Positions 1-64,000 of a DNA stretch of 64,000 nucleotides are shown here, piece by piece. The stretch comes from Nemertoderma westbladi (lineage: Eukaryota > Animalia > Xenacoelomorpha), in NCBI GenBank assembly GCA_032718475.1, contig JAUCBJ010003790.1:1-64000 (forward strand), given 5' to 3'. How positions within the stretch are numbered: the first letter of the stretch is position 1; each line of letters opens with the position of its first letter. The notes under the pieces were generated by a model. That model had not been told where the DNA came from and ran no database searches. It was given only the letters and a program-made list of their open reading frames with translations. Both the position numbers and the translations under genes were made by a program.

Positions 1-732
1 AATTCATAGAAAGTAATCAAATTAATGTCAGGTAATTCATTCAAACTGAGTATAAAATTGTAATTATTTACTGTAAAATATAACATGTGGTTGAAAATAA
101 GTATTAGTATTTAGTGTACGTAGTTTGGGAGCCACACAAAATACAAGTATACTGCGAGTGATATAATTATTCCGGGGAAGACAATAGAATATGGGGATTT
201 GTGCCCCAACGAGTTCTCTTACAGCATTTATTACGGCCAGATATTCTAAGGAAATTGACATAATACGAAGAAAGGTAGAGAGGGGAGACGATGTTCTTTG
301 GGAAAGGAATAAAATTATCGTTAAATTATATCAAAAACTTCCAGATATCAGTAACTGATGTTCTTTCTTCTAGGAAGCAAAAAAAATCAATTAAAGTTGG
401 GAATTATTTTTCATAAAATAATATAAAAGAAAACTTCGATTTTTTAAATTATTTTATAGATTTAAGATAAATAAAAATATATTTAGCTGATATAAAGGGA
501 ATTTATTTTGAACCAAATAAAACGTAGTTGAAAAAAAAAGTTTATGTGGAAAACAAATGTGCCGGAAAATGAGACACAAGAAAACCGAGTTCTCGAATAA
601 ATTCCGCTTCGGTTGATAACAAATTCTGCCATATTGTATTTTCTTCCGGACTCGGAATGTTGGCCTAATTTTTGTGATCACTAATTCAAGTGAATATAAA
701 ACGGCATAAAACAGGTCTATTAATTCTGTCTC

Positions 733-1413
733 TCAGGCTGTGACACTCCGTTTAGTGTAGAACAGACTCCGTATGGCGACCACTTGGCCAACACTAGCAA
801 CCACCATACTCACACTGTTAACTATCGACCAAAAGTTAACGCGAGAGAAGTTATTCTCGGCAGCGCTCCGGTCGCGTAACTCGACGTTACGGAACTGGTT
901 CTGCGAATGTTTCACCGAATCCATAGACTTCTTCAACTCCCTCAACGAATCTTTGAGGTCGTCGACCTTCATATCCAGACGTTCTTCGTCATACTCTTCC
1001 GGGACATCCCCCTCAGTGGTCCCATCGGGGTCGGAAGGGGCGTCAACGTACAACTCAAAGAAGATGACCTTCTCCGTGAACCGCGAGAAGGTGTTATCGA
1101 AACAGAATTTATAATCGCCTGTCTCCGTAGCCACGTATCTGTGCTCGGCGTCCTGTTTACGGAGATCGTTAATGACGAACTTGTTTGAGGGCGACAGGAG
1201 CGCGAAGTTCACGTCCATCTGTCCGCCTTCCACCACCTGGTAGTCCAGTTCAACTGCGTTACCTGGACGTAGCGGGTGGTAGAAACATTCCCGTTTACTG
1301 GCTGCCAGTACGAATGTAAGGTCTGCTTCGTAAGCCATTGCGAGTTGCTGTAATATGAGACATAATGTAATAATGAAACACAAGGAAGGAGTGGAGTTAC
1401 CAGATTGACTCAT
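733..1413 (-). CDS. p24/TMED family cargo receptor (emp24/gp25L, GOLD domain), TMED1/TMED5-like gamma subfamily; single exon
   Basis: 226-aa ORF with a signal peptide, GOLD-domain motifs (TFVLAASKRECFY, LDYQVVEGGQMDVNF, GDYKFCFDNTFS), a coiled coil, RDR..AENNFSRVNFWS, a C-terminal TM helix and a short tail (IRSLF). Exact paralogue not assignable by eye. Confidence 0.93.
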   Translation of the reverse strand: MSQSGNSTPSLCFIITLCLILQQLAMAYEADLTFVLAASKRECFYHPLRPGNAVELDYQVVEGGQMDVNFALLSPSNKFVINDLRKQDAEHRYVATETGDYKFCFDNTFSRFTEKVIFFELYVDAPSDPDGTTEGDVPEEYDEERLDMKVDDLKDSLRELKKSMDSVKHSQNQFRNVELRDRSAAENNFSRVNFWSIVNSVSMVVASVGQVVAIRSLFYTKRSVTA

Positions 1414-1914
1414 TATTTTGTATTTTTAAGAAGAACAAGTTCAAAATCTACAACAGTTTGTTGCAATAGGCCTAATGGGTGAATGGTATTAACTTACTGA
1501 TGTAGGTACAGCTTTACAGCTTTAGTACCGGTACTGTAGTACCGGTAAAGGTAGCCTAACCAACAGTCTGACGAGACTGATGCAGAAAATAAGGACTACC
1601 AGACTACGGGATGTTGCTCTTCTTAATAAGTTAGTATATCGGTAGGCCTAACGGTTCCCTATTTTTCCAAATTTGACGAATTTAGTTCGAATTTAGGCGA
1701 ACTTATTTCCAGTTCCAAATGTTTCAAAGTATGGGTAGTAGACGAAGCCCATGCATAGGTGCGGGGGCGAGGCACATTGGGAACGCCACCCAACAAAACA
1801 ATTTAACAAAATGAGAAAATTGCAAAATTAATTAGTTTAATTATTAAAAAAGTAGCAGTAGTCATTTATAATATAACTTTACGCTATTTGAGTTAAGGTT
1901 ACACTTTTACTAAA

Positions 1915-2992
1915 CTAGCAACCCAGGCGTGCTTACGCGCGCCTATGAGCAGAATAACAATAGTAACAAATTAACAGTAATGGTAATAGTAATAAATTAT
2001 AAATTATAAAAAGGCAATTTTTCAAGCGCTCAGGCTCACCCTCCTAGAAAATTCCAAGCAAGAGTTTGTTTTGTATTCTAAGGAAAGGGGAGCTATCAGC
2101 TGGGTAAAATGTTATTTGCCTGTGGTCAGAGAGATCCCACTCTGTAACTTGGCAATTGCTCAAATCCATTCAGCTGAATGGAACAGTAGAGTAAACTAAA
2201 GTAAATTCACTCAACAATGTTCTGAAGGGAAGTCTGACGAGTCTTCCGCTAAATGTCATAAAACATTTTGAATGCCACAGTGTGTAACCTAATACAGATA
2301 ATAAGCAGTGATTTTTACATTTCAAACTATAATGTTAGCCTTTATGGAGAATCATTATGAGGCTGAGTAAACATTCAGCCTTATAAAGCATACAGCCTCC
2401 ACAGTATTAATGATGGCCCAAAGATTTCTAAATAAAACATTATTATTAGATGAGAGTACAGTGCAATTAATAGTAGCCAACATACTGTGTAACTAACAGT
2501 CATTCAGCTTGCACGCCAATTAACGCAGCAGAGAGAGTAACCTTGTAGATCTTCCCATAGGATGCATTTGGGATGAGTTATTCAGCTGAGGCTATAATAG
2601 CCAGCTAACCCAGTTAATGTTTGGTTTTATTGATAATAATCAAAAGCAATCAAGTTCATTACTCATATAGTTTTCTTGATCTTTAATAATAGCGCACACC
2701 GATGTCTAATAATTGGCTGAAGTGTGTTCGTGAGTAATGGATATATGCTAAAGATCTTGCATATTCTTAATTATCTCGAAAATTAATTAATTAATTAACA
2801 TGTAACTTTCCTATTCCCTGACCGATACACATATAAACCATCATACAAAATTTTGTAACGATGCACCGGAGCGTTTAGAGTAGGTGGAGATACAGCTACG
2901 ACTATGACAAACATAGATAGCCAGCCCGTTTACAATTGTATTATTATTATTATATTAATTAATATTATTAATATTAATTATTATATTATAGA
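1915..2992 (-). mobile_element. Non-autonomous Helitron-like element
   Basis: On the - strand it ends in a GC hairpin (AGGCGCGC-GTAA-GCACGCCT) about 7 nt before CTAG|T, the Helitron 3' signature. The other end lies in TCTATCTATA/microsatellite sequence near 2990, so the 5' boundary is approximate. Confidence 0.55.
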
Positions 2993-3045
2993 TAGATAGA
3001 TAGAAGAAGATTATAGAATAGAATAGAATAGAATAGAGGTAGAAT
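2938..3045. repeat. Compound microsatellite (ATT)n/(GATA)n/(GAATA)n
   Basis: Directly visible short tandem motifs. Confidence 0.85.
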
Positions 3046-4030
3046 ATGTAAATTTTGCGCGTTTTATATATCTTTTATTTTCTCCCTTAAATTTTCCGCC
3101 CCGGGGAGTCGCTTCCTGTGTAATTTCGACGATATCAAAATTCAACACTCTCCAGAGGAAAATCGACGCAAATAACAGATGATTACTCTAAGAAATAAAA
3201 TAATTACTCTCAAAAACATGTTCTATTGACTTATTGTTTTGGTTAGAATAACGTGACACTGTAACCTGTTCCTTTCCCTAAATTGATGCTTTAGCAATGC
3301 CGCGGTATATTAATTCGCCGATATGGGATTTGCGTCAAGTCCCCCCCCCCCCCCCCCTCCCCTGTTTCAAATTCGCAAGCTTTGGAACTAAATTCGTTTT
3401 ACATAAGATGGTTGGGACTAAGTTCGTCTCGATTGGAACTAAGTTAGTGAGTTTTATGATTAATGGTTATTGTTGAGATTAGGTAACTTGACAGTGCTCG
3501 ATAATTTATGCCACTGTTCTTCTGGGCTAGCACCATCAGACTGCCTAAACTTAGGTATGTATTGCACTGGAATATCAACCAAAAGGTGAGTCATAGAATT
3601 CTCAGAATTTTGGTCAAAACTCAAATCAGGAAGGAGCCTGTAATCCTTGCCAGCTGCCCTTAACCCATGGACACAGTTTTCTGTGTAATGGAACTCTATG
3701 GGGTAGGAAAGTGAAAATTGTCCTGATTGGTCATTTGGTTATAACAGGGGCAACCAAGACAAAGAAACCAAGGTTCTGTTCATGGGCTGTTCAAGGCACC
3801 TGTGGCAATTCAGAGTCCTATCCCAAAACCAAACACAGCAAGGCGTAAGTTTATATGTTCTCAACAACCTTGAGATATTGCTGCGTTTAGAGTAGTTCGC
3901 GAATTGCGCAAAAAATATAGTTTCGTCGCAAAAGCTTTTGCAGCGCCTCTACCTTCCCGCTCCTTCGCCTCTGCCCACCACCTCCTTTTGTTTCTCCCGG
4001 ACCTGCGCCATTGTATCCGGTGTGGCGCTG

Positions 4031-4165
4031 ATAATTATAATAATAATACTAATATTGGTTATTTATATAGTGCTTTTCTACGCTCGGCATACTCAAAGAG
4101 CTTTTATTATCATTACCCAAGCAAAGCCAGGTTCCCATTATACCGCTGGGTTGGTGTAGGCACTA
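4031..4165 (-). mobile_element. SINE/LINE 3'-end remnant
   Basis: The - strand reads ...CCAACCCAGCGGTATAATGGGAACCTGG...AAAAGCACTATATAAATAACC...(TTA)n tail, resembling conserved SINE core and L2-type 3' ends. Confidence 0.4.
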
Positions 4166-4184
4166 ATGTCTAAACAACCGTGCA

Positions 4185-4320
4185 AAATTTCTACAGCCTC
4201 ACAGACCCAAAGCGAGCTGGTAAACTGATGTGACAGGTCAGTGGGCACCGGAATACCGATACCCCCTTCACTGACTGGCAAGGAGAGCAACAGGCTTTCC
4301 TCTTTTGTGATAGCAGGCCG
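4185..4320 (-). mobile_element. Fragment of a non-LTR retrotransposon RT C-terminal region (CRE/R2-like)
   Basis: Translation LLLSLPVSEGGIGIPVP matches the LPxxxGGLGI motif that follows RT in RLE-type non-LTR elements. Only a short fragment survives. Confidence 0.45.
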
Positions 4321-4389
4321 ATCGGTGAGACAGCAAGGGAGGCAACAAGTACTACCCGGCATCAGGTAATACGGTAGTACTAAGTGCCT

Positions 4390-7072
4390 AAGCACCAGGT
4401 ACTATGGTAGTATTAACTGCCTAGGCAATGGGAACTACCCTCAGGCACCAAGTACTATGGTAGTATTAACTGCCTAGGCAATGGGAACTACCCTCAGGCA
4501 CCAAGTACTATGGTAGTATTAACTGCCTAGGCAATGGGAACTACCCTCAGGCACCAAGTACTATGGTAGTATTAACTGCCTAGGCAATGGGAACTACCCT
4601 CAGGCACCAAGTACTATGGTAGTATTAACTGCCTAGGCAATGGGAACTACCCTCAGGCACCTAGTACTATGGTAGTATTAAGTGCCTAGGCAATGGCAAC
4701 TAACCTCAGGCACCAAGTACTATGGTAGTATTAACTGCCTAGGCAATGGGAACTACCCTCAGGCACCAAGTACTATGGCAGTATTAACTGCCTAGGCAAT
4801 GGGAACTACCCTCAGGCACCAAGTACTATGGTAGTATTAAATGCCTAGGCAATGGGAACTACCCTCAGGCACCAAGTACTATGGTAGTATTAACTGCCTA
4901 GGCAATGGGAACTACCCTCAGGCACCAAGTACTATGGTAGTATTAACTGCCTAGGCAATGGGAACTACCCTCAGGCACCAAGTACTATGGTAGTATTAAC
5001 TGCCTAGGCAATGGGAACTACCCTCAGGCACCAGGTACTATGGTAGTACTGAGTGCCTAGGCAATGGGAACTACCCTCAGGCACCAAGTACTATGGTAGT
5101 ATTAACTGCCTAGGCAATGGGAACTACCCTCAGGCACCAAGTACTATGGTAGTATTAACTGCCTAGGCAATGGGAACTACCCTCAGGCACCAGGTACTAT
5201 GGTAGTATTAACTGCCTAGGCAATGGGAACTACCCTCAGGCACCAGGTACTATGGTAGTATTGAGTGCCTAGGCAATGGGAACTACCCTCAGGCACCAAG
5301 TACTATGGTAGTATTAACTGCCTAGGCAATGGGAACTACCCTCAGGCACCAAGTACTATGGTAGTATTAACTGCCTAGGCAATGGGAACTACCCTCAGGC
5401 ACCAAGTACTATGGTAGTATTAACTGCCTAGGCAATGGGAACTACCCTCAGGCACCAAGTACTATGGTAGTATTAACTGCCTAGGCAATGGGAACTACCC
5501 TCAGGCACCAGGTACTATGGTAGTATTAACTGCCTAGGCAATGGGAACTACCCTCAGGCACCAGGTACTATGGTAGTATTGAATGCCTAGGCAATGGGAA
5601 CTACCCTCAGGCACCAGGTACTATGGTAGTATTAACTGCCTAGGCAATGGGAACTACCCTCAGGCACCAGGTACTATGGTAGTATTAACTGCCTAGGCAA
5701 TGGGAACTACCCTCAGGCACCAAGTACTATGGTAGTATTAACTGCCTAGGCAATGGGAACTACCCTCAGGCACCAAGTACTATGGTAGTATTAACTGCCT
5801 AGGCAATGGGAACTACCCTCAGGCACCAGGTACTATGGTAGTATTGAATGCCTAGGCAATGGGAACTACCCTCAGGCACCAAGTACTATGGTAGTATTAA
5901 CTGCCTAGGCAATGGGAACTACCCTCAGGCACCAGGTACTATGGTAGTATTAACTGCCTAGGCAATGGGAACTACCCTCAGGCACCAAGTACTATGGTAG
6001 TATTAACTGCCTAGGCAATGGGAACTACCCTCAGGCACCAGGTACTATGGTAGTATTAAGTGCCTAGGCAATGGGAACTACCCTCAGGCACCAAGTACTA
6101 TGGTAGTATTAACTGCCTAGGCAATGGGAACTACCCTCAGGCACCAAGTACTATGGTAGTATTAACTGCCTAGGCAATGGGAACTACCCTCAGGCACCAA
6201 GTACTATGGTAGTATTAACTGCCTAGGCAATGGGAACTACCCTCAGGCACCAAGTACTATGGTAGTATTAACTGCCTAGGCAATGGGAACTACCCTCAGG
6301 CACCAAGTACTATGGTAGTATTAACTGCCTAGGCAATGGGAACTACCCTCAGGCACCAGGTACTATGGTAGTATTAAATGCCTAGGCAATGGGAACTACC
6401 CTCAGGCACCAAGTACTATGGTAGTATTAACTGCCTAGGCAATGGGAACTACCCTCAGGCACCAAGTACTATGGTAGTATTAACTGCCTAGGCAATGGGA
6501 ACTACCCTCAGGCACCAGGTACTATGGTAGTATTAAATGCCTAGGCAATGGGAACTACCCTCAGGCACCAAGTACTATGGTAGTATTAACTGCCTAGGCA
6601 ATGGGAACTACCCTCAGGCACCAAGTACTATGGTAGTATTAACTGCCTAGGCAATGGGAACTACCCTCAGGCACCAAGTACTATGGTAGTATTAACTGCC
6701 TAGGCAATGGGAACTACCCTCAGGCACCAAGTACTATGGTAGTATTAACTGCCTTGGGAATGGGAACTACCCTCAGGCACCAAGTACTATGGTAGTATTA
6801 ACTGCCTAGGCAATGGGAACTACCCTCAGGCACCATATACTATGGTAGTATTAACTGCCTAGGCAATAATGGGGGTACTATGGTAGTATTAACTGCCTAG
6901 GCAATGGGAACTACCCTCAGGCACCAAGTACTATGGTAGTATTAACTGCCTAGGCAATGGGAACTACCCTCAGGCACCATATACTATGGTAGTATTAACT
7001 TCCTAGGCAATGGGGGTACTATGGTAGTATTAACTGCCTAGGCAATGGGAACTACCCTCAGGCACCAGGTAC
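4390..7072 (+). repeat. 53-bp tandem satellite, about 50 copies
   Basis: Unit ACTATGGTAGTATTAACTGCCTAGGCAATGGGAACTACCCTCAGGCACCAAGT, highly homogeneous, with an internal palindrome TGCCTAGGCA. Confidence 0.97.
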
Positions 7073-7423
7073 AACCCTAAATTTATGACTTAAACTAAAC
7101 TTTTGTACTGCATGTAAGGTATTGTCTTAGTGGGAAATTTAATCCCTTCCATTCCCTCATTCCTGATGAAAAACTTATACGTTCTGTTATTATATCATAG
7201 TTTTACGTAAAACTAAACAACAGTCAGAACATAATGGTTTTTGATGACCAAGAACTGAAACACATAGAGAAGATCATTCACCACTCGATTTCGATATATC
7301 CTGCCTCATTTTAAAGGAAAAACAGGCTTAAAATCAAACAACTTCTAAAAATGTGTAGGTCATACTGTATATTCTTGTTAAGAATGAAGTAGTGAGGCTG
7401 TGCGAGAAAAATGCGGTATTTAC

Positions 7424-10400
7424 GAATAATACACACAATACACCAAGGGCTAGGAGAAACTCAACAGAGTAGAAGCGTTGGAGGTCACTTGGGTCGAGAT
7501 AAGACAAGAAAGAATAATACATGCAATGCACCAAGGGCTAGGAGAAACTCAAGAGAGTAGAAGCGTTGGTGGTCACTTGGGTCGAGTTAAGACAAGAAAG
7601 AATAATACATGCAATACACCAAGGGCTATGAGAAACTCAAGAGAGTAGAAGCGTTGGTGGTTACTTGGGTCGAGATAAGACAAGAAAGAATAATACATGC
7701 AATGCACCAAGGGCTAGGAGAAACTCAAGAGAGTAGAAGCGTTGGTTGTCACTTGGGTCGAGATAAGACAAGAAAGAATAATACACACAATACACCAAGG
7801 GCTAGGAGAAACTCAAGAGAGTAGAAACGTTGGGGGTCACTTGGGTTGAGATAAGACAAGAACGAATAATACATGCAATACACCAAGGGCTAGGAGAAAC
7901 TCAACAGAGTAGAAGTGTTGGGGGTCACTTGAGTTGAGATAAGACAACAAAGAATAATACACGCAATGCACCATGAGCTAGGAGAAACTCAAGAGAGTAG
8001 AAGCATTGGTAGTCACTTGGGTTGAGATAAGACAACAAAGAATAATACACGCAATGCACCAAGGGCTAGGAGAAACTCAAGAGAGTAGAAGCGTTGGTTG
8101 TCACTTGGGTCGAGATAAGACAAGAAAGAATAATACACACAATACACCAAGGGCTAGGAGAAACTCAAGAGAGTAGAAGCGTTGGTGGTTACTTGGGTCG
8201 AGATAAGACAAGAAAGAATAATACATGCAATGCACCAAGGGCTAGGAGAAACTCAAGAGAGTAGAAGCGTTGGTGGTCACTTGGGTCGAGTTAAGACAAG
8301 AAAGAATAATACATGCAATACACCAAGGGCTATGAGAAACTCAAGAGAGTAGAAGCGTTGGTGGTCACTTGGGTCGAGTTAAGACAAGAAAGAATAATAC
8401 ATGCAATGCACCAAGGGCTAGGAGAAACTCAAGAGAGTAGAAGCGTTGGTGGTCACTTGGGTCGAGTTAAGACAACAAAGAATAATACATGCAATGCACC
8501 AAGGGCTAGGAGAAACTCAAGAGAGTAGAAGCGTTGGTGGTTACTTGGGTCGAGATAAGACAAGAAAGAATAATACATGCAATGCACCAAGGGCTAGGAG
8601 AAACTCAAGAGAGTAGAAGCGTTGGTGGTTACTTGGGTCGAGATAAGACAAGAAAGAATAATACATGCAATGCACCAAGGGCTAGGAGAAACTCAAGAGA
8701 GTAGAAGCGTTGGTGGTTACTTGGGTCGAGATAAGACAAGAAAGAATAATACATGCAATGCACCAAGAGCTAGGAGAAACTCAAGAGAGTAGAAGCGTTG
8801 GTGGTCACTTGGGTCGAGTTAAGACAAGAAAGAATAATACATGCAATGCACCAAGGGCTAGGAGAAACTCAAGAGAGTAGAAGCGTTGGTGGTCACTTGG
8901 GTCGAGTTAAGACAACAAAGAATAATACATGCAATACACCAAGGGCTATGAGAAACTCAAGAGAGTAGAAGCGTTGGTGGTTACTTGGGTCGAGATAAGA
9001 CAAGAAAGAATAATACATGCAATGCACCTAAGGGCTAGGAGAAACTTAAGAGAGTAGAAGCGTTGGTGGTCACTTGGGTCGAGTTAAGACAAGAAAGAAT
9101 AATACATGCAATACACCAAGGGCTATGAGAAACTCAAGAGAGTAGAAGCGTTGGTGGTTACTTGGGTCGAGATAAGACAAGAAAGAATAATACATGCAAT
9201 GCACCAAGGGCTAGGAGAAACTCAAGAGAGTAGAAGCGTTGGTTGTCACTTGGGTCGAGATAAGACAAGAACGAATAATACATGCAATACACCAAGGGCT
9301 AGGAGAAACTCAACAGAGTAGAAGTGTTGGGGGTCACTTGAGTTGAGATAAGACAACAAAGAATAATACACGCAATGCACCATGAGCTAGGAGAAACTCA
9401 AGAGAGTAGAAGCATTGGTAGTCACTTGGGTTGAGATAAGACAACAAAGAATAATACACGCAATGCACCAAGGGCTAGGAGAAACTCAAGAGAGTAGAAG
9501 CGTTGGTTGTCACTTGGGTCGAGATAAGACAAGAAAGAATAATACACACAATACACCAAGGGCTAGGAGAAACTCAAGAGAGTAGAAGCGTTGGTGGTTA
9601 CTTGGGTCGAGATAAGACAAGAAAGAATAATACATGCAATGCACCAAGGGCTAGGGGAAACTCAAGAGAGTAGAAGCGTTGGTTGTCACTTGGGTCGAGA
9701 TAAGACAAGAAAGAATAATACATGCAATACACAAAGGGCTAGGAGAAACTCAAGAGAGTAGAAGCGTTGGTGGTCACTTGGGTCGAGATAAGACAAGAAC
9801 GAATAATACACTCAATACACCAAGGGCTAGGAGAAACTCAAGAGAGTAGAAGTGTTGGTGGTCACTTGGGTCGAGATAAGACAAGAACGAATAATACACT
9901 CAATACACCAAGGGCTAGGAGAAACTCAAGAGAGTAGAAGCGTTGGTTGTCACTTGGGTTGAGATAAGACAAGAACGAATAATACACTCAATACACAAAG
10001 GGCTAGGAGAAACTCAAGAGAGTAGAAGCGTTGGTTGTCACTTGGGTCGAGATAAGACAAGAACGAATAATACACTCAATACACCAAGGGCTAGGAGAAA
10101 CTCAAGAGAGTAGAAGCGTTGGTGGTCACTTGGGTCGAGATAAGAAAAGAACGAATAATACATGCAATACACCAAGGGCTATGAGAAACTCAAGAGAGTA
10201 GAAGCGTTGGTGGTCACTTGGGTCGAGATAAGACAAGAACGAATAATACACTCAATACACCAAGGGCTAGGAGAAACTCAAGAGAGTAGAAGCGTTGGTT
10301 GTCACTTGGGTTGAGATAAGACAAGAACGAATAATACACTCAATACACCAAGGGCTAGGAGAAACTCAAGAGAGTAGAAGTGTTGGTGGTCACTTGGGTC

Positions 10401-13400
10401 GAGATAAGACAAGAACGAATAATACACTCAATACACCAAGGGCTAGGAGAAACTCAAGAGAGTAGAAGCGTTGGTTGTCACTTGGGTTGAGATAAGACAA
10501 GAACGAATAATACACTCAATACACAAAGGGCTAGGAGAAACTCAAGAGAGTAGAAGCGTTGGTTGTCACTTGGGTTGAGATAAGACAAGAACGAATAATA
10601 CACTCAATACACCAAGGGCTAGGAGAAACTCAAGAGAGTAGAAGTGTTGGTGGTCACTTGGGTCGAGATAAGACAAGAACGAATAATACACTCAATACAC
10701 CAAGGGCTAGGAGAAACTCAAGAGAGTAGAAGTGTTGGTGGTCACTTGGGTCGAGATAAGACAAGAACGAATAATACACTCAATACACCAAGGGCTAGGA
10801 GAAACTCAAGAGAGTAGAAGCGTTGGGGGTCACTTGGGTCGAGATAAGACAAGAAAGAATAATACACTCAATACACAAAGGGCTAGGAGAAACTCAAGAG
10901 AGTAGAAGCGTTGGTGGTCACTTGGGTCGAGATAAGACAAGAACGAATAATACATGCAATGCACCAAGGGCTATGAGAAACTCAAGAGAGTAGAAGCGTT
11001 GGTTGTCACTTGGGTTGAGATAAGACAAGAAAGAATAATACACACAATACACCAAGGGCTAGGAGAAACTCAAGAGAGTAGAAGCGTTGGGGGTCACTTG
11101 GGTCGAGATAAGACAAGAAAGAATAATACACTCAATACACAAAGGGCTAGGAGAAACTCAAGAGAGTAGAAGCGTTGGTGGTAACTTGGGTCGAGATAAG
11201 ACAAGAACGAATAATACACTCAATACACAAAGGGCTAGGAGAAACTCAAGAGAGTAGAAGCGTTGGTTGTCACTTGGGTCGAGATAAGACAAGAACGAAT
11301 AATACACTCAATACACCAAGGGCTAGGAGAAACTCAAGAGAGTAGAAGCGTTGGTTGTCACTTGGGTCGAGATAAGACAAGAAAGAATAATACACACAAT
11401 ACACCAAGGGCTAGGAGAAACTCAAGAGAGTAGAAGCGTTGGTGGTTACTTGGGTCGAGATAAGACAAGAAAGAATAATACATGCAATGCACCAAGGGCT
11501 AGGAGAAACTCAAGAGAGTAGAAGCGTTGGTTGTCACTTGGGTCGAGATAAGACAAGAAAGAATAATACATGCAATACACAAAGGGCTAGGAGAAACTCA
11601 AGAGAGTAGAAGCGTTGGTGGTCACTTGGGTCGAGATAAGACAAGAACGAATAATACACTCAATACACCAAGGGCTAGGAGAAACTCAAGAGAGTAGAAG
11701 TGTTGGTGGTCACTTGGGTCGAGATAAGACAAGAACGAATAATACACTCAATACACCAAGGGCTAGGAGAAACTCAAGAGAGTAGAAGTGTTGGTGGTCA
11801 CTTGGGTCGAGATAAGACAAGAACGAATAATACACTCAATACACAAAGGGCTAGGAGAAACTCAAGAGAGTAGAAGCGTTGGTGGTTACTTGGGTCGAGA
11901 TAAGACAAGAACGAATAATACACTCAATACACAAAGGGCTAGGAGAAACTCAAGAGAGTAGAAGCATTGGGGGTCACTTGGGTCGAGATAAGACAAGAAC
12001 GAATAATACATGCAATACACCAAGGGCTAGGAGAAACCCAAGAGAGTAGAAGCGTTGGTTGTCACTTGGGTTGAGATAAGACAAGAAAGAATAATACACA
12101 CAATACACCAAGGGCTAGGAGAAACTCAAGAGAGTAGAAGCGTTGGGGGTCACTTGGGTCGAGATAAGACAAGAAAGAATAATACACTCAATACACAAAG
12201 GGCTAGGAGAAACTCAAGAGAGTAGAAGCGTTGGTGGTCACTTGGGTCGAGATAAGACAAGAACGAATAATACACTCAATACACAAAGGGCTAGGAGAAA
12301 CTCAAGAGAGTAGAAGCGTTGGTTGTCACTTGGGTCGAGATAAGACAAGAACGAATAATACACTCAATACACCAAGGGCTAGGAGAAACTCAAGAGAGTA
12401 GAAGCGTTGGTTGTCACTTGGGTTGAGATAAGACAAGAACGAATAATACACTCAATACACAAAGGGCTAGGAGAAACTCAAGAGAGTAGAAGCGTTGGTG
12501 GTTACTTGGGTCGAGATAAGACAAGAACGAATAATACACTCAATACACAAAGGGCTAGGAGAAACTCAAGAGAGTAGAAGCATTGGGGGTCACTTGGGTC
12601 GAGATAAGACAAGAACGAATAATACATGCAATACACCAAGGCCTAGGAGAAACTCAAGAGAGTAGAAGCGTTGGTTGTCACTTGGGTCGAGATAAGACAA
12701 GAACGAATAATACATGCAATGCACCAAGGGCTAGGAGAAACTCAAGAGAGTAGAAGCGTTGGTTGTCACTTGGGTCGAGATAAGACAAGAACGAATAATA
12801 CACACAATACACCAAGGGCTAGGAGAAACTCAAGAGAGTAGAAGCGTTGGGGGTCACTTGGGTCGAGATAAGACAAGAACGAATAATACATGCAATACAC
12901 CAAGGGCTAGGAGAAACTCAAGAGAGTAGAAGCGTTGGTTGTCACTTGGGTTGAGATAAGACAAGAACGAATAATACACTCAATACACAAAGGGCTAGGA
13001 GAAACTCAAGAGAGTAGAAGCGTTGGTTGTCACTTGGGTTGAGATAAGACAAGAACGAATAATACACTCAATACACCAAGGGCTAGGAGAAACTCAAGAG
13101 AGTAGAAGTGTTGGTGGTCACTTGGGTCGAGATAAGACAAGAACGAATAATACACTCAATACACCAAGGGCTAGGAGAAACTCAAGAGAGTAGAAGTGTT
13201 GGTGGTCACTTGGGTCGAGATAAGACAAGAACGAATAATACACTCAATACACCAAGGGCTAGGAGAAACTCAAGAGAGTAGAAGCGTTGGGGGTCACTTG
13301 GGTCGAGATAAGACAAGAAAGAATAATACACTCAATACACAAAGGGCTAGGAGAAACTCAAGAGAGTAGAAGCGTTGGTGGTCACTTGGGTCGAGATAAG

Positions 13401-16400
13401 ACAAGAACGAATAATACATGCAATGCACCAAGGGCTATGAGAAACTCAAGAGAGTAGAAGCGTTGGTTGTCACTTGGGTTGAGATAAGACAAGAAAGAAT
13501 AATACACACAATACACCAAGGGCTAGGAGAAACTCAAGAGAGTAGAAGCGTTGGGGGTCACTTGGGTCGAGATAAGACAAGAAAGAATAATACACTCAAT
13601 ACACAAAGGGCTAGGAGAAACTCAAGAGAGTAGAAGCGTTGGTGGTCACTTGGGTCGAGATAAGACAAGAACGAATAATACACTCAATACACAAAGGGCT
13701 AGGAGAAACTCAAGAGAGTAGAAGCGTTGGTTGTCACTTGGGTCGAGATAAGACAAGAACGAATAATACACTCAATACACCAAGGGCTAGGAGAAACTCA
13801 AGAGAGTAGAAGCGTTGGTTGTCACTTGGGTTGAGATAAGACAAGAACGAATAATACACTCAATACACAAAGGGCTAGGAGAAACTCAAGAGAGTAGAAG
13901 CGTTGGTGGTTACTTGGGTCGAGATAAGACAAGAACGAATAATACACTCAATACACAAAGGGCTAGGAGAAACTCAAGAGAGTAGAAGCATTGGGGGTCA
14001 CTTGGGTCGAGATAAGACAAGAACGAATAATACATGCAATATACCAAGGCCTAGGAGAAACTCAAGAGAGTAGAAGCGTTGGTTGTCACTTGGGTCGAGA
14101 TAAGACAAGAACGAATAATACATGCAATGCACCAAGGGCTAGGAGAAACTCAAGAGAGTAGAAGCGTTGGTTGTCACTTGGGTCGAGATAAGACAAGAAC
14201 GAATAATACACACAATACACCAAGGGCTAGGAGAAACTCAAGAGAGTAGAAGCGTTGGGGGTCACTTGGGTCGAGATAAGACAAGAACGAATAATACATG
14301 CAATACACAAAGGGCTAGGAGAAACTCAAGAGAGTAGAAGCGTTGGGGGTCACTTGCGTCGAGATAAGACAAGAATGAATAATACACTCAATACACAAAG
14401 GGCTAGGAGAAACTCAAGAGAGTAGAAGCGTTGGGGGTCACTTGGGTCGAGATAAGACAAGAACGAATAATACATGCAATGCACCAAGGGCTATGAGAAA
14501 CTCAAGAGAGTAGAAGCGTTGGTGGTCACTTGGGTCGAGATAAGACAAGAACGAATAATACATGCAATACACAAAGGGCTAGGAGAAACTCAAGAGAGTA
14601 GAAGCGTTGGTGGTCACTTGGGTCGAGATAAGACAAGAACGAATAATACATGCAATACACAAAGGGCTAGGAGAAACTCAAGAGAGTAGAAGCGTTGGTG
14701 GTTACTCGGGTCGAGATAAGACAAGAACGAATAATACATGCAATGCACCAAGGGCTAGGAGAAACTCAAGAGAGTAGAAGCGTTGGTGGTCACTTGGGTC
14801 GAGATAAGACAAGAACGAATAATACACTCAATAGACAAAGGGCTAGGAGAAACTCAAGAGAGTAGAAGCGTTGGGGGTCACTTGGGTCGAGATAAGACAA
14901 GAAAGAATAATACACACAATAGACCAAGGGCTAGGAGAAACTCAAGAGAGTAGAAGCGTTGGTTGTCACTTGGGTCGAGTTAAGACAAGAATGAGTAATA
15001 CATGCAATGCACCAAGGGCTATGAGAAACTCAAGAGAGTAGAAGCGTTGGTGGTCACTTGGGTCGAGTTAAGACAAGAATGAGTAATACATGCAATACAC
15101 AAAGGGCTAGGAGAAACTCAAGAGAGTAGAAGCGTTGGTGGTTACTCGGGTCGAGATAAGACAAGAACGAATAATACATGCAATGCACCAAGGGCTAGGA
15201 GAAACTCAAGAGAGTAGAAGCGTTGTTGGTCACTTGGGTCGAGTTAAGACAAGAATGAGTAATACATGCAATGCACCAAGGGCTAGGAGAAACTCAAGAG
15301 AGTAGAAGCGTTGGTGGTCACTTGGGTCGAGATAAGACAAGAACGAATAATACATGCAATGCACCAAGGGCAAGGAGAAACTCAGAGAGTAGAAGCGTTG
15401 GTTGTCACTTGGGTTGAGATAAGACAAGAAAGAATAATACACACAATACACCAAGGGCTAGGAGAAACTCAAGAGAGTAGAAGCGTTGGTGGTCACTTGG
15501 GTCGAGTTAAGACAAGAATGAGTAATACATGCAATACACAAAGGGCTAGGAGAAACTCAAGAGAGTAGAAGCGTTGGTGGTCACTTGGGTCGAGATAAGA
15601 CAAGAAAGAATAATACATGCAATGCACCAAGGGCTAGGAGAAACTCAAGAGAGTAGAAGCGTTGGTGGTCACTTGGGTCGAGTTAAGACAAGAAAGAATA
15701 ATACATGCAATGCACCAAGGGCTAGGAGAAACTCAAGAGAGTAGAAGCGTTGGTGGTCACTTGGGTCGAGATAAGACAAGAAAGAATAATACATGCAATG
15801 CACCAAGGGCTAGGAGAAACTCAACAGAGTAGAAGTGTTGGTGGTTACTCGGGTCGAGATAAGACAAGAACGAATAATACATGCAATGCACCAAGGGCTA
15901 GGAGAAACTCAAGAGAGTAGAAGCGTTGTTGGTCACTTGGGTCGAGTTAAGACAAGAACGAATAATACACTCAATACACAAAGGGCTAGGAGAAACTCAA
16001 GAGAGTAGAAGCGTTGGTTGTCACTTGGGTCGAGATAAGACAAGAAAGAATAATACACTCAATACACAAAGGGCTAGGAGAAACTCAAGAGAGTAGAAGC
16101 GTTGTTGGTCACTTGGGTCGAGTTAAGACAAGAACGAATAATACACTCAATACACAAAGGGCTAGGAGAAACTCAAGAGAGTAGAAGCATTGGTGGTTAC
16201 TCGGGTCGAGATAAGACAAGAACGAATAATACATGCAATGCACCAAGGGCTAGGAGAAACTCAAGAGAGTAGAAGCGTTGTTGGTCACTTGGGTCGAGTT
16301 AAGACAAGAACGAATAATACACACAATACACCAAGGGCTAGGAGAAACTCAAGAGAGTAGAAGCGTTGGTGGTTACTCGGGTCGAGATAAGACAAGAACG

Positions 16401-19400
16401 AATAATACATGCAATGCACCAAGGGCTAGGAGAAACTCAACAGAGTAGAAGCGTTGGGGGTCACTTGGGTCGAGTTAAGACAAGAATGAGTAATACATGC
16501 AATGCACCAAGGGCTAGGAGAAACTCAAGAGAGTAGAAGCGTTGGTGGTCACTTGGGTCGAGTTAAGACAAGAATGAGTAATACATGCAATACACAAAAG
16601 GCTAGGAGAAACTCAAGAGAGTAGAAGCGTTGGGGGTCACTTGGGTCGAGTTAAGACAAGAATGAGTAATACATGCAATGCACCAAGGGCTAGGAGAAAC
16701 TCAAGAGAGTAGAAGCGTTGGTGGTCACTTGGGTCGAGTTAAGACAAGAATGAGTAATACATGCAATACACAAAGGGCTAGGAGAAATTCAAGAGAGTAG
16801 AAGCGTTGGTTGTCACTTGGGTCGAGATAAGACAAGAAAGAATAATACACTCAATACACAAAGGGCTAGGAGAAACTCAAGAGAGTAGAAGCGTTGTTGG
16901 TCACTTGGGTCGAGTTAAGACAAGAAAGAATAATACACTCAATACACAAAGGGCTAGGAGAAACTCAAGAGAGTAGAAGCGTTGTTGGTCACTTGGGTCG
17001 AGTTAAGACAAGAACGAATAATACACTCAATACACAAAGGGCTAGGAGAAACTCAAGAGAGTAGAAGCATTGGTGGTTACTCGGGTCGAGATAAGACAAG
17101 AACGAATAATACATGCAATGCACCAAGGGCTAGGAGAAACTCAAGAGAGTAGAAGCGTTGTTGGTCACTTGGGTCGAGTTAAGACAAGAACGAATAATAC
17201 ACACAATACACCAAGGGCTAGGAGAAACTCAAGAGAGTAGAAGCGTTGGTGGTTACTCGGGTCGAGATAAGACAAGAACGAATAATACATGCAATGCACC
17301 AAGGGCTAGGAGAAACTCAACAGAGTAGAAGCGTTGGGGGTCACTTGGGTCGAGTTAAGACAAGAATGAGTAATACATGCAATGCACCAAGGGCTAGGAG
17401 AAACTCAAGAGAGTAGAAGCGTTGGTGGTCACTTGGGTCGAGTTAAGACAAGAATGAGTAATACATGCAATACACAAAGGGCTAGGAGAAACTCAAGAGA
17501 GTAGAAGCGTTGGGGGTCACTTGGGTCGAGTTAAGACAAGAATGAGTAATACATGCAATGCACCAAGGGCTAGGAGAAACTCAAGAGAGTAGAAGCGTTG
17601 GTGGTCACTTGGGTCGAGTTAAGACAAGAATGAGTAATACATGCAATACACAAAGGGCTAGGAGAAATTCAAGAGAGTAGAAGCGTTGGTGGTTACTCGG
17701 GTCGAGATAAGACAAGAACGAATAATACATGCAATGCACCAAGGGCTAGGAGAAACTCAAGAGAGTAGAAGCGTTGGTGGTCACTTGGGTCGAGTTAAGA
17801 CAAGAATGAGTAATACATGCAATACACAAAGGGCTAGGAGAAACTCAAGAGAGTAGAAGCGTTGGTTGTCACTTGGGTTGAGATAAGACAAGAAAGAATA
17901 ATACACACAATACACCAAGGGCTAGGAGAAACTCAAGAGAGTAGAAGCGTTGGTTGTCACTTGGGTCGAGATAAGACAAGAAAGAATAATACACGCAATA
18001 CACCAAGGGCTAGGAGAAACTCAAGAGAGTAGAAGCGTTGGTGGTCACTTGGGTCGAGATAAGACAAGAACGAATAATACACTGCAATACACCAAGGGCT
18101 AGGAGAAACTCAAGAGAGTAGAAGCGTTGGTGGTCACTTGGGTCGAGATAAGACAAGAAAGAATAATACACACAATACACCAAGGGCTAGGAGAAACTCA
18201 AGAGAGTAGAAGCGTTGGTGGTCACTTGGGTCGAGTTAAGACAAGAATGAGTAATACATGCAATACACAAAGGGCTAGGAGAAACTCAAGAGAGTAGAAG
18301 CGTTGGTTGTCACTTGGGTTGAGATAAGACAAGAAAGAATAATACACACAATACACCAAGGGCTAGAAGAAACTCAAGAGAGTAGAAGCGTTGGTGGTCA
18401 CTTGGGTCGAGTTAAGACAAGAATGAGTAATACATGCAATGCACCAAGGGCTAGGAGAAACTCAAGAGAGTAGAAGCGTTGGTGGTTACTCGGGTCGAGA
18501 TAAGACAAGAACGAATAATACATGCAATGCACCAAGGGCTAGGAGAAACTCAAGAGAGTAGAAGCGTTGTTGGTCACTTGGGTCGAGTTAAGACAAGAAC
18601 GAATAATACACACAATACACCAAGGGCTAGGAGAAACTCAAGAGAGTAGAAGCGTTGGTGGTCACTTGGGTCGAGTTAAGACAAGAATGAGTAATACATG
18701 CAATACACAAAGGGCTAGGAGAAACTCAAGAGAGTAGAAGCGTTGGTGGTTACTCGGGTCGAGATAAGACAAGAACGAATAATACATGCAATGCACCAAG
18801 GGCTAGGAGAAACTCAAGAGAGTAGAAGCGTTGTTGGTCACTTGGGTCGAGTTAAGACAAGAACGAATAATACACACAATACACCAAGGGCTAGGAGAAA
18901 CTCAAGAGAGTAGAAGCGTTGGTGGTCACTTGGGTCGAGTTAAGACAAGAATGAGTAATACATGCAATACACCAAGGGCTAGGAGAAACTCAAGAGAGTA
19001 GAAGCGTTGGTGGTCACTTGGGTCGAGTTAAGACAAGAAAGAATAATACATGCAATGCACCAAGGGCTAGGAGAAACTCAAGAGAGTAGAAGCGTTGGTG
19101 GTCACTTGGGTCGAGATAAGACAAGAACGAATAATACACACAATACACCAAGGGCTAGGAGAAACTCAAGAGAGTAGAAGCGTTGGTGGTCACTTGGGTC
19201 GAGATAAGACAAGAATGAGTAATACATGCAATGCACCAAGGGCTAGGAGAAACTCAAGAGAGTAGAAGCGTTGGTGATCACTTGGGTCGAGTTAAGACAA
19301 GAACTAATAATACACACAATACACCAAGGGCTAGGAGAAACTCAAGAGAGTAGAAGCGTTGGTGGTCACTTGGGTCGAGTTAAGACAATAATGAGTAATA

Positions 19401-20097
19401 CATGCAATACACCAAGGGCTAGGAGAAACTCAAGAGAGTAGAAGCGTTGGTGGTCACTTGGGTCGAGTTAAGACAAGAAAGAATAATACATGCAATGCAC
19501 CAAGGGCTAGGAGAAACTCAAGAGAGTAGAAGCGTTGGTGGTCACTTGGGTCGAGATAAGACAAGAACGAATAATACACTCAATACACAAAGGGCTAGAA
19601 GAAACTCAAGAGAGTAGAAGCGTTGGTTGTCACTTGGGTTGAGATAAGACAAGAAAGAATAATACACACAATACACCAAGGGCTAGGAGAAACTCAAGAG
19701 AGTAGAAGCGTTGGTGGTCACTTGGGTCGAGATAAGACAAGAATGAGTAATACATGCAATGCACCAAGGGCTAGGAGAAACTCAAGAGAGTAGAAGCGTT
19801 GGTGGTCACTTGGGTCGAGATAAGACAAGAACGAATAATACACTCAATACACAAAGGGCTAGGAGAAACTCAAGAGAGTAGAAGCGTTGGTTGTCACTTG
19901 GGTTGAGATAAGACAAGAAAGAATAATACACACAATACACCAAGGGCTAGGAGAAACTCAAGAGAGTAGAAGCGTTGGTGGTCACTTGGGTCGAGATAAG
20001 ACAAGAAAGAATAATACATGCAATGCACCAAGGGCTATGAGAAACTCAAGAGAGTAGAAGCGTTGGTTGTCACTTGGGTTGAGTTAAGACAAGAATG
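7424..20097 (+). repeat. 88-bp tandem satellite, about 144 copies (12.7 kb), with higher-order variant blocks
   Basis: Unit ATGCAATACACCAAGGGCTAGGAGAAACTCAAGAGAGTAGAAGCGTTGGTGGTCACTTGGGTCGAGATAAGACAAGAAAGAATAATAC. Identical multi-unit variant runs recur, e.g. at 10954 and 13418. Confidence 0.98.
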
Positions 20098-20387
20098 AAG
20101 CTTCAAGAAATGTGTTTATTACTAGGTATATAAATACAGACCCATAATCACGATACTGTCTTACATTTATTTTATATCACTAGGCCTATATGTACGACTT
20201 TCATATATGTTTACCATTTAATTATTTTTATTATTTAAATTTACTATTAATTATTATAATACTGTAGTGGCCTACATCCACTTCGGATATTAAATAAATA
20301 TAAACCAACATAAATACATTATGTAACACTCAGGTTGGAACGGGTTTCTATGTGTGTAATATCATTTGGATATTTTAAATATACATT

Positions 20388-20850
20388 TTGGAGTTAGATA
20401 TACTCATACTGTAAGTGGTCAGTCAAAAGCAACTCTGAGCACCGACAGACATCTAGTACTCTATAGATTTACTTCTCATTGATTTGCTCCCCCCCCCCCC
20501 CCCCCCCCTTAAGTTTTATTTAGGTTTTATTGTTCCCTGGAAATCTGCAATAAAAGTCCGACACAAAATAAATTAAGTAACTCAAACTTCTCTCCCTCCC
20601 CAAGAATACTGAATGTTTCAGTTTCAGAGGGTTTGGGGGCTTTAGATCAATGGCAATGCCAAAATTTCTTCTAAATTTATAAGATTTATGACATGTTACA
20701 TGACAATATTACAGATGGGGGGAAACTGGAGTTAGATATACTAAGTGGTCAGTCAAAAGCAACTCCGAGCACCGGCCAACATGTATTACTCTATAGATTT
20801 ACTTTTCATTGATTTGCTTCACCCCCCCCCCCCCCCCCCCCCCCCCTCTT
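20388..20850 (+). repeat. Local direct duplication of about 120 bp, each copy ending in poly-C
   Basis: TGGAGTTAGATATACT...AAGTGGTCAGTCAAAAGCAACTC...CATTGATTTGCT-polyC occurs at about 20388-20510 and 20728-20850. Confidence 0.8.
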
Positions 20851-21094
20851 AAATTTAATTCATTAATTAATTTTGTTCTTTCTATGAACCTATGATTTAA
20901 TTAATACAATTGATTTCTTCACATAAACATCTTAATGAATAAATAATAATTATGAAACCAATATAATAATTAATATAGATTCATTGCGAACCAAATATGA
21001 GTACCAACTCTTGATTGCCAACTCCATACCAACTCCAATACAATGCATTAAATAAAAAGAAGCTAACGTTTTATATAATTTTCTTTAAAAAAAG

Positions 21095-21256
21095 GGCAGT
21101 ACATGCTGCCTTTAGGTAGTACTAATTGCCTAGGCGGTTAATACTACGGTAGTAACTGATGCCTAGGCATATTGTAATACGGTAGTACTGAGTGCCGATG
21201 CACCACGTACTATGGTAGTATATTTTTGAGGTAGTATTAGCTGCCTGTTACACCGG
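21095..21256. mobile_element. Short MITE-like element related to the 53-bp satellite
   Basis: Contains degenerate copies of the satellite submotifs (GGTAGTACTAATTGCCTAGGC, GTACTATGGTAGTA). Confidence 0.5.
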
Positions 21257-21872
21257 GCCAGATAGGGTTAAGGGGGATGGTTTTTATAGTGTTTGTTGTT
21301 GTTACATAACATATATAAATATTTTAACCACCCCCACTAAACATATTATTTATTTATTCATACCTAACATACCAAACCTACGGAAGCCCATAGCGGCCAG
21401 GACACAAACATTAAAGTGACAAATTGTGAGACAAGGAAAGGACGTTGAAATGACATAGACCGAATATTAATTATAATTAGTGAATCCATAGGTTATCTAC
21501 CAGTTGCTAAAGTCCAATCGATTAAATCTATAAAGACGAGTAAATTTACCCATTGTATGGTAGATAATATGCAGTAAGTTATTGTTTGAACACAGATAGA
21601 ACACTGTACCAAACACTGTACGTACATAGGTACTGTAGCTAATTTTATTTAAATAAATGATTATACTATACACTACAGTAGGTATTTATATAATAAATAA
21701 ATTATGCAATAGTTGTACAGAAGATAATGGGCCAAATTGTTTGTCATTGATGGAGAGTTGATATATTTTAATTGTTTGATATTTTATTTTATTGTAATAA
21801 GTAAATAGATATTGTATTAAGTTTTAGTAGCCGATGTGGTTTGTATAGAATCCTCTTGGTGGGTAGATCGTC

Positions 21873-22631
21873 ATGGCAACTAAAGACAGCGACCCTTTGG
21901 TTAAACCGGGTCTGCCGTCCTACTACTCCAACATGGAAGAGGACTACACCACACCTACAGCCCCAGAGATCTCTGGTCCGGTCACCTTCCCAGGGAGACA
22001 GGAGGACCCACCCCCCGCCTACAGTCTGTACCAGACACCCACTCCCAGCATAGAGTGCAAGGTCTGTATGACTCCAGTAAGTCTGGAAGGGAAGTCCAAA
22101 CAGTCGGTGGTTAAATGCGGCCATTGTGGTGAGGCGTCGCCGGTGAAAGCGCCCCCTAGTGGTAAGAAGTATGTTCGGTGTCCGTGCAACTGTCTGCTTA
22201 TCTGTAGACTGCAGAGTACCAAAGTGGCCTGTCCGAGGCCCCAATGTAAGCGAATAATAACGCTAACGGGAGGGGTCCCGACCTCCCAAGTCTGTCCGAA
22301 CAGAGTGACCGCGATCTGTGGGCACTGTAGCGGCTCGTTTGTGTGTCAAGGGAAGAGCAGTCTGTCCAAGTGTCCCCAATGCGGTCGCGTCTCCTCTGTG
22401 GGTAACTTCGCACGCACTAGAGGCGCTATTTACCTTTCTATAGGAGCTGTGTTTCTACTCGCCGCCACTGCAGTTACCATAGCAACCGTGGAGTCTGCTT
22501 CCGGCGGTATGTATTTCGTGTGGACCGGCGGATTTGTTGTCGGGGTTTCTTTGATATTCAGAGGATTATGGATGTTTTGCATCACAACCAGCCCAACACA
22601 AACCGCAACCAATAATCCACAAAACAGTTAA
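21873..22631 (+). CDS. TMEM55: TMEM55/PIP4P-family lysosomal membrane protein; single exon
   Basis: 252 aa with an N-terminal DxxPLV sorting-like motif, PPAY, CxxC pairs, the family-diagnostic APPSGKKYVRCPCNCLLIC...ACPRPQCKRIITL and CPQCGRVSSVG, and two C-terminal TM helices. Confidence 0.93.
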   Translation: MATKDSDPLVKPGLPSYYSNMEEDYTTPTAPEISGPVTFPGRQEDPPPAYSLYQTPTPSIECKVCMTPVSLEGKSKQSVVKCGHCGEASPVKAPPSGKKYVRCPCNCLLICRLQSTKVACPRPQCKRIITLTGGVPTSQVCPNRVTAICGHCSGSFVCQGKSSLSKCPQCGRVSSVGNFARTRGAIYLSIGAVFLLAATAVTIATVESASGGMYFVWTGGFVVGVSLIFRGLWMFCITTSPTQTATNNPQNS

Positions 22632-22849
22632 CAACGACGCATTTCTCTATTTAAGTCATTGAAAGTAAAATACCCACACAAAAATTTACATCTATAAAAA
22701 GGGTAACTACATTATATTTGTAAATAATAATTTAAATTTTATCATTTATTTTACAAAATCCTGTCCATTCAATACTATCAAACATCAGCTCAGCAATTTC
22801 TCGATGAGTTCCTTTATGTAAATTAAAGTTAATAATTATTATTGTTTCT

Positions 22850-25800
22850 ACTCTAATAATTGTTTCTTATCTAATAATAATTGTTTATTTTCTAATAATT
22901 ATTTATTTTCTAATAATTATTTATTCTCTAATAATAATTATTTCTTATCTAATATTTGTTTCTTCTCTAATAATTGTTTATTCTCTAATAATAATTGTTT
23001 CTTCTCTAATAATTGTTTCTTCTCTAATAATTGTTTCTTCTCTAATAATAATTGTTTATTCTCTAATAATTGTTTATTCTCTAATAATAATTGTTTCTTC
23101 TCTAATAATTGTTTCTTCTCTAATAATTGTTTCTTCTCTAATAATTGTTTCTTCTCTAATAATTGTTTCTTCTCTAATAATTGCTTCTTCTCTAATAATT
23201 GTTTCTTCTCTAATAATTGTTTATTCTCTAATAATAATTGTTTCTTCTCTAATAATTGTTTATTCTCTAATAATTGTTTATTCTCTAATAATTGTTTATT
23301 CTCTAATAATAATTGTTTCTTATCTAATATTTGTTTATTCTCTAATAATTGTTTCTTATCTAATAATTGTTTCTTATCTAATAATTGTTTCTTCTCTAAT
23401 ATTTGTTTATTCTCTAATAATAATTATTTCTTATCTAATAATTGTTTATTCTCTAATAATTGTTTCTTCTCTAATAATTGTTTCTTCTCTAATAATTGTT
23501 TCTTCTCTAATAATTGTTTCTTCTCTAATAATTGTTTCTTCTCTAATAATTGCTTCTTCTCTAATAATTGTTTCTTCTCTAATAATTGTTTATTCTCTAA
23601 TAATAATTGTTTCTTCTCTAATAATTGTTTATTCTCTAATAATTGTTTATTCTCTAATAATTGTTTATTCTCTAATAATAATTGTTTCTTATCTAATATT
23701 TGTTTATTCTCTAATAATTGTTTCTTATCTAATAATTGTTTCTTATCTAATAATTGTTTCTTCTCTAATATTTGTTTATTCTCTAATAATAATTATTTCT
23801 TATCTAATAATTGTTTATTCTCTAATAATTGTTTATTCTCTAATAATAATTGTTTCTTATCTAATATTTGTTTATTCTCTAATAATTATTTCTTATCTAA
23901 TAATTGTTTCTTCTCTAATAATTGTTTATTCGCTAATAATAATTGTTTCTTCTCTAATAATTGTTTATTCTCTAATAATTGTTTATTCTCTAATAATTGT
24001 TTATTCTCTAATAATAATTGTTTCTTATCTAATATTTGTTTATTCTCTAATAATTGTTTCTTATCTAATAATTGTTTCTTATCTAATAATTGTTTCTTCT
24101 CTAATAATTGTTTCTTCTCTAATATTTGTTTATTCTCTAATAATAATTATTTCTTATCTAATAATTGTTTCTTATCTAATAATTATTTCTTATCTAATAA
24201 TTGTTTTTTCTCTAATATTTGTTTATTCTATAATAATAATTATTTCTTATCTAATAATTGTTTCTTCTCTAATAATTGTTTCTTCTCTAATAATTGTTTC
24301 TTCTCTAATATTTGTTTATTCTCTAATAATAATTATTTCTTATCTAATAATTGTTTCTCCTCTAATAATTGTTTCTCCTCTAATAATTGTTTCTTCTCTA
24401 ATAATTGTTTCTTCTCTAATAATTGTTTATTCTCTAATAATAATTGTTTCTTCTCTAATAATTGTTTCTTCTCTAATAATTGTTTATTCTCTAATAATTG
24501 TTTATTCTCTAATAATAATTGTTTCTTCTCTAATAATTGTTTCTTCTCTAATAGTAATTGTTTCTTCTCTAATAATTGTTTCTTCTCTAATAATTGTTTA
24601 TTATCTAATAATAATTGTTTCTTCTCTAATAATTGTTTCTTCTCTAATAATTGTTTCTTCTCTAATAATAATTATTTCTTCTCTAATATTTGTTTATTCT
24701 ATAATAATAATTATTTATTCTCTAATAATTATTTCTTATCTAATAATTGTTTCTTCTCTAATAATAATTGTTTCTTCTCTAATAATTGTTTCTTCTCTAA
24801 TAATAAGTGTTTCTTCTCTAATAATTGTTTCTTCTCTAATAATTATTTCTTATCTAATAATTGTTTCTTCTCTAATAATTGTTTATTCTCTAATAATAAT
24901 TGTTTCTTCTCTAATAATTGTTTCTTCTCTAATAATTGTTTCTTCTCTAATAATTGTTTCTTCTCTAATAATTGTTTATTCTCTAATAATAATTGTTTCT
25001 TCTCTAATAATTGTTTCTTCTCTAATAATTGTTTCTTCTCTAATAATTGTTTATTCTCTAATAATAATTGTTTCTTCTCTAATAATTGTTTCTTCTCTAA
25101 TAATTGTTTCTTCTCTAATAATTGTTTATTCTCTAATAATAATTATTTCTTATCTAATAATTATTTCTTATCTAATAATTGTTTCTTCTCTAATAATTGT
25201 TTCTTCTCTAATAATTGTTTATTCTCTAATAATAATTATTTCTTATCTAATAATTGTTTCTTCTCTAATAATTGTTTCTTCTCTAATAATTATTTCTTCT
25301 CTAATAATTGTTTCTTCCCTAATAATTGTTTATTCTCTAATAATAATTATTTATTATCTAATAATTATTTCTTATCTAATAATTGTTTCTTCTCTAATAA
25401 TTGTTTCTTCTCTAATAATTGTTTCTTCTCTAATAATTGTTTATTCTCTAATAATAATTATTTCTTATCTAATAATTGTTTCTTCTCTAATAATTGTTTC
25501 TTCTCTAATAATTATTTCTTCTCTAATAATTGTTTCTTCCCTAATAATTGTTTATTCTCTAATAATAATTATTTCTTATCTAATAATTATTTCTTATCTA
25601 ATAATTGTTTCTTCTCTAATAATTGTTTCTTCTCTAATAATTGTTTATTCTCTAATAATAATTATTTCTTATCTAATAATCGTTTCTTCTCTAATAATTG
25701 TTTCTTCTCTAATAATAATTGTTTCTTCTCTAATAATTGTTTCTTCTCTAATAATTATTTATTCTCTAATAATTGTTTCTTCTCTAATAATTGTTTATTC

Positions 25801-27777
25801 TCTAATAATAATTGTTTCTTCTCTAATAATTGTTTCTTCTCTAATAATAATTGTTTCTTCTCTAATAATTGTTTCTTCTCTAATAATTATTTCTTCTCTA
25901 ATAATTGTTTCTTCTCTAATAATTGTTTCTTCTCTAATAATTGTTTCTTCTCTAATATTTGTTTATTCTCTAATAATTGTTTTTTCTCTAATAATTGTTT
26001 CTTCTCTAATAATAATTGTTTCTTCTCTAATATTTGTTTCTTCTCTAATAATTATTTATTCTCTAATAATTGTTTCTTCCCTAATAATTGTTTCTTCTCT
26101 AATAATTGTTTCTTCTCTAATAATTAATAATTGTTTCTTCTCTAATAATTAATAATTGTTTCTTCTCTAATAATTGTTTCTTCTCTAATAATTGTTTCTT
26201 CTCTAATAATTGTTTCTTCTCTAATAATTGTTTCTTCTCTAATAATTGTTTCTTCTCTAATAATTGTTTCTTCTCTAATAATTGTTTCTTCTCTAATAAT
26301 TGTTTATTCTCTAATAATAATTATTTCTTCTCTAATAATTGTTTATTCTCTAATAATAATTATTTCTTCTCTAATAATTGTTTCTTCTCTAATAATTGTT
26401 TCTTCTCTAATAATTGTTTCTTCTCTAATAATTGTTTCTTCTCTAATAATTGTTTCTTCTCTAATAATTGTTTATTCTCTAATAATAATTATTTCTTCTC
26501 TAATAATTGTTTCTTCTCTAATAACTGTTTCTTCTCTAATAATTGTTTCTTCTCTAATAATTGTTTCTTCTCTAATAATTGTTTATTCTCTAATAATTGT
26601 TTATTCTATAATAATAATTATTTCTTCTCTAATAATTGTTTCTTCTCTAATAATTGTTTCTTCTCTAATAATTGTTTCTTCTCTAATAATTGTTTCTTCT
26701 CTAATAATTGTTTCTTCTCTAATAATTGTTTCTTCTCTAATAATTGTTTATTCTCTAATAATAATTATTTCTTCTCTAATAATTGTTTCTTCTCTAATAA
26801 TTGTTTCTTCTCTAATAATTATTTCTTCTCTAATAATTGTTTCTTCTCTAACAATTGTTTCTTCTCTAATAATTGTTTCTTCTCTAATAATTGTTTATTC
26901 TCTAATAATGATTGTTTCTTCTCTAATAATTGTTTCTTCTCTAATAATTGTTTCTTCTCTAATAATTGTTTCTTCTCTAATAATTGTTTCTTCTCTAATA
27001 ATTGTTTATTCTCTAATAATAATTATTTCTTCTCTAATAATTGTTTCTTCTCTAATAATTGTTTCTTCTCTAATAATTGTTTCTTCTCTAATAATTGTTT
27101 CTCTCTAATAATTGTTTCTTCTCTAATAATTGTTTCTTCTCTAATAATTGTTTATTCTCTAATAATAATTATTTCTTCTCTAATAATTGTTTATTCTCTA
27201 ATAATAATTATTTCTTCTCTAATAATTGTTTCTTCTCTAATAATTATTTATTCTCTAATAATAATTATTTCTTCTCTAATAATTGTTTCTTCTCTAATAT
27301 TTGTTTCTTCTCTAATAATTGTTTATTCTCTAATAATTATTTCTTCTCTAATAATTGTTTATTATCTAATAATAATTGTTTCTTCTCTAATAATTGTTTA
27401 TTCTCTAATAATAATTGTTTATTCTCTAATAATTGGTTCTTCTCTAATATTTGTTTCTTCTCTAATAATTGTTTATTCTCTAATAATTGTTTCTTCTCTA
27501 ATAATAATTATTTATTCTCTAATAATTGTTTCTTCCCTAATAATTGTTTATTCTCTAATAATTGTTTCTTCTCTAATAATTGTTTATTCTCTAATAATAA
27601 TTGTTTCTTCTCTAATAATAATGTTTCTTCTCTAATAATTGTTTATTCTCTAATAATAATTGTTTCTTCTCTAATAATTGTTTATTATCTAATAATTGTT
27701 TCTTATCTAATAATTGTTTCTTATCTAATAATTGTTTCTTCTCTAATAATTGTTTCTTCTCTAATAATTATTTCTTA
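22850..27777 (+). repeat. 18/21-bp AT-rich minisatellite, left part
   Basis: Unit CTAATAATTGTTTCTTCT, with 21-bp variants carrying an extra AAT. Confidence 0.97.
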
Positions 27778-30012
27778 TGTTAAACAACCGCGACACCTAT
27801 ACTAACAGCAGAACTGTTGGACAGACAAATACCCGTATACCTCTCTGCCAACGTAATGAGCTCTCGCCTAACCAATAAGACACAAAGACTGCTCTACTGT
27901 TAAGTAAAGGGGATCAGGAGTGTGCTATTACTGTATTACTAAATTGTAAGGGTTGCTAAATACAAAACCGCTACTTACCGTTGGATGGCGCTAATCTGCC
28001 GTCCGCTAATATATTTTACTAAATTTACACAGCTCCTGCAAAATCGCTTGTTCCTTTCTCTACCGATCGCTCGATAGAGAGCTAACTGTTCGAATCTATG
28101 AGCCACGCGGGAATAACCAAAACAATAAACCCGAGTCGGCTCCCTAAGCTTACTTAAGACGAGTGCGAGGGGCTTTGCACTCAGAGTATATTCTTACGCC
28201 TAATTTTACTACTGAAATACGCTAATGCCTACGTCTTTTCTAATCGCGAATACTGGGGGTTCCCTAACGGAATGTGTGAATGCGAGAATATTTAAAATAA
28301 TCAAAATGGTACAGTACAATGTCTTTCGTAGGTGATACCGCTCTGGGTCTAAACTTGCCTGCAGCTGGCTTTAGGCCAGCAACTCACTAGTGTCTTGCGT
28401 ACTGACTATTGCGATCTAGTTTATTACCCGCTAATGCAAATAACCGCTTAGCACTTAGCGTGAATAGTTTACAGTACTCTAATTATTACCTTAGCTACTC
28501 TCCGCTATGCTGCGTACTAATTCTTAATTTTTACTAATCAATTACAGTCACAAATATGTAACAGCGTACTAATTACTAAGAGTTCCAGAATGCGTAATTC
28601 TAATTTATTACGCAACAGGTTTCGCTAGTAATAGCCTAAATTGCCGTATTACTTTGACCTAATCAGTAACTAATTGTTGTAACTAAGAAATAGAAATCAA
28701 TCAAAAGGGAATGGGGCGCCTACCTAAGCATTCGTAATCATAGGCACACTTCAGTAACACACCAATCAGCGTCAGCAATCACAGATCACAATAGTACAAC
28801 TTGCAATTATACAATCTGCAATTATATAATTCGCAACATAATAATTCGCAATTGACTAATTCGCAATCTACTTACTCGCAACTTACTTACTGTAAGGTAT
28901 GCAGGCCCTTCCTAACTAACCCAATTCCTGCCCCCTAATACTAAATAGAGACAAAACCTGGATCATCAGCCCCCTAATTACTGTACCAGCGAGCTGCCCC
29001 CACGCTACAATGCAAATTGCCCGACCGCAACGGTGACCCCCCGCCAGCGTTGCCCGCTTTTGAATCCTCCGCTCTCCCTAGTCGCTCAACCCCCCGATGT
29101 GCCCACCGCCCACTGGCACCTTAGCCCTTCATTATGCTAATAGCTACCGTAGCGGCGCATGCAAATCACAAAGTCTGACAGTCTCAGAAATCCCTTAGGA
29201 TTATTGCGCAGAAAGGAATCACATAGAACCATTAATCAAAAGTAGAAATCATAGTTCAGTTGTAATTAGCAGTAATCGAAGGAATTAATTGAGAAACACA
29301 ATCGAGAGTAATCGCACTAGCAAATCATTCCAAGAAATTAATCAAAATTAGCAAATTGCAGAAAATACGCTAAAATATCCGTCAAAAATTGAATAGGGAC
29401 AGCTCAGCAAGTACAAAGATGATAGCAGATCATGTGAGGTGTCATGTGAGGCTCTACCGGCACACCGCCAATTTATAGGTGATCCGGATGGGGTGATGCA
29501 ATAGGGTGACTCAATCGCTTTCTTATTGGCTCTCCAGTCCGTGCTAGCACTAGACCAACCTGGAAGCAGCTAGTCCAATAAGGAGGCCGGATTGTAGCCC
29601 TATTTGCTCCCCTTCCTCGAATTATTACCATATATGGTAATGGTTCACGTCTCTGGCTGCTGAATGGCCAGGACAGCGTCCCTATATGCTAGCCCTACTA
29701 AAGCTAATATCAGCAAGCACGGAATCCAGGGTCCGAATAAACTTACCCTGGAACTATCTACATATAACCTAATACAAAATTACGTAGGTAGGGCTACATA
29801 CTATACAAAATGGATGGATTCAAATATATGGGTGTTTCGATTTCCCTATCTAAATACCACTGCGTTATTATGCCTTATCTAAAATATCATGCTGCACAAC
29901 GGACTAATATTACATACTGCATAACGGACTAATATTGCATACTGCATAACGGACTAATATTGCATACTGCATGATGACTAATATTATGGATACAGCGCCA
30001 TATACCGTAACA
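27778..30012 (-). repeat. 3' LTR (2235 bp)
   Basis: Direct repeat of 43573-45825 with TG...CA termini. Confidence 0.96.
29468..29641 (-). promoter_or_regulatory. Putative LTR U3 promoter: TATA (CCTATAAAT), CCAAT boxes and a CArG box in a perfect 18-bp palindrome; same motifs at about 45283-45454
   Basis: - strand TATAAAT at about 29471-29477, ATTGG/CCAAT at about 29526 and 29575, and ATTACCATATATGGTAAT at 29624-29641 containing CC(A/T)6GG. Function is inferred. Confidence 0.45.
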
Positions 30013-31301
30013 CCGCTCCAAGGGAAATCATACAATGTTTCCCTCCAATTGTAGAAGAGTATAAGGTGATGTATACTAAACACAATAAATTTCTTCCAAC
30101 CAATCTAAACACTTGATACTATAAATCCTACTATTTACAAATATTGCTATAGATATTGCATAATGAATTACATACAAATTAAATTTACAAATATTATCTC
30201 TCTCAATGTTTAACGATTATTACATACAAATTAAATTTACAAAATATTGTTTCTCGTTTGTTCTTACTACATAATGATTACTACATACAAAATTAAATTT
30301 ACAAAATATTACTTCCTTCGATTTATTTACAAATTAACAATTTACTTATTGAAATGGAACATGGCTAGGACAATGTCCCCCACTTCCCATCTCAAATTAA
30401 CGATCAACATTAACAAGATAAACTAAATATAAACGTATTTGAGGCTAAATTTTTAACTAAATTGCATTAAAGGCCGATAATCAAACTAAATATAAAATAC
30501 GTAATAATTTCTTTCATTTTCGGACTTTACTTAATTTCTTATAAAAAACGCAAATCATATTGGTTTGATGATTGCTCAGGTAAGTGAAAGGAGTAAGCCA
30601 AACCCGCGGGTTCGTCTCCCCAATCACTTCCTTTGCCTCTTTCAATAAACTTTAGAGCAAATAAAGTCATATACACAAAATCAAATATAATATAGGCTCA
30701 AAATCATATTTCCAACGGACTATAAAATAAGATTATTTCCTTTCAATATTTTTCGGCCTTCGAAAATAAAACTCTAAAATATGGATACGACTAGTGTATA
30801 TGAGTCCAGTCGAATGATTGATCAAAACCTACGATATGCATCAGAGCGACGATGATGTATATGTCTAGAGTTTGACGCTCCGTGATATTATAGTCTCATC
30901 GGCTAGCTCCTGGGTCTCTCGGGCTCGCTCCCTTCTCCAGATACACCAGTCTACCCCCTGTAGACTCTGTTGACGGCGTCCTTGAGGCGTCACTTCCCGG
31001 AACCGGCGACGACGTTCCCTGGGCACCGACTATCTCCTGACTGGTGCTCCTCCCTCGGCCTCGTCCCATTTGCCGTGTCCCTGTGGGCGCCTCCGCCAAC
31101 TCCTTTTCTTCAACCGTCGAATAGAACTGCTCGTCCTTGGCTTGACGCTTGCCAAGGACTCCTCCTTCTGGTACTTGCCGCGAGCTGTGAGCTCCGGCTG
31201 TTGTCTCTGTGGGCGCGGCGGTCCTGATCCTCCACTCGTTCAGAGGTCAATGACCCCAAACGAGTCTCCTTAGGCCGCCAATTGTGCGCTGGGTAATAAA
31301 T

Positions 31302-31964
31302 CTAGACGTATATATCAGAGCGACGATGATATATAAAGGATTGGACAAATTCGGGCTTAATAATGCGTTCGTCGAAACTTCCCGAAATAATTTGGAGTAA
31401 ATATCGTATAAATCGCGGATCGTGGGTATGGTTAGTAGACGGATGGACTGCGCGAATCTCGTCTGGATACTCAGGCGTGACCTTCCTTTCCTGGTGAAGC
31501 GAAGTGAACGTGGTCCAGGACCTCGAGTCCCGTGCCGCTTCGCGCCGCGCCTCTAGATCCTTATAGGCTCGGTATAGCGAAATGGCCGCCGCCGTGTCTA
31601 TCAAAGTGGGTGTCGAACAGGGTTTAATCTCCGTATACGGATCTAATGTCGTAACGGTCGGCGTAATGGGTCTCGGAGGTCGCTTTCCGCTGAAGTCGAT
31701 ACTGATCATCGGGTTGCTCATCGGGTAACCTCCCTCGTTATATCTAAGGAACTGGTGAGCTTGACAACGCGTTAATATCGGTTCTGGATGTTGCTCGTCT
31801 AGTCGGTCGGGAATCGTGGGTTTGTATTTCCCATTTAGCTCCATCACCGACCGCCCATGGTAGTAAACGTTCGAATCTTTACATCCCGGTCGCGCGAATG
31901 GTAACTCCGCCTCCTCTCCGGCAGTAAATCCTCTGCGCGGTTGCGCTCTAATATCCTTCTCCAT
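31302..31964 (-). CDS. Extra ORF (ORF3-like position) of the BEL element, unknown function
   Basis: 220-aa ORF with an ATG, same strand as pol, between integrase and the 3' LTR in GC-rich coding-like sequence. No signal peptide or TM segment seen. Confidence 0.55.
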   Translation of the reverse strand: MEKDIRAQPRRGFTAGEEAELPFARPGCKDSNVYYHGRSVMELNGKYKPTIPDRLDEQHPEPILTRCQAHQFLRYNEGGYPMSNPMISIDFSGKRPPRPITPTVTTLDPYTEIKPCSTPTLIDTAAAISLYRAYKDLEARREAARDSRSWTTFTSLHQERKVTPEYPDEIRAVHPSTNHTHDPRFIRYLLQIISGSFDERIIKPEFVQSFIYHRRSDIYV

Positions 31965-32720
31965 TATGCCCCGCGTATATACATATATATCCCAATAAGT
32001 GTTCCGTTACGCAAACCAATTACACTGTGGGTAATCAGTTAGATGTCGCCGAAGGACAGACCTCCCGAACCCCCCCCGCCTTCCAGCAGTTCAGGTTCGA
32101 CTCTCTAGATCCCGTCTCTTCCTAACTAACTATCCTCTAACCTATTCCCATGCATAGCGCAAAAACTTTGGAGATAAACTGGCCGTGACCAACTCACTTT
32201 TTGATGCCCAAACTACTCCCATTACTCGTACTAAACTACAGTAGTTAGAAAGGACCATAGCCACAATACTCGACTATACCAAACCCACAGGTTTGATAAT
32301 CGAACATCACACATCACTGCAAACTACTGAGTGGGGTCCATGTACGCCTCTGGTGCTACTAACCTTTAGCACCTTAGTTGCACTGTTGGCACCAATCTGT
32401 GGAAGTTGCTAAACTCAATTTACACTCCTACGTAATATAGCCGTCACCATGGTTTCTAAATGCTATTTTCCAGGCTTCACGACTTTTCAAATTACTGTTA
32501 TCTATAGACGAATTCTAAAACGCGTCTATACACAGCGTCTGGAATTGTCTTGGGTTCACTTTTCTAATTTTAAAATTTTTAATTTTCCAAAATTTTTGAA
32601 AATAAAATTTTGTTTTGATACCCACTAGACAAACTCAACGCAAATCACCACAACCCCGCTCCTATGCATTTCCTTGTATTTGCATACGAGGAATGCATAC
32701 GAAGTGAGTTGCGTCTAACA

Positions 32721-33787
32721 CTAATTCTGTTTTGAGGCAGGAGACAAATTATAATCTCCCGTCTCGATACGTGTCTCCTCTAATAACACGATATCTTGGA
32801 CCGGTCGGTCCAAGGTGTGTAAACCATTAGTTTTACACTTTTTTGGGTGCGGACACTTGCACCTAATTTTCACAGTGACTGTGCGCACTATGTCTTGCAC
32901 GTCTGGGTGTGTGTGCAAGATCACTCCCGTCTCCCAATACTTTCTCTTGACAATCGGTTCGGTTATCAAGACGTAATCTCCCCTTTGGAGACTCCGAACC
33001 GTTTTGTACCACTTTGTTCTGGTAGATATGGTGGGAAGATAGTATTCCCGCCAATATTCCCAGAATGTGTACGCTACTAATTGAGTTACTTTCCAGCTTT
33101 TACGACTATATAGGTCGGCACTAATGGGTTCTGATGCCGGCACAAGAAATGCTGGACTCTGCATTAGCAAATGATTCGGCGTTAATGCAACACCGTCTGG
33201 CAACATAGCTATCGGCCTCGAGTTTAGGGTATGCTCGATTTCAATGAAAGCTGTGACCAGTTCGTCGTCGGTAAGTTGTTTATTTACAGGCAATGTTTTG
33301 GCAATGGCCTGCTTCACAGAGCGAACTAAACGCTCCCAACTTCCTCCTCTCCAAGGACTTTCTGGAGTATTGAATCTCCATTCTACTCGTTGCGGCAAAA
33401 GTGCTGCAGAAATTTCCTTATTCTGTGCCGCTTTATGAGCCGCGTTCAACTCGCTATTCCCTCCGACAAAGTTTGTACCCTTATCGGAGTAGAACGCCTT
33501 TACTAGTCCTCTCCTGGCCATAAATCTCTTCAAGGCCAGGAGCAGAGATTTGGTCGACATGTCTGCCACACGCTCGATGTGTATGGCTCTACTAGCCATG
33601 CATGTCAGTAGCAGACCCCATCGCTTGTGGGTCAGCCGTCCACTCTTTGCCTCAATCGGACCAAAACAATCCACCCCTGTGTTCGTAAAGGGTGGGTCAT
33701 ATGCCTGCACTCTCGCTTCCGGGAGTTCAGCCATCTCCTGTTCCAATACTCTGGCGTTCACCCTTTTGCAAACCAGACAGGCGTCAT
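32721..33787 (-). pseudogene. BEL/Pao integrase core (C-terminal part of gag-pol)
   Basis: PFTNTGVDCFGP, SRAIHIE, FYSDKGTNFVG, PWRGGSWERLVRSVK, LNSRP, LTPNHLL, FWEYWREYYL. Joins the upstream ORF in frame once the nested insertion is removed (TMYDACLVCKR). Confidence 0.93.
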
Positions 33788-35213
33788 CCCTGTTGAAAAT
33801 TCATAGTACATTTCCTAAGATTTGCAAGTTCCTTGCTATCAGTTTATTACACTTGTCAAAATATGTTTAGTAACAAAAATTTGGTAAACTTAATAGAGCA
33901 TGTAAGTTATTTCTTTAGTTTTAATAAATATTGCAAGTGTTACTTTGCTCTCTTATATTTTGCAGGTACTTGCCATGTTCCTGCAAAGTATTGCATATAT
34001 GCAGATGTAGGCTTACTGCAGTACTGTTAGTTGTTGGGCAAGCTTGTACTTGCCTGAGTCTAGGCATAACAATGTCACTGTATTACATACAACAGTTCAG
34101 TAGTTTCAGTGGGGCCTGCCAGTTGTCAGGTCTGAATGCAGCTATCCCAGGTAGCCCATGACGACCACGAAAGAAATTAAACGTTCATATTTGGTACTTT
34201 TTTCCTGCGAATCTGAATCCGAATCTGAATCTTTAATATAGGTAAAAAATGCTGACGTTGTAATTTAACGTCATAACTGGATCAAAATTGAATAAGAACC
34301 AAAACAAACGAATATTTAGCATTCCTATTACATTATTCAGTTTTGCGTTCATTTTTGGTGATTTAATGAGTGATTCCTCTGCTTACCAAAGCTGCTATGT
34401 TGGAAAGAAATAAGATAAGAAAATAATGAAGAAAGAAAGCCGAAAAATTTTGTTTTGTTTAAACCAAATACTATTAAATTATGTTGAGATAAAGCAGATA
34501 TATATGCGTTGGAATGTTCAAGCTATTAATATCGCAAGATAGATTTTTTTAATCGCAAAACATTATTTTTAAATTTTACAGTTTTCTTATGCTTCAATTG
34601 CTTTTGTGTATTATTTATATTTTTGAATAGATATAAAATGTCAAATGACCTATTACAAGGTCTTAACGTGAATAAATTGTCGTAGATTTATCAATATGAA
34701 TATTCTATTTAGTCTGAAAATAAGATAAATTATATTAATCTAACTAATCGTTTAAGAATATGTGGGGCATCACCAAAATATATCAAGGATACTCTCATAT
34801 CACTATGGATTAAATATTTTCATATATATTCTGCTGTTTCCTGTTCTAAATGTATAGGGTATTGTAGGTGTAGGCCTGTAGAATGTAGGGTGTAGGGATT
34901 AGGGATTGGATAAGGTACCCCCCCCCCCCCCCCCCCCCCTCCCATCTACACAGAACATGCACAGACAGTGCAGTGATTGGTCAGTCTCACGTTTGAGTTA
35001 TATATTATAATTTACAGTGATAAATTTATAATTACTTTCTATTTACATGACATACCGTTTACAATTACCAAGTGCCTAATTAAAACTTTACATTCATAGA
35101 AAGATTTGGCTTATTAAGTGATATACTTTACATATCTTGGCAAGTACTTGTTAAGAAGATAGCAAGTAGACTTTACAAGTACTTAGTATGTGTAGCAGGG
35201 ATTTTCAACAGGG
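33788..35213. mobile_element. Non-autonomous TIR DNA transposon (EnSpm/CACTA-like) nested in pol
   Basis: Perfect 13-bp TIR CCCTGTTGAAAAT...ATTTTCAACAGGG, imperfect ~100-bp subterminal inverted repeats and a 2-bp TSD AT. No transposase ORF. Superfamily inferred from the CCC ends and 2-bp TSD. Confidence 0.85.
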
Positions 35214-38200
35214 ATACATGGTGCCGACTGCCCTGCTTGGCTGCAATAGAATGAATCGCTGTCTCGCTGCCGACAGACAGTGTAACTTTCCCGCGTGATG
35301 CAACCTCTTGTGTATATCCCATAGAATCGCTCTTTGCAATTCTATCGGGTAACTAGGGATTATCACTGGGAACCGAAACTGTGAGTTTATGTCGACAGTC
35401 TGGATTCTCGATCTATGACAAATCAAACCCTTATGGATTAATGGACTCCATTTTCTAAGGGGTTTATAGAGAACTGGTCGTTGAGCCGATAATAGATGGA
35501 ATTCTTTCGGGAAGGCACACATTTGATAATGTTTCAAATGCTTTAATTCCGCTTGATCAATCTCATCCTCTGTCAGAGGTTGTTTCAATTTCCGAATTCG
35601 CTCACTATTGGTGCTCAATGGTTCTCTCGAATGTTTCGAATGTTTTAAACAAAGGTACAAAATGTATCGGCTTAACCACGCAGTTCTTTTACAAATTGTC
35701 AGCCAAGAGGCAGACGAATTTAGTAATTTGTCATAAACACTGCATGACTCTAATGCCAGCGACGGTTGTCCGCTAACTAATGGAAGTTTCGAATCCAAAC
35801 CCGCAGGTTTGGAAACCAAAGGCTCCATTTTGTCGGTCATTTTCTGTCCGTCACTTACCAACTGTGACTGTCGTCTAGTCTGTAAGGGTGGTTTTACGTC
35901 ATAACTTACCCTTCCGGACCTAGTAGTCACGTAAGTCTGTTGGTCTGACAGGTCTCCGGGCCGCTCCAATGACTCTTCAGGCCGCTCCAATGACTCTTCA
36001 GGCCGCTCCAATGACTTAAGTTTGGCTTTAGACTTTGACTTAGAGACTTTCTCCACCTTGACTTCTGCATCTTCGGGCATCGGATTGGTCACTATCTTCA
36101 GTCGCTCCGGCCAAAGTCGCTCCTGCGACTCTTCCTGACAGAATTCCGCCGGCATTGCACCTCTCGAAGTTATGTCGGCCGGGTTCAACACTCCCGGACA
36201 ATGTCTCCATTGTTCCTTCATCGAAAAATCAACGATCTGAGCGTGTCTGTTGGCCACAAATGTCTTTAGTGCAATATTGTCGGCCGCAATGTATACTAAC
36301 ACCAAGGATGCGTCCGTCCAATAGAATAAGGTCAATGTCGTGTCTAACTCCTCTGTTATCTGCTTACTTACCTCGACCGAAACTACAGCCGCCTGTAACT
36401 CTGCACGAGGGACAGTCATGTATTTGACCGGCATTGTCTTTGACCTAGAAGTCACAAAGGCCGTCTCAAACTTGTCCTGACTTACCTCTCGGCGAAGGTA
36501 GGCTACCATACCAAAGCCGGTGTCACTTGCGTCACTGAATAAGTGGAGTTCGAGATCAGCTGGAAATACCAGCTGATTCGGAAAGTAGGATCGGGGTACA
36601 TCTATATTTTTCAATAGATGCAACTCGGCTTCCCACTCCCTCCACTGTTTTGCATGTATAGGAGATATTGGTTCGTCCCACTCTAAGTCGGACAACCAAA
36701 TTTTCCTCATGCACGCTCGTGCCTGTAATATAACCGGACTGATAAAGTTCATCGGGTCAAATAGTCTACTCAATGTCGATAAGCAAATCCTCTTAGTCAA
36801 AACTTTGTCTGGGCTACTGGGCTCAAATCTAACTCTTACCTGGAACTTGTCTGAGTTCGGGTTCCAAGCGAGTCCCAGTACTCGCGCCATGGGGATTGGT
36901 TCTACCCCCAATTCTATGTCTCCGCTCCCGCGATCTTTTACCGGGAACGATTCTAATAGGGCCTCCGAATTAGTAGTGAACTTGGTCAGAGGAAAACCCC
37001 CTGTAGCCAAGCACTCTTGCAGGCCGTGAGCCACTTCTATGGCTTGTTCCGCCGTGTCCTTGGACACCAATCCGTCGTCCATATAGAAGTTTCTCAAGAT
37101 GGACTCGATTACTTCTACTGGGTACTTACCAATCTGGGCTGTTGCCGTTTTCTTTAGAACAAACAGCGTGCCGTTTGGACTATCGCGAGCGCCAAATATC
37201 CTTACGTACATCTGGTATGTAACCACTGGGCCGGATAAGTCTTCATTCTCATACCAGAGAAATCGAAGGCTATCCTGGTCTGCCTTACAGGCTCTTACCT
37301 GGTGGAACATCGCCTCGATGTCACAAGTAAATGCGAATCGCCGCTGTCTAAAACGCAACAGTATTCCTATCAAATAATTGTTCAGGTTGGGACCATCCAT
37401 CAACTCTGAATTCAGGGACATACCTCTATAGACTGCTGCGCAGTCGTTGACTACTCGGACTTTGTCAGGTTTGTCAGGGTGAGTCACATAGTGGTGTGGA
37501 AGGTAATAAGTCTGGTCTGTCACTAAGTCAGGGTCCTCTACCTTCCCAGCAAATCCCTTGGCGAAATAGTTGTTGATCTGGGCGCAATACTTCTCCCTAA
37601 TGTCCGGATTCTTTAACAACCGAGCCCTTACTCCGTTTAATCTTTTCAAGGCTAAGTTGTAGTTGTTCTCCAACTTAGGTGGTTGTCGACGCCACAACAT
37701 TCCAACTTCAAAATGTCCAGTCGGTAGCAGACGTATGGTGTCTTCCATCATCTCCAGCGACCGCTTCTCATCAGTAGACATGGCTAGGTCATATCCACCG
37801 GGTTCCATTGCGTCCCTATCCAGCCATTCGACGGTTCTGGCTCCTGTCTCGAGGTCCTGGCGTATCAATTCCTTCTGTAATTCCTCCTCACTGTATTGGA
37901 AAATGTCTAGGTCTCGATATTTAGCCACTTGACCCTCCACTATGTCGGTATAAGTCAAAACGTTAGTCAAATAGGTAGCGTGGGCCGCTGAACCAGACCC
38001 ACGGGTCTGATAACAGTAGTCCTCGGGTTCACTATCTGTCCGGTCGTTGTGAAGTGGTTCCGACAACCTAACATTATCGGGAATCAACTCCTCGTCCGAC
38101 TCGCTAAAGTCACTATAGTGGTCAATACAGGTTCTCCTAAACTCGTCTATGTCTGGTGGTTCTACTAACGGTGGTTGAGTTATAGGCTGTAATTCGTCGT

Positions 38201-41200
38201 ATCTGTTTATTGGCTTGTCGCCACCTGTAAACTCATAAGACATGGGTACTCTTGTATACCAACCTAGTATGGTCCTATGGGCATGTGGTCCATTGACATG
38301 CGGTTCAGCTGGTCTCGTTTCCCATATCTGGTGTGCGATCAGCTGTTCTGCACCAATCAACATAGAAACATTCCTATAACCTACCTGGTGTCTGGGTATC
38401 CTGAGCTTGTCAAAATACTCCTGTGCTATGGGACTCATCGGCGGCACCTTACCTAACTGCCTGCCGAATCCCTTCATAGCTAGACACTTAAATCCGTCCA
38501 ATGGCAAAGCTTTCCGTTCTTGTCGAGTATGTTGGTCTCTCGGAAGTAGGGAATCTAGTTCTACCGAAATTCTGTGTCCCTTGAGGTCTCCTACCCCGTG
38601 CATAGACTTCAACTCTATTTGGATCTCCTCGGCGTCCTGGAAGCTAGAAACAGCTCTCGCCACTTCCTCGTCGATATAGGATAATGTGGACGCAGTGTCC
38701 AACATCACATATATTCGCTTCGATCCCTTATCGCCAGTGAGTTTCACCGGAATCACGCTAAATATTTCCGACGTAGCCGATGATAAATACGTCCGCGCGC
38801 TGGTCGATGAACTATCCGCGGTGAAACCTTGGCAGGTCACTTCTCTCGCGCTCGACTCGCCATCCTCGTCCGACGAACCTGGTTGGTAACCATCGTCCTG
38901 AATGCCAGTGTACGTATTCCTCCTTATCGATACGGGTTCTTTGCTCCCCTTCCTGTGAGGATTTCGCTGTAAGTAACGGTCCGTTGGGGTATGGAAATCC
39001 GCATGTAGCAACTTGTGATGTAGTCTGCCGCATTCCATGCATCCGTCCTTGCTGTTCGGGCACTGCCGCCGTACATGGCCTGGCGCAAGACATGCCCAAC
39101 AGGTGTCCAACGTCCGCACTTGAACTCTTCTCTGTTCCGAATTTAATTCTTTGAACCGTCTGCAACTATCTAACTTATGGTCGTCAGATCTTACCTCCTT
39201 TAGTAAACAGTATTGGCAACCTACAAATCCATCCGGCAACTCCTGTTGCTTTAACCTAGGTCTATCTAACCGCTCACCTGACCATACTCGCGAGTCTGAT
39301 CTAAAGGCTGGGATACTCGAATTATATCTGTCTACTGAGTTAAATGTCACAGTGGTCCTGTCATCGTCAAAACTTACCATAGACTTACCGGTAACAGGTT
39401 TAGACTCCCTCATATTCTCTTCTGAGAAGTTTGATTTCATCTCTGCTACTGCGTCTGTGGCTATCATGTCATGAATATGCTGAAGTGTCAATACTTTACC
39501 TTGGCCCTCCAACTTATTCTCTAATTTGCGCCATTTCTGTCGGTAACGCATGTTTAAACGTCTTATTACGCTCTTTAAAACTTCGGCGTGATCACCATGA
39601 TGAGGTAGATTCACCGTCCTCAAGATGTCCAATGCGTTCGAAATAGCGTTCGCTAAGTTCAACAGCTCTAACGGAGTTGTAATCCTTCCGCCCTTACCCA
39701 AGTCTTCTACTATCGACTGCGCCATCTTGGTTTTATTCCCGTAGATGTCACTAAGCGTCTTCATCGCTAACTCGAATGCCCTTTCATTGCCGACGAAGTT
39801 ATCAGCAATGGCTCTAGGTTCTCGATGGAGCATCTGAAGCAAATAGTTGAACTTCTCGTTGGGAGTAAAGGTGCTGTTGGTTAGCTGCTCGTCGACATAG
39901 GTTTTAAAGGTCCTCCAGTGCTTATGGTTGCCCATAAACTTCTGGGGTTGTTGCGTCGGCAGTCCTTGCCTAGCAGCAAACTTACCTATGTCCCTAAGGG
40001 TTGCGTCGTTCCGGGTTAACAAATGGTTTAGTTCCGCAGGGTTGTTAAGTCTGGTCCTTTCCCGGTGGTTCCAACTTACCTGCTCCGCGTCCGTCCTTCT
40101 TTCCTTATAGTTTCGGGACTTCTGACGTCTCATTTCTTCCTCTTCATCGCTTGACTCGGTGTCAGTCCTTAGCGCTCGCGATGGTTTGCGCGCCGAGGCC
40201 CTGATCCAAGCCTCCTCAATAAATTTCTCGGCCGAATTTTCGAAGTTGGGATTATGAATATTCGGGACAGGCGTCCTTACCTGAGGTCTATGTGGTATAG
40301 TCTCCTCCGATATGCGTACTCGTTGACTAGGCTGGACTTTATCTAACTCAGGCCTGCTAGGATTAGAATTACTTCTTACCTGGGCTGCTTCCTTTAACCG
40401 TAGGTTGCTAAGCATGTCCGTTATAGGTTGGATGTGTGGCGATATAGCTTGCGCTAAACTAGCACTTAACTCATCCCTCGTAATAAATTCCTGGCTAGGG
40501 TTCTGTTGTATAGTCGGCTCTATCTGAGTAATCCGCTGTCTCTCATATGATCCCTCTTCCGGTTTAACCCGGAAGTTCTCCGTCGAACTGGGTCGGCGCT
40601 CCGTCCGCGTATTCCAAACCCGCGGGTTCGGTTCGCCAAGTACTCGTCCCGTCGGAGTTTCTTCTCTAAATTCTCCATTGTCTCGTTCGGTATACAGTGG
40701 TGCGGTGTTCCGATGACGTAGATTCTGCGCGATGGGTGAAGCACTAATACCAACTGGCGTGCGATATGTAGAGAATGGTTTAGCGATCCGTGTACTCGTA
40801 ATAGCTGGACCGGGTATAGGAATTCTGGTCGTCGTCGACTCGCGTATAGTCGGAGTTCTCGCTTCCTGTTCGGCCTTCTGCAGTGCGAACAGTTCTCGCA
40901 ACTCGGTCCCTACACTCGCCCCACATTCTTCGATCATTCGCATCCCCTTCTCGGCGATTTCGTTCGCCTTCCTAGTCCGTTCTTCGCTCTCTAAACTTAA
41001 TCTCGCACTTTCCAACTGCGCCAGTTTACGTTCTTCTTCTTCCCTCGCTCGTCTCGCTGCGCTCTCTTCTTCCACACGCGCCTTTTCTTCATACAACGCT
41101 TGTCGCTCTTTCTCGATCTCGAGTTCGCGTTCCTTACGTTCGCGTTCAAGTTGGAATTCGCGTTTCTTCGCTTCCCGTTCGCGTTCAAGTCGGAGTTCGC

Positions 41201-42479
41201 GTTCTTTCTGTTCGCGTTCTTTCTGTTCGCGTTCTTTCTGTTCGCGTTCAAGTTGGAGTTCGCGTTCAAGTTGGAGTTCGCGTTCAAGTTGGAGTTCGCG
41301 TTCCTTCTGTTCGCGTTCCGCTTGCTCACGCTTACCTTTCTCTTCCAACTCCCGCAACTTTGCGTCTAACTTACGTGTTCGCTCCCTTTCCCGCTCGGCT
41401 TCCTTCCGTGCTTCCGATGCACGCAAAACTTCTGCCTGTTGTTCGTCCAGTCGGCGTCTTCTCTCCTCCGCCGAGTTGTGAGAAACAAGGGATCTAGCAC
41501 ATATAACCTTCCCTCGCGCGTGACTAACCTGGGAATCGCCGCTGTCTCTGGATGCATCGTCGGGTGGAGTCAACGTCCTCTGTTGGATGTTCTCCGTCGT
41601 CGGTAGCACCTGACCTGGTACCACCACTCCATTCTGCATCAGCCAGCTAGTAACTTCCCTTTAATACCTGCGCTCCTCCTTGTCTTGGATCTCTTCTCGC
41701 TCCACTAACTCTCTCAACTCTGCGTCACTCACTTGAGTCGCCTGCGCTTGTGATGTCCATAGCAGCCAGTTCTCCGTCCTAACTCGTCGGAATCGCTCCG
41801 ATAACTCGCGGTGCTCTCACAAGGCTGCTAAAACCCTGTCGTAAATCCTCGTCGCTACGTCGCTCGACTGAGACTCTACTGCCTTCTTTGCTAGGACTGC
41901 AAGCTCCTCCGTCTGCTTGAATAACGCTGAGTTATATCCTCTTCTAATCTCTACTAACTCTACCCTCCCGATGTTCGCTGAGTCAGCTAACATTTTCCTT
42001 ACCTTGTCCGCCGTCCGGGTTATATGTCCGGCATGCGCGCGAAGTTTCTTCTTCATCGCAGTGTCGAACTCTCTATCACTTACCTGACTTACGCTCGGTG
42101 GACTTGAAGGATTATTTCGGGAACTACGGGTACTCCTTACAGCCGTCGGGACCACGGCACTTACCATACCCACAGGTCTGGAAACCGGGCTCCGGGCTCT
42201 CGCTTCTGCTACACTACCTTCCCTATCACTCACCTCTGTCCGGGCTGCCGTACAGTCCTTCCTATCAGTAGCGGTAGGGGATCCTAATACTATTACCTGA
42301 GGTTGTTGTTCTTCCTCACTAGTCACTGTCTCGTCCTCCTGTTCACTTACGTCAGCGTCGCTCGCTGCGTCGTCATAGTCGGCATTGTCGTCAACAGTAA
42401 TATTGACGCTATCGTCAGTCGGCGGTCCAGCCGCCGTCTCGTAGCTGTCCTCTAGTGCCTCTTTGTCTGAGACACTCAT
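35214..42479 (-). pseudogene. BEL/Pao gag-protease-RT-RNase H-integrase N-terminus polyprotein, broken by two in-frame stops
   Basis: Gag Cys/His knuckles (CWACLAPGHVRRQC, CMECGRLHHKLLH), protease MLDTAS, RT YLPHH..KVRVVND / DIEAMFHQV / FYMDD, RNase H LHLFSDAS / RAELQAA / FYWTDA / NPADITSRG, and IN HxxxHH. ORFs 41817-42479 and 35205-41639 share a frame, separated by TGA (41817-41819) and TAA (41661-41663). Confidence 0.93.
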
Positions 42480-43572
42480 AGTCTAATAATGTTTGCCTTC
42501 CGGCAAAATATCTCGCAAAGTTCGAGATATGATTATAATTTAACCGAAATACGGTCAAATTATTTGTCTAATAATCAGTTGGTCCAAAATGTCAAAATAA
42601 ATTCGCAATGCAATATTGTGAATTTAATGGGGTATATAGTTATAGCAAATACTAACACAATATTTAAACAAAAATATTATTATATAGCTACTATATAGCA
42701 TTAAATACCGGTATAGCACAAAATAACTCTGAATCTAATACAAAATATTCAAAATATACTTGCCACCCGAATATTTCTAATTTTATATATAGCTCTAATC
42801 AACGTAATTTTAGTTTCAAATATTATATGTATCCACTAGCGCGTGGCTACATCTTCGGGTTGCGACTCTCTCTAACTCTCTCTCTAACTTGAGCGATTCA
42901 AAACCATGGCCGGCTAAACCTAAATATCCTAACTAATAAATTGAGTTCAGCTTCGCAGTTAAACAACCGATAATTTTTTACTGCTTCCACAAACACACTG
43001 GTGCCAACAGAACAACTAACCTTGTTTGCTGTGAGATTCCACGTCCGCGTCCAAAGATTCAGTCCCTTCGCTGATTGCAAACCGAACCCGCAGACCCACA
43101 CGAACCCCAAACTCAGAAGTTCCGTCTTGCCATGTATCTCCAGATGGTATAAAATAACTAAACGGTTACCTAACATACCGGTACAAAACTCTAGAATTTT
43201 ACAAAATAATTTTGACCGAAACTGAATTCTCGCAAACCTAGCTAAAATTTTCAAAAAAAACTTACTAATTACAATTTGCCCTAAGGCCTAAGGAACTGCT
43301 GTATTCGCAATTAGCAAAACGCACTACCGTACATCCACTGTATGCAGTACAGTAAGTAAAACAGTACACCAACCTAACAGCCTAATGATACTGTATGTGG
43401 TACGGCAAAACAAATGTCCCTTCTACCGTACGCAGTAACAACAATCAGCCTAATGTACTACTGTACTATTGTACGCAGCCAGTGAATACAGTAATCTAAA
43501 CTAACAGCCTAAAAGAATATACTCAATGTTCTACTGTACGCTACAGCCTACAGCAAATAAAACATACCTTAC

Positions 43573-45825
43573 TGTTAAACAACCGCGACACCTATACTAA
43601 CAGCAGAACTGTTGGACAGACAAATACCCGTATACCTCTCTGCCAACGTAATGAGCTCTCGCCTAACCAATAAGACACAAAGACTGCTCTACTGTTAAGT
43701 AAAGGGGATCAGGAGTGTGCTATTACTGTATTACTAAATTGTAAGGGTTGCTAAATACAAAACCGCTACTTACCGTTGGATGGCGCTAATCTGCCGTCCG
43801 CTAATATATTTTACTAAATTTACACAGCTCCTGCAAAATCGCTTGTTCCTTTCTCTACCGATCGCTCGATAGAGAGCTAACTGTTCGAATCTATGAGCCA
43901 CGCGGGAATAACCAAAACAATAAACCCGAGTCGGCTCCCTAAGCTTACTTAAGACGAGTGCGAGGGGCTTTGCACTCAGAGTATATTCTTACGCCTAATT
44001 TTACTACTGAAATACGCTAATGCCTACGTCTTTTCTAATCGCGAATACTGGGGGTTCCCTAACGGAATGTGTGAATGCGAGAATATTTAAAATAATCAAA
44101 ATGGTACAGTACAATGTCTTTCGTAGGTGATACCGCTCTGGGTCTAAACTTGCCTGCAGCTGGCTTTAGGCCAGCAACTCACTAGTGTCTTGCGTACTGA
44201 CTATTGCGATCTAGTTTATTACCCGCTAATGCAAATAACCGCTTAGCACTTAGCGTGAATAGTTTACAGTACTCTAATTATTACCTTAGCTACTCTCCGC
44301 TATGCTGCGTACTAATTCTTAATTTTTACTAATCAATTACAGTCACAAATATGTAACAGCGTACTAATTACTAAGAGTTCCAGAATGCGTAATTCTAATT
44401 TATTACGCAACAGGTTTCGCTAGTAATAGCCTAAATTGCCGTATTACTTTGACCTAAGCAGTAGTTAATTGTTGTAACTAAGAAATAGAAATCAATCAAA
44501 AGGGAATGGGGCGCCTACCTAAGCATTCGTAATCATAGGCACACTTCAGTAACACACCAATCAGCGTCAGCAATCACAGATCACAATAGTACAACTTGCA
44601 ATTATACAATCTGCAATTATATAATTCGCAACATAATAATTCGCAATTGACTAATTCGCAATCTACTTACTCGCAACTTACTTACTGTAAGGTATGCAGG
44701 CCCCTCCCGGGTACATCTAGGCTTCCTAACTAACCCAATTCCTGCCCCCTAATACTAAATAGAGACAAAACCTGGATCATCAGCCCCCTAATTACTGTAC
44801 CAGCGAGCGGTCTCCAACCTACAGTCCAAATCGCCCGACCGCAACGTTGACCCCCCCCAGCGTTGCCCGCTTTTGAATCCTCCGCTCTCCCTAGTCGCTC
44901 AACCCCCCGATGTGCCCACCGCCCACTGGCACCTTAGCCCTTCATTATGCTAATAGCTACCGTAGCGGCGCATGCAAATCACAAAGTCTGACAGTCTCAG
45001 AAATCCCTTAGGATTATTGCGCAGAAAGGAATCACATAGAACCATTAATCAAAAGTAGAAATCATAGTTCAGTTGTAATTAGCAGCAATCGAAAGAATTA
45101 ATTGAGAAACACAATCGAGAGTAATCGCACTAGCAAATCATTCCAAGAAATTAATCAAAATTAGCAAATTGCAGAAAATACGCTAAAATATCCGTCAAAA
45201 ATTGAATAAGGACAGCTCAGCAAGTACAAAGATGATAGCAGATCATGTGAGGTGTCATGTGAGGCTCTACCAGCACACCGCCAATTTATAGGTGATCCGG
45301 ATGGGGTGATGCAATAGGGTGACTCAATCGCTTTCTTATTGGCTCTCCAGTCCGTGCTAGCACTAGACCAACCTGGAAGCAGCTAGTCCAATAAGGAGGC
45401 CGGATTGTAGCCCTATTTGCTCCCCTTCCTCGAATTATTACCATATATGGTAATGGTTCACGTCTCTGGCTGCTGAATGGCCAGGACAGCGTCCCTATAT
45501 GCTAGCCCTACTAAAGCTAATATCAGCAAGCACGGAATCCAGGGTCCGAATAAACTTACCCTGGAACTATCTACATATAACCTAATACAAAATTACGTAG
45601 GTAGGGCTACATACTATACAAAATGGATGGATTCAAATATATGGGTGTTTCGATTTCCCTATCTAAATACCACTGCGTTATTATGCCTTATCTAAAATAT
45701 CATGCTGCACAACGGACTAATATTACATACTGCATAACGGACTAATATTGCATACTGCATAACGGACTAATATTGCATACTGCATGATGACTAATATTAT
45801 GGATACAGCGCCATATACCGTAACA
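43573..45825 (-). repeat. 5' LTR (2253 bp)
   Basis: Direct repeat of 27778-30012 plus an 18-bp extra segment near 44705. Confidence 0.96.
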
Positions 45826-47880
45826 TCTTATCTAATAATCGTTTCTTCTCTAATAATTGTTTATTCTCTAATAATTGTTTATTCTCTAATAATAATTGTT
45901 TCTTCTCTAATAATTGTTTCTTCTCTAATAATAATTGTTTCTTCTCTAATAATTGTTTATTCTCTAATAATAATTGTTTCTTCTCTAATAATTGTTTATT
46001 ATCTAATAATTGTTTCTTATCTAATAATTGTTTCTTATCTAATAATTGTTTCTTCTCTAATAATTGTTTCTTCTCTAATAATTATTTCTTATCTAATAAT
46101 CGTTTCTTCTCTAATAATTGTTTATTCTCTAATAATTGTTTATTCTCTAATAATAATTGTTTCTTCTCTAATAATTGTTTCTTCTCTAATAATAATTGTT
46201 TATTCTATAATAATAATTGTTTCTTCTCTAATAATTGTTTATTCTCTAATAATAATTGTTTCTTCTCTAATAATTGTTTATTATCTAATAATAATTGTTT
46301 CTTCTCTAATAATTGTTTATTCTCTAATAATAATTGTTTCTTCTCTAATAATTGTTTATTCTCTAATAATAATTGTTTCTTCTCTAATAATAATTGTTTC
46401 TTCTCTAATAATTGTTTATTCTCTAATAATAATTGTTTCTTCTCTAATAATTGTTTCTTCTCTAATAATAATTGTTTCTTCTCTAATAATTGTTTATTCT
46501 CTAATAATAATTGTTTCTTCTCTAATAATTGTTTATTCTCTAATAATTGTTTATTCTCTAATAATTGTTTATTCTCTAATAATAATTGTTTCTTCTCTAA
46601 TAATTGTTTATTCTCTAATAATAATTGTTTCTTCTCTAATAATAATTGTTTCTTCTCTAATAATTGTTTATTCTCTAATAATAATTGTTTCTTCTCTAAT
46701 AATTGTTTATTCTCTAATAATTGTTTCTTATCTAATAATTGTTTCTTCTCTAATAATTGTTTCTTCTCTAATAATTATTTCTTATCTAATAATCGTTTCT
46801 TCTCTAATAATTGTTTATTCTCTAATAATTGTTTATTCTCTAATAATAATTGTTTCTTCTCTAATAATTGTTTCTTCTCTAATAATTGTTTCTTCTCTAA
46901 TAATAATTGTTTATTCTCTAATAATAATTGTTTCTTCTCTAATAATTGTTTATTCTCTAATAATAATTGTTTCTTCTCTAATAATTGTTTATTATCTAAT
47001 AATAATTGTTTCTTCTCTAATAATTGTTTCTTATCTAATAATCGTTTCTTCTCTAATAATTGTTTATTCTCTAATAATTGTTTATTCTCTAATAATAATT
47101 GTTTCTTCTCTAATAATTGTTTATTCTCTAATAATAATTGTTTCTTCTCTAATAATAATTGTTTATTCTCTAATAATAATTGTTTATTCTCTAATAATAA
47201 TTGTTTATTCTCTAATAATAATTGTTTCTTCTCTAATAATTGTTTATTATCTAATAATAATTGTTTCTTCTCTAATAATTGTTTATTCTCTAATAATAAT
47301 TGTTTCTTCTCTAATAATTGTTTCTTATCTAATATTTGTTTCTTCTCTAATAATTGTTTCTTCTCTAATAATTGTTTCTTCTCTAATAATTGTTTCTTCT
47401 CTAATAATTGTTTATTCTCTAATATTTGTTTCTTCTCTAATAATTGTTTCTTCTCTAATAATAATTGTTTCTTCTCTAATAATTATTTCTTATCTAATAA
47501 TCGTTTCTTCTCTAATAATTGTTTATTCTCTAATAATTGTTTATTCTCTAATAATAATTGTTTTTTCTCTAATAATTGTTTATTCTCTAATAATAATTGT
47601 TTATTCTCTAATAATAATTGTTTCTTCTCTAATAATTGTTTATTCTCTAATAATAATTGTTTCTTCTCTAATAATTGTTTATTCTCTAATAATTGTTTAT
47701 TCTCTAATAATAATTGTTTCTTCTCTAATAATTGTTTCTTCTCTAATAATTGTTTATTCTCTAATAATAATTGTTTCTTCTCTAATAATTGTTTCTTCTC
47801 TAATAATTGTTTCTTCTCTAATAATAATTGTTTCTTCTCTAATATTTGTTTATTCTCTAATTATTATTGTTTCTTCTATT
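45826..47880 (+). repeat. 18/21-bp AT-rich minisatellite, right part
   Basis: Same unit as 22850-27777, continuing in register after the TSD. Confidence 0.97.
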
Positions 47881-48296
47881 AGCCTCAATAAGTTACTGTC
47901 AGTAACTTCGTTATCAGTGTCTGTGTCTGAAATGGGAAGGCAACTTTGGCTTCAATTGAAACCGCCAAGTTTCACATTCAGACTGTTGATAAAATATGTT
48001 AAGGGCCTATTAATTAATATATATTTGGTGCACTTAATTATACCTTATTTTAGCAATTTAACATAAATTCTGCTAATCAATTCTGTATTATTTCATTAAG
48101 TCATTATAAACCATGTACTGTAAGTTAAAGGAACCCGAGCTACTCACACCGGCGGCCCCTTCAATCAACAGCTCAACAGTTCGCGATCAACCATATACCT
48201 CCCCAATTAATCTGTATTATCAATATCGTCAGTGTTTAAGGAACGTTAATGGTGACTCTAGTTTCCTCTGGCCTACGGCGGCCATATACCGTATAT

Positions 48297-50478
48297 GGCA
48301 TTGTGCCTGGCACTGGTTGTAGAACTGATCACCCAACCCAGTACCGGTCCACGGCATAGTGCCTGGCACAGGTTGTACAAAGGTTAACCCAGTACCGGTC
48401 CACGGCATAGTGCCTGGCACAGGTTGTACTGAGGTTAACCCTTGTACAACCGGTGCCACGGCACTATGCCGTGGACCGGTACTGGGTTAACCTTTGTACA
48501 ACCAGTGCCAGGCACTATGCCGTGGACCGGTACTGGGTGTAACAGTTCTACAACCTGTGCCAGGCACTACGCCGTGGACCGGTACTGGGTGATCAGTTGT
48601 ACAACCTGTGCCAGGCACTATGCCGTGGACCGGTACTGGGTGATCAGTTCTACAACCAGTGCCAGGCACTATGCCGTGGACCGGTACTGGGTTAACCTTT
48701 GTACAACCTGTGCCAGGAACTATGCCGTGGACCGGTACTGGGTTGGGTGATCAGTTCTACAACCAGTGCCAGGCACTATGCCGTGGACCGGTACTGGGTT
48801 AACCTTTGTACAACCTGTGCCAGGCACTATGCCGTGGACCGGTACTGGGTTAACCTTTGTACAACCTGTGCCAGGAACTATGCCGTGGACCGGTACTGGG
48901 TTGGGTGATCAGTTCTACAACCAGTGCCAGGCACTATGCCGTGGACCGGTACTGGGTTAACCTTTGTACAACCTGTGCCAGGCACTATGCCGTGGACCGG
49001 TACTGGGTTAACCTTTGTACAACCTGTGCCAGGCACTATGCCGTGGACCGGTACTGGGTTGGGTGATCAGTTCTACAACCAGTGCCAGGCACTATGCCGT
49101 GGACCGGTACTGGGTTAACCTTTGTACAACCTGTGCCAGGCACTATGCCGTGGACCGGTACTGGGTTAACCTTTGTACAACCTGTGCCAGGCACTATGCC
49201 GTGGACCGGTACTGGGTTAACCTTTGTACAACCTGTGCCAGGCACTATGCCGTGGACCGGTACTGGGTTAACCTTTGTACAACCTGTGCCAGGCACTATG
49301 CCGCGGACCGGTACTGGGTGATCAGTTCTACAACCAGTGCCAGGCACTATGCCGTGGACCGGTACTGGGTTAACCTTTGTACAACCTGTGCCAGGCACTA
49401 TGCCGTGGACCGGTACTGGGTTAACCTTTGTACAACCTGTGCCAGGCACTATGCCGTGGACCGGTACTGGGTTAACCTTTGTACAACCTGTGCCAGGCAC
49501 TATGCCGTGGACCGGTACTGGGTTAACCTTTGTACAACCTGTGCCAGGCACTATGCCGTGGACCGGTACTGGGTTAACCTTTGTACAACCTGTGCCAGGC
49601 ACTATGCCGTGGACCGGTACTGGGTTAACCTTTGCTACAACCAGTGCCAGGCACTATGCCGTGGACCGGTACTGGGTTAACCTTTGTACAACCTGTGCCA
49701 GGCACTATGCCGTGGACCGGTACTGGGTTAACCTTTGTACAACCAGTGCCAGGCACTATGCCGTGGACCGGTACTGGGTTAACCTTTGTACAACCTGTGC
49801 CAGGCACTATGCCGTGGACCGGTACTGGGTGATCAGTTCTACAACCAGTACCAGGCACTATGCCGTGGACCGGTACTGGGTTAACCTTTGTACAACCTGT
49901 GCCAGGAACTATGCCGTGGACCGGTGTTGGGTTAACCTTTGTACAACCTGTGCCAGGCAATATGCCGTGGACCGGTACTGGGTTAACCTTTGTACAACCT
50001 GTGCCAGGCACTATGCCGTGGACCGGTACTGGGTGATCAGTTCTACAACCAGTGCCAGGCACTATGCCGTGGACCGGTACTGGGTGATCAGTTCTACAAC
50101 CTGTGCCAGGCACTATGCCGTGGACCGGTACTGGGTTAACCTTTGTACAACCAGTGCCAGGCACTATGCCGTGGACCGGTACTGGGTTAACCTTTGTACA
50201 ACCAGTGCCAGGCACTATGCCGTGGACCGGTACTGGGTTAACCTTTGTACAACCTGTGCCAGGCACTATGCCGTGGACCGGTACTGGGTGATCAGTTCTA
50301 CAACCAGTGCCAGGCACTATGCCGTGGACCGGTACTGGGTTAACCTTTGTACAACCAGTGCCAGGCACTATGCCGTGGACCGGTACTGGGTTAACCTTTG
50401 TACAACCTGTGTCAGGCACTAGGCCGTGGACCGGTACTGGGTTAACCTTTGTACAACCTGTGCCAGGCACTAGGCCGT
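48297..50478. repeat. 51-bp tandem array with an inverted left arm (foldback-like)
   Basis: About 40 copies of GCCAGGCACTATGCCGTGGACCGGTACTGGGTTAACCTTTGTACAACCTGT at 48442-50478, and about 2.7 reverse-complement copies at 48297-48441. Confidence 0.95.
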
Positions 50479-50777
50479 ACTTGCATTCGTCTGCTCTTAT
50501 TGTAAAAGTGATGAAAATTCTTAATAACAAGAATATATCCCTTCATAACCAAAGACTTTTGGAGAAAAACTTTTTTGCACCAAATTCTACTTATATTTAT
50601 GAAATTTAAGTAAAAAACGACGACAGAAAAGTATCATGACGTAATATAATATTAAAGAAATGCCACTGCAGATCCAATAGGGGGCGTACTTAGTAAAGTC
50701 TATAGGTCTACGATCCCCTTAAGGTAAACAATGTTGAGTAACAATAAACAGTTGGTGTTTATATATATTGGCGCACA

Positions 50778-50909
50778 TTAAGCTAAATAGACGTAAACTT
50801 TACGATCAGATGAACTTCGGGCCAAGTATTCGCGCTCTATAAGAGATTCAATTCGTTTTTTTATGTTTTGTGGACTTGGTGGGAACCGAGTTCGAAGTTG
50901 TTCAACAAC
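50778..50909 (-). CDS. CUL3: Cullin-3, last coding exon
   Basis: ttctcacag|[43 protein letters not shown], the cullin WH-B C-terminus; 132 bp, phase 0. Confidence 0.93.
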
Positions 50910-51051
50910 CTGTGAGAAATAATAAAAATTACAAAATAATTGGATGTACAGGACATTCGGTAGGGCTATCAGCTATTTATTACTACCGATCTATACGGAA
51001 CGGACAATAAAGCGAGATGTAGTCACTTAGTCTGTTACTATGGTAACCAAC

Positions 51052-51263
51052 CTCTGATATTAACTGGTTGTTATTCAACTCCCTTCGACTCTTCATGATA
51101 CGAACTATAGCCGCTTCTATCTCGTGTTTGCGGTCCTCGTCAACTTTCGCTTTGGTTTCCTTACGTTCCGGTTCAGACTCTCCTTTAGCTGCTAAGCCGA
51201 CGACCTTCACTCGCATCAGTTTAGATGTGTATGAGTCATTAACAGAGAACAAGTGATCTTTAG
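51052..51263 (-). CDS. CUL3: Cullin-3 exon with the neddylation-site motif
   Basis: tttacag|(A)[70 protein letters not shown]|gttggt. IVRIMKSR motif present; phase 1 start matches the previous exon. The acceptor actually used is inferred. Confidence 0.9.
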
Positions 51264-54200
51264 CTGTAAATATAGATGTGTGTGAGTCATTAACAGAGAA
51301 CAAGTGATCTTTAGCTGTAAATATAGATGTGTATGAGTTATTAACAGAGAACAAGTGATCTTTAGCTGTAAATATAGATGTGTGTGAGTTATTAACAGAG
51401 AACTAGTGATCTTTAGCTGTAAATATAGATGTGTGTGAGTTATTAACAGAGAACAAGTGATCTTTAGCTGTAAATATAGATGTATGTGAGTCATTAACAG
51501 AGAACAAGTGATCTTTAGCTGTAAATATAGATGTGTGTGAGTCATTAACAGAGAACAAGTGATCTTTAGCTGTAAATATAGATGTGTGTGAGTTATTAAC
51601 AGAGAACAAGTGATCTTTAGCTGTAAATATAGATGTGTGTGAGTCATTAACAGAGAACAAGTGATCTTTAGCTGTAAATATAGATGTGTGTGAGTCATTA
51701 ACAGAGAACAAGTGATCTTTAGCTGTAAATATAGATGTGTGTGAGTCATTAACAGAGAACAAGTGATCTTTAGCTGTAAATATACATGTGTGTGAGTCAT
51801 TAACAGAGAACAAGTGATCTTTAGCTGTAAATATAGATGTGTGTGAGTCATTAACAGAGAACAAGTGATCTTTAGCTGTAAATATAGATGTGTGTGAGTC
51901 ATTAACAGAGAACAAGTGATCTTTAGCTGTAAATATAGATGTGTGTGAGTTATTAACAGAGAACAAGTGATCTTTAGCTGTAAATATAGATGTGTGTGAG
52001 TCATTAACAGAGAACAAGTGATCTTTAGCTGTAAATATAGATGTGTGTGAGTTATTAACAGAGAACAAGTGATCTTTAGCTGTAAATATAGATGTGTGTG
52101 AGTCATTAACAGAGAACAAGTGATCTTTAGCTGTAAATATAGATGTGTGTGAGTCATTAACAGAGAACAAGTGATCTTTAGCTGTAAATATAGATGTGTG
52201 TGAGTTATTAACAGAGAACAAGTGATCTTTAGCTGTAAATATAGATGTGTGTGAGTTATTAACAGAGAACAAGTGATCTTTAGCTGTAAATATAGATGTG
52301 TGTGAGTCATTAACAGAGAACAAGTGATCTTTAGCTGTAAATATAGATGTGTGTGAGTCATTAACAGAGAACAAGTGATCTTTAGCTGTAAATATAGATG
52401 TGTGTGAGTCATTAACAGAGAACAAGTGATCTTTAGCTGTAAATATAGATGTGTGTGAGTTATTAACAGAGAACAAGTGATCTTTAGCTGTAAATATAGA
52501 TGTGTGTGAGTTATTAACAGAGAACAAGTGATCTTTAGCTGTAAATATAGATGTGTGTGAGTCATTAACAGAGAACAAGTGATCTTTAGCTGTAAATATA
52601 GATGTGTGTGAGTCATTAACAGAGAACAAGTGATCTTTAGCTGTAAATATAGATGTGTGTGAGTTATTAACAGAGAACAAGTGATCTTTAGCTGTAAATA
52701 TAGATGTGTGTGAGTCATTAACAGAGAACAAGTGATCTTTAGCTGTAAATATAGATGTGTGTGAGTCATTAACAGAGAACAAGTGATCTTTAGCTGTAAA
52801 TATAGATGTGTGTGAGTCATTAACAGAGAACAAGTGATCTTTAGCTGTAAATATAGATGTGTGTGAGTCATTAACAGAGAACAAGTGATCTTTAGCTGTA
52901 AATATAGATGTGTGTGAGTCATTAACAGAGAACAAGTGATCTTTAGCTGTAAATATAGATGTGTGTGAGTCATTAACAGAGAACAAGTGATCTTTAGCTG
53001 TAAATATAGATGTGTGTGAGTCATTAACAGAGAACAAGTGATCTTTAGCTGTAAATATAGATGTGTGTGAGTCATTAACAGAGAACAAGTGATCTTTAGC
53101 TGTAAATATAGATGTGTGTGAGTCATTAACAGAGAACAAGTGATCTTTAGCTGTAAATATAGATGTGTGTATGAGTCATTAACAGAGAACAAGTGATCTT
53201 TAGCTGTAAATATAGATGTGTGTGAGTCATTAACAGAGAACAAGTGATCTTTAGCTGTAAATATAGATGTGTGTGAGTCATTAACAGAGAACAAGTGATC
53301 TTTAGCTGTAAATATAGATGTGTGTATGAGTCATTAACAGAGAACAATTGATCTTTAGCTGTAAATAAAGATGTGTGTGAGTCATTAACAGAGAACAAGT
53401 GATCTTTAGCTGTAAATATAGATGTGTATGAGTCATTAAGAGAGAACAAGTGATCTTTAGCTGTAAATATAGATGTGTGTGAGTCATTAACAGAGAACAA
53501 GTGATCTTTAGCTGTAAATATAGATGTATGTGAGTCATTAACAGAGAACAAGTGATCTTTAGCTGTAAATATAGATGTGTGTGAGTCATTAACAGAGAAC
53601 AAGTGATCTTTAGCTGTAAATATAGATGTGTGTGAGTCATTAACAGAGAACAAGTGATCATTAGCTGTAAATATAGATGTGTGTGAGTCATTAACAGAGA
53701 ACAAGTGATCATTAGCTGTAAATATAGATGTGTGTGAGTCATTAACAGAGAACAAGTGATCTTTAGCTGTAAATATAGATGTGTGTGAGTCATTAACAGA
53801 GAACAAGTGATCTTTAGCTGTAAATATAGATGTGTGTGAGTCATTAACAGAGAACAAGTGATCTTTAGCTGTAAATATAGATGTGTGTATGAGTCATTAA
53901 CAGAGAACAATTGATCTTTAGCTGTAAATATAGATGTGTGTGAGTCATTAACAGAGAACAAGTGATCTTTAGCTGTAAATATAGATGTGTATGAGTCATT
54001 AAGAGAGAACAAGTGATCTTTAGCTGTAAATATAGATGTGTGTGAGTCATTAACAGAGAACAAGTGATCTTTAGCTGTAAATATAGATGTATGTGAGTCA
54101 TTAACAGAGAACAAGTGATCTTTAGCTGTAAATATAGATGTGTGTGAGTCATTAACAGAGAACAAGTGATCTTTAGCTGTAAATATAGATGTGTGTGAGT

Positions 54201-54395
54201 CATTAACAGAGAACAAGTGATCTTTAGCTGTAAATATAGATGTGTGTGAGTCATTAACAGAGAACAAGTGATCTTTAGCTGTAAATATACATGTGTGTGA
54301 GTCATTAACAGAGAACAAGTGATCTTTAGCTGTAAATATAGATGTGTGTGAGTCATTAACAGAGAACAAGTGATCTTTAGCTGTAAATATAAATG
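51224..54395 (-). repeat. 51-bp array = CUL3 3' splice site + exon start, about 62 copies
   Basis: - strand unit acatctatatttacag|CTAAAGATCACTTGTTCTCTGTTAATGACTCACAC. Confidence 0.95.
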
Positions 54396-54937
54396 TTAGT
54401 TTATGTTTGTTTGTTTGATACTTGGTACATCTGCGAGCTAAGCTGTACCAAGGCATCTGGCGTCTCTGTTTTAGACGATCGCCCTCACTCCTCACACAAT
54501 TTTACCTCTCGGACTTTGTTGTCCCTTCCTCTCTCGCCAGTCCCTTAGGACTCATCCTCCTCTCCGCTAGCTCCCCACACTCGGACCTCGCACCCTTTAC
54601 TTTTCTCCCTTAGCTCTAGCACCTTCTCCCCACGCTCCCCTGATACTCAACCCCTCGACTCATGCTCTCTAAGTTCTTTTGGTTGGGTTCCCACGGTCTC
54701 ATACAAGTATACGTTGTATATAATAAGTGAGTCCCTCGTCTTATCCTCCTGTTCCAGTCAATTAGGTCCCAGTCCCAGTAGCTAATTGGAAAAGGTTACA
54801 TCTGACTATAGTACGTATTTTATATATTATATATTCGTCCACACGACGTGTCTTAACCCCCCGCCCCTTTCGGAAGCGATATGACTCGCCTCTCCCCGTC
54901 TCACCCCCCACTTGAGTGAATCCGCAAGTCGCGCAGC

Positions 54938-55420
54938 CTATTCCTCTCGGAACTTGTTCCACTCCATCGCCTTGTGGTACGTGAGTCCCATCGACTGACC
55001 CATCGCCACGGCTCCGTATTGTCCCGTGTTATCCACCAATCCTAATCCATCAGGTTTCGTCATAGCCATGTAGACTACCTGCATGTCCAGAAGATTCGTA
55101 GTGTCAGGTCCAATAATCCTCTCTGCGTCGCCGCGTATCGCCGTTCCAATATCGATCGTAGTCTTTGACCTTACCAGCTTCTGCATCGCATCCGGTAGGC
55201 GGTTCAACTTTGGCCCGGTCTTCTTACCCTAGGTCGCTAGGTCAAACAGAAAAATATCTCCATTCACTGCCACTAAATGCACCAATATAGTCCTACTCGA
55301 CCCTCCTGACCCCTTTCTTGTCCCACCATCATCCTCTTCTGTCTCCACGTCATCCGGGACCCACGATATCCACGGAATCCGATAAACTCCTTCATAGTTT
55401 CTCCGCCATCACGATTCTCC
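54938..55420 (-). pseudogene. Decayed DEDDy (WRN/EXD-like) 3'-5' exonuclease-like sequence
   Basis: TILVHLVAVNGDIFLFDLAT*...LPDAMQKLVRSKTTIDIGTAIRGDAERI...NLLDMQVVY resembles the WRN-exo pattern LLQLA...YLFDL...LP..LK.LL.....KVG..I..D..KL...DL. In-frame stops are present. Confidence 0.5.
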
Positions 55421-55814
55421 TCTCTCACCAGACTGGTAGTGCCTTAGAAAGGCTCAGTAGGGCAAGAGATAACTAAGTATGGTCTTAATTTGTTTAAATC
55501 AGTGATGGCCTACCTCCTATCTGCGTTCTGTCAGTGTTTCGTGCCTCTATGTGCCAATTTACCCCTGATTCTTCAGTGCTGTGTTCACTCCCCAACCTCA
55601 ACTGACGTGCTATTACTCTATCTACTACTCAATTACCATGTAAGTAATTCATCACTACTTGTCTACAGAGAAGACTAGCTATAATTTCTTCCTCTTGTAG
55701 TAGCTTCCTACCAGATAACCTTCAGGCTCTGTAGCAATGTTCTAACTCCGCACTACGGGTTATACGCTACAGTAGTCTAGTTTGTCCGGCCTACACAGTC
55801 TATCCTACCACGCC

Positions 55815-57220
55815 TACATATCCCCCTCAACTCCTCACGTGGCGCCCTCAGTGCCCACAAGTTTACGGTACTATATATCCCTCTACTACGGTATGCATAC
55901 ATACCCCCCCCCCCCCCCTCAACTCCTCACGTGGCGCCCTCATTGCCCACAAGTTTACGGTACTATGTACCCCTCTACTACGGTATGCGTACATACCCAC
56001 CCTCAACTCCTCACGTGGCGCCCTCAGTGCCCACAAGTTTACGGTACTATGTATCCCTCTACTACGGTATGCGTACATACCCCCCCCCCCCCCCTCAACT
56101 CCTCACGTGGCGCCCTCAGTGCCCACAAGTTTACGGTACTATGTATCCCTCTACTACGGTATGCGTACATACCCCCCTCAACTCCTCACGTGGCGCCCTC
56201 AGTGCCCACAAGTTTACGGTACTATGTATCCCTCTACTACGGTATGCATACATACCCCCCCCCCTCAACTCCTCACGTGGCGCCCTCAGTGCCCACAAGT
56301 TTACGGTACTATGTACCCCTCTACTACGGTATGCGTACATACCCCCCTCAACTCCTCACGTGGCGCCCTCAGTGCCCACAAGTTTACGGTACTATGAACC
56401 CCTCTACTACGGTATGCATACATACCCCCCCCCCCCCTCAACTCCTCACGTGGCGCCCTCAGTGCCCACAAGTTTACGGTACTATGTATCCCTCTACTAC
56501 GGTATGCGTACATACCCCCCCTCAACTCACGTGGCGCCCTCAGTGCCCACAAGTTTACGGTACTATGTACCCTTCTACTACGGTATGCGTACATACCCCC
56601 CCTCAACTCCTCACGTGGCGCCCTCAGTGCCCACAAGTTTACGGTACTATGTATCCCTCTACTACGGTATGCGTACATACCCCCCCTCAACTCACGTGGC
56701 GCCCTCAGTGCCCACAAGTTTACGGTACTATGTATCCCTCTACTACGGTATGCGTACATACCCCCCCTCAACTCACGTGGCGCCCTCAGTGCCCACAAGT
56801 TTACGGTACTATGTACCCTTCTACTACGGTATGCGTACAATACCCCCCCTCAACTCCGCACGTGGCGCCCTCAGTGCCCACAAGTTTACGGTACTATGTA
56901 TCCCTCTACTACGGTATGCGTACATACCCCCCCTCAACTCACGTGGCGCCCTCAGTGCCCACAAGTTTACGGTACTATGTATCCCTCTACTACGGTATGC
57001 GTACATACCCCACCCCCCCACAGCTCCTCATGTGGCGCCCTCAGTGCCCACAAGTTTACGGTTCTATGTACCCCTATACTACGGTATGCGTACATATCCC
57101 CCCTCAACTCCTCACGTGGCGCCCTCAGTGCCCACAAGTTTACGGTACTATGTACCCCTCTACTACGGTATGCGTACATACCCCCCCTCAACTCCTCACG
57201 TGGCGCCCTCAGTGCCCACA
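55815..57220 (+). repeat. ~80-86-bp tandem array with a variable poly-C tract, about 17 copies
   Basis: Unit (C)nTCAACTCCTCACGTGGCGCCCTCAGTGCCCACAAGTTTACGGTACTATGTATCCCTCTACTACGGTATGCGTACATA. Confidence 0.95.
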
Positions 57221-57465
57221 GTAGTGCGTATGTAAATTAGGTACGCTGCTACATTTTTGTACCCGTCCAACGTACGTAATTGCAACTACCTACACCTATG
57301 TATTATGTACGTTGGTACGTCTGTACCCATCAGACGTACATAATGCCTACCTACAGCGTACCTTGGTACTAATGTTTTACTTATTTTATTTTTTTATTTT
57401 GTTTAGTATGTGGGAAGGGCGTCTCGCCCTCATTCCCACCCCCATCAGTCCAATATATTGGACGA

Positions 57466-58512
57466 CTTCATCGGCAGCGAGTTTTCTCTAAACTTACCGA
57501 TCTCTGTTCCCTTCATCGGCAGCGAAGTTTTCTCTAAACTTACCGATCTCTGTTCCCTTCATCGGCAGCGAGTTTTCTCTAAACTTACCGATCTCTGTTC
57601 CCTTCATCGGCAGCGAAGTTTTCTCTAAACTTACCGATCTCTGTTCCCTTCATCGGCAGTGAGTTTTCTCTAAACTTACCGATCTCTGTTCCCTTCATCG
57701 GCAGTGAGTTTTCTCTAAACTTACCGATCTCTGTTCCCTTCATCGGCAGTGAGTTTTCTCTAAACTTACCGATCTCTGTTCCCTTCATCGGCAGCGAGTT
57801 TTCTCTAAACTTACCGATCTCTGTTCCCTTCATCGGCAGTGAGTTTTCTCTAAACTTACCGATCTCTGTTCCCTTCATCGGCAGTGAGTTTTCTCTAAAC
57901 TTACCGATCTCTGTTCCCTTAATCGGCAGCGAGTTTTCTCTAAACTTACCGATCTCTGTTCCCTTCATCGGCAGCGAAGTTTTCTCTAAACTTACCGATC
58001 TCTGTTCCCTTCATCGGCAGCGAATTTTCTCTAAACTTACCGATCTCTGTTCCCTTCATCGGCAGCGAATTTTCTCTAAACTTACCGATCTCTGTTCCCT
58101 TCATCGGCAGCGAATTTTCTCTAAACTTACCGATCTCTGTTCCCTTCATCGGCAGTGAGTTTTCTCTAAACTTACCGATCTCTGTTCCCTTAATCGGCAG
58201 CGAGTTTTCTCTAAACTTACCGATCTCTGTCCCCTTCATCGGCAGTGAGTTTTCTCTAAACTTACCGATCTCTGTTCCCTTCATCGGCAGCGAATTTTCT
58301 CTAAACTTACCGATCTCTGTTCCCTTCATCGGCAGTGAGTTTTCTCTAAACTTACCGATCTCTGTCCCCTTCATCGGCAGTGAGTTTTCTCTAAACTTAC
58401 CGATCTCTGTCCCCTTCATCGGCAGTGAGTTTTCTCTAAACTTACCGATCTCTGTCCCCTTCATCGGCAGTGAGTTTTCTCTAAACTTACCGATCTCTGT
58501 CCCCTTCACCGG
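57466..58512 (-). repeat. 45-bp array = CUL3 exon end + 5' splice site, about 23 copies
   Basis: - strand unit ATGAAGGGAACAGAGATCG|gtaagtttagagaaaactcactgccg. Confidence 0.95.
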
Positions 58513-58707
58513 AAGTTTATTCAATATTTTTTGCTGCGGTTTCGCTAAACTCAAACTAAGAAGTGCCCGTTGTAAATCGTTTTCAGGGATGTCTGTTTCC
58601 TGTTGAATTTCCTCGAAGGTCCAACTTTCTCGTTTGTTAAACAACATTAGGATACACATTTGGTAGGTAGAAACCACCAGTATGTGATATTTAATTGTTC
58701 CATCGTC
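58491..58707 (-). CDS. CUL3: Cullin-3 exon
   Basis: tttag|[72 protein letters not shown]+G|gtaagt; 217 bp, ends in phase 1. Confidence 0.92.
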
Positions 58708-58770
58708 CTAAATATAAAAATAAATAAAATAAAATAAACAGGGGAAATTAAACTTACCTTAAACAGTGGC

Positions 58771-60648
58771 TGTTAATTTACAGGAGCTAATAAACCAACA
58801 GGTTGACGCCATCAATGATGCTGACGACAGCAGGCAATCATCCCAGGCATGGAAATCGATCAATCTGCTTACTGGGCGGAAAAGCCAACCAACCACCAAG
58901 GTTAAGGCTGAATCACCAGCCGATCGCCTCAATGGTTGGAAAGCCCACTTTGAAAAGCTCCTCAATAATGACAGGGTATTGCCTGATAACTTTATAGAAG
59001 TAAAAGTGTCTGAGTCTGTACTCCCAGATATTCCCATTGGCGATATCTCCTTTGCAGAAGTGAAGGCTGCTGCAAAGAGCATTAAGACCAATCGTGCCAG
59101 TGGAGTAGATGGTGTTCCCCCTGAGGTCTTTAAAATACCTGAGTGTTTAAAGCTCATCTATCCCATCATAGTAGACATGTACCGAACAACAAGAGTCCCA
59201 CAAGAAATGAAAACAAATAAGTTGGTGCCAGTTCCCAAGAAAGGCAACCTAACACTCTATGGTTCTTTTCGGGGAATCTCATTGATCTCGATTGCTGCAA
59301 AGCTATACAATAGAATTCTATTAAATCGCATCAGGGATCCCATTGAGAGACTGCTCCGTGGAAATCAGAATGGGTTCCGTAAAGGTCGTGGGACCATGGA
59401 GCCCATTTTGGCACTTAGAAGGATAATTGAAGAGTTATCAAAAAAGAAAGACAGGCATCTGGCTGTTATCTTTGTTGACTTCTTCAAGGCCTTTGATTCA
59501 GTCTCTCGCTCACGTATGTTCAGCATACTTTCATTATATGGGATTCCTGATGAAATTATTGCAGCAATCAGATCAGTATACGATGGTTCGACAACATTTG
59601 TGTCTACTGTTGACGGTGACACAGAACCATTTGAAGTGTTATGGGGCGTCCTCCAGGGAGACACACTTGCCCCAAATCCTGTTCATAATTGTTGTTGACT
59701 ATGTTCTACGCATGTCCTTAGATCATCATAATGATGATGGGGTGATGATAACTCCACCTACTGGCTCCAGAAGTCGAGGAAATCCTGCCAAGTACCTAAC
59801 TGATCTAGAATTTGCTGATGACTTAGAAGTACTCTCAGAATCACTAGAGGGAGCCCAAAGGCTCCTTAGCTCATTAGAACATGCTGCTTCTAGTGTTGGT
59901 CTTTTTATTAACTCCAGAAAGACCAAAATTATGACAGTTAACTTTGAAAGTCCTCAGCAAGTCTTTGATCGGATGAGCATAAGCTCAAAAGATGGTATGC
60001 TTGAGCATGTGGACGACTTCTGTTACCTGGGATCATGGATCCGGAAGTCAGGTGAGGACCTTCGAATACGTAAGGGAAAGGCATGGGCAGCCTTGAATAG
60101 GCTTTCCAGGATTTGGAAGTCACTGAGAATTAATCGGACACTTAAGGTCCGATTATTTAGAGCAGCAGTAGTTCCAGTACTCCTCTATGGGAGTCCATGC
60201 TGGGCTCTAACTGCTGAGGACACCAAATCTCTGGATGGCACATTCACAAGAATGCTACGCCGGGTTCATTGTGTCAAGTACAATGCACACATCTCCAACC
60301 AGACACTATATAACATTGGAGGTGTCCCATTGGTTCCCCCAAGCTTGACACTAGAACAAAATCGCCTCCGCTTTACAGGACATTGCTTTCGCCGTGAGGA
60401 CCAGCCAGTGCATAATCTTGTACTTTGGCAGCCTCATGGAGAGAATAAGCATGGTGGACAGCCCATGGCTTTCTTGAGACGCATCTTAAAGGACACTGGC
60501 CTTAAAGAAGCAGATGATCTAGCAAATGTCATGGGTGATAGGGAGTTGTGGCGGTGCAATTTTGTCGACAAGCCGGCACAGCATTCTTAAAAATGCAGCT
60601 GCAATGCAGCATGCCGATCCTAGTAGTAGTAGTAGTAGTAGTAGTAGT
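58771..60648 (+). mobile_element. 5'-truncated non-LTR retrotransposon (RTE-like RT), frameshifted
   Basis: RT motifs VPVPKKGNL..FRGISL, QNGFRKGR, FVDFFKAFDSV, GVLQGDTLAP, LEFADD, FCYLGS. Frameshift near 59672 and a (TAG)n 3' tail at 60621-60648. Antisense to CUL3. Confidence 0.92.
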
Positions 60649-60764
60649 AAACTTACAATAAACAGCGGTCCATTAAACTTACAATAAACAGCGGTCCATT
60701 ACACTTACAATAAACAGTGGTCCATTAAACTTACAATAAACAGAGGTCCATTAAACTTACAATA
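60649..60764 (-). repeat. 26-bp donor-derived repeat (further copies at 61050-61086 and 58748-58770)
   Basis: - strand unit ATGGACCGCTGTTTA(AG/TT)GTAAGTTT(A), matching the exon junction TTTAAG|GTAAGTTT at 61103. Confidence 0.75.
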
Positions 60765-61049
60765 ATGAAATTAGCACAAATATATTAGATTCGATAGATA
60801 TTAGGAAACGGCAAATTCATATTTATGTTTTATAAAAGTTTGCAACCGTAAATTAATATGCTAAGGTTTTATTATAAAAATTACGTAAGTAGGGCTACAT
60901 ACTGTATAAAATCGGTTGAATATAAATGAACTTGTATATTTTCTATTTACCCTATCTAATTATTACGGTTGCACATCAATACGCACTTATCTATCTTATT
61001 TTATACTGTATAACGGGATGTTTCAGACACAACGCCATATATCGCAACA
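60765..61049 (-). mobile_element. Truncated, diverged LTR fragment related to the BEL element's LTR
   Basis: AAAATTACGTAAGTAGGGCTACATACT...CCCTATCTAA...GACACAACGCCATATATCGCAACA aligns by eye with LTR 29776-30012 (...GATACAGCGCCATATACCGTAACA). Left boundary approximate. Confidence 0.75.
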
Positions 61050-61102
61050 CAGCGGTCCAATAAACTTACCTTAAACAGCGGTCCATCGGTCCGCAAACTT
61101 AC

Positions 61103-61312
61103 CTTAAAGAAGTAAGCTTTTAGGTCTGCATTACCCATGTGCTGTTGTAGAGTGAGCTGTCTACCGTTGTGTTTATTGAGATAGAAGACTTTGAACCTTG
61201 AGTATGCGTCCTGCGCCACCGATGGTAGGTTCCCGGAATTAGTAACTGTATGAGTTGGCCAGAAACCAGTGGTGAGCACCTTCACGTTCAAATCTAGCCC
61301 GTGCATGTTCGT
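61103..61312 (-). CDS. CUL3: Cullin-3 exon
   Basis: tttag|TNMHGLDLNVKVLTTGFWPT...FYLNKHNGRQLTLQQHMGNADLKAYFFK|gtaagt; 210 bp, phase 0/0. Confidence 0.93.
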
Positions 61313-61834
61313 CTAAAGCAATATTGTTAGTTAGGAGTGTAAAACAGGTTGTACTAATTAAAGATTAACCCCGTAAACATGTACATCTGGCAATGCGATA
61401 ATAAAAAGCTTTATGTTACAATATATAATGCAATAATGAAGTAATCTTATAGAATGGATTGGATTCATTGATATATTCGAGTTCGATTCAAGTAGAGTAA
61501 GAGGTGAAACCAATATCTGTGTATATCAATCATATAGTTATTCTGTTTTACTGATTTACCGGTCAGTTCATTAATCACAGAGTTGCAGACCGGTTATAGT
61601 TTTTGACCGTCGCCAACCAATATCTATTACTGATTTACTGCTGTTATTCTGCATTGCGATATCAATCACATACTAATTCTGTGCTATTATCATTTGGAAC
61701 ATTAACATCGAGAAACACAAACTCTGTTACTTTTCCCCAACGGCCTTCGGCCAAAAGGACACTAGCTCAGCAGCCCAGCAGAACGGTGACGCGTACTAAA
61801 CCTTACCCGGTCGGGATCTACGATCCCGTCACAT

Positions 61835-62265
61835 TAACCACATAGACTATATTGTTAATATTAACCACATTGACTATTATTAATATTAACCACATTGACT
61901 ATATTATTAATATTAACCACATTGACTATATTATTAATATTAACCACATTGACTATATTATTAATATTAACCACATTGACTATATTATTAATATTAACCA
62001 CATAGACTATATTGTTAATATTAACCACATTGACTATATTATTAATATTAACCACATTGACTATATTATTAATATTAACCACATTGACTATTATTAATAT
62101 TAACCACATTGACTATATTATTAATATTAACCACATAGACTATATTGTTAATATTAACCACATTGACTATATTATTAATATTAACCACATTGACTATATT
62201 ATTAATATTAACCACATTGACTATTATTAATATTAACCACATTGACTATATTATTAATATTTACC
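61835..62265 (+). repeat. 27/24-bp AT-rich intronic minisatellite, about 16 copies
   Basis: Unit ATATTAACCACATTGACTATATTATTA; begins 27 nt into the intron from the donor. Confidence 0.92.
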
Positions 62266-62291
62266 ACGTATTGTCTGCACTACACACTTAC

Positions 62292-62399
62292 ATTAGAAGT
62301 TGCGATGCTTTCTTTAAATTCTTCATTAGTTGAGGTAGAAACAGTCATATCTCGAAACATTCCTTCCAGTCTACTAGTGAACTGACAACCGCATTCAGT
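62292..62399 (-). CDS. CUL3: Cullin-3 exon
   Basis: tttag|TECGCQFTSRLEGMFRDMTVSTSTNEEFKESIATSN|gtaagt; 108 bp; TECGCQFTS is characteristic of CUL3. Confidence 0.93.
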
Positions 62400-62464
62400 C
62401 TAAATATTACAATTATTAATATTTACTAAAATTAAATATATGTAATATAGTTATAAACTATCCA

Positions 62465-64000
62465 ACCTTTAATTTAGTTACATATTTTTCTCACTAACCT
62501 TTAGTTTAGTTAACATATTATTTTTCTCACCAACCTTTAGTTTAGATACATATTTTTCTCACTAACATATTATTTTTCTCACTAACCTTTAGTTTAGTTA
62601 CATATTTTTCTCACTCACCTTTAGTTTAGTTACATATTTGTCACACTAACATTTAGTTTAGTTAACATATTATTTTTCTCACTAACCATTAGTTTAGTTA
62701 CATATTTTTCTCACTCCCCTTTAGTTTAGTTACATATTTTTCTCATTAACCTTTAGTTTAGTTAACATATTAATTTTCTCACTCACCTTTAGTTTAGTTA
62801 CATATTTTTCTCACTAACCTTTAGTTTAGTTACATATTTTTCTCACTCAGCTGTAGTTTAGTTACATATATTTCTCATTAACCTTTAGTTTAGTTAACAT
62901 ATTATTTTTCTCACTAACCATTAGTTTAGTTACATATTTTTCTCACTCACCTTGAGTTTAGTTACATATTTTTCTCACTAAAATTTAGTTTAGTTAACAT
63001 ATTATTTTTCTCACAACCTTTAGTTTAGTTACATATTTTTCTCACTCACCTTTAGTTTAGTTACATATTTTTCTCACTCAGCTGTAGTTTAGTTACATAT
63101 TTTTCTCATTAACCTTTAGTTTAGTTAACATATTATTTTTCTCACTAACCATTAGTTTAGTTACATATTTTTCTCACTCACCTTGAGTTTAGTTACATAT
63201 TTTTCTCACTAAAATTTAGTTTAGTTAACATATTATTTTTCTCACTCACCTTTAGTTTAGATACATATTTTTCTCACTCACCTTTAGTTTAGTTAACATG
63301 TTTTTCTCACTCACCTTTAGTTTAGTTACATATTTTTCTCACTCACCTTTAGTTTAGTTACATATTTTTCTCACCAACCTTTAGTTTAGTTACATATTTT
63401 TCTCACTCACCTTTAGTTTAGTTAACATGTTTTTCTCACTCACCTTTAGTTTAGTTACATATTTTTCTCACTCACCTTTAGTTTAGTTACATATTTTTCT
63501 CACTAACCTTTAGTTTAGTTAACATATTATTTTTCTCACTTACCTTTAGTTTAGTTACATATTTTTCTCACTCACCTTTAGTTTAGTTACATATTTTTCT
63601 CACTAACCTTTAGTTTAGTTAACATATTATTTTTCTCACGAACCTTTAATTTAGTTACATATTTTTCTCATTCACCTTTAGTTTAGTTAACATATTATTT
63701 TTCTCACTAACCATTAGTTTAGTTACATATTTTTCTCACTCACCTTTAGTTTGGTTAACATATTATTTTTCTCACGAACCTTTAATTTAGTTACATATTT
63801 TTCTCACTCACCTTTAGTTTAGTTAACATATTATTTTTCTCACTAACCATTAGTTTAGTTATATATTTTTCTCACTCCCCTTTAGTTTAGTTACATATTT
63901 TTCTCACTAACCTTTAGTTTAGTTAACATATTATTTTTCTCACTAACCTTTAGTTTAGTTACATATTTTTCTCACTAAAATTTAGTTTAGTTAACATATT
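62465..64000 (-). repeat. 32-36-bp array = upstream CUL3 exon end + 5' splice site, about 45 copies, running off the window
   Basis: The best-preserved - strand units read AGT GAG AAA AAC ATG TTA ACT AAA CTA AAG|gtgagt = SEKNMLTKLK + donor, the expected residues before TECGCQ. Confidence 0.88.

What the first reader, a model, noticed from the sequence alone, without database searches (positions are those of the whole stretch)
50778..64000. CUL3 introns are built from tandemly amplified exon-intron junctions (splice-site satellites)
Seen: four separate arrays in three introns of one gene each copy the adjacent splice junction. They are a 51-bp acceptor+exon start (~62x), a 45-bp exon end+donor (~23x), a 26-bp donor unit (~6-7x, TE-interrupted) and a 32-36-bp exon end+donor (~45x or more). 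The units are unrelated to each other, so each arose independently in place. Removing them leaves tiny canonical introns (last donor copy to acceptor: 50 nt at 58708-58757, 67 nt at 62400-62466). Inference: a recurrent, possibly genome-wide process duplicates junction-spanning segments and expands compact introns to kilobases. It is tolerated because one outermost splice site still gives the right mRNA, and TEs then land in the new space. I know of no named repeat class for this, though tandem duplication is an established intron-gain model.
Basis: partly seen in the sequence, partly recalled or inferred. Interest (0 to 1): 0.92.

Follow-up and report, generated by a model that had tools for sequence, protein, structure and literature searches.

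The report
Mirage minisatellites crowd a CUL3 gene
In an invertebrate's cullin-3 gene, four exon-intron borders are copied head-to-tail (7 to over 60 times) into the introns, and the assembled transcripts examined use the donor copies next to the exon and likely the acceptor next to the exon, so this is a dense example of a repeat type already named "mirage" in lancelets, not a new kind of element.

Summary
The 3' part of a minus-strand CUL3 gene carries four unrelated arrays copying its own splice junctions: 62 acceptors (51 bp), 23 donors (45 bp), 7 decoy donors (26-33 bp, split by a LINE), and at least 44 units (32-36 bp). Spliced contigs from two studies use the exon-adjacent donors and, by inference, the exon-adjacent acceptor. 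A second DNA sample holds extra copies of the 45-bp array.

The claim of no named class is wrong. These are "mirage" minisatellites (amphioxus; PMC3087553, PMC3902484), like the human F7 VNTR (PMC1557585). This scan has noted such arrays before on other DNA.

Half the window is tandem repeat, and the gene also holds two non-junction arrays. With ancestral introns of 50-240 nt, chance placement gives 4 of 5 junction-spanning at P = 0.01-0.16. A junction-targeting process is neither shown nor excluded; no genome was held for the test.

Two points remain of interest: the canonical branch-point motif lies 3.1 kb from the acceptor likely used, and the nearest decoy is in-frame and stop-free in 3 of 3 testable arrays (post hoc).

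The parts
50778..50909 (-). CUL3 last coding exon (f), ends in stop
   Evidence: Cullin_Nedd8 E 2.8e-13
50910..51051 (-). Intron E, 142 nt, GT-AG, no array
51052..51263 (-). CUL3 exon e; its first 42 nt are the exon part of the 51-bp unit
51222..54396 (-). 51-bp acceptor array (9 nt intron end + 42 nt exon start), 62 acceptors; the one at 51264 is likely used
   Evidence: use inferred from loose-end letters and contig length, checked
54395..54399 (-). Branch-point-like CTAAC of the original acceptor (AG at 54381), now 3.1 kb from the exon-adjacent acceptor
   Evidence: motif match only
54397..57465 (.). Middle of intron D: unidentified sequence holding an 84-bp non-junction array (55815-57220)
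   Evidence: the one ORF tested had no Pfam hit
57466..58512 (-). 45-bp donor array (exon d end + intron start), 23 donors; the first (58490) is used
   Evidence: RNA-like and DNA contigs
58491..58707 (-). CUL3 exon d
58708..58757 (-). 50-nt remnant of intron C: last decoy donor (AAG|GTAAGT) to acceptor
58770..60649 (+). 5'-truncated, frameshifted non-LTR (LINE) retrotransposon with a (TAG)n tail, inside the donor array of intron C
   Evidence: RVT_1 E 1e-15; very high depth and loose ends at 58770 in X2/X5; tail
60648..60765 (-). 26-bp donor-containing array, 4.5 copies (5 GT, ATT in place of the exon's AAG)
60766..61050 (.). 285-bp interspersed repeat in intron C, partly similar to two stretches beside the BEL/Pao element
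   Evidence: loose ends at 60764 and 61050; BLAST 77% over 86 nt
61050..61102 (-). True donor of exon c (61102) and first decoy donor (61069), 33 nt apart
61103..61312 (-). CUL3 exon c
   Evidence: X4 contig
61833..62267 (.). 27-bp array in intron B, 16 copies, starts 24 nt from the donor and does NOT span a junction
62292..62399 (-). CUL3 exon b
   Evidence: loose ends at 61312
62400..62466 (-). 67-nt remnant of intron A: last decoy donor to acceptor
62464..64000 (-). 32/33/36-bp donor array copying the end of the upstream exon (outside the window), at least 44 units

Best explanation
These are mirage-type minisatellites: tandem copies of CUL3's own exon-intron borders that likely arose by ordinary DNA slippage between short similar sequences on either side of a junction, in a genome that makes tandem arrays freely, and likely persist because splicing keeps using the site next to the exon. 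Steps: (1) a 26-51 bp segment is duplicated between microhomologies (inferred from the boundaries); (2) it expands by slippage or unequal exchange, with block duplications (pattern seen; mechanism inferred); (3) wholly exonic duplications would be purged while intronic and junction-spanning ones are tolerated, and in 50-240 nt introns a random segment often spans a junction (computed); (4) the spliceosome picks the first donor (seen in contigs) and the last acceptor (inferred), as expected from exon definition or 5'-to-3' donor scanning (established for F7; inferred here); (5) transposons then land in the new space (seen for intron C).
For: Boundary likeness one unit apart: 6/7 for the 51-bp array and 10/12 for the 45-bp array, against 0.0016 and 0.00007 for random exon x intron pairs. 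Repeated blocks of variants along the arrays, and exon-type alleles in 4 of the 6 copies nearest exon d and 0 of the other 16. 50.7% of the window is tandem array, mostly not junction-derived, and two arrays inside CUL3 do not span a junction. Placement model: expected 1.5-2.5 of 5 spanning; P(>=4) 0.075-0.16 if ancestral intron D was 80-150 nt. Spliced contigs in X3 (study P3) and X4 (study P2): exon b end joined at 61312; the X4 contig leaves exon c at 61102; both join exon d to exon e start sequence; neither covers 58456 in the first extra 45-bp copy; bin depths 728.4 and 73.7 equal the values computed if nothing lies beyond the first donors. Amphioxus mirages and F7 behave the same way.
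Against: The placement null fails at the 5% level if ancestral intron D was 300 nt or longer (P 0.03; 0.013 at 600 nt), and its length is unknown. CUL3 holds 5 of 9 arrays in about 16% of the reconstructed non-array sequence (P 0.007, rough, in a window selected for this). All 5 begin within 24 nt of a splice site. The 10/12 likeness at the 45-bp boundary may simply be a last partial copy cut by an insertion. Contigs drop rare variants, and NMD could hide use of decoys. The 30-letter loose end matches 2 places (true exon 51230 and one array copy at 53170), so acceptor choice rests on contig length (568 nt left = exon e + exon f + 224 nt of UTR). The 51-bp and 32-bp arrays were not examined in independent DNA.
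Confidence: 0.7

Rival explanations
1. A junction-directed or transcription-linked process (for example DNA breaks or R-loops at splice sites) preferentially seeds tandem duplications at exon-intron borders in this lineage, and is a main driver of intron growth.
For: 4 of 5 non-TE arrays in CUL3 span a junction and the fifth starts 24 nt from a donor; rough gene-body excess P 0.007, and placement P 0.013-0.03 if intron D was long; junction arrays fill 44% of the visible gene span. PMC3087553 calls the generating mechanism unclear.
Against: One gene, selected for the pattern. Tiny ancestral introns make spanning common by chance. Boundary microhomology fits generic slippage. An earlier scan note on another genome (e1-9992352, unchecked) reports no excess over chance.
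Confidence: 0.17
2. The arrays are functional: decoy sites are used at low level to make CUL3 isoforms with in-frame repeat inserts, or to tune output through NMD.
For: The nearest decoys are in-frame and stop-free: +11 aa (intron C), +15 aa each for donors 1-11, and +17/+34 aa for the two nearest acceptors. All 23 GT and 62 AG anchors are intact in intron D.
Against: No X3 or X4 contig covers the first extra 45-bp copy, and X4 shows none beyond the first donor of exon c. Intact sites are expected in young arrays (0.43 differences per 51-nt unit). 27 of 44 units of the intron A array are 32 nt, out of frame.
Confidence: 0.06
3. The arrays, or their great length, are assembly artefacts.
For: Copy numbers were not confirmed by long reads; the 51-bp and 32-bp arrays were not examined outside this assembly.
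Against: DNA contigs of a second sample (X2, X5) cover 58456 inside the first extra 45-bp copy, X2 with both alleles seen in the window's array; X2 depth is 149 in that bin against 31.8 single-copy; its single-copy contig breaks at 58479 and carries the LINE junction with 0 differences. Copies carry diagnostic variants in ordered blocks.
Confidence: 0.05

Closest known systems
Amphioxus 'mirage' minisatellites (Adh3, globins BflGb6 and BflGb9, troponin C, PGBD5). Ebner et al. 2010, PMC3087553 (passages seen); PMC3902484 (passages seen); Canestro et al. 2002, PMC117041 (not held; known only through those two papers)
   Same: [quoted passage not shown]
   Different: Higher copy numbers than the globin (3-6) and PGBD5 (2-7) cases; four arrays in 13 kb, with a donor and an acceptor array in one intron; a TE inside an array; another animal lineage (best protein identities 75% for CUL3 exon e over 96% of the query and 51% for PIP4P over 86%). 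Length polymorphism was not tested here.
Human F7 intron 7 37-bp VNTR. Borensztajn et al. 2006, PMC1557585 (abstract and Discussion seen)
   Same: The first unit spans the exon/intron boundary; identical donor pseudo-sites follow; only the most upstream is used, even where downstream sites would keep the frame.
   Different: Donor side only, 5-9 copies, 37 bp (not a multiple of 3); mechanism tested with mutants there, untested here.
Internal tandem repeats at exon-intron boundaries of human duplicated genes. De Grassi and Ciccarelli 2009, PMC2812944 (passages seen)
   Same: Variable tandem repeats at exon-intron boundaries that reshape gene structure.
   Different: There they often create new introns or alternative transcripts in recent paralogs. 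Here the arrays enlarge existing introns of a conserved gene; no new intron was seen.

Membership tests
Mirage minisatellites | Head-to-tail tandem repeat with a minisatellite-size unit | tested here: met
   Units of 26-51 bp, 4.5 to 62 copies
Mirage minisatellites | Unit spans an exon-intron boundary of the host gene | tested here: met
   51-bp: 42 exon + 9 intron nt; 45-bp: 18 exact exon nt (up to 25 with mismatches) + intron start. 26-bp: only 6 exon nt, and in 2 of 7 copies. 32-36-bp: inferred from translation, since the exon is outside the window
Mirage minisatellites | Many copies keep GT or AG splice signals | tested here: met
   62 acceptor and 23 donor anchors; 31 of 44 AAG|GT in the intron A array
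Mirage minisatellites | Regular splicing is not disturbed (donor side) | tested here: met
   Spliced contigs of two studies use the first donor of exon d, and X4 the first donor of exon c; contig level only; intron A not examined
Mirage minisatellites | Regular splicing is not disturbed (acceptor side) | tested here: inconclusive
Mirage minisatellites | Length instability between haplotypes or cells | not testable with these tools
   Only short-read contigs were offered; they collapse arrays
Mirage minisatellites | Locally born, not a dispersed satellite family | tested here: inconclusive
   No hit elsewhere in the 64-kb window; the genome is not held
Intron gain by tandem genomic duplication (Rogers model, as described in PMC3087553) | The duplication creates a new intron position | tested here: not met
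   Each array adjoins an intron that keeps its own older acceptor or donor remnant; exons align to homologues in order with no extra exon. That the positions are ancestral in animals is recalled, not tested

The most novel reading that the evidence does not exclude
In this lineage mirage arrays are not scattered curiosities but a main route by which 50-70 nt introns grew to kilobases. They are seeded preferentially at splice junctions and filtered for founding units that keep the frame (33, 45, 51 and probably 33 nt here), and an array can replace an intron's branch point with exon-derived sequence. The genome would then be a natural, genome-wide experiment on a switch from intron definition to exon definition.
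Probability: 0.15. Interest if true: 0.68.

Novelty: new member of a known kind. Interest (0 to 1): 0.3.

Why it matters
As it stands, this is a dense, clean example of a described but little-studied repeat class. It also offers two natural tests of splice-site choice. A perfect-consensus donor 50 nt from the acceptor is passed over, at contig level, for an identical donor 2.4 kb away. And the acceptor likely used lacks its original branch-point motif, while 61 near-identical copies, one with that motif, lie upstream. If a whole-genome test showed real junction enrichment or a bias to frame-keeping units, it would turn the open question of how mirages arise (called unclear in PMC3087553) into a measurable one, and add a route to intron expansion besides transposons. 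Such arrays also mislead gene prediction and read mapping.

Tried and rejected
Whole-genome test: no G000 is held. Run search: no RNA holder listed; two runs labelled 'DNA?' (X3, X4) turned out to hold spliced contigs, so their RNA nature is my inference. Close relatives for an orthologous-intron comparison: none found (best 75% over 96% of CUL3 exon e among the 120 listed of 1238 hits; best 51% over 86% of PIP4P among 48 hits), so the lineage was not identified beyond 'animal'. The exon c-d joint was not printed in the cut joint table (422 rows hidden); it is read from contig coordinates. Introns lacked cover in X3/X4 apart from repeats; taken as weak only. The middle of intron D as a transposon: no Pfam hit for the one ORF tested, no terminal repeats, no match in the window; left unidentified. 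A clean target-site duplication for the LINE or the 285-bp repeat could not be told from array copies. Selection against decoy GT/AG: not seen in intron D. Frame-keeping: (1/3)^4 = 0.012 at face value, but the pattern is post hoc, depends on choosing founding units for two arrays, 4 of 7 non-junction unit lengths in the window (18, 27, 51, 84 of 18, 25, 27, 51, 53, 84, 88) are also multiples of 3, and the F7 (37) and BflGb9 (157) units are not; kept as a lead only. Seven literature searches listed no genome-wide study of mirage enrichment; the library lacks most subscription journals. PMC12783039 (passages) describes intronic minisatellites in earthworm genes, with no junction-spanning unit in the passages seen. 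Earlier scan notes for this genome or sequence: none; none on frame-keeping.
Full report
Gene. The minus strand of 50778-62399 holds five CUL3 exons (b to f) bounded by GT-AG. Each was tested separately: 5 of 5 pass the Pfam cut-off for Cullin or Cullin_Nedd8 and align in order to three named cullin-3 proteins at 51-74% identity. The next exon upstream is outside the window. The host is an animal with no close relative in the protein collection (best 75% over 96% of exon e; best 51% over 86% of a neighbouring PIP4P gene). No genome is held.

Arrays. The 51-bp array has 62 acceptor anchors; its unit is the last 9 intron bases plus the first 42 of exon e. The 45-bp array has 23 donors; its unit is the end of exon d plus the intron start. 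Intron C has 7 decoy GT copies, split by a 5'-truncated LINE (RVT_1) and a 285-bp interspersed repeat. Only 2 of the 7 keep the exon's AAG; the other five resemble the original intron start (80% over 41 nt to the 50-nt remnant). The intron A array has at least 44 units; its 33-nt units translate to EKNMLTKLK, which matches the residues upstream of exon b in 3 of 3 homologues, so it very likely copies the unseen exon's end. The units share no 12-mer, and the 51-, 45- and 32-bp units have no match elsewhere in the window. The 50-nt and 67-nt remnants are correct.

Tandem arrays cover 32,445 of 64,000 bases. CUL3 itself has a 27-bp array in intron B that starts 24 nt inside the intron and an 84-bp array in the middle of intron D; neither spans a junction. 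Intron E (142 nt) has no array.

Are they real? Contigs from four runs were laid on 58400-61830. X2 and X5 (one sample, not the possible source X1) cover position 58456, inside the first extra 45-bp copy; X2 shows both alleles found in the window's array, has depth 149 in that bin against 31.8 single-copy, and its single-copy contig breaks at 58479. The same contig carries the LINE's 5' junction with no difference. This supports multiple copies of the 45-bp unit in a second sample, not the copy number. The 51-bp and 32-bp arrays were not examined in other data. Ordered blocks of shared variants argue that they are biological.

Splicing. X3 (study P3) and X4 (study P2) are labelled 'DNA?' but hold spliced contigs, so I infer they are RNA. 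In both, the loose end at 61312 is the end of exon b, and the loose end at exon d's 3' end is exon e start sequence. A 2311-nt X4 contig leaves exon c at 61102, the first donor. Neither run covers 58456. The bin depths 728.4 (X3, exon d donor) and 73.7 (X4, exon c donor) equal what is computed if nothing lies beyond the first donors. The acceptor is less direct. The 30 loose letters match the true exon and one array copy at 53170. The X3 contig has 568 nt left after exon d, which fits exon e + exon f + 224 nt of UTR, and a short-read contig would not be expected to run unbroken through repeated 51-mers (my knowledge of de Bruijn assembly). Contigs hide rare isoforms, and NMD could hide others.

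Mechanism. The array ends show likeness one unit apart: 6/7 between the native intron and exon e, and 10/12 between exon d and the intron start, against 0.0016 and 0.00007 for random pairs; the second may instead be a truncated last copy. In intron A the copies read V-S where homologues read D-S, which would put a similar 6-mer in the exon and at the donor; that exon is unseen, so this is inference. This fits ordinary microhomology slippage followed by minisatellite turnover. The exon-type allele sits in 4 of the 6 copies nearest exon d and in none of the other 16. In small introns such segments often span a junction: the expected number is 1.5-2.5 of 5, and P(>=4 of 5) is 0.16, 0.125, 0.075, 0.03 and 0.013 for an ancestral intron D of 80, 100, 150, 300 and 600 nt. 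Against the null, CUL3 has 5 of 9 arrays in about 16% of reconstructed non-array sequence (P 0.007). That figure is rough: two intron lengths are assumed, at least two intergenic arrays (18 and 53 bp) have relatives elsewhere in the window, arrays inside TE-like or unidentified inserts (25 and 84 bp) and very short ones were left out of the count, and the window was chosen for the pattern. A junction-directed process is therefore neither shown nor excluded.

Two details worth keeping. First, the CTAAC branch-point motif belongs to the farthest acceptor (54381). The exon-adjacent acceptor has only exon-derived TTAAT (-27) and CTCAC (-20), so the array has likely swapped the intron's branch point. 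In intron C a donor identical to the true one lies 50 nt from the acceptor and is not the one used in the X4 contig. Both point to exon-anchored choice in a gene whose introns were once short. Second, the exon-nearest decoy is in-frame and stop-free in 3 of 3 arrays whose exon is visible (33, 45, 51 nt). This is post hoc and weak: 27 of 44 intron A units are 32 nt, 4 of 7 non-junction unit lengths are also multiples of 3, and the F7 study found in-frame pseudo-sites unused too.

What is known. Ebner et al. [quoted passage not shown] PMC3902484 (passages) adds troponin C and PGBD5. PMC1557585 (abstract and Discussion) shows with mutants that only the most upstream of identical donors is used in human F7. 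PMC2812944 (passages) covers boundary repeats in human paralogs. The original Adh3 paper is not held, and no supplements were read; they may give mirage copy numbers as high as those here. Earlier notes of this scan report the same pattern in other genomes (annelid, sea urchin, shark-like and unnamed invertebrate), including 56-copy donor arrays and multi-gene cases (unchecked AI notes, which also pointed me to these papers). Seven searches listed no genome-wide enrichment study.

Verdict. Real and well described, but a new member of a known kind. The untested part, whether junctions are hit more often than chance, is what could raise it. Interest 0.30.

Noticed in passing
window 733-1413 (-) and 21873-22631 (+): Two genes with uninterrupted reading frames: a p24/TMED protein (EMP24_GP25L) and a PIP4P/TMEM55. 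Both usually have introns in animals (recalled), which suggests intron loss or retrocopies in this lineage.
   Followed up: partly
window about 27777-45825: A large BEL/Pao LTR retrotransposon region (Peptidase_A17, DUF1759, DUF5641) with long direct repeats (each holding the same 15- and 25-bp arrays), flanked on both sides by the same 18-bp satellite (22841-27776 and 45826-47877), so it likely inserted into that satellite.
   Followed up: partly
window 7422-20099: 12.7-kb array of an 88-bp unit (144 copies) with no match elsewhere in the window; origin not examined.
   Followed up: no
window 48297-50478: 51-bp array (40 copies) preceded by about two copies in inverted orientation at 48297-48441, ending about 75 nt past the implied CUL3 3' UTR end; unrelated to the 51-bp acceptor unit.
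   Followed up: no
window 4392-7072 and 21098-21164: The 53-bp array has a diverged single relative 14 kb away (78-82% identity), so it may be a dispersed or TE-borne satellite.
   Followed up: partly
window 58770-60649: The LINE family is very abundant (summed contig depth above a million in X2 and X5) and rises toward its 3' end in the spliced runs X3 and X4, as transcribed copies would.
   Followed up: no
window 61242: A G/C difference in exon c between the window and X2, X3 and X4 (X5 matches the window), so this CUL3 allele is polymorphic.
   Followed up: no

What the first reader, a model, noticed from the sequence alone, without database searches (positions are those of the whole stretch)
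51224..54400. About 62 near-identical 3' splice sites in a row; only the last three can give intact protein
Seen: every unit has a branch-like CTCAC, then TATATTTACAG and the first 35 nt of the exon. The native CTAAC branch point precedes only the first (most 5') copy at about 54395-54400. Units are 17 codons long. Acceptors at 51263, 51314 and 51365 give +0, +17 and +34 aa. A TAG at 51403-51405 and 53-bp units (about 53170, 53325, 53888) make all earlier acceptors non-productive. Short similarity (ACATTTATA in the intron, ACATCTAAA in the exon) marks the duplication ends. Inference: the spliceosome must skip about 59 decoys, implying strong exon definition, stepwise re-splicing, or a large NMD-degraded fraction that could tune CUL3 dose by copy number.
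Basis: partly seen in the sequence, partly recalled or inferred. Interest (0 to 1): 0.85.

Follow-up and report, generated by a model that had tools for sequence, protein, structure and literature searches.

The report
Splice-acceptor "mirage" repeat in CUL3 intron
The border between an intron and the next exon of an animal's cullin-3 gene is repeated 62 times in a row, yet the spliced transcripts assembled from two studies join at the last copy, so this is likely a harmless example of a repeat type already known from lancelet and human genes; its one extra twist is that the other end of the same intron is repeated too.

Summary
The array is real: 62 acceptor copies (51-nt unit, 98% match) on the minus strand end a 7,227-nt intron of a cullin-3 gene. 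Frame claims hold; "every unit has CTCAC" is 55 of 61. The finding omits that the same intron starts with 23 copies of its own donor, and that two more donor arrays lie upstream. Two runs that behave as RNA, from two studies, join donor 1 (58491) directly to acceptor 62 (51263), and none of their contigs enters either array. Contigs drop rare forms, so minor leakage is not excluded. No AG|GT ratchet exists, and the in-frame TAG fits chance (~20%). This matches lancelet "mirages" and the human F7/CBS junction minisatellites (PMC3087553, PMC3902484, PMC1557585): slippage seeds a repeat across a splice border and the exon-nearest copy wins. The scan found the same thing many times on other DNA of this genome, often larger. 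Dose tuning by NMD is unsupported. Open twist: with both intron ends amplified, inside-out nested splicing is possible but untested. Interest 0.22.

The parts
51222..54396 (-). 51-nt tandem array of the intron end plus exon start: 62 acceptor copies (first exon base 54380 to 51263)
54395..54399 (-). likely ancestral branch point CTAAC, now 3.1 kb upstream of the acceptor that is used, before copy 1 only
   Evidence: sequence; function inferred
51282..51286 (-). CTCAC (A at -20), exon-derived, candidate replacement branch point of the used acceptor; TTAAT (A at -27) is a second candidate
   Evidence: use inferred, no lariat data
51403..51405 (-). single in-frame TAG in unit 59
51052..51263 (-). 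CUL3 exon (212 nt) entered at acceptor 62, the one used
   Evidence: contigs of X3 and X4; Pfam Cullin_Nedd8
50910..51051 (-). last intron, 142 nt, GT-AG, skipped in X3 and X4
50778..50909 (-). last coding exon with stop; poly(A) tail seen at 50571 in X3
51264..58490 (-). host intron, 7,227 nt, phase 1; 5,564 nt of it tandem repeat
57466..58512 (-). 45-nt tandem array of the upstream exon end plus donor: 23 donor copies (GT at 58490 to 57497; three 46-nt units)
58491..58707 (-). CUL3 exon (217 nt) left at donor 1, the one used
61103..61312 (-). CUL3 exon (210 nt); its donor has 7 degenerate extra copies at 61069, 60760-60656 and 58757, split by a reverse-transcriptase element
   Evidence: junction to the next exon not seen in reads
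62292..62399 (-). CUL3 exon (108 nt, begins TECGCQF)
   Evidence: predicted
62464..64000 (-). fourth junction array: at least 23 donor-like copies of the end of an exon outside the window (best copies translate EKNMLTKLK; 72 of 107 homologs read EKNMISKLK before TECG); runs off the window

Best explanation
A 51-nt piece spanning the intron end and exon start of CUL3 stands in 62 tandem copies, likely seeded by replication slippage between two near-identical 7-mers and expanded as a neutral minisatellite, and the spliceosome joins the upstream exon to the last copy, likely because that copy lies nearest the next donor (exon definition) rather than because it is stronger. Shown: the array, its microhomology ends, the sister donor array, and the donor 1 to acceptor 62 junction in contigs of two studies. 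Inferred: slippage and unequal exchange as the origin; choice by position (acceptor 62 gives a 212-nt exon, copy 1 would give 3,329 nt); use of an exon-derived CTCAC or TTAAT as a new branch point, because the ancestral CTAAC stayed with copy 1; neutrality. Some leak to the nearest decoys (+17, +34 aa), as in human CBS and IFI6, is allowed.
For: One 845-nt contig of X3 (depth 2991.5) covers 58707-58487, then 51264-51048, then 50905-50571 and a poly(A) tail with no extra unit; X4 (304 nt, depth 692.6) shows the same junction. All RNA-like records laid are listed (X3 1 of 1 in each call; X4 3 of 3 and 5 of 5) and none reaches 51285-51300 or 58435-58482. The product is colinear with orthologs: 108 of 109 homologs have no insertion at the junction. 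The 16 nt before the AG are alike in used and unused copies, and the copy with the best branch point is ignored. The exon copy keeps TAC (Tyr; Phe in 109 of 109 homologs) where most units read CAC, so the array drifts while the exon is held. Repeats fill 51.6% of the window. Lancelet mirages and F7 behave alike.
Against: Contigs drop rare variants and cannot measure minor or NMD-degraded forms; the first 32 exon bases are shared by most units, so the contig path alone does not phase the copy (the argument rests on the absence of loop contigs). X3 and X4 are not on record as RNA; this is read from intron skipping and the poly(A) tail. The next donor is the gene's weakest (6 of 9 consensus bases), which makes exon definition less obvious. 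Both arrays of this intron have 3n units with an open frame (17 and 15 codons), a 1-in-9 coincidence that could reflect selection against harmful leak. The same final mRNA would come from nested splicing.
Confidence: 0.8

Rival explanations
1. Inside-out nested splicing: an inner donor copy is joined to an inner acceptor copy first, the outer sites survive, and further rounds end in the same donor 1 to acceptor 62 junction. The two arrays would then act as a self-correcting set of nested introns.
For: Sequence allows it: 1,342 of 1,426 donor-acceptor pairs (22 x 61) leave both outer sites intact. The final mRNA is identical, so cannot exclude it. Nested or intrasplicing is described for DMD intron 7 and EPB41 (passages of PMC4394429).
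Against: No contig of X3 or X4 shows an inner-donor junction, though intermediates are rare in poly(A) RNA. In F7 minigenes only the most upstream donor is picked (PMC1557585 abstract, introduction, discussion). One-sided arrays elsewhere in this genome reportedly splice normally without a facing array (unchecked). The exon junction complex represses re-splicing (search listing only, PMC8234774).
Confidence: 0.07
2. One reading: a sizeable share of transcripts uses upstream acceptors, meets the TAG or a frameshift and is removed by NMD, so copy number tunes CUL3 level.
For: 59 of 62 acceptors give a premature stop; the single TAG lies three units from the exon; NMD substrates would be scarce in steady-state RNA.
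Against: No array-containing contig at junction depths of 2991.5 and 692.6, although X4 kept unrelated side branches at depth 21-74 (short loops may still be pruned). The nearest decoys (60, 61), the likeliest to leak, escape NMD, yet are not seen either. A stop arises by chance with about 20%. If choice is by position, adding far copies changes little.
Confidence: 0.06
3. Acceptors 61 and 60 (and donors 2-12) give functional in-frame isoforms with 15- or 17-residue inserts near human CUL3 residue 654.
For: 36 of 1,426 pairs stay in frame; human CBS and IFI6 use the two nearest pseudo-sites (PMC1557585 introduction).
Against: Not seen in contigs; the segment length is fixed in 108 of 109 homologs, and the one exception looks like an unspliced intron read through.
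Confidence: 0.05
4. The array is an assembly artefact.
For: Tandem arrays are often mis-assembled; X1 may be the source of the assembly.
Against: Depth ratio 63.7 in X1; X2, another sample and study, holds 51-nt and 53-nt units and the donor array with the same end; unit variants are patterned along the array.
Confidence: 0.02

Closest known systems
Amphioxus 'mirage' minisatellites (globin BflGb6 and BflGb9, Adh3; PMC3087553, six passages and reference list read; PGBD5 and troponin C, PMC3902484, four passages)
   Same: Tandem unit spans an intron-exon border, including the acceptor side (BflGb6: 3' end of intron plus 5' part of exon 2); unit size in the 10-160 bp range; normal splicing kept; concerted evolution with odd edge copies.
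   Different: 62 copies against 2-7 in the globin and PGBD5 cases read; both ends of one intron are amplified here; four junction arrays in half a gene. The Adh3 primary paper could not be read, so whether it has two-ended introns is unknown to me.
Human F7 intron 7 37-bp VNTR, with IFI6 (6-16), CBS intron 13, LMNB2 and PDGF arrays (PMC1557585: abstract, introduction, discussion read)
   Same: Identical splice sites repeated into the intron; the exon-nearest one is used; 5-25 copies. The 23-copy donor array of this intron is the same type.
   Different: Those are donor arrays, explained by 5'-to-3' scanning. For acceptors the winner here is the LAST copy, the opposite of first-AG scanning, and it has lost its ancestral branch point.
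Recursive splicing (AG|GT ratchet points) and intrasplicing / nested introns (PMC4394429, four passages)
   Same: Many splice signals inside one intron; nested geometry is present in the sequence.
   Different: No AG|GT ratchet here; no intermediate seen; known nested cases use unrelated sites in much longer introns.

Membership tests
mirage (junction-spanning minisatellite) | head-to-tail unit that contains an exon-intron border with its splice signal | tested here: met
   35 nt exon, 7 nt shared, 9 nt intron, AG intact in 62 of 62
mirage (junction-spanning minisatellite) | regular mRNA is still made from the exon-adjacent copy | tested here: met
   contigs of X3 and X4 (major form only)
mirage (junction-spanning minisatellite) | copy number varies between haplotypes or individuals | tested here: inconclusive
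   X2 holds the array but summed contig depth is no copy number
mirage (junction-spanning minisatellite) | somatic length instability (reported for Adh3) | not testable with these tools
   needs single-molecule data
F7-type donor VNTR | first monomer spans an exon-intron (donor) border | tested here: not met
   the finding's array is acceptor-side; met by the sister array 57466-58512
recursive splicing | AG|GT ratchet point regenerating a donor | tested here: not met
   62 of 62 read AG|CT; best internal GT 4 of 9 consensus bases
intrasplicing / nested introns | inner donor and acceptor whose use spares the outer sites | tested here: met
   1,342 of 1,426 pairs, by sequence only
intrasplicing / nested introns | inner-spliced intermediates or lariats exist | not testable with these tools
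   only assembled contigs were available
regulated unproductive splicing (AS-NMD) | stop-bearing isoform is made and rises on NMD block | not testable with these tools
   no such contig, but contigs cannot show absence
cullin-3 | Cullin and Cullin_Nedd8 domains, best hits to CUL3 | tested here: met
   Pfam above cut-offs; CUL3 structures E 2e-20 against 5e-6 for CUL4; named hits among the 120 listed that name a paralog are cullin-3

The most novel reading that the evidence does not exclude
Because both ends of one intron are amplified (23 donors facing 62 acceptors), the intron is removed inside-out in several rounds, so that most wrong pairings repair themselves; more broadly, this genome may seed satellites preferentially at splice borders (3 of the 10 arrays over 400 bp in this window are junction-derived), making it a natural library for testing how position alone picks a 3' splice site and a new branch point.
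Probability: 0.08. Interest if true: 0.7.

Novelty: new member of a known kind. Interest (0 to 1): 0.22.

Why it matters
As it stands it is a tidy natural experiment: 62 near-identical acceptors, of which the one without the ancestral branch point wins, argue that position relative to the next donor outweighs signal strength and first-AG scanning in this animal. That agrees with known mirages and adds little by itself, and larger cases were already noted in the same genome. It would matter more if nascent-RNA data showed nested removal, or if a genome-wide count showed that satellites are born preferentially at splice borders. In practice such arrays can mislead gene annotation.

Tried and rejected
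No whole genome is held, so no genome-wide count, paralog check or splice-site model could be made. No raw reads, so no isoform shares. The junction between exons 61312-61103 and 58707-58491 was not shown. Pairing between donor and acceptor arrays: duplex -37.3 and -38.3 kcal/mol, reached by 56 of 500 and 33 of 500 shuffles, not significant. Structure masking of decoys: three acceptor units fold more weakly than shuffles (269 of 300 as stable or more); the used AG looked more open in one window setting, but over 7 settings the gap was mostly small, absent or reversed; rejected. Ratchet splicing rejected. Intron gain from the repeat rejected as unlikely: the middle of the intron is unrelated sequence, and homolog P0048 has a 40-residue read-through at exactly this junction that looks like an unspliced phase-1 intron, suggesting an old intron position (one case, inferred). 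Rough enrichment sum: 0.145 junction arrays expected among 10, P(2 or more) 0.01, but the window was picked for this feature, so it is no test. The Adh3 mirage paper is not held. Paper searches listed no case of both ends of one intron amplified; most subscription papers and all supplements were unseen (BflGb6 alignments are in supplements I did not open). No structure prediction was run.

Full report
Observation. On the minus strand, 51222-54396 is a tandem array of period 51 with 62.1 copies and 98% matches. A motif count finds 62 acceptors, first exon base 54380 down to 51263; 58 of the 61 complete units are 51 nt and 3 are 53 nt. Each unit is 35 nt of exon start, 7 nt shared, and the last 9 nt of the intron; the ends lie in the near-match ACATTTA (intron) / ACATCTA (exon). 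CTAAC precedes only copy 1. CTCAC occurs in 55 of 61 units, CTCAT in 6, so 'every unit' is slightly overstated. With the true donor, only acceptors 62, 61 and 60 reach the natural stop (+0, +17, +34 aa); the TAG at 51405-51403 and the 53-nt units spoil the other 59. DNA run X1 has one 81-nt loop contig at depth 552.7 against 8.67 on unique sequence (63.7 times), which fits 62 copies, but X1 may be the assembly's source; X2, from another sample and study, holds 51-nt and 53-nt units too.

Host gene and surroundings. Exons 61312-61103, 58707-58491, 51263-51052 and 50909-50778 give one open frame of 256 aa plus stop. It is cullin-3: Pfam Cullin and Cullin_Nedd8 above cut-off, CUL3 structures at E 2e-20 against 5e-6 for CUL4, and invertebrate CUL3 as named hits at 65-75% over the one exon searched (best 120 of 824 listed). 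The junction falls near human residue 654 (extrapolated). The finding left out that the same 7,227-nt intron opens with 23 copies of its own donor (45-nt unit, 57466-58512), with the same kind of microhomology at its ends. The previous intron carries 7 degenerate copies of its donor, split by a reverse-transcriptase element, and 62464-64000 is a fourth array made from the end of a CUL3 exon outside the window. Tandem repeats cover 33,010 of 64,000 bases.

Transcript evidence. Eight runs were listed, all as assembled contigs and none on record as RNA; five were laid. X3 and X4 skip the 142-nt GT-AG intron and X3 ends in a poly(A) tail, so they behave as RNA. One 845-nt X3 contig (depth 2991.5) runs from the exon 58707-58491 directly into 51263 and on to the tail; its loose ends carry the real exon's unique sequence on the donor side and the terminal TCATA variant on the acceptor side. 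X4 (another study; same sample as DNA-like X2) shows the same junction at depth 692.6. All X3 and X4 records laid are listed, and none covers 51285-51300 or 58435-58482. Limits: contigs drop rare forms; the first 32 exon bases are common to most units, so the path alone does not phase the copy and the argument rests on the missing loop; NMD substrates are depleted at steady state. X4 did keep unrelated side branches at depth 21-74, which suggests that a frequent alternative would have shown, but short loops can be pruned, so this is no bound.

How it likely works. Origin (inferred): slippage between two near-identical 7-mers 51 nt apart duplicated the border; unequal exchange expanded and homogenised it (37 of 61 units identical; variants come in runs). 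Such a duplication always leaves one intact exon at the inner end and pushes spare copies into the intron, so it is tolerated if the exon-nearest site wins. Choice (junction shown, cause inferred): the copies are alike in their last 16 nt, and copy 1, with the best branch point, is ignored, so strength does not explain the choice; first-AG scanning would predict copy 1; predicted RNA structure gives no robust difference. Position does: acceptor 62 makes a 212-nt exon, copy 1 would make 3,329 nt. The used acceptor must branch at exon-derived sequence (CTCAC, A at -20, or TTAAT, A at -27), unless it uses a branch point behind 61 other AGs. Signs of neutrality: the exon copy keeps Tyr (Phe in 109 of 109 homologs) where most units would give His; at least one stop among 8-10 substitution types is expected about 20% of the time. 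Against: both arrays have 3n, stop-free units (1 in 9 by chance), the TAG sits close to the exon, and the downstream donor is the gene's weakest (6 of 9).

Rivals. Ratchet splicing fails: all acceptors read AG|CT. NMD dose tuning is untested but has no support. In-frame isoforms are possible at low level, as for CBS and IFI6, but 108 of 109 homologs have no insertion here; the exception, P0048, looks like an unspliced intron at the same position. The one reading special to this locus is nested, inside-out removal: 1,342 of 1,426 pairs spare both outer sites and end in the same mRNA. Nothing here shows it, and the two arrays do not pair more than shuffles do (56 and 33 of 500).

Comparison with what is known. 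Lancelet 'mirages' are tandem duplications of exon-intron borders, on either side, that leave splicing intact; BflGb6 is acceptor-side with 3 or 6 units (PMC3087553, passages; PMC3902484, passages). Human F7, IFI6, CBS, LMNB2 and PDGF have donor-side arrays of 5-25 copies in which the nearest one to three sites are used (PMC1557585, abstract, introduction and discussion). Repeats at exon-intron borders can also create introns (PMC2812944, passages); PMC10078293 (passages) covers repeats that shift splicing in people but gave no like case. The finding meets the two testable defining features of a mirage. It differs in copy number and in having both ends of one intron amplified; six searches listed no two-ended case, but the Adh3 paper was not held and no supplements were read. 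The term 'mirage' and two of the papers came from earlier notes of this scan, which describe many such arrays elsewhere in this genome, some with hundreds of acceptors (unchecked AI notes, not independent support).

Verdict. Real, correctly described, and a new member of a known kind. The regulatory reading is not supported. Interest 0.22; the nested-splicing or border-seeding case has probability about 0.08 and would deserve 0.7.

Noticed in passing
window 57466-58512 (-): 23 tandem copies of the donor of the same intron; donors 1-12 stay in frame (+15 aa each), then a 46-nt unit shifts the frame; contigs use donor 1.
   Followed up: yes
window 62464-64000 (-): Array of 32-35 nt units made from the end of an upstream CUL3 exon plus donor; runs off the window.
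   Followed up: partly
window 58757-61102 (-): Older, degenerate donor array (7 extra copies) interrupted by a (TAG)n run and a reverse-transcriptase element on the + strand (58763-60590, RVT_1 in two frames); one donor-like copy lies 50 nt before the next acceptor.
   Followed up: partly
window 61103 / 58707 junction: The modelled protein lacks the 15-50 residue flexible loop that many CUL3 homologs have here: either a real deletion or a small exon missed in this intron; the junction was not seen in contigs.
   Followed up: no
window 27774-45825: Bel/Pao LTR retrotransposon on the - strand (Peptidase_A17, DUF1759, DUF5641) between 2,259-bp direct repeats 98.4% alike, sitting inside an 18-bp satellite (22841-27776 and 45826-47877).
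   Followed up: partly
window 733-1425 (-) and 21867-22631 (+): Single long ORFs for a p24/EMP24 protein and a TMEM55 (PIP4P) protein.
   Followed up: no
window 7422-20099: 12.7-kb array of an 88-bp unit (144 copies); also 53-bp (4359-7072), 51-bp with a strand switch near 48430 (48297-50478) and 84-bp (55815-57220) arrays with no exon border recognised.
   Followed up: no
protein P0048: Unnamed CUL3 homolog with a 40-residue, intron-like read-through at exactly the junction studied, hinting at an old phase-1 intron position.
   Followed up: partly
window 50778: X2, X3 and X4 differ from the window at the last base of the stop codon (TAA in the window, TAG in those runs) and at 50808: ordinary allelic differences.
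   Followed up: no

Follow-up and report, generated by a model that had tools for sequence, protein, structure and literature searches.

Tandem repeats that multiply the splice site at an exon-intron border are described in mammalian and amphioxus genes. In human F7, 5-9 identical donors are present and only the most upstream is used, the use of later donors falling with distance (PMC1557585), while LMNB2 and PDGF (PDGFA) are given in the same source as using the authentic donor only. IFI6 contains 25 pseudo-sites, two of which are also used (PMC1557585), and three mRNAs are reported for this gene (PMC4526556); two pseudo-sites are also used at the CBS minisatellite (PMC1557585). Moreover, a 68-bp duplication where intron 7 of CBS meets exon 8 results in the more distal site being favoured (PMC2630376). 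In amphioxus, such repeats have been named 'mirages'; duplication can affect 5' as well as 3' boundaries, and splicing appears regular (PMC3087553), as it also does at the mirages of PGBD5, Adh, and troponin C (PMC3902484). In the literature searched, whose coverage was partial, no report was found of both ends of one intron being amplified or of inserts in CUL3.

The DNA analysed here, referred to as the window, is a stretch of 64,000 nucleotides from Nemertoderma westbladi (contig JAUCBJ010003790.1, positions 1 to 64,000). It contains five C-terminal coding exons of a CUL3 gene, colinear with homologues, stop-free, and well conserved, listed here in order of transcription:

62292..62399, minus strand: CUL3 exon three upstream (Pfam Cullin, E 7.6e-11; tblastn)
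61103..61312, minus strand: CUL3 exon two upstream (Pfam Cullin, E 5e-19), whose donor has 7 further copies in the intron that follows
58491..58707, minus strand: CUL3 exon upstream of the donor array, 217 nt, ending at donor 1 (Pfam Cullin, E 1.1e-20; human cullin-3 588-649, E 1.9e-20)
51052..51263, minus strand: CUL3 exon downstream of the arrays, 212 nt (Pfam Cullin_Nedd8, E 1.1e-10; human cullin-3 656-725, E 7.3e-24)
50778..50909, minus strand: last CUL3 coding exon, with the stop codon (Pfam Cullin_Nedd8, E 2.8e-13; tblastn)

Judged by these five exons, the gene is cullin-3, with its Cullin and neddylation domains. Specifically, the best PDB matches are cullin-3 structures (E ~1e-20 and 1e-23, versus 1e-6 and 1e-9 for other cullins), and the best CUL3 protein match reaches 75% over the exon (4 matches among 46 candidates). 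The downstream exon (51052..51263) carries a lysine that aligns with human K712, the neddylation site, ~57 residues past the junction with the preceding exon. Both the assignment of the gene to CUL3 and the placement of the junction upstream of the neddylation site, made in the original prediction from the letters of the sequence, are thereby upheld.

The intron that separates the 217-nt and 212-nt exons is occupied by repeats at either end and in the middle:

51264..58490, minus strand: intron, phase 1, 7,227 nt if donor 1 and acceptor 62 are used
57466..58512, minus strand: donor minisatellite, 45-bp unit in 23.2 copies, with 23 identical donors, of which donors 1-12 are in open frame
55815..57220, no strand assigned: unrelated 84-bp minisatellite, 15.5 copies, mid-intron, between the donor and acceptor arrays
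51222..54396, minus strand: acceptor minisatellite, 51-bp unit in 62.1 copies, with 62 identical acceptors, of which the last 3 are in open frame

The donor unit comprises ~20 nt of exon end and 25 nt of intron start. The donor GTs, counted by script on the minus strand (n = 23), lie at 58490, 58445, and so on down to 57497, with a spacing of 45 bp in 19 of the 22 intervals and of 46 bp after donors 12, 20, and 22, and one 9-mer is common to all of them. The donor 10-mer was found nowhere else in the window when both strands were searched, which argues that the donor array is not a chance assembly. The acceptor unit comprises ~10 nt of intron end and 41 nt of exon start; the first exon bases of the acceptors run from 54380 to 51263 (script count, n = 62), spaced by 51 bp in 58 of 61 intervals and by 53 bp in the other three (after copies 10, 21, and 24), with one 13-mer common to all 62, and the ancestral intron end lies before acceptor copy 1. 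Mean pairwise differences between units are 3.1% in the donor array and 1.5% in the acceptor array, so both arrays are young or homogenised. A search for mini-exons or recursive sites found the acceptor array to be free of GTRAG, and the donor array to lack any AG preceded by a pyrimidine tract. In both arrays, head-to-tail repeats of minisatellite length hold exon and intron sequence together with the splice signal, and the terminal unit overlaps the true exon-intron border; on this organisation, the arrays are a double-ended, boundary-spanning 'mirage' minisatellite in a cullin-3 intron.

This anatomy agrees in its main lines with the original prediction, which had described 45-bp units with identical donors (23 donors share the 9-base site), an intron amplified at both its ends (23 donors and 62 acceptors), and a frame that stays open until a 46-bp unit. 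Indeed, the open frame reaches donor 12 (57995) and not beyond; the predicted figure of 12 donors is the count of those in open frame, out of a total of 23, and position 58491, given for the first donor, is the last exon base, the GT starting at 58490. Microhomology at the donor seed was found as proposed, 8 of 9 bases being identical between the exon end and the intron tail, and a microhomology origin holds; at the acceptor seed, the similarity across the border is shorter. The 15-residue and 17-residue repeat peptides are also present in the open frame, with slight variation between units: Met is replaced by Ile in donor units 7 and 13, and acceptor unit 60 differs by two changes.

A stop codon in acceptor copy 59 restricts the usable acceptors to copies 60-62, so that 59 of the 62 acceptors lead to a broken frame. 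Of the 1,426 possible pairings of a donor with an acceptor, exactly 36 keep the frame without meeting a stop, namely donors 1-12 combined with acceptors 60-62, which is the number of in-frame variants originally predicted. These 36 open pairings, together with a frame kept over 11 consecutive donor units, could suggest that the arrays are a source of protein variants. It is nonetheless highly improbable that many of the 36 pairings are made under selection, with a variable-length insert upstream of the neddylation site tuning CUL3, and hardly to be expected that donors 1-12 and acceptors 60-62 are combined into a repeat-number-dependent CUL3 ladder, its inserts of 15 and 17 residues lying in the winged-helix hairpin loop that precedes the neddylation lysine by ~57 residues. 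Of all possible border duplications of 30-70 bp, 514 of 1,671 on the donor side and 534 of 1,671 on the acceptor side are in frame and open, jointly 0.098; chance alone would give an open frame at both ends in about one case in ten. That the unit lengths are multiples of three is presumably due to chance, although it may limit the harm done if a neighbouring copy is used in rare mis-splicing. Frame-breaking units are not significantly kept away from the exons (p 0.11 for donors, 0.87 for acceptors). As to the changes within units, counted without the six off-length units, three of the four substitution types in the donor array are silent in the open frame (p 0.033-0.071; 19 units of 45 bp, few sites), which would favour selected isoforms, whereas the acceptor units appear to be without constraint, only one of eight changes being silent and one creating a stop (58 units of 51 bp, few sites), and their open frame is closed by a stop three units from the exon. 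Pooled over both arrays, 4 of 12 changes are silent, close to the 22-28% expected, which speaks against selection on the encoded peptides.

An 8-base complement links donor and acceptor units within their exon-derived portions; it is reached by 4.3% of 1,000 shuffles, and its duplex energy by 5-8%. A mechanism in which such pairing guides splicing was considered and not accepted, since the complement was noticed post hoc and lies in exon-derived sequence; it may be the trace of a hairpin across the junction in the mRNA.

The same gene contains further repeats derived from its donors, and a mobile element lies among them:

58757..61069, minus strand: seven partly decayed copies of the 61102 donor in units of 26-33 bp, interrupted by insertions, only the first copy being in frame and open
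about 58763-60649, plus strand: LINE-like reverse transcriptase element, frameshifted, with RVT_1 hits and a (TAG)n tail
62464..64000, minus strand: third donor-type array, with units mostly of 32 or 36 bp, at least 45 units, running off the window; older, with the frame mostly broken

The copies of the 61102 donor are split by an insert of ~300 bp and by the LINE-like element. In the 62464..64000 array, 26 of 44 spacings are 32 bp, and the frame is kept open across only four of the 22 intervals that separate donor-like sites. Read as protein, its 33- and 36-bp units resemble what homologues have immediately ahead of the 62399 exon, with 7 of 9 residues identical (E ~56 alone), and then continue into a donor; the array would thus be the copied end of the next exon upstream together with its donor, an assignment that rests on position and phase, as the 9-residue match is weak by itself and the parent exon lies outside the window. 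Overall, within the part of the gene covered by the window, three of the five donors and one of the five acceptors leading into or out of five introns are amplified, mostly regardless of frame, and the breakage of frame by these sister arrays within CUL3 itself argues against a selected ladder at the 45-bp and 51-bp arrays.

Repeats abound in the rest of the window as well, ten arrays covering 32,129 of its 64,000 bp, or half of it. A 27-bp array of 16 copies (61833-62267) starts ~24 bases into the intron after donor 62291, and its unit is without a donor. Three arrays look intergenic: one of 88 bp x 144 (7422-20099), one of 53 bp x 47 (4392-7072), and one of 51 bp x 40 just 3' of CUL3 (48297-50478), with an inversion at its low end. 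A Pao/BEL LTR retrotransposon (~27778-45800) is located between two blocks of an 18-bp satellite, with long near-identical direct repeats ~15.8 kb apart, a 2,151-aa ORF with Peptidase_A17 and DUF1759 (35205-41660), and an integrase-side ORF (32721-33800). Two other genes or ORFs are apparently intronless, namely a TMEM55/PIP4P phosphatase gene on the plus strand (21867-22631; Pfam E 5.8e-61, best match 52% identity) and a minus-strand ORF (733-1425) that resembles, by eye, a p24/TMED cargo receptor, in contrast with the repeat-filled introns of CUL3.

The length of the protein discriminates among the 36 open pairings. Joining donor 1 to acceptor 62 gives a distance of 72 residues between two conserved anchors, and this distance is 71 in every one of the 123 close CUL3 homologues (118 scored by motif and five by ungapped alignment between the anchors), while the next pairings give 87 and 89 and the longest 271; by this comparison, only donor 1 with acceptor 62 matches the conserved CUL3 length. 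The arrays are then probably removed with the intron through splicing of donor 1 to acceptor 62, and an ordinary cullin-3 is made. A search of sequencing runs with positions 50560-51262 listed no RNA run containing them, a result that weighs on the splice choice in neither direction. As the 123 homologues were chosen by similarity and are biased against insertions, the best 150 hits of a 50%-identity library were also checked. Among these, 34 were without a cullin match, 66 without the right flank, and 50 could be scored for the loop at the junction, which measures 9 residues in 35 of these divergent cullins and 7-11 in 47, with lengths of 4, 17, and 30 in one each; a loop at least 15 residues longer occurs in only one of the 50, and this 30-residue hit looks like a read-through intron. 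In the database cullin P0264, the loop is 21 residues longer, and the extra stretch starts where the array-bearing intron sits, which looks like intron read-through at a conserved position.

The proteins compared offer no example of such an insert, as none was found among the 123 close homologues or the best 150 library hits, a set that includes no close relative of the animal. Neither repeat peptide occurs in any stored database protein, the source organism apparently being absent from the databases, and in a profile-free library search with the exon and repeats as the query, none of the best 150 hits spans both the cullin and the repeat parts, two results that also weigh against selected combinatorial isoforms; in the latter search, the exon retrieved cullins and the repeats retrieved unrelated periodic proteins at 17-38% identity. 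Conversely, the site itself could accommodate additional residues. In the AlphaFold model of a homologue (P0139), whose mean pLDDT is a modest 66, the junction falls in a predicted loop (residues 641-650, pLDDT ~70-77) between two strands (637-640 and 651-654), and because of this position an insert might fold, yet inserts are rare in natural cullins.

The predicted loop would suit a selected ladder and also a plausible, though less likely, situation in which splicing of donor 1 to acceptor 62 dominates and a small but measurable share of molecules uses donors 2-3 or acceptors 60-61. The resulting minor CUL3 forms would be in frame, would carry 15-34 additional residues in a surface loop, and would be tolerated without having a role. 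Such in-frame products would escape nonsense-mediated decay; the 9-mer identical in all 23 donors is also consistent with occasional use of later copies. Among the precedents, two repeat donors further downstream are used in IFI6, and in CBS two pseudo-sites (PMC1557585, PMC4526556), while the authentic donor only is used in F7, LMNB2, and PDGFA (PMC1557585), and the single divergent cullin with a loop at least 15 residues longer has the appearance of read-through. Since splicing in the precedents stays with the authentic site or extends to no more than the two copies nearest to it, and since none of the cases described in PMC1557585 uses more than three sites, broad use of the 36 pairings is unlikely; the frame-breaking sister arrays, the conserved loop length, and the unconstrained acceptor array likewise make combinatorial isoforms unlikely.

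The preferred reading, a single normal product from donor 1 and acceptor 62, can be tentatively framed in terms of array growth and exon definition. Each array would have started as a single duplication, by slippage or mis-repair at a short microhomology across the border, and would then have expanded by unequal exchange, as other satellites of this repeat-rich genome; the recurring 46- and 53-bp variants are suggestive of such growth. In an intron of 7.2 kb, the spliceosome would define the two short exons of 217 and 212 nt, and exon definition would select, of all donors, the one that comes first after the upstream acceptor and, of all acceptors, the one that comes last ahead of the downstream donor. 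One observation runs against this choice. Acceptor 1 retains the ancestral CTAAC branch-point motif, and the later copies, five of which were examined, have only TTAAT and CTCAC/CTCAT at -27 and -20; with CTAAC only before acceptor 1, scanning for the first AG would be expected to settle on an upstream acceptor with a broken frame. As the protein needs one of the last three acceptors, exon definition would have to override the branch-point preference, and the mammalian and amphioxus rules of splice choice may fail in this animal. The best branch-point motif at acceptor 1 and the broken frame that follows from 59 of 62 acceptors would also fit a gene copy damaged by the acceptor array, with upstream frame-broken acceptors in use, or copy numbers inflated by assembly. 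Either is very unlikely, given that the five coding exons in the window are free of premature stops and show good conservation, and that unit variants are shared in patterns typical of real array turnover.

As most likely read, with donor 1 joined to acceptor 62, the CUL3 intron shows a known type of repeat in unusually complete form and may mislead gene prediction. It is also a natural test of exon definition, as an essential gene must single out one of 1,426 pairs and, among 62 identical acceptors, settle on the last when the ancestral branch point stands before the first. If a ladder of products were true, a minisatellite would be a source of variants of a ligase scaffold that is otherwise very conserved and, in its combinatorial form, would act as a heritable dial on a core ubiquitin ligase.

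Among the described systems, the 37-bp VNTR of F7 intron 7, LMNB2, and PDGFA resemble CUL3 in that the first unit spans the exon-intron border and identical donors follow the authentic one (PMC1557585). F7 differs in having 5-9 copies, a frame-breaking unit, and no acceptor array, and the use of the first donor is demonstrated in F7 and predicted for CUL3 (PMC1557585). IFI6 (6-16) intron 2 and CBS intron 13, where ~15-25 donors are repeated and the two closest to the authentic one are used as well, would be the best precedent for a short ladder, although they are repeated on the donor side only and yield three products at most (PMC1557585, PMC4526556); the passages on them name no function for the additional forms. 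CBS 844ins68 shares with CUL3 a duplicated intron/exon junction, the distal site being favoured and a normal mRNA resulting, with two copies only versus 62 in CUL3 (PMC2630376). Lastly, the amphioxus mirages (Adh3, the globins BflGb6/BflGb9, troponin C, and PGBD5) are like the CUL3 arrays in that an exon-intron boundary is duplicated in tandem and the units carry splice signals; they can affect 5' as well as 3' boundaries, have units of 10-160 bp, and occur several per genome region (PMC3087553, PMC3902484). Unlike these, the CUL3 arrays amplify both ends of the same intron, in 23 and 62 copies (2-6 in the globin examples), with both units in frame.
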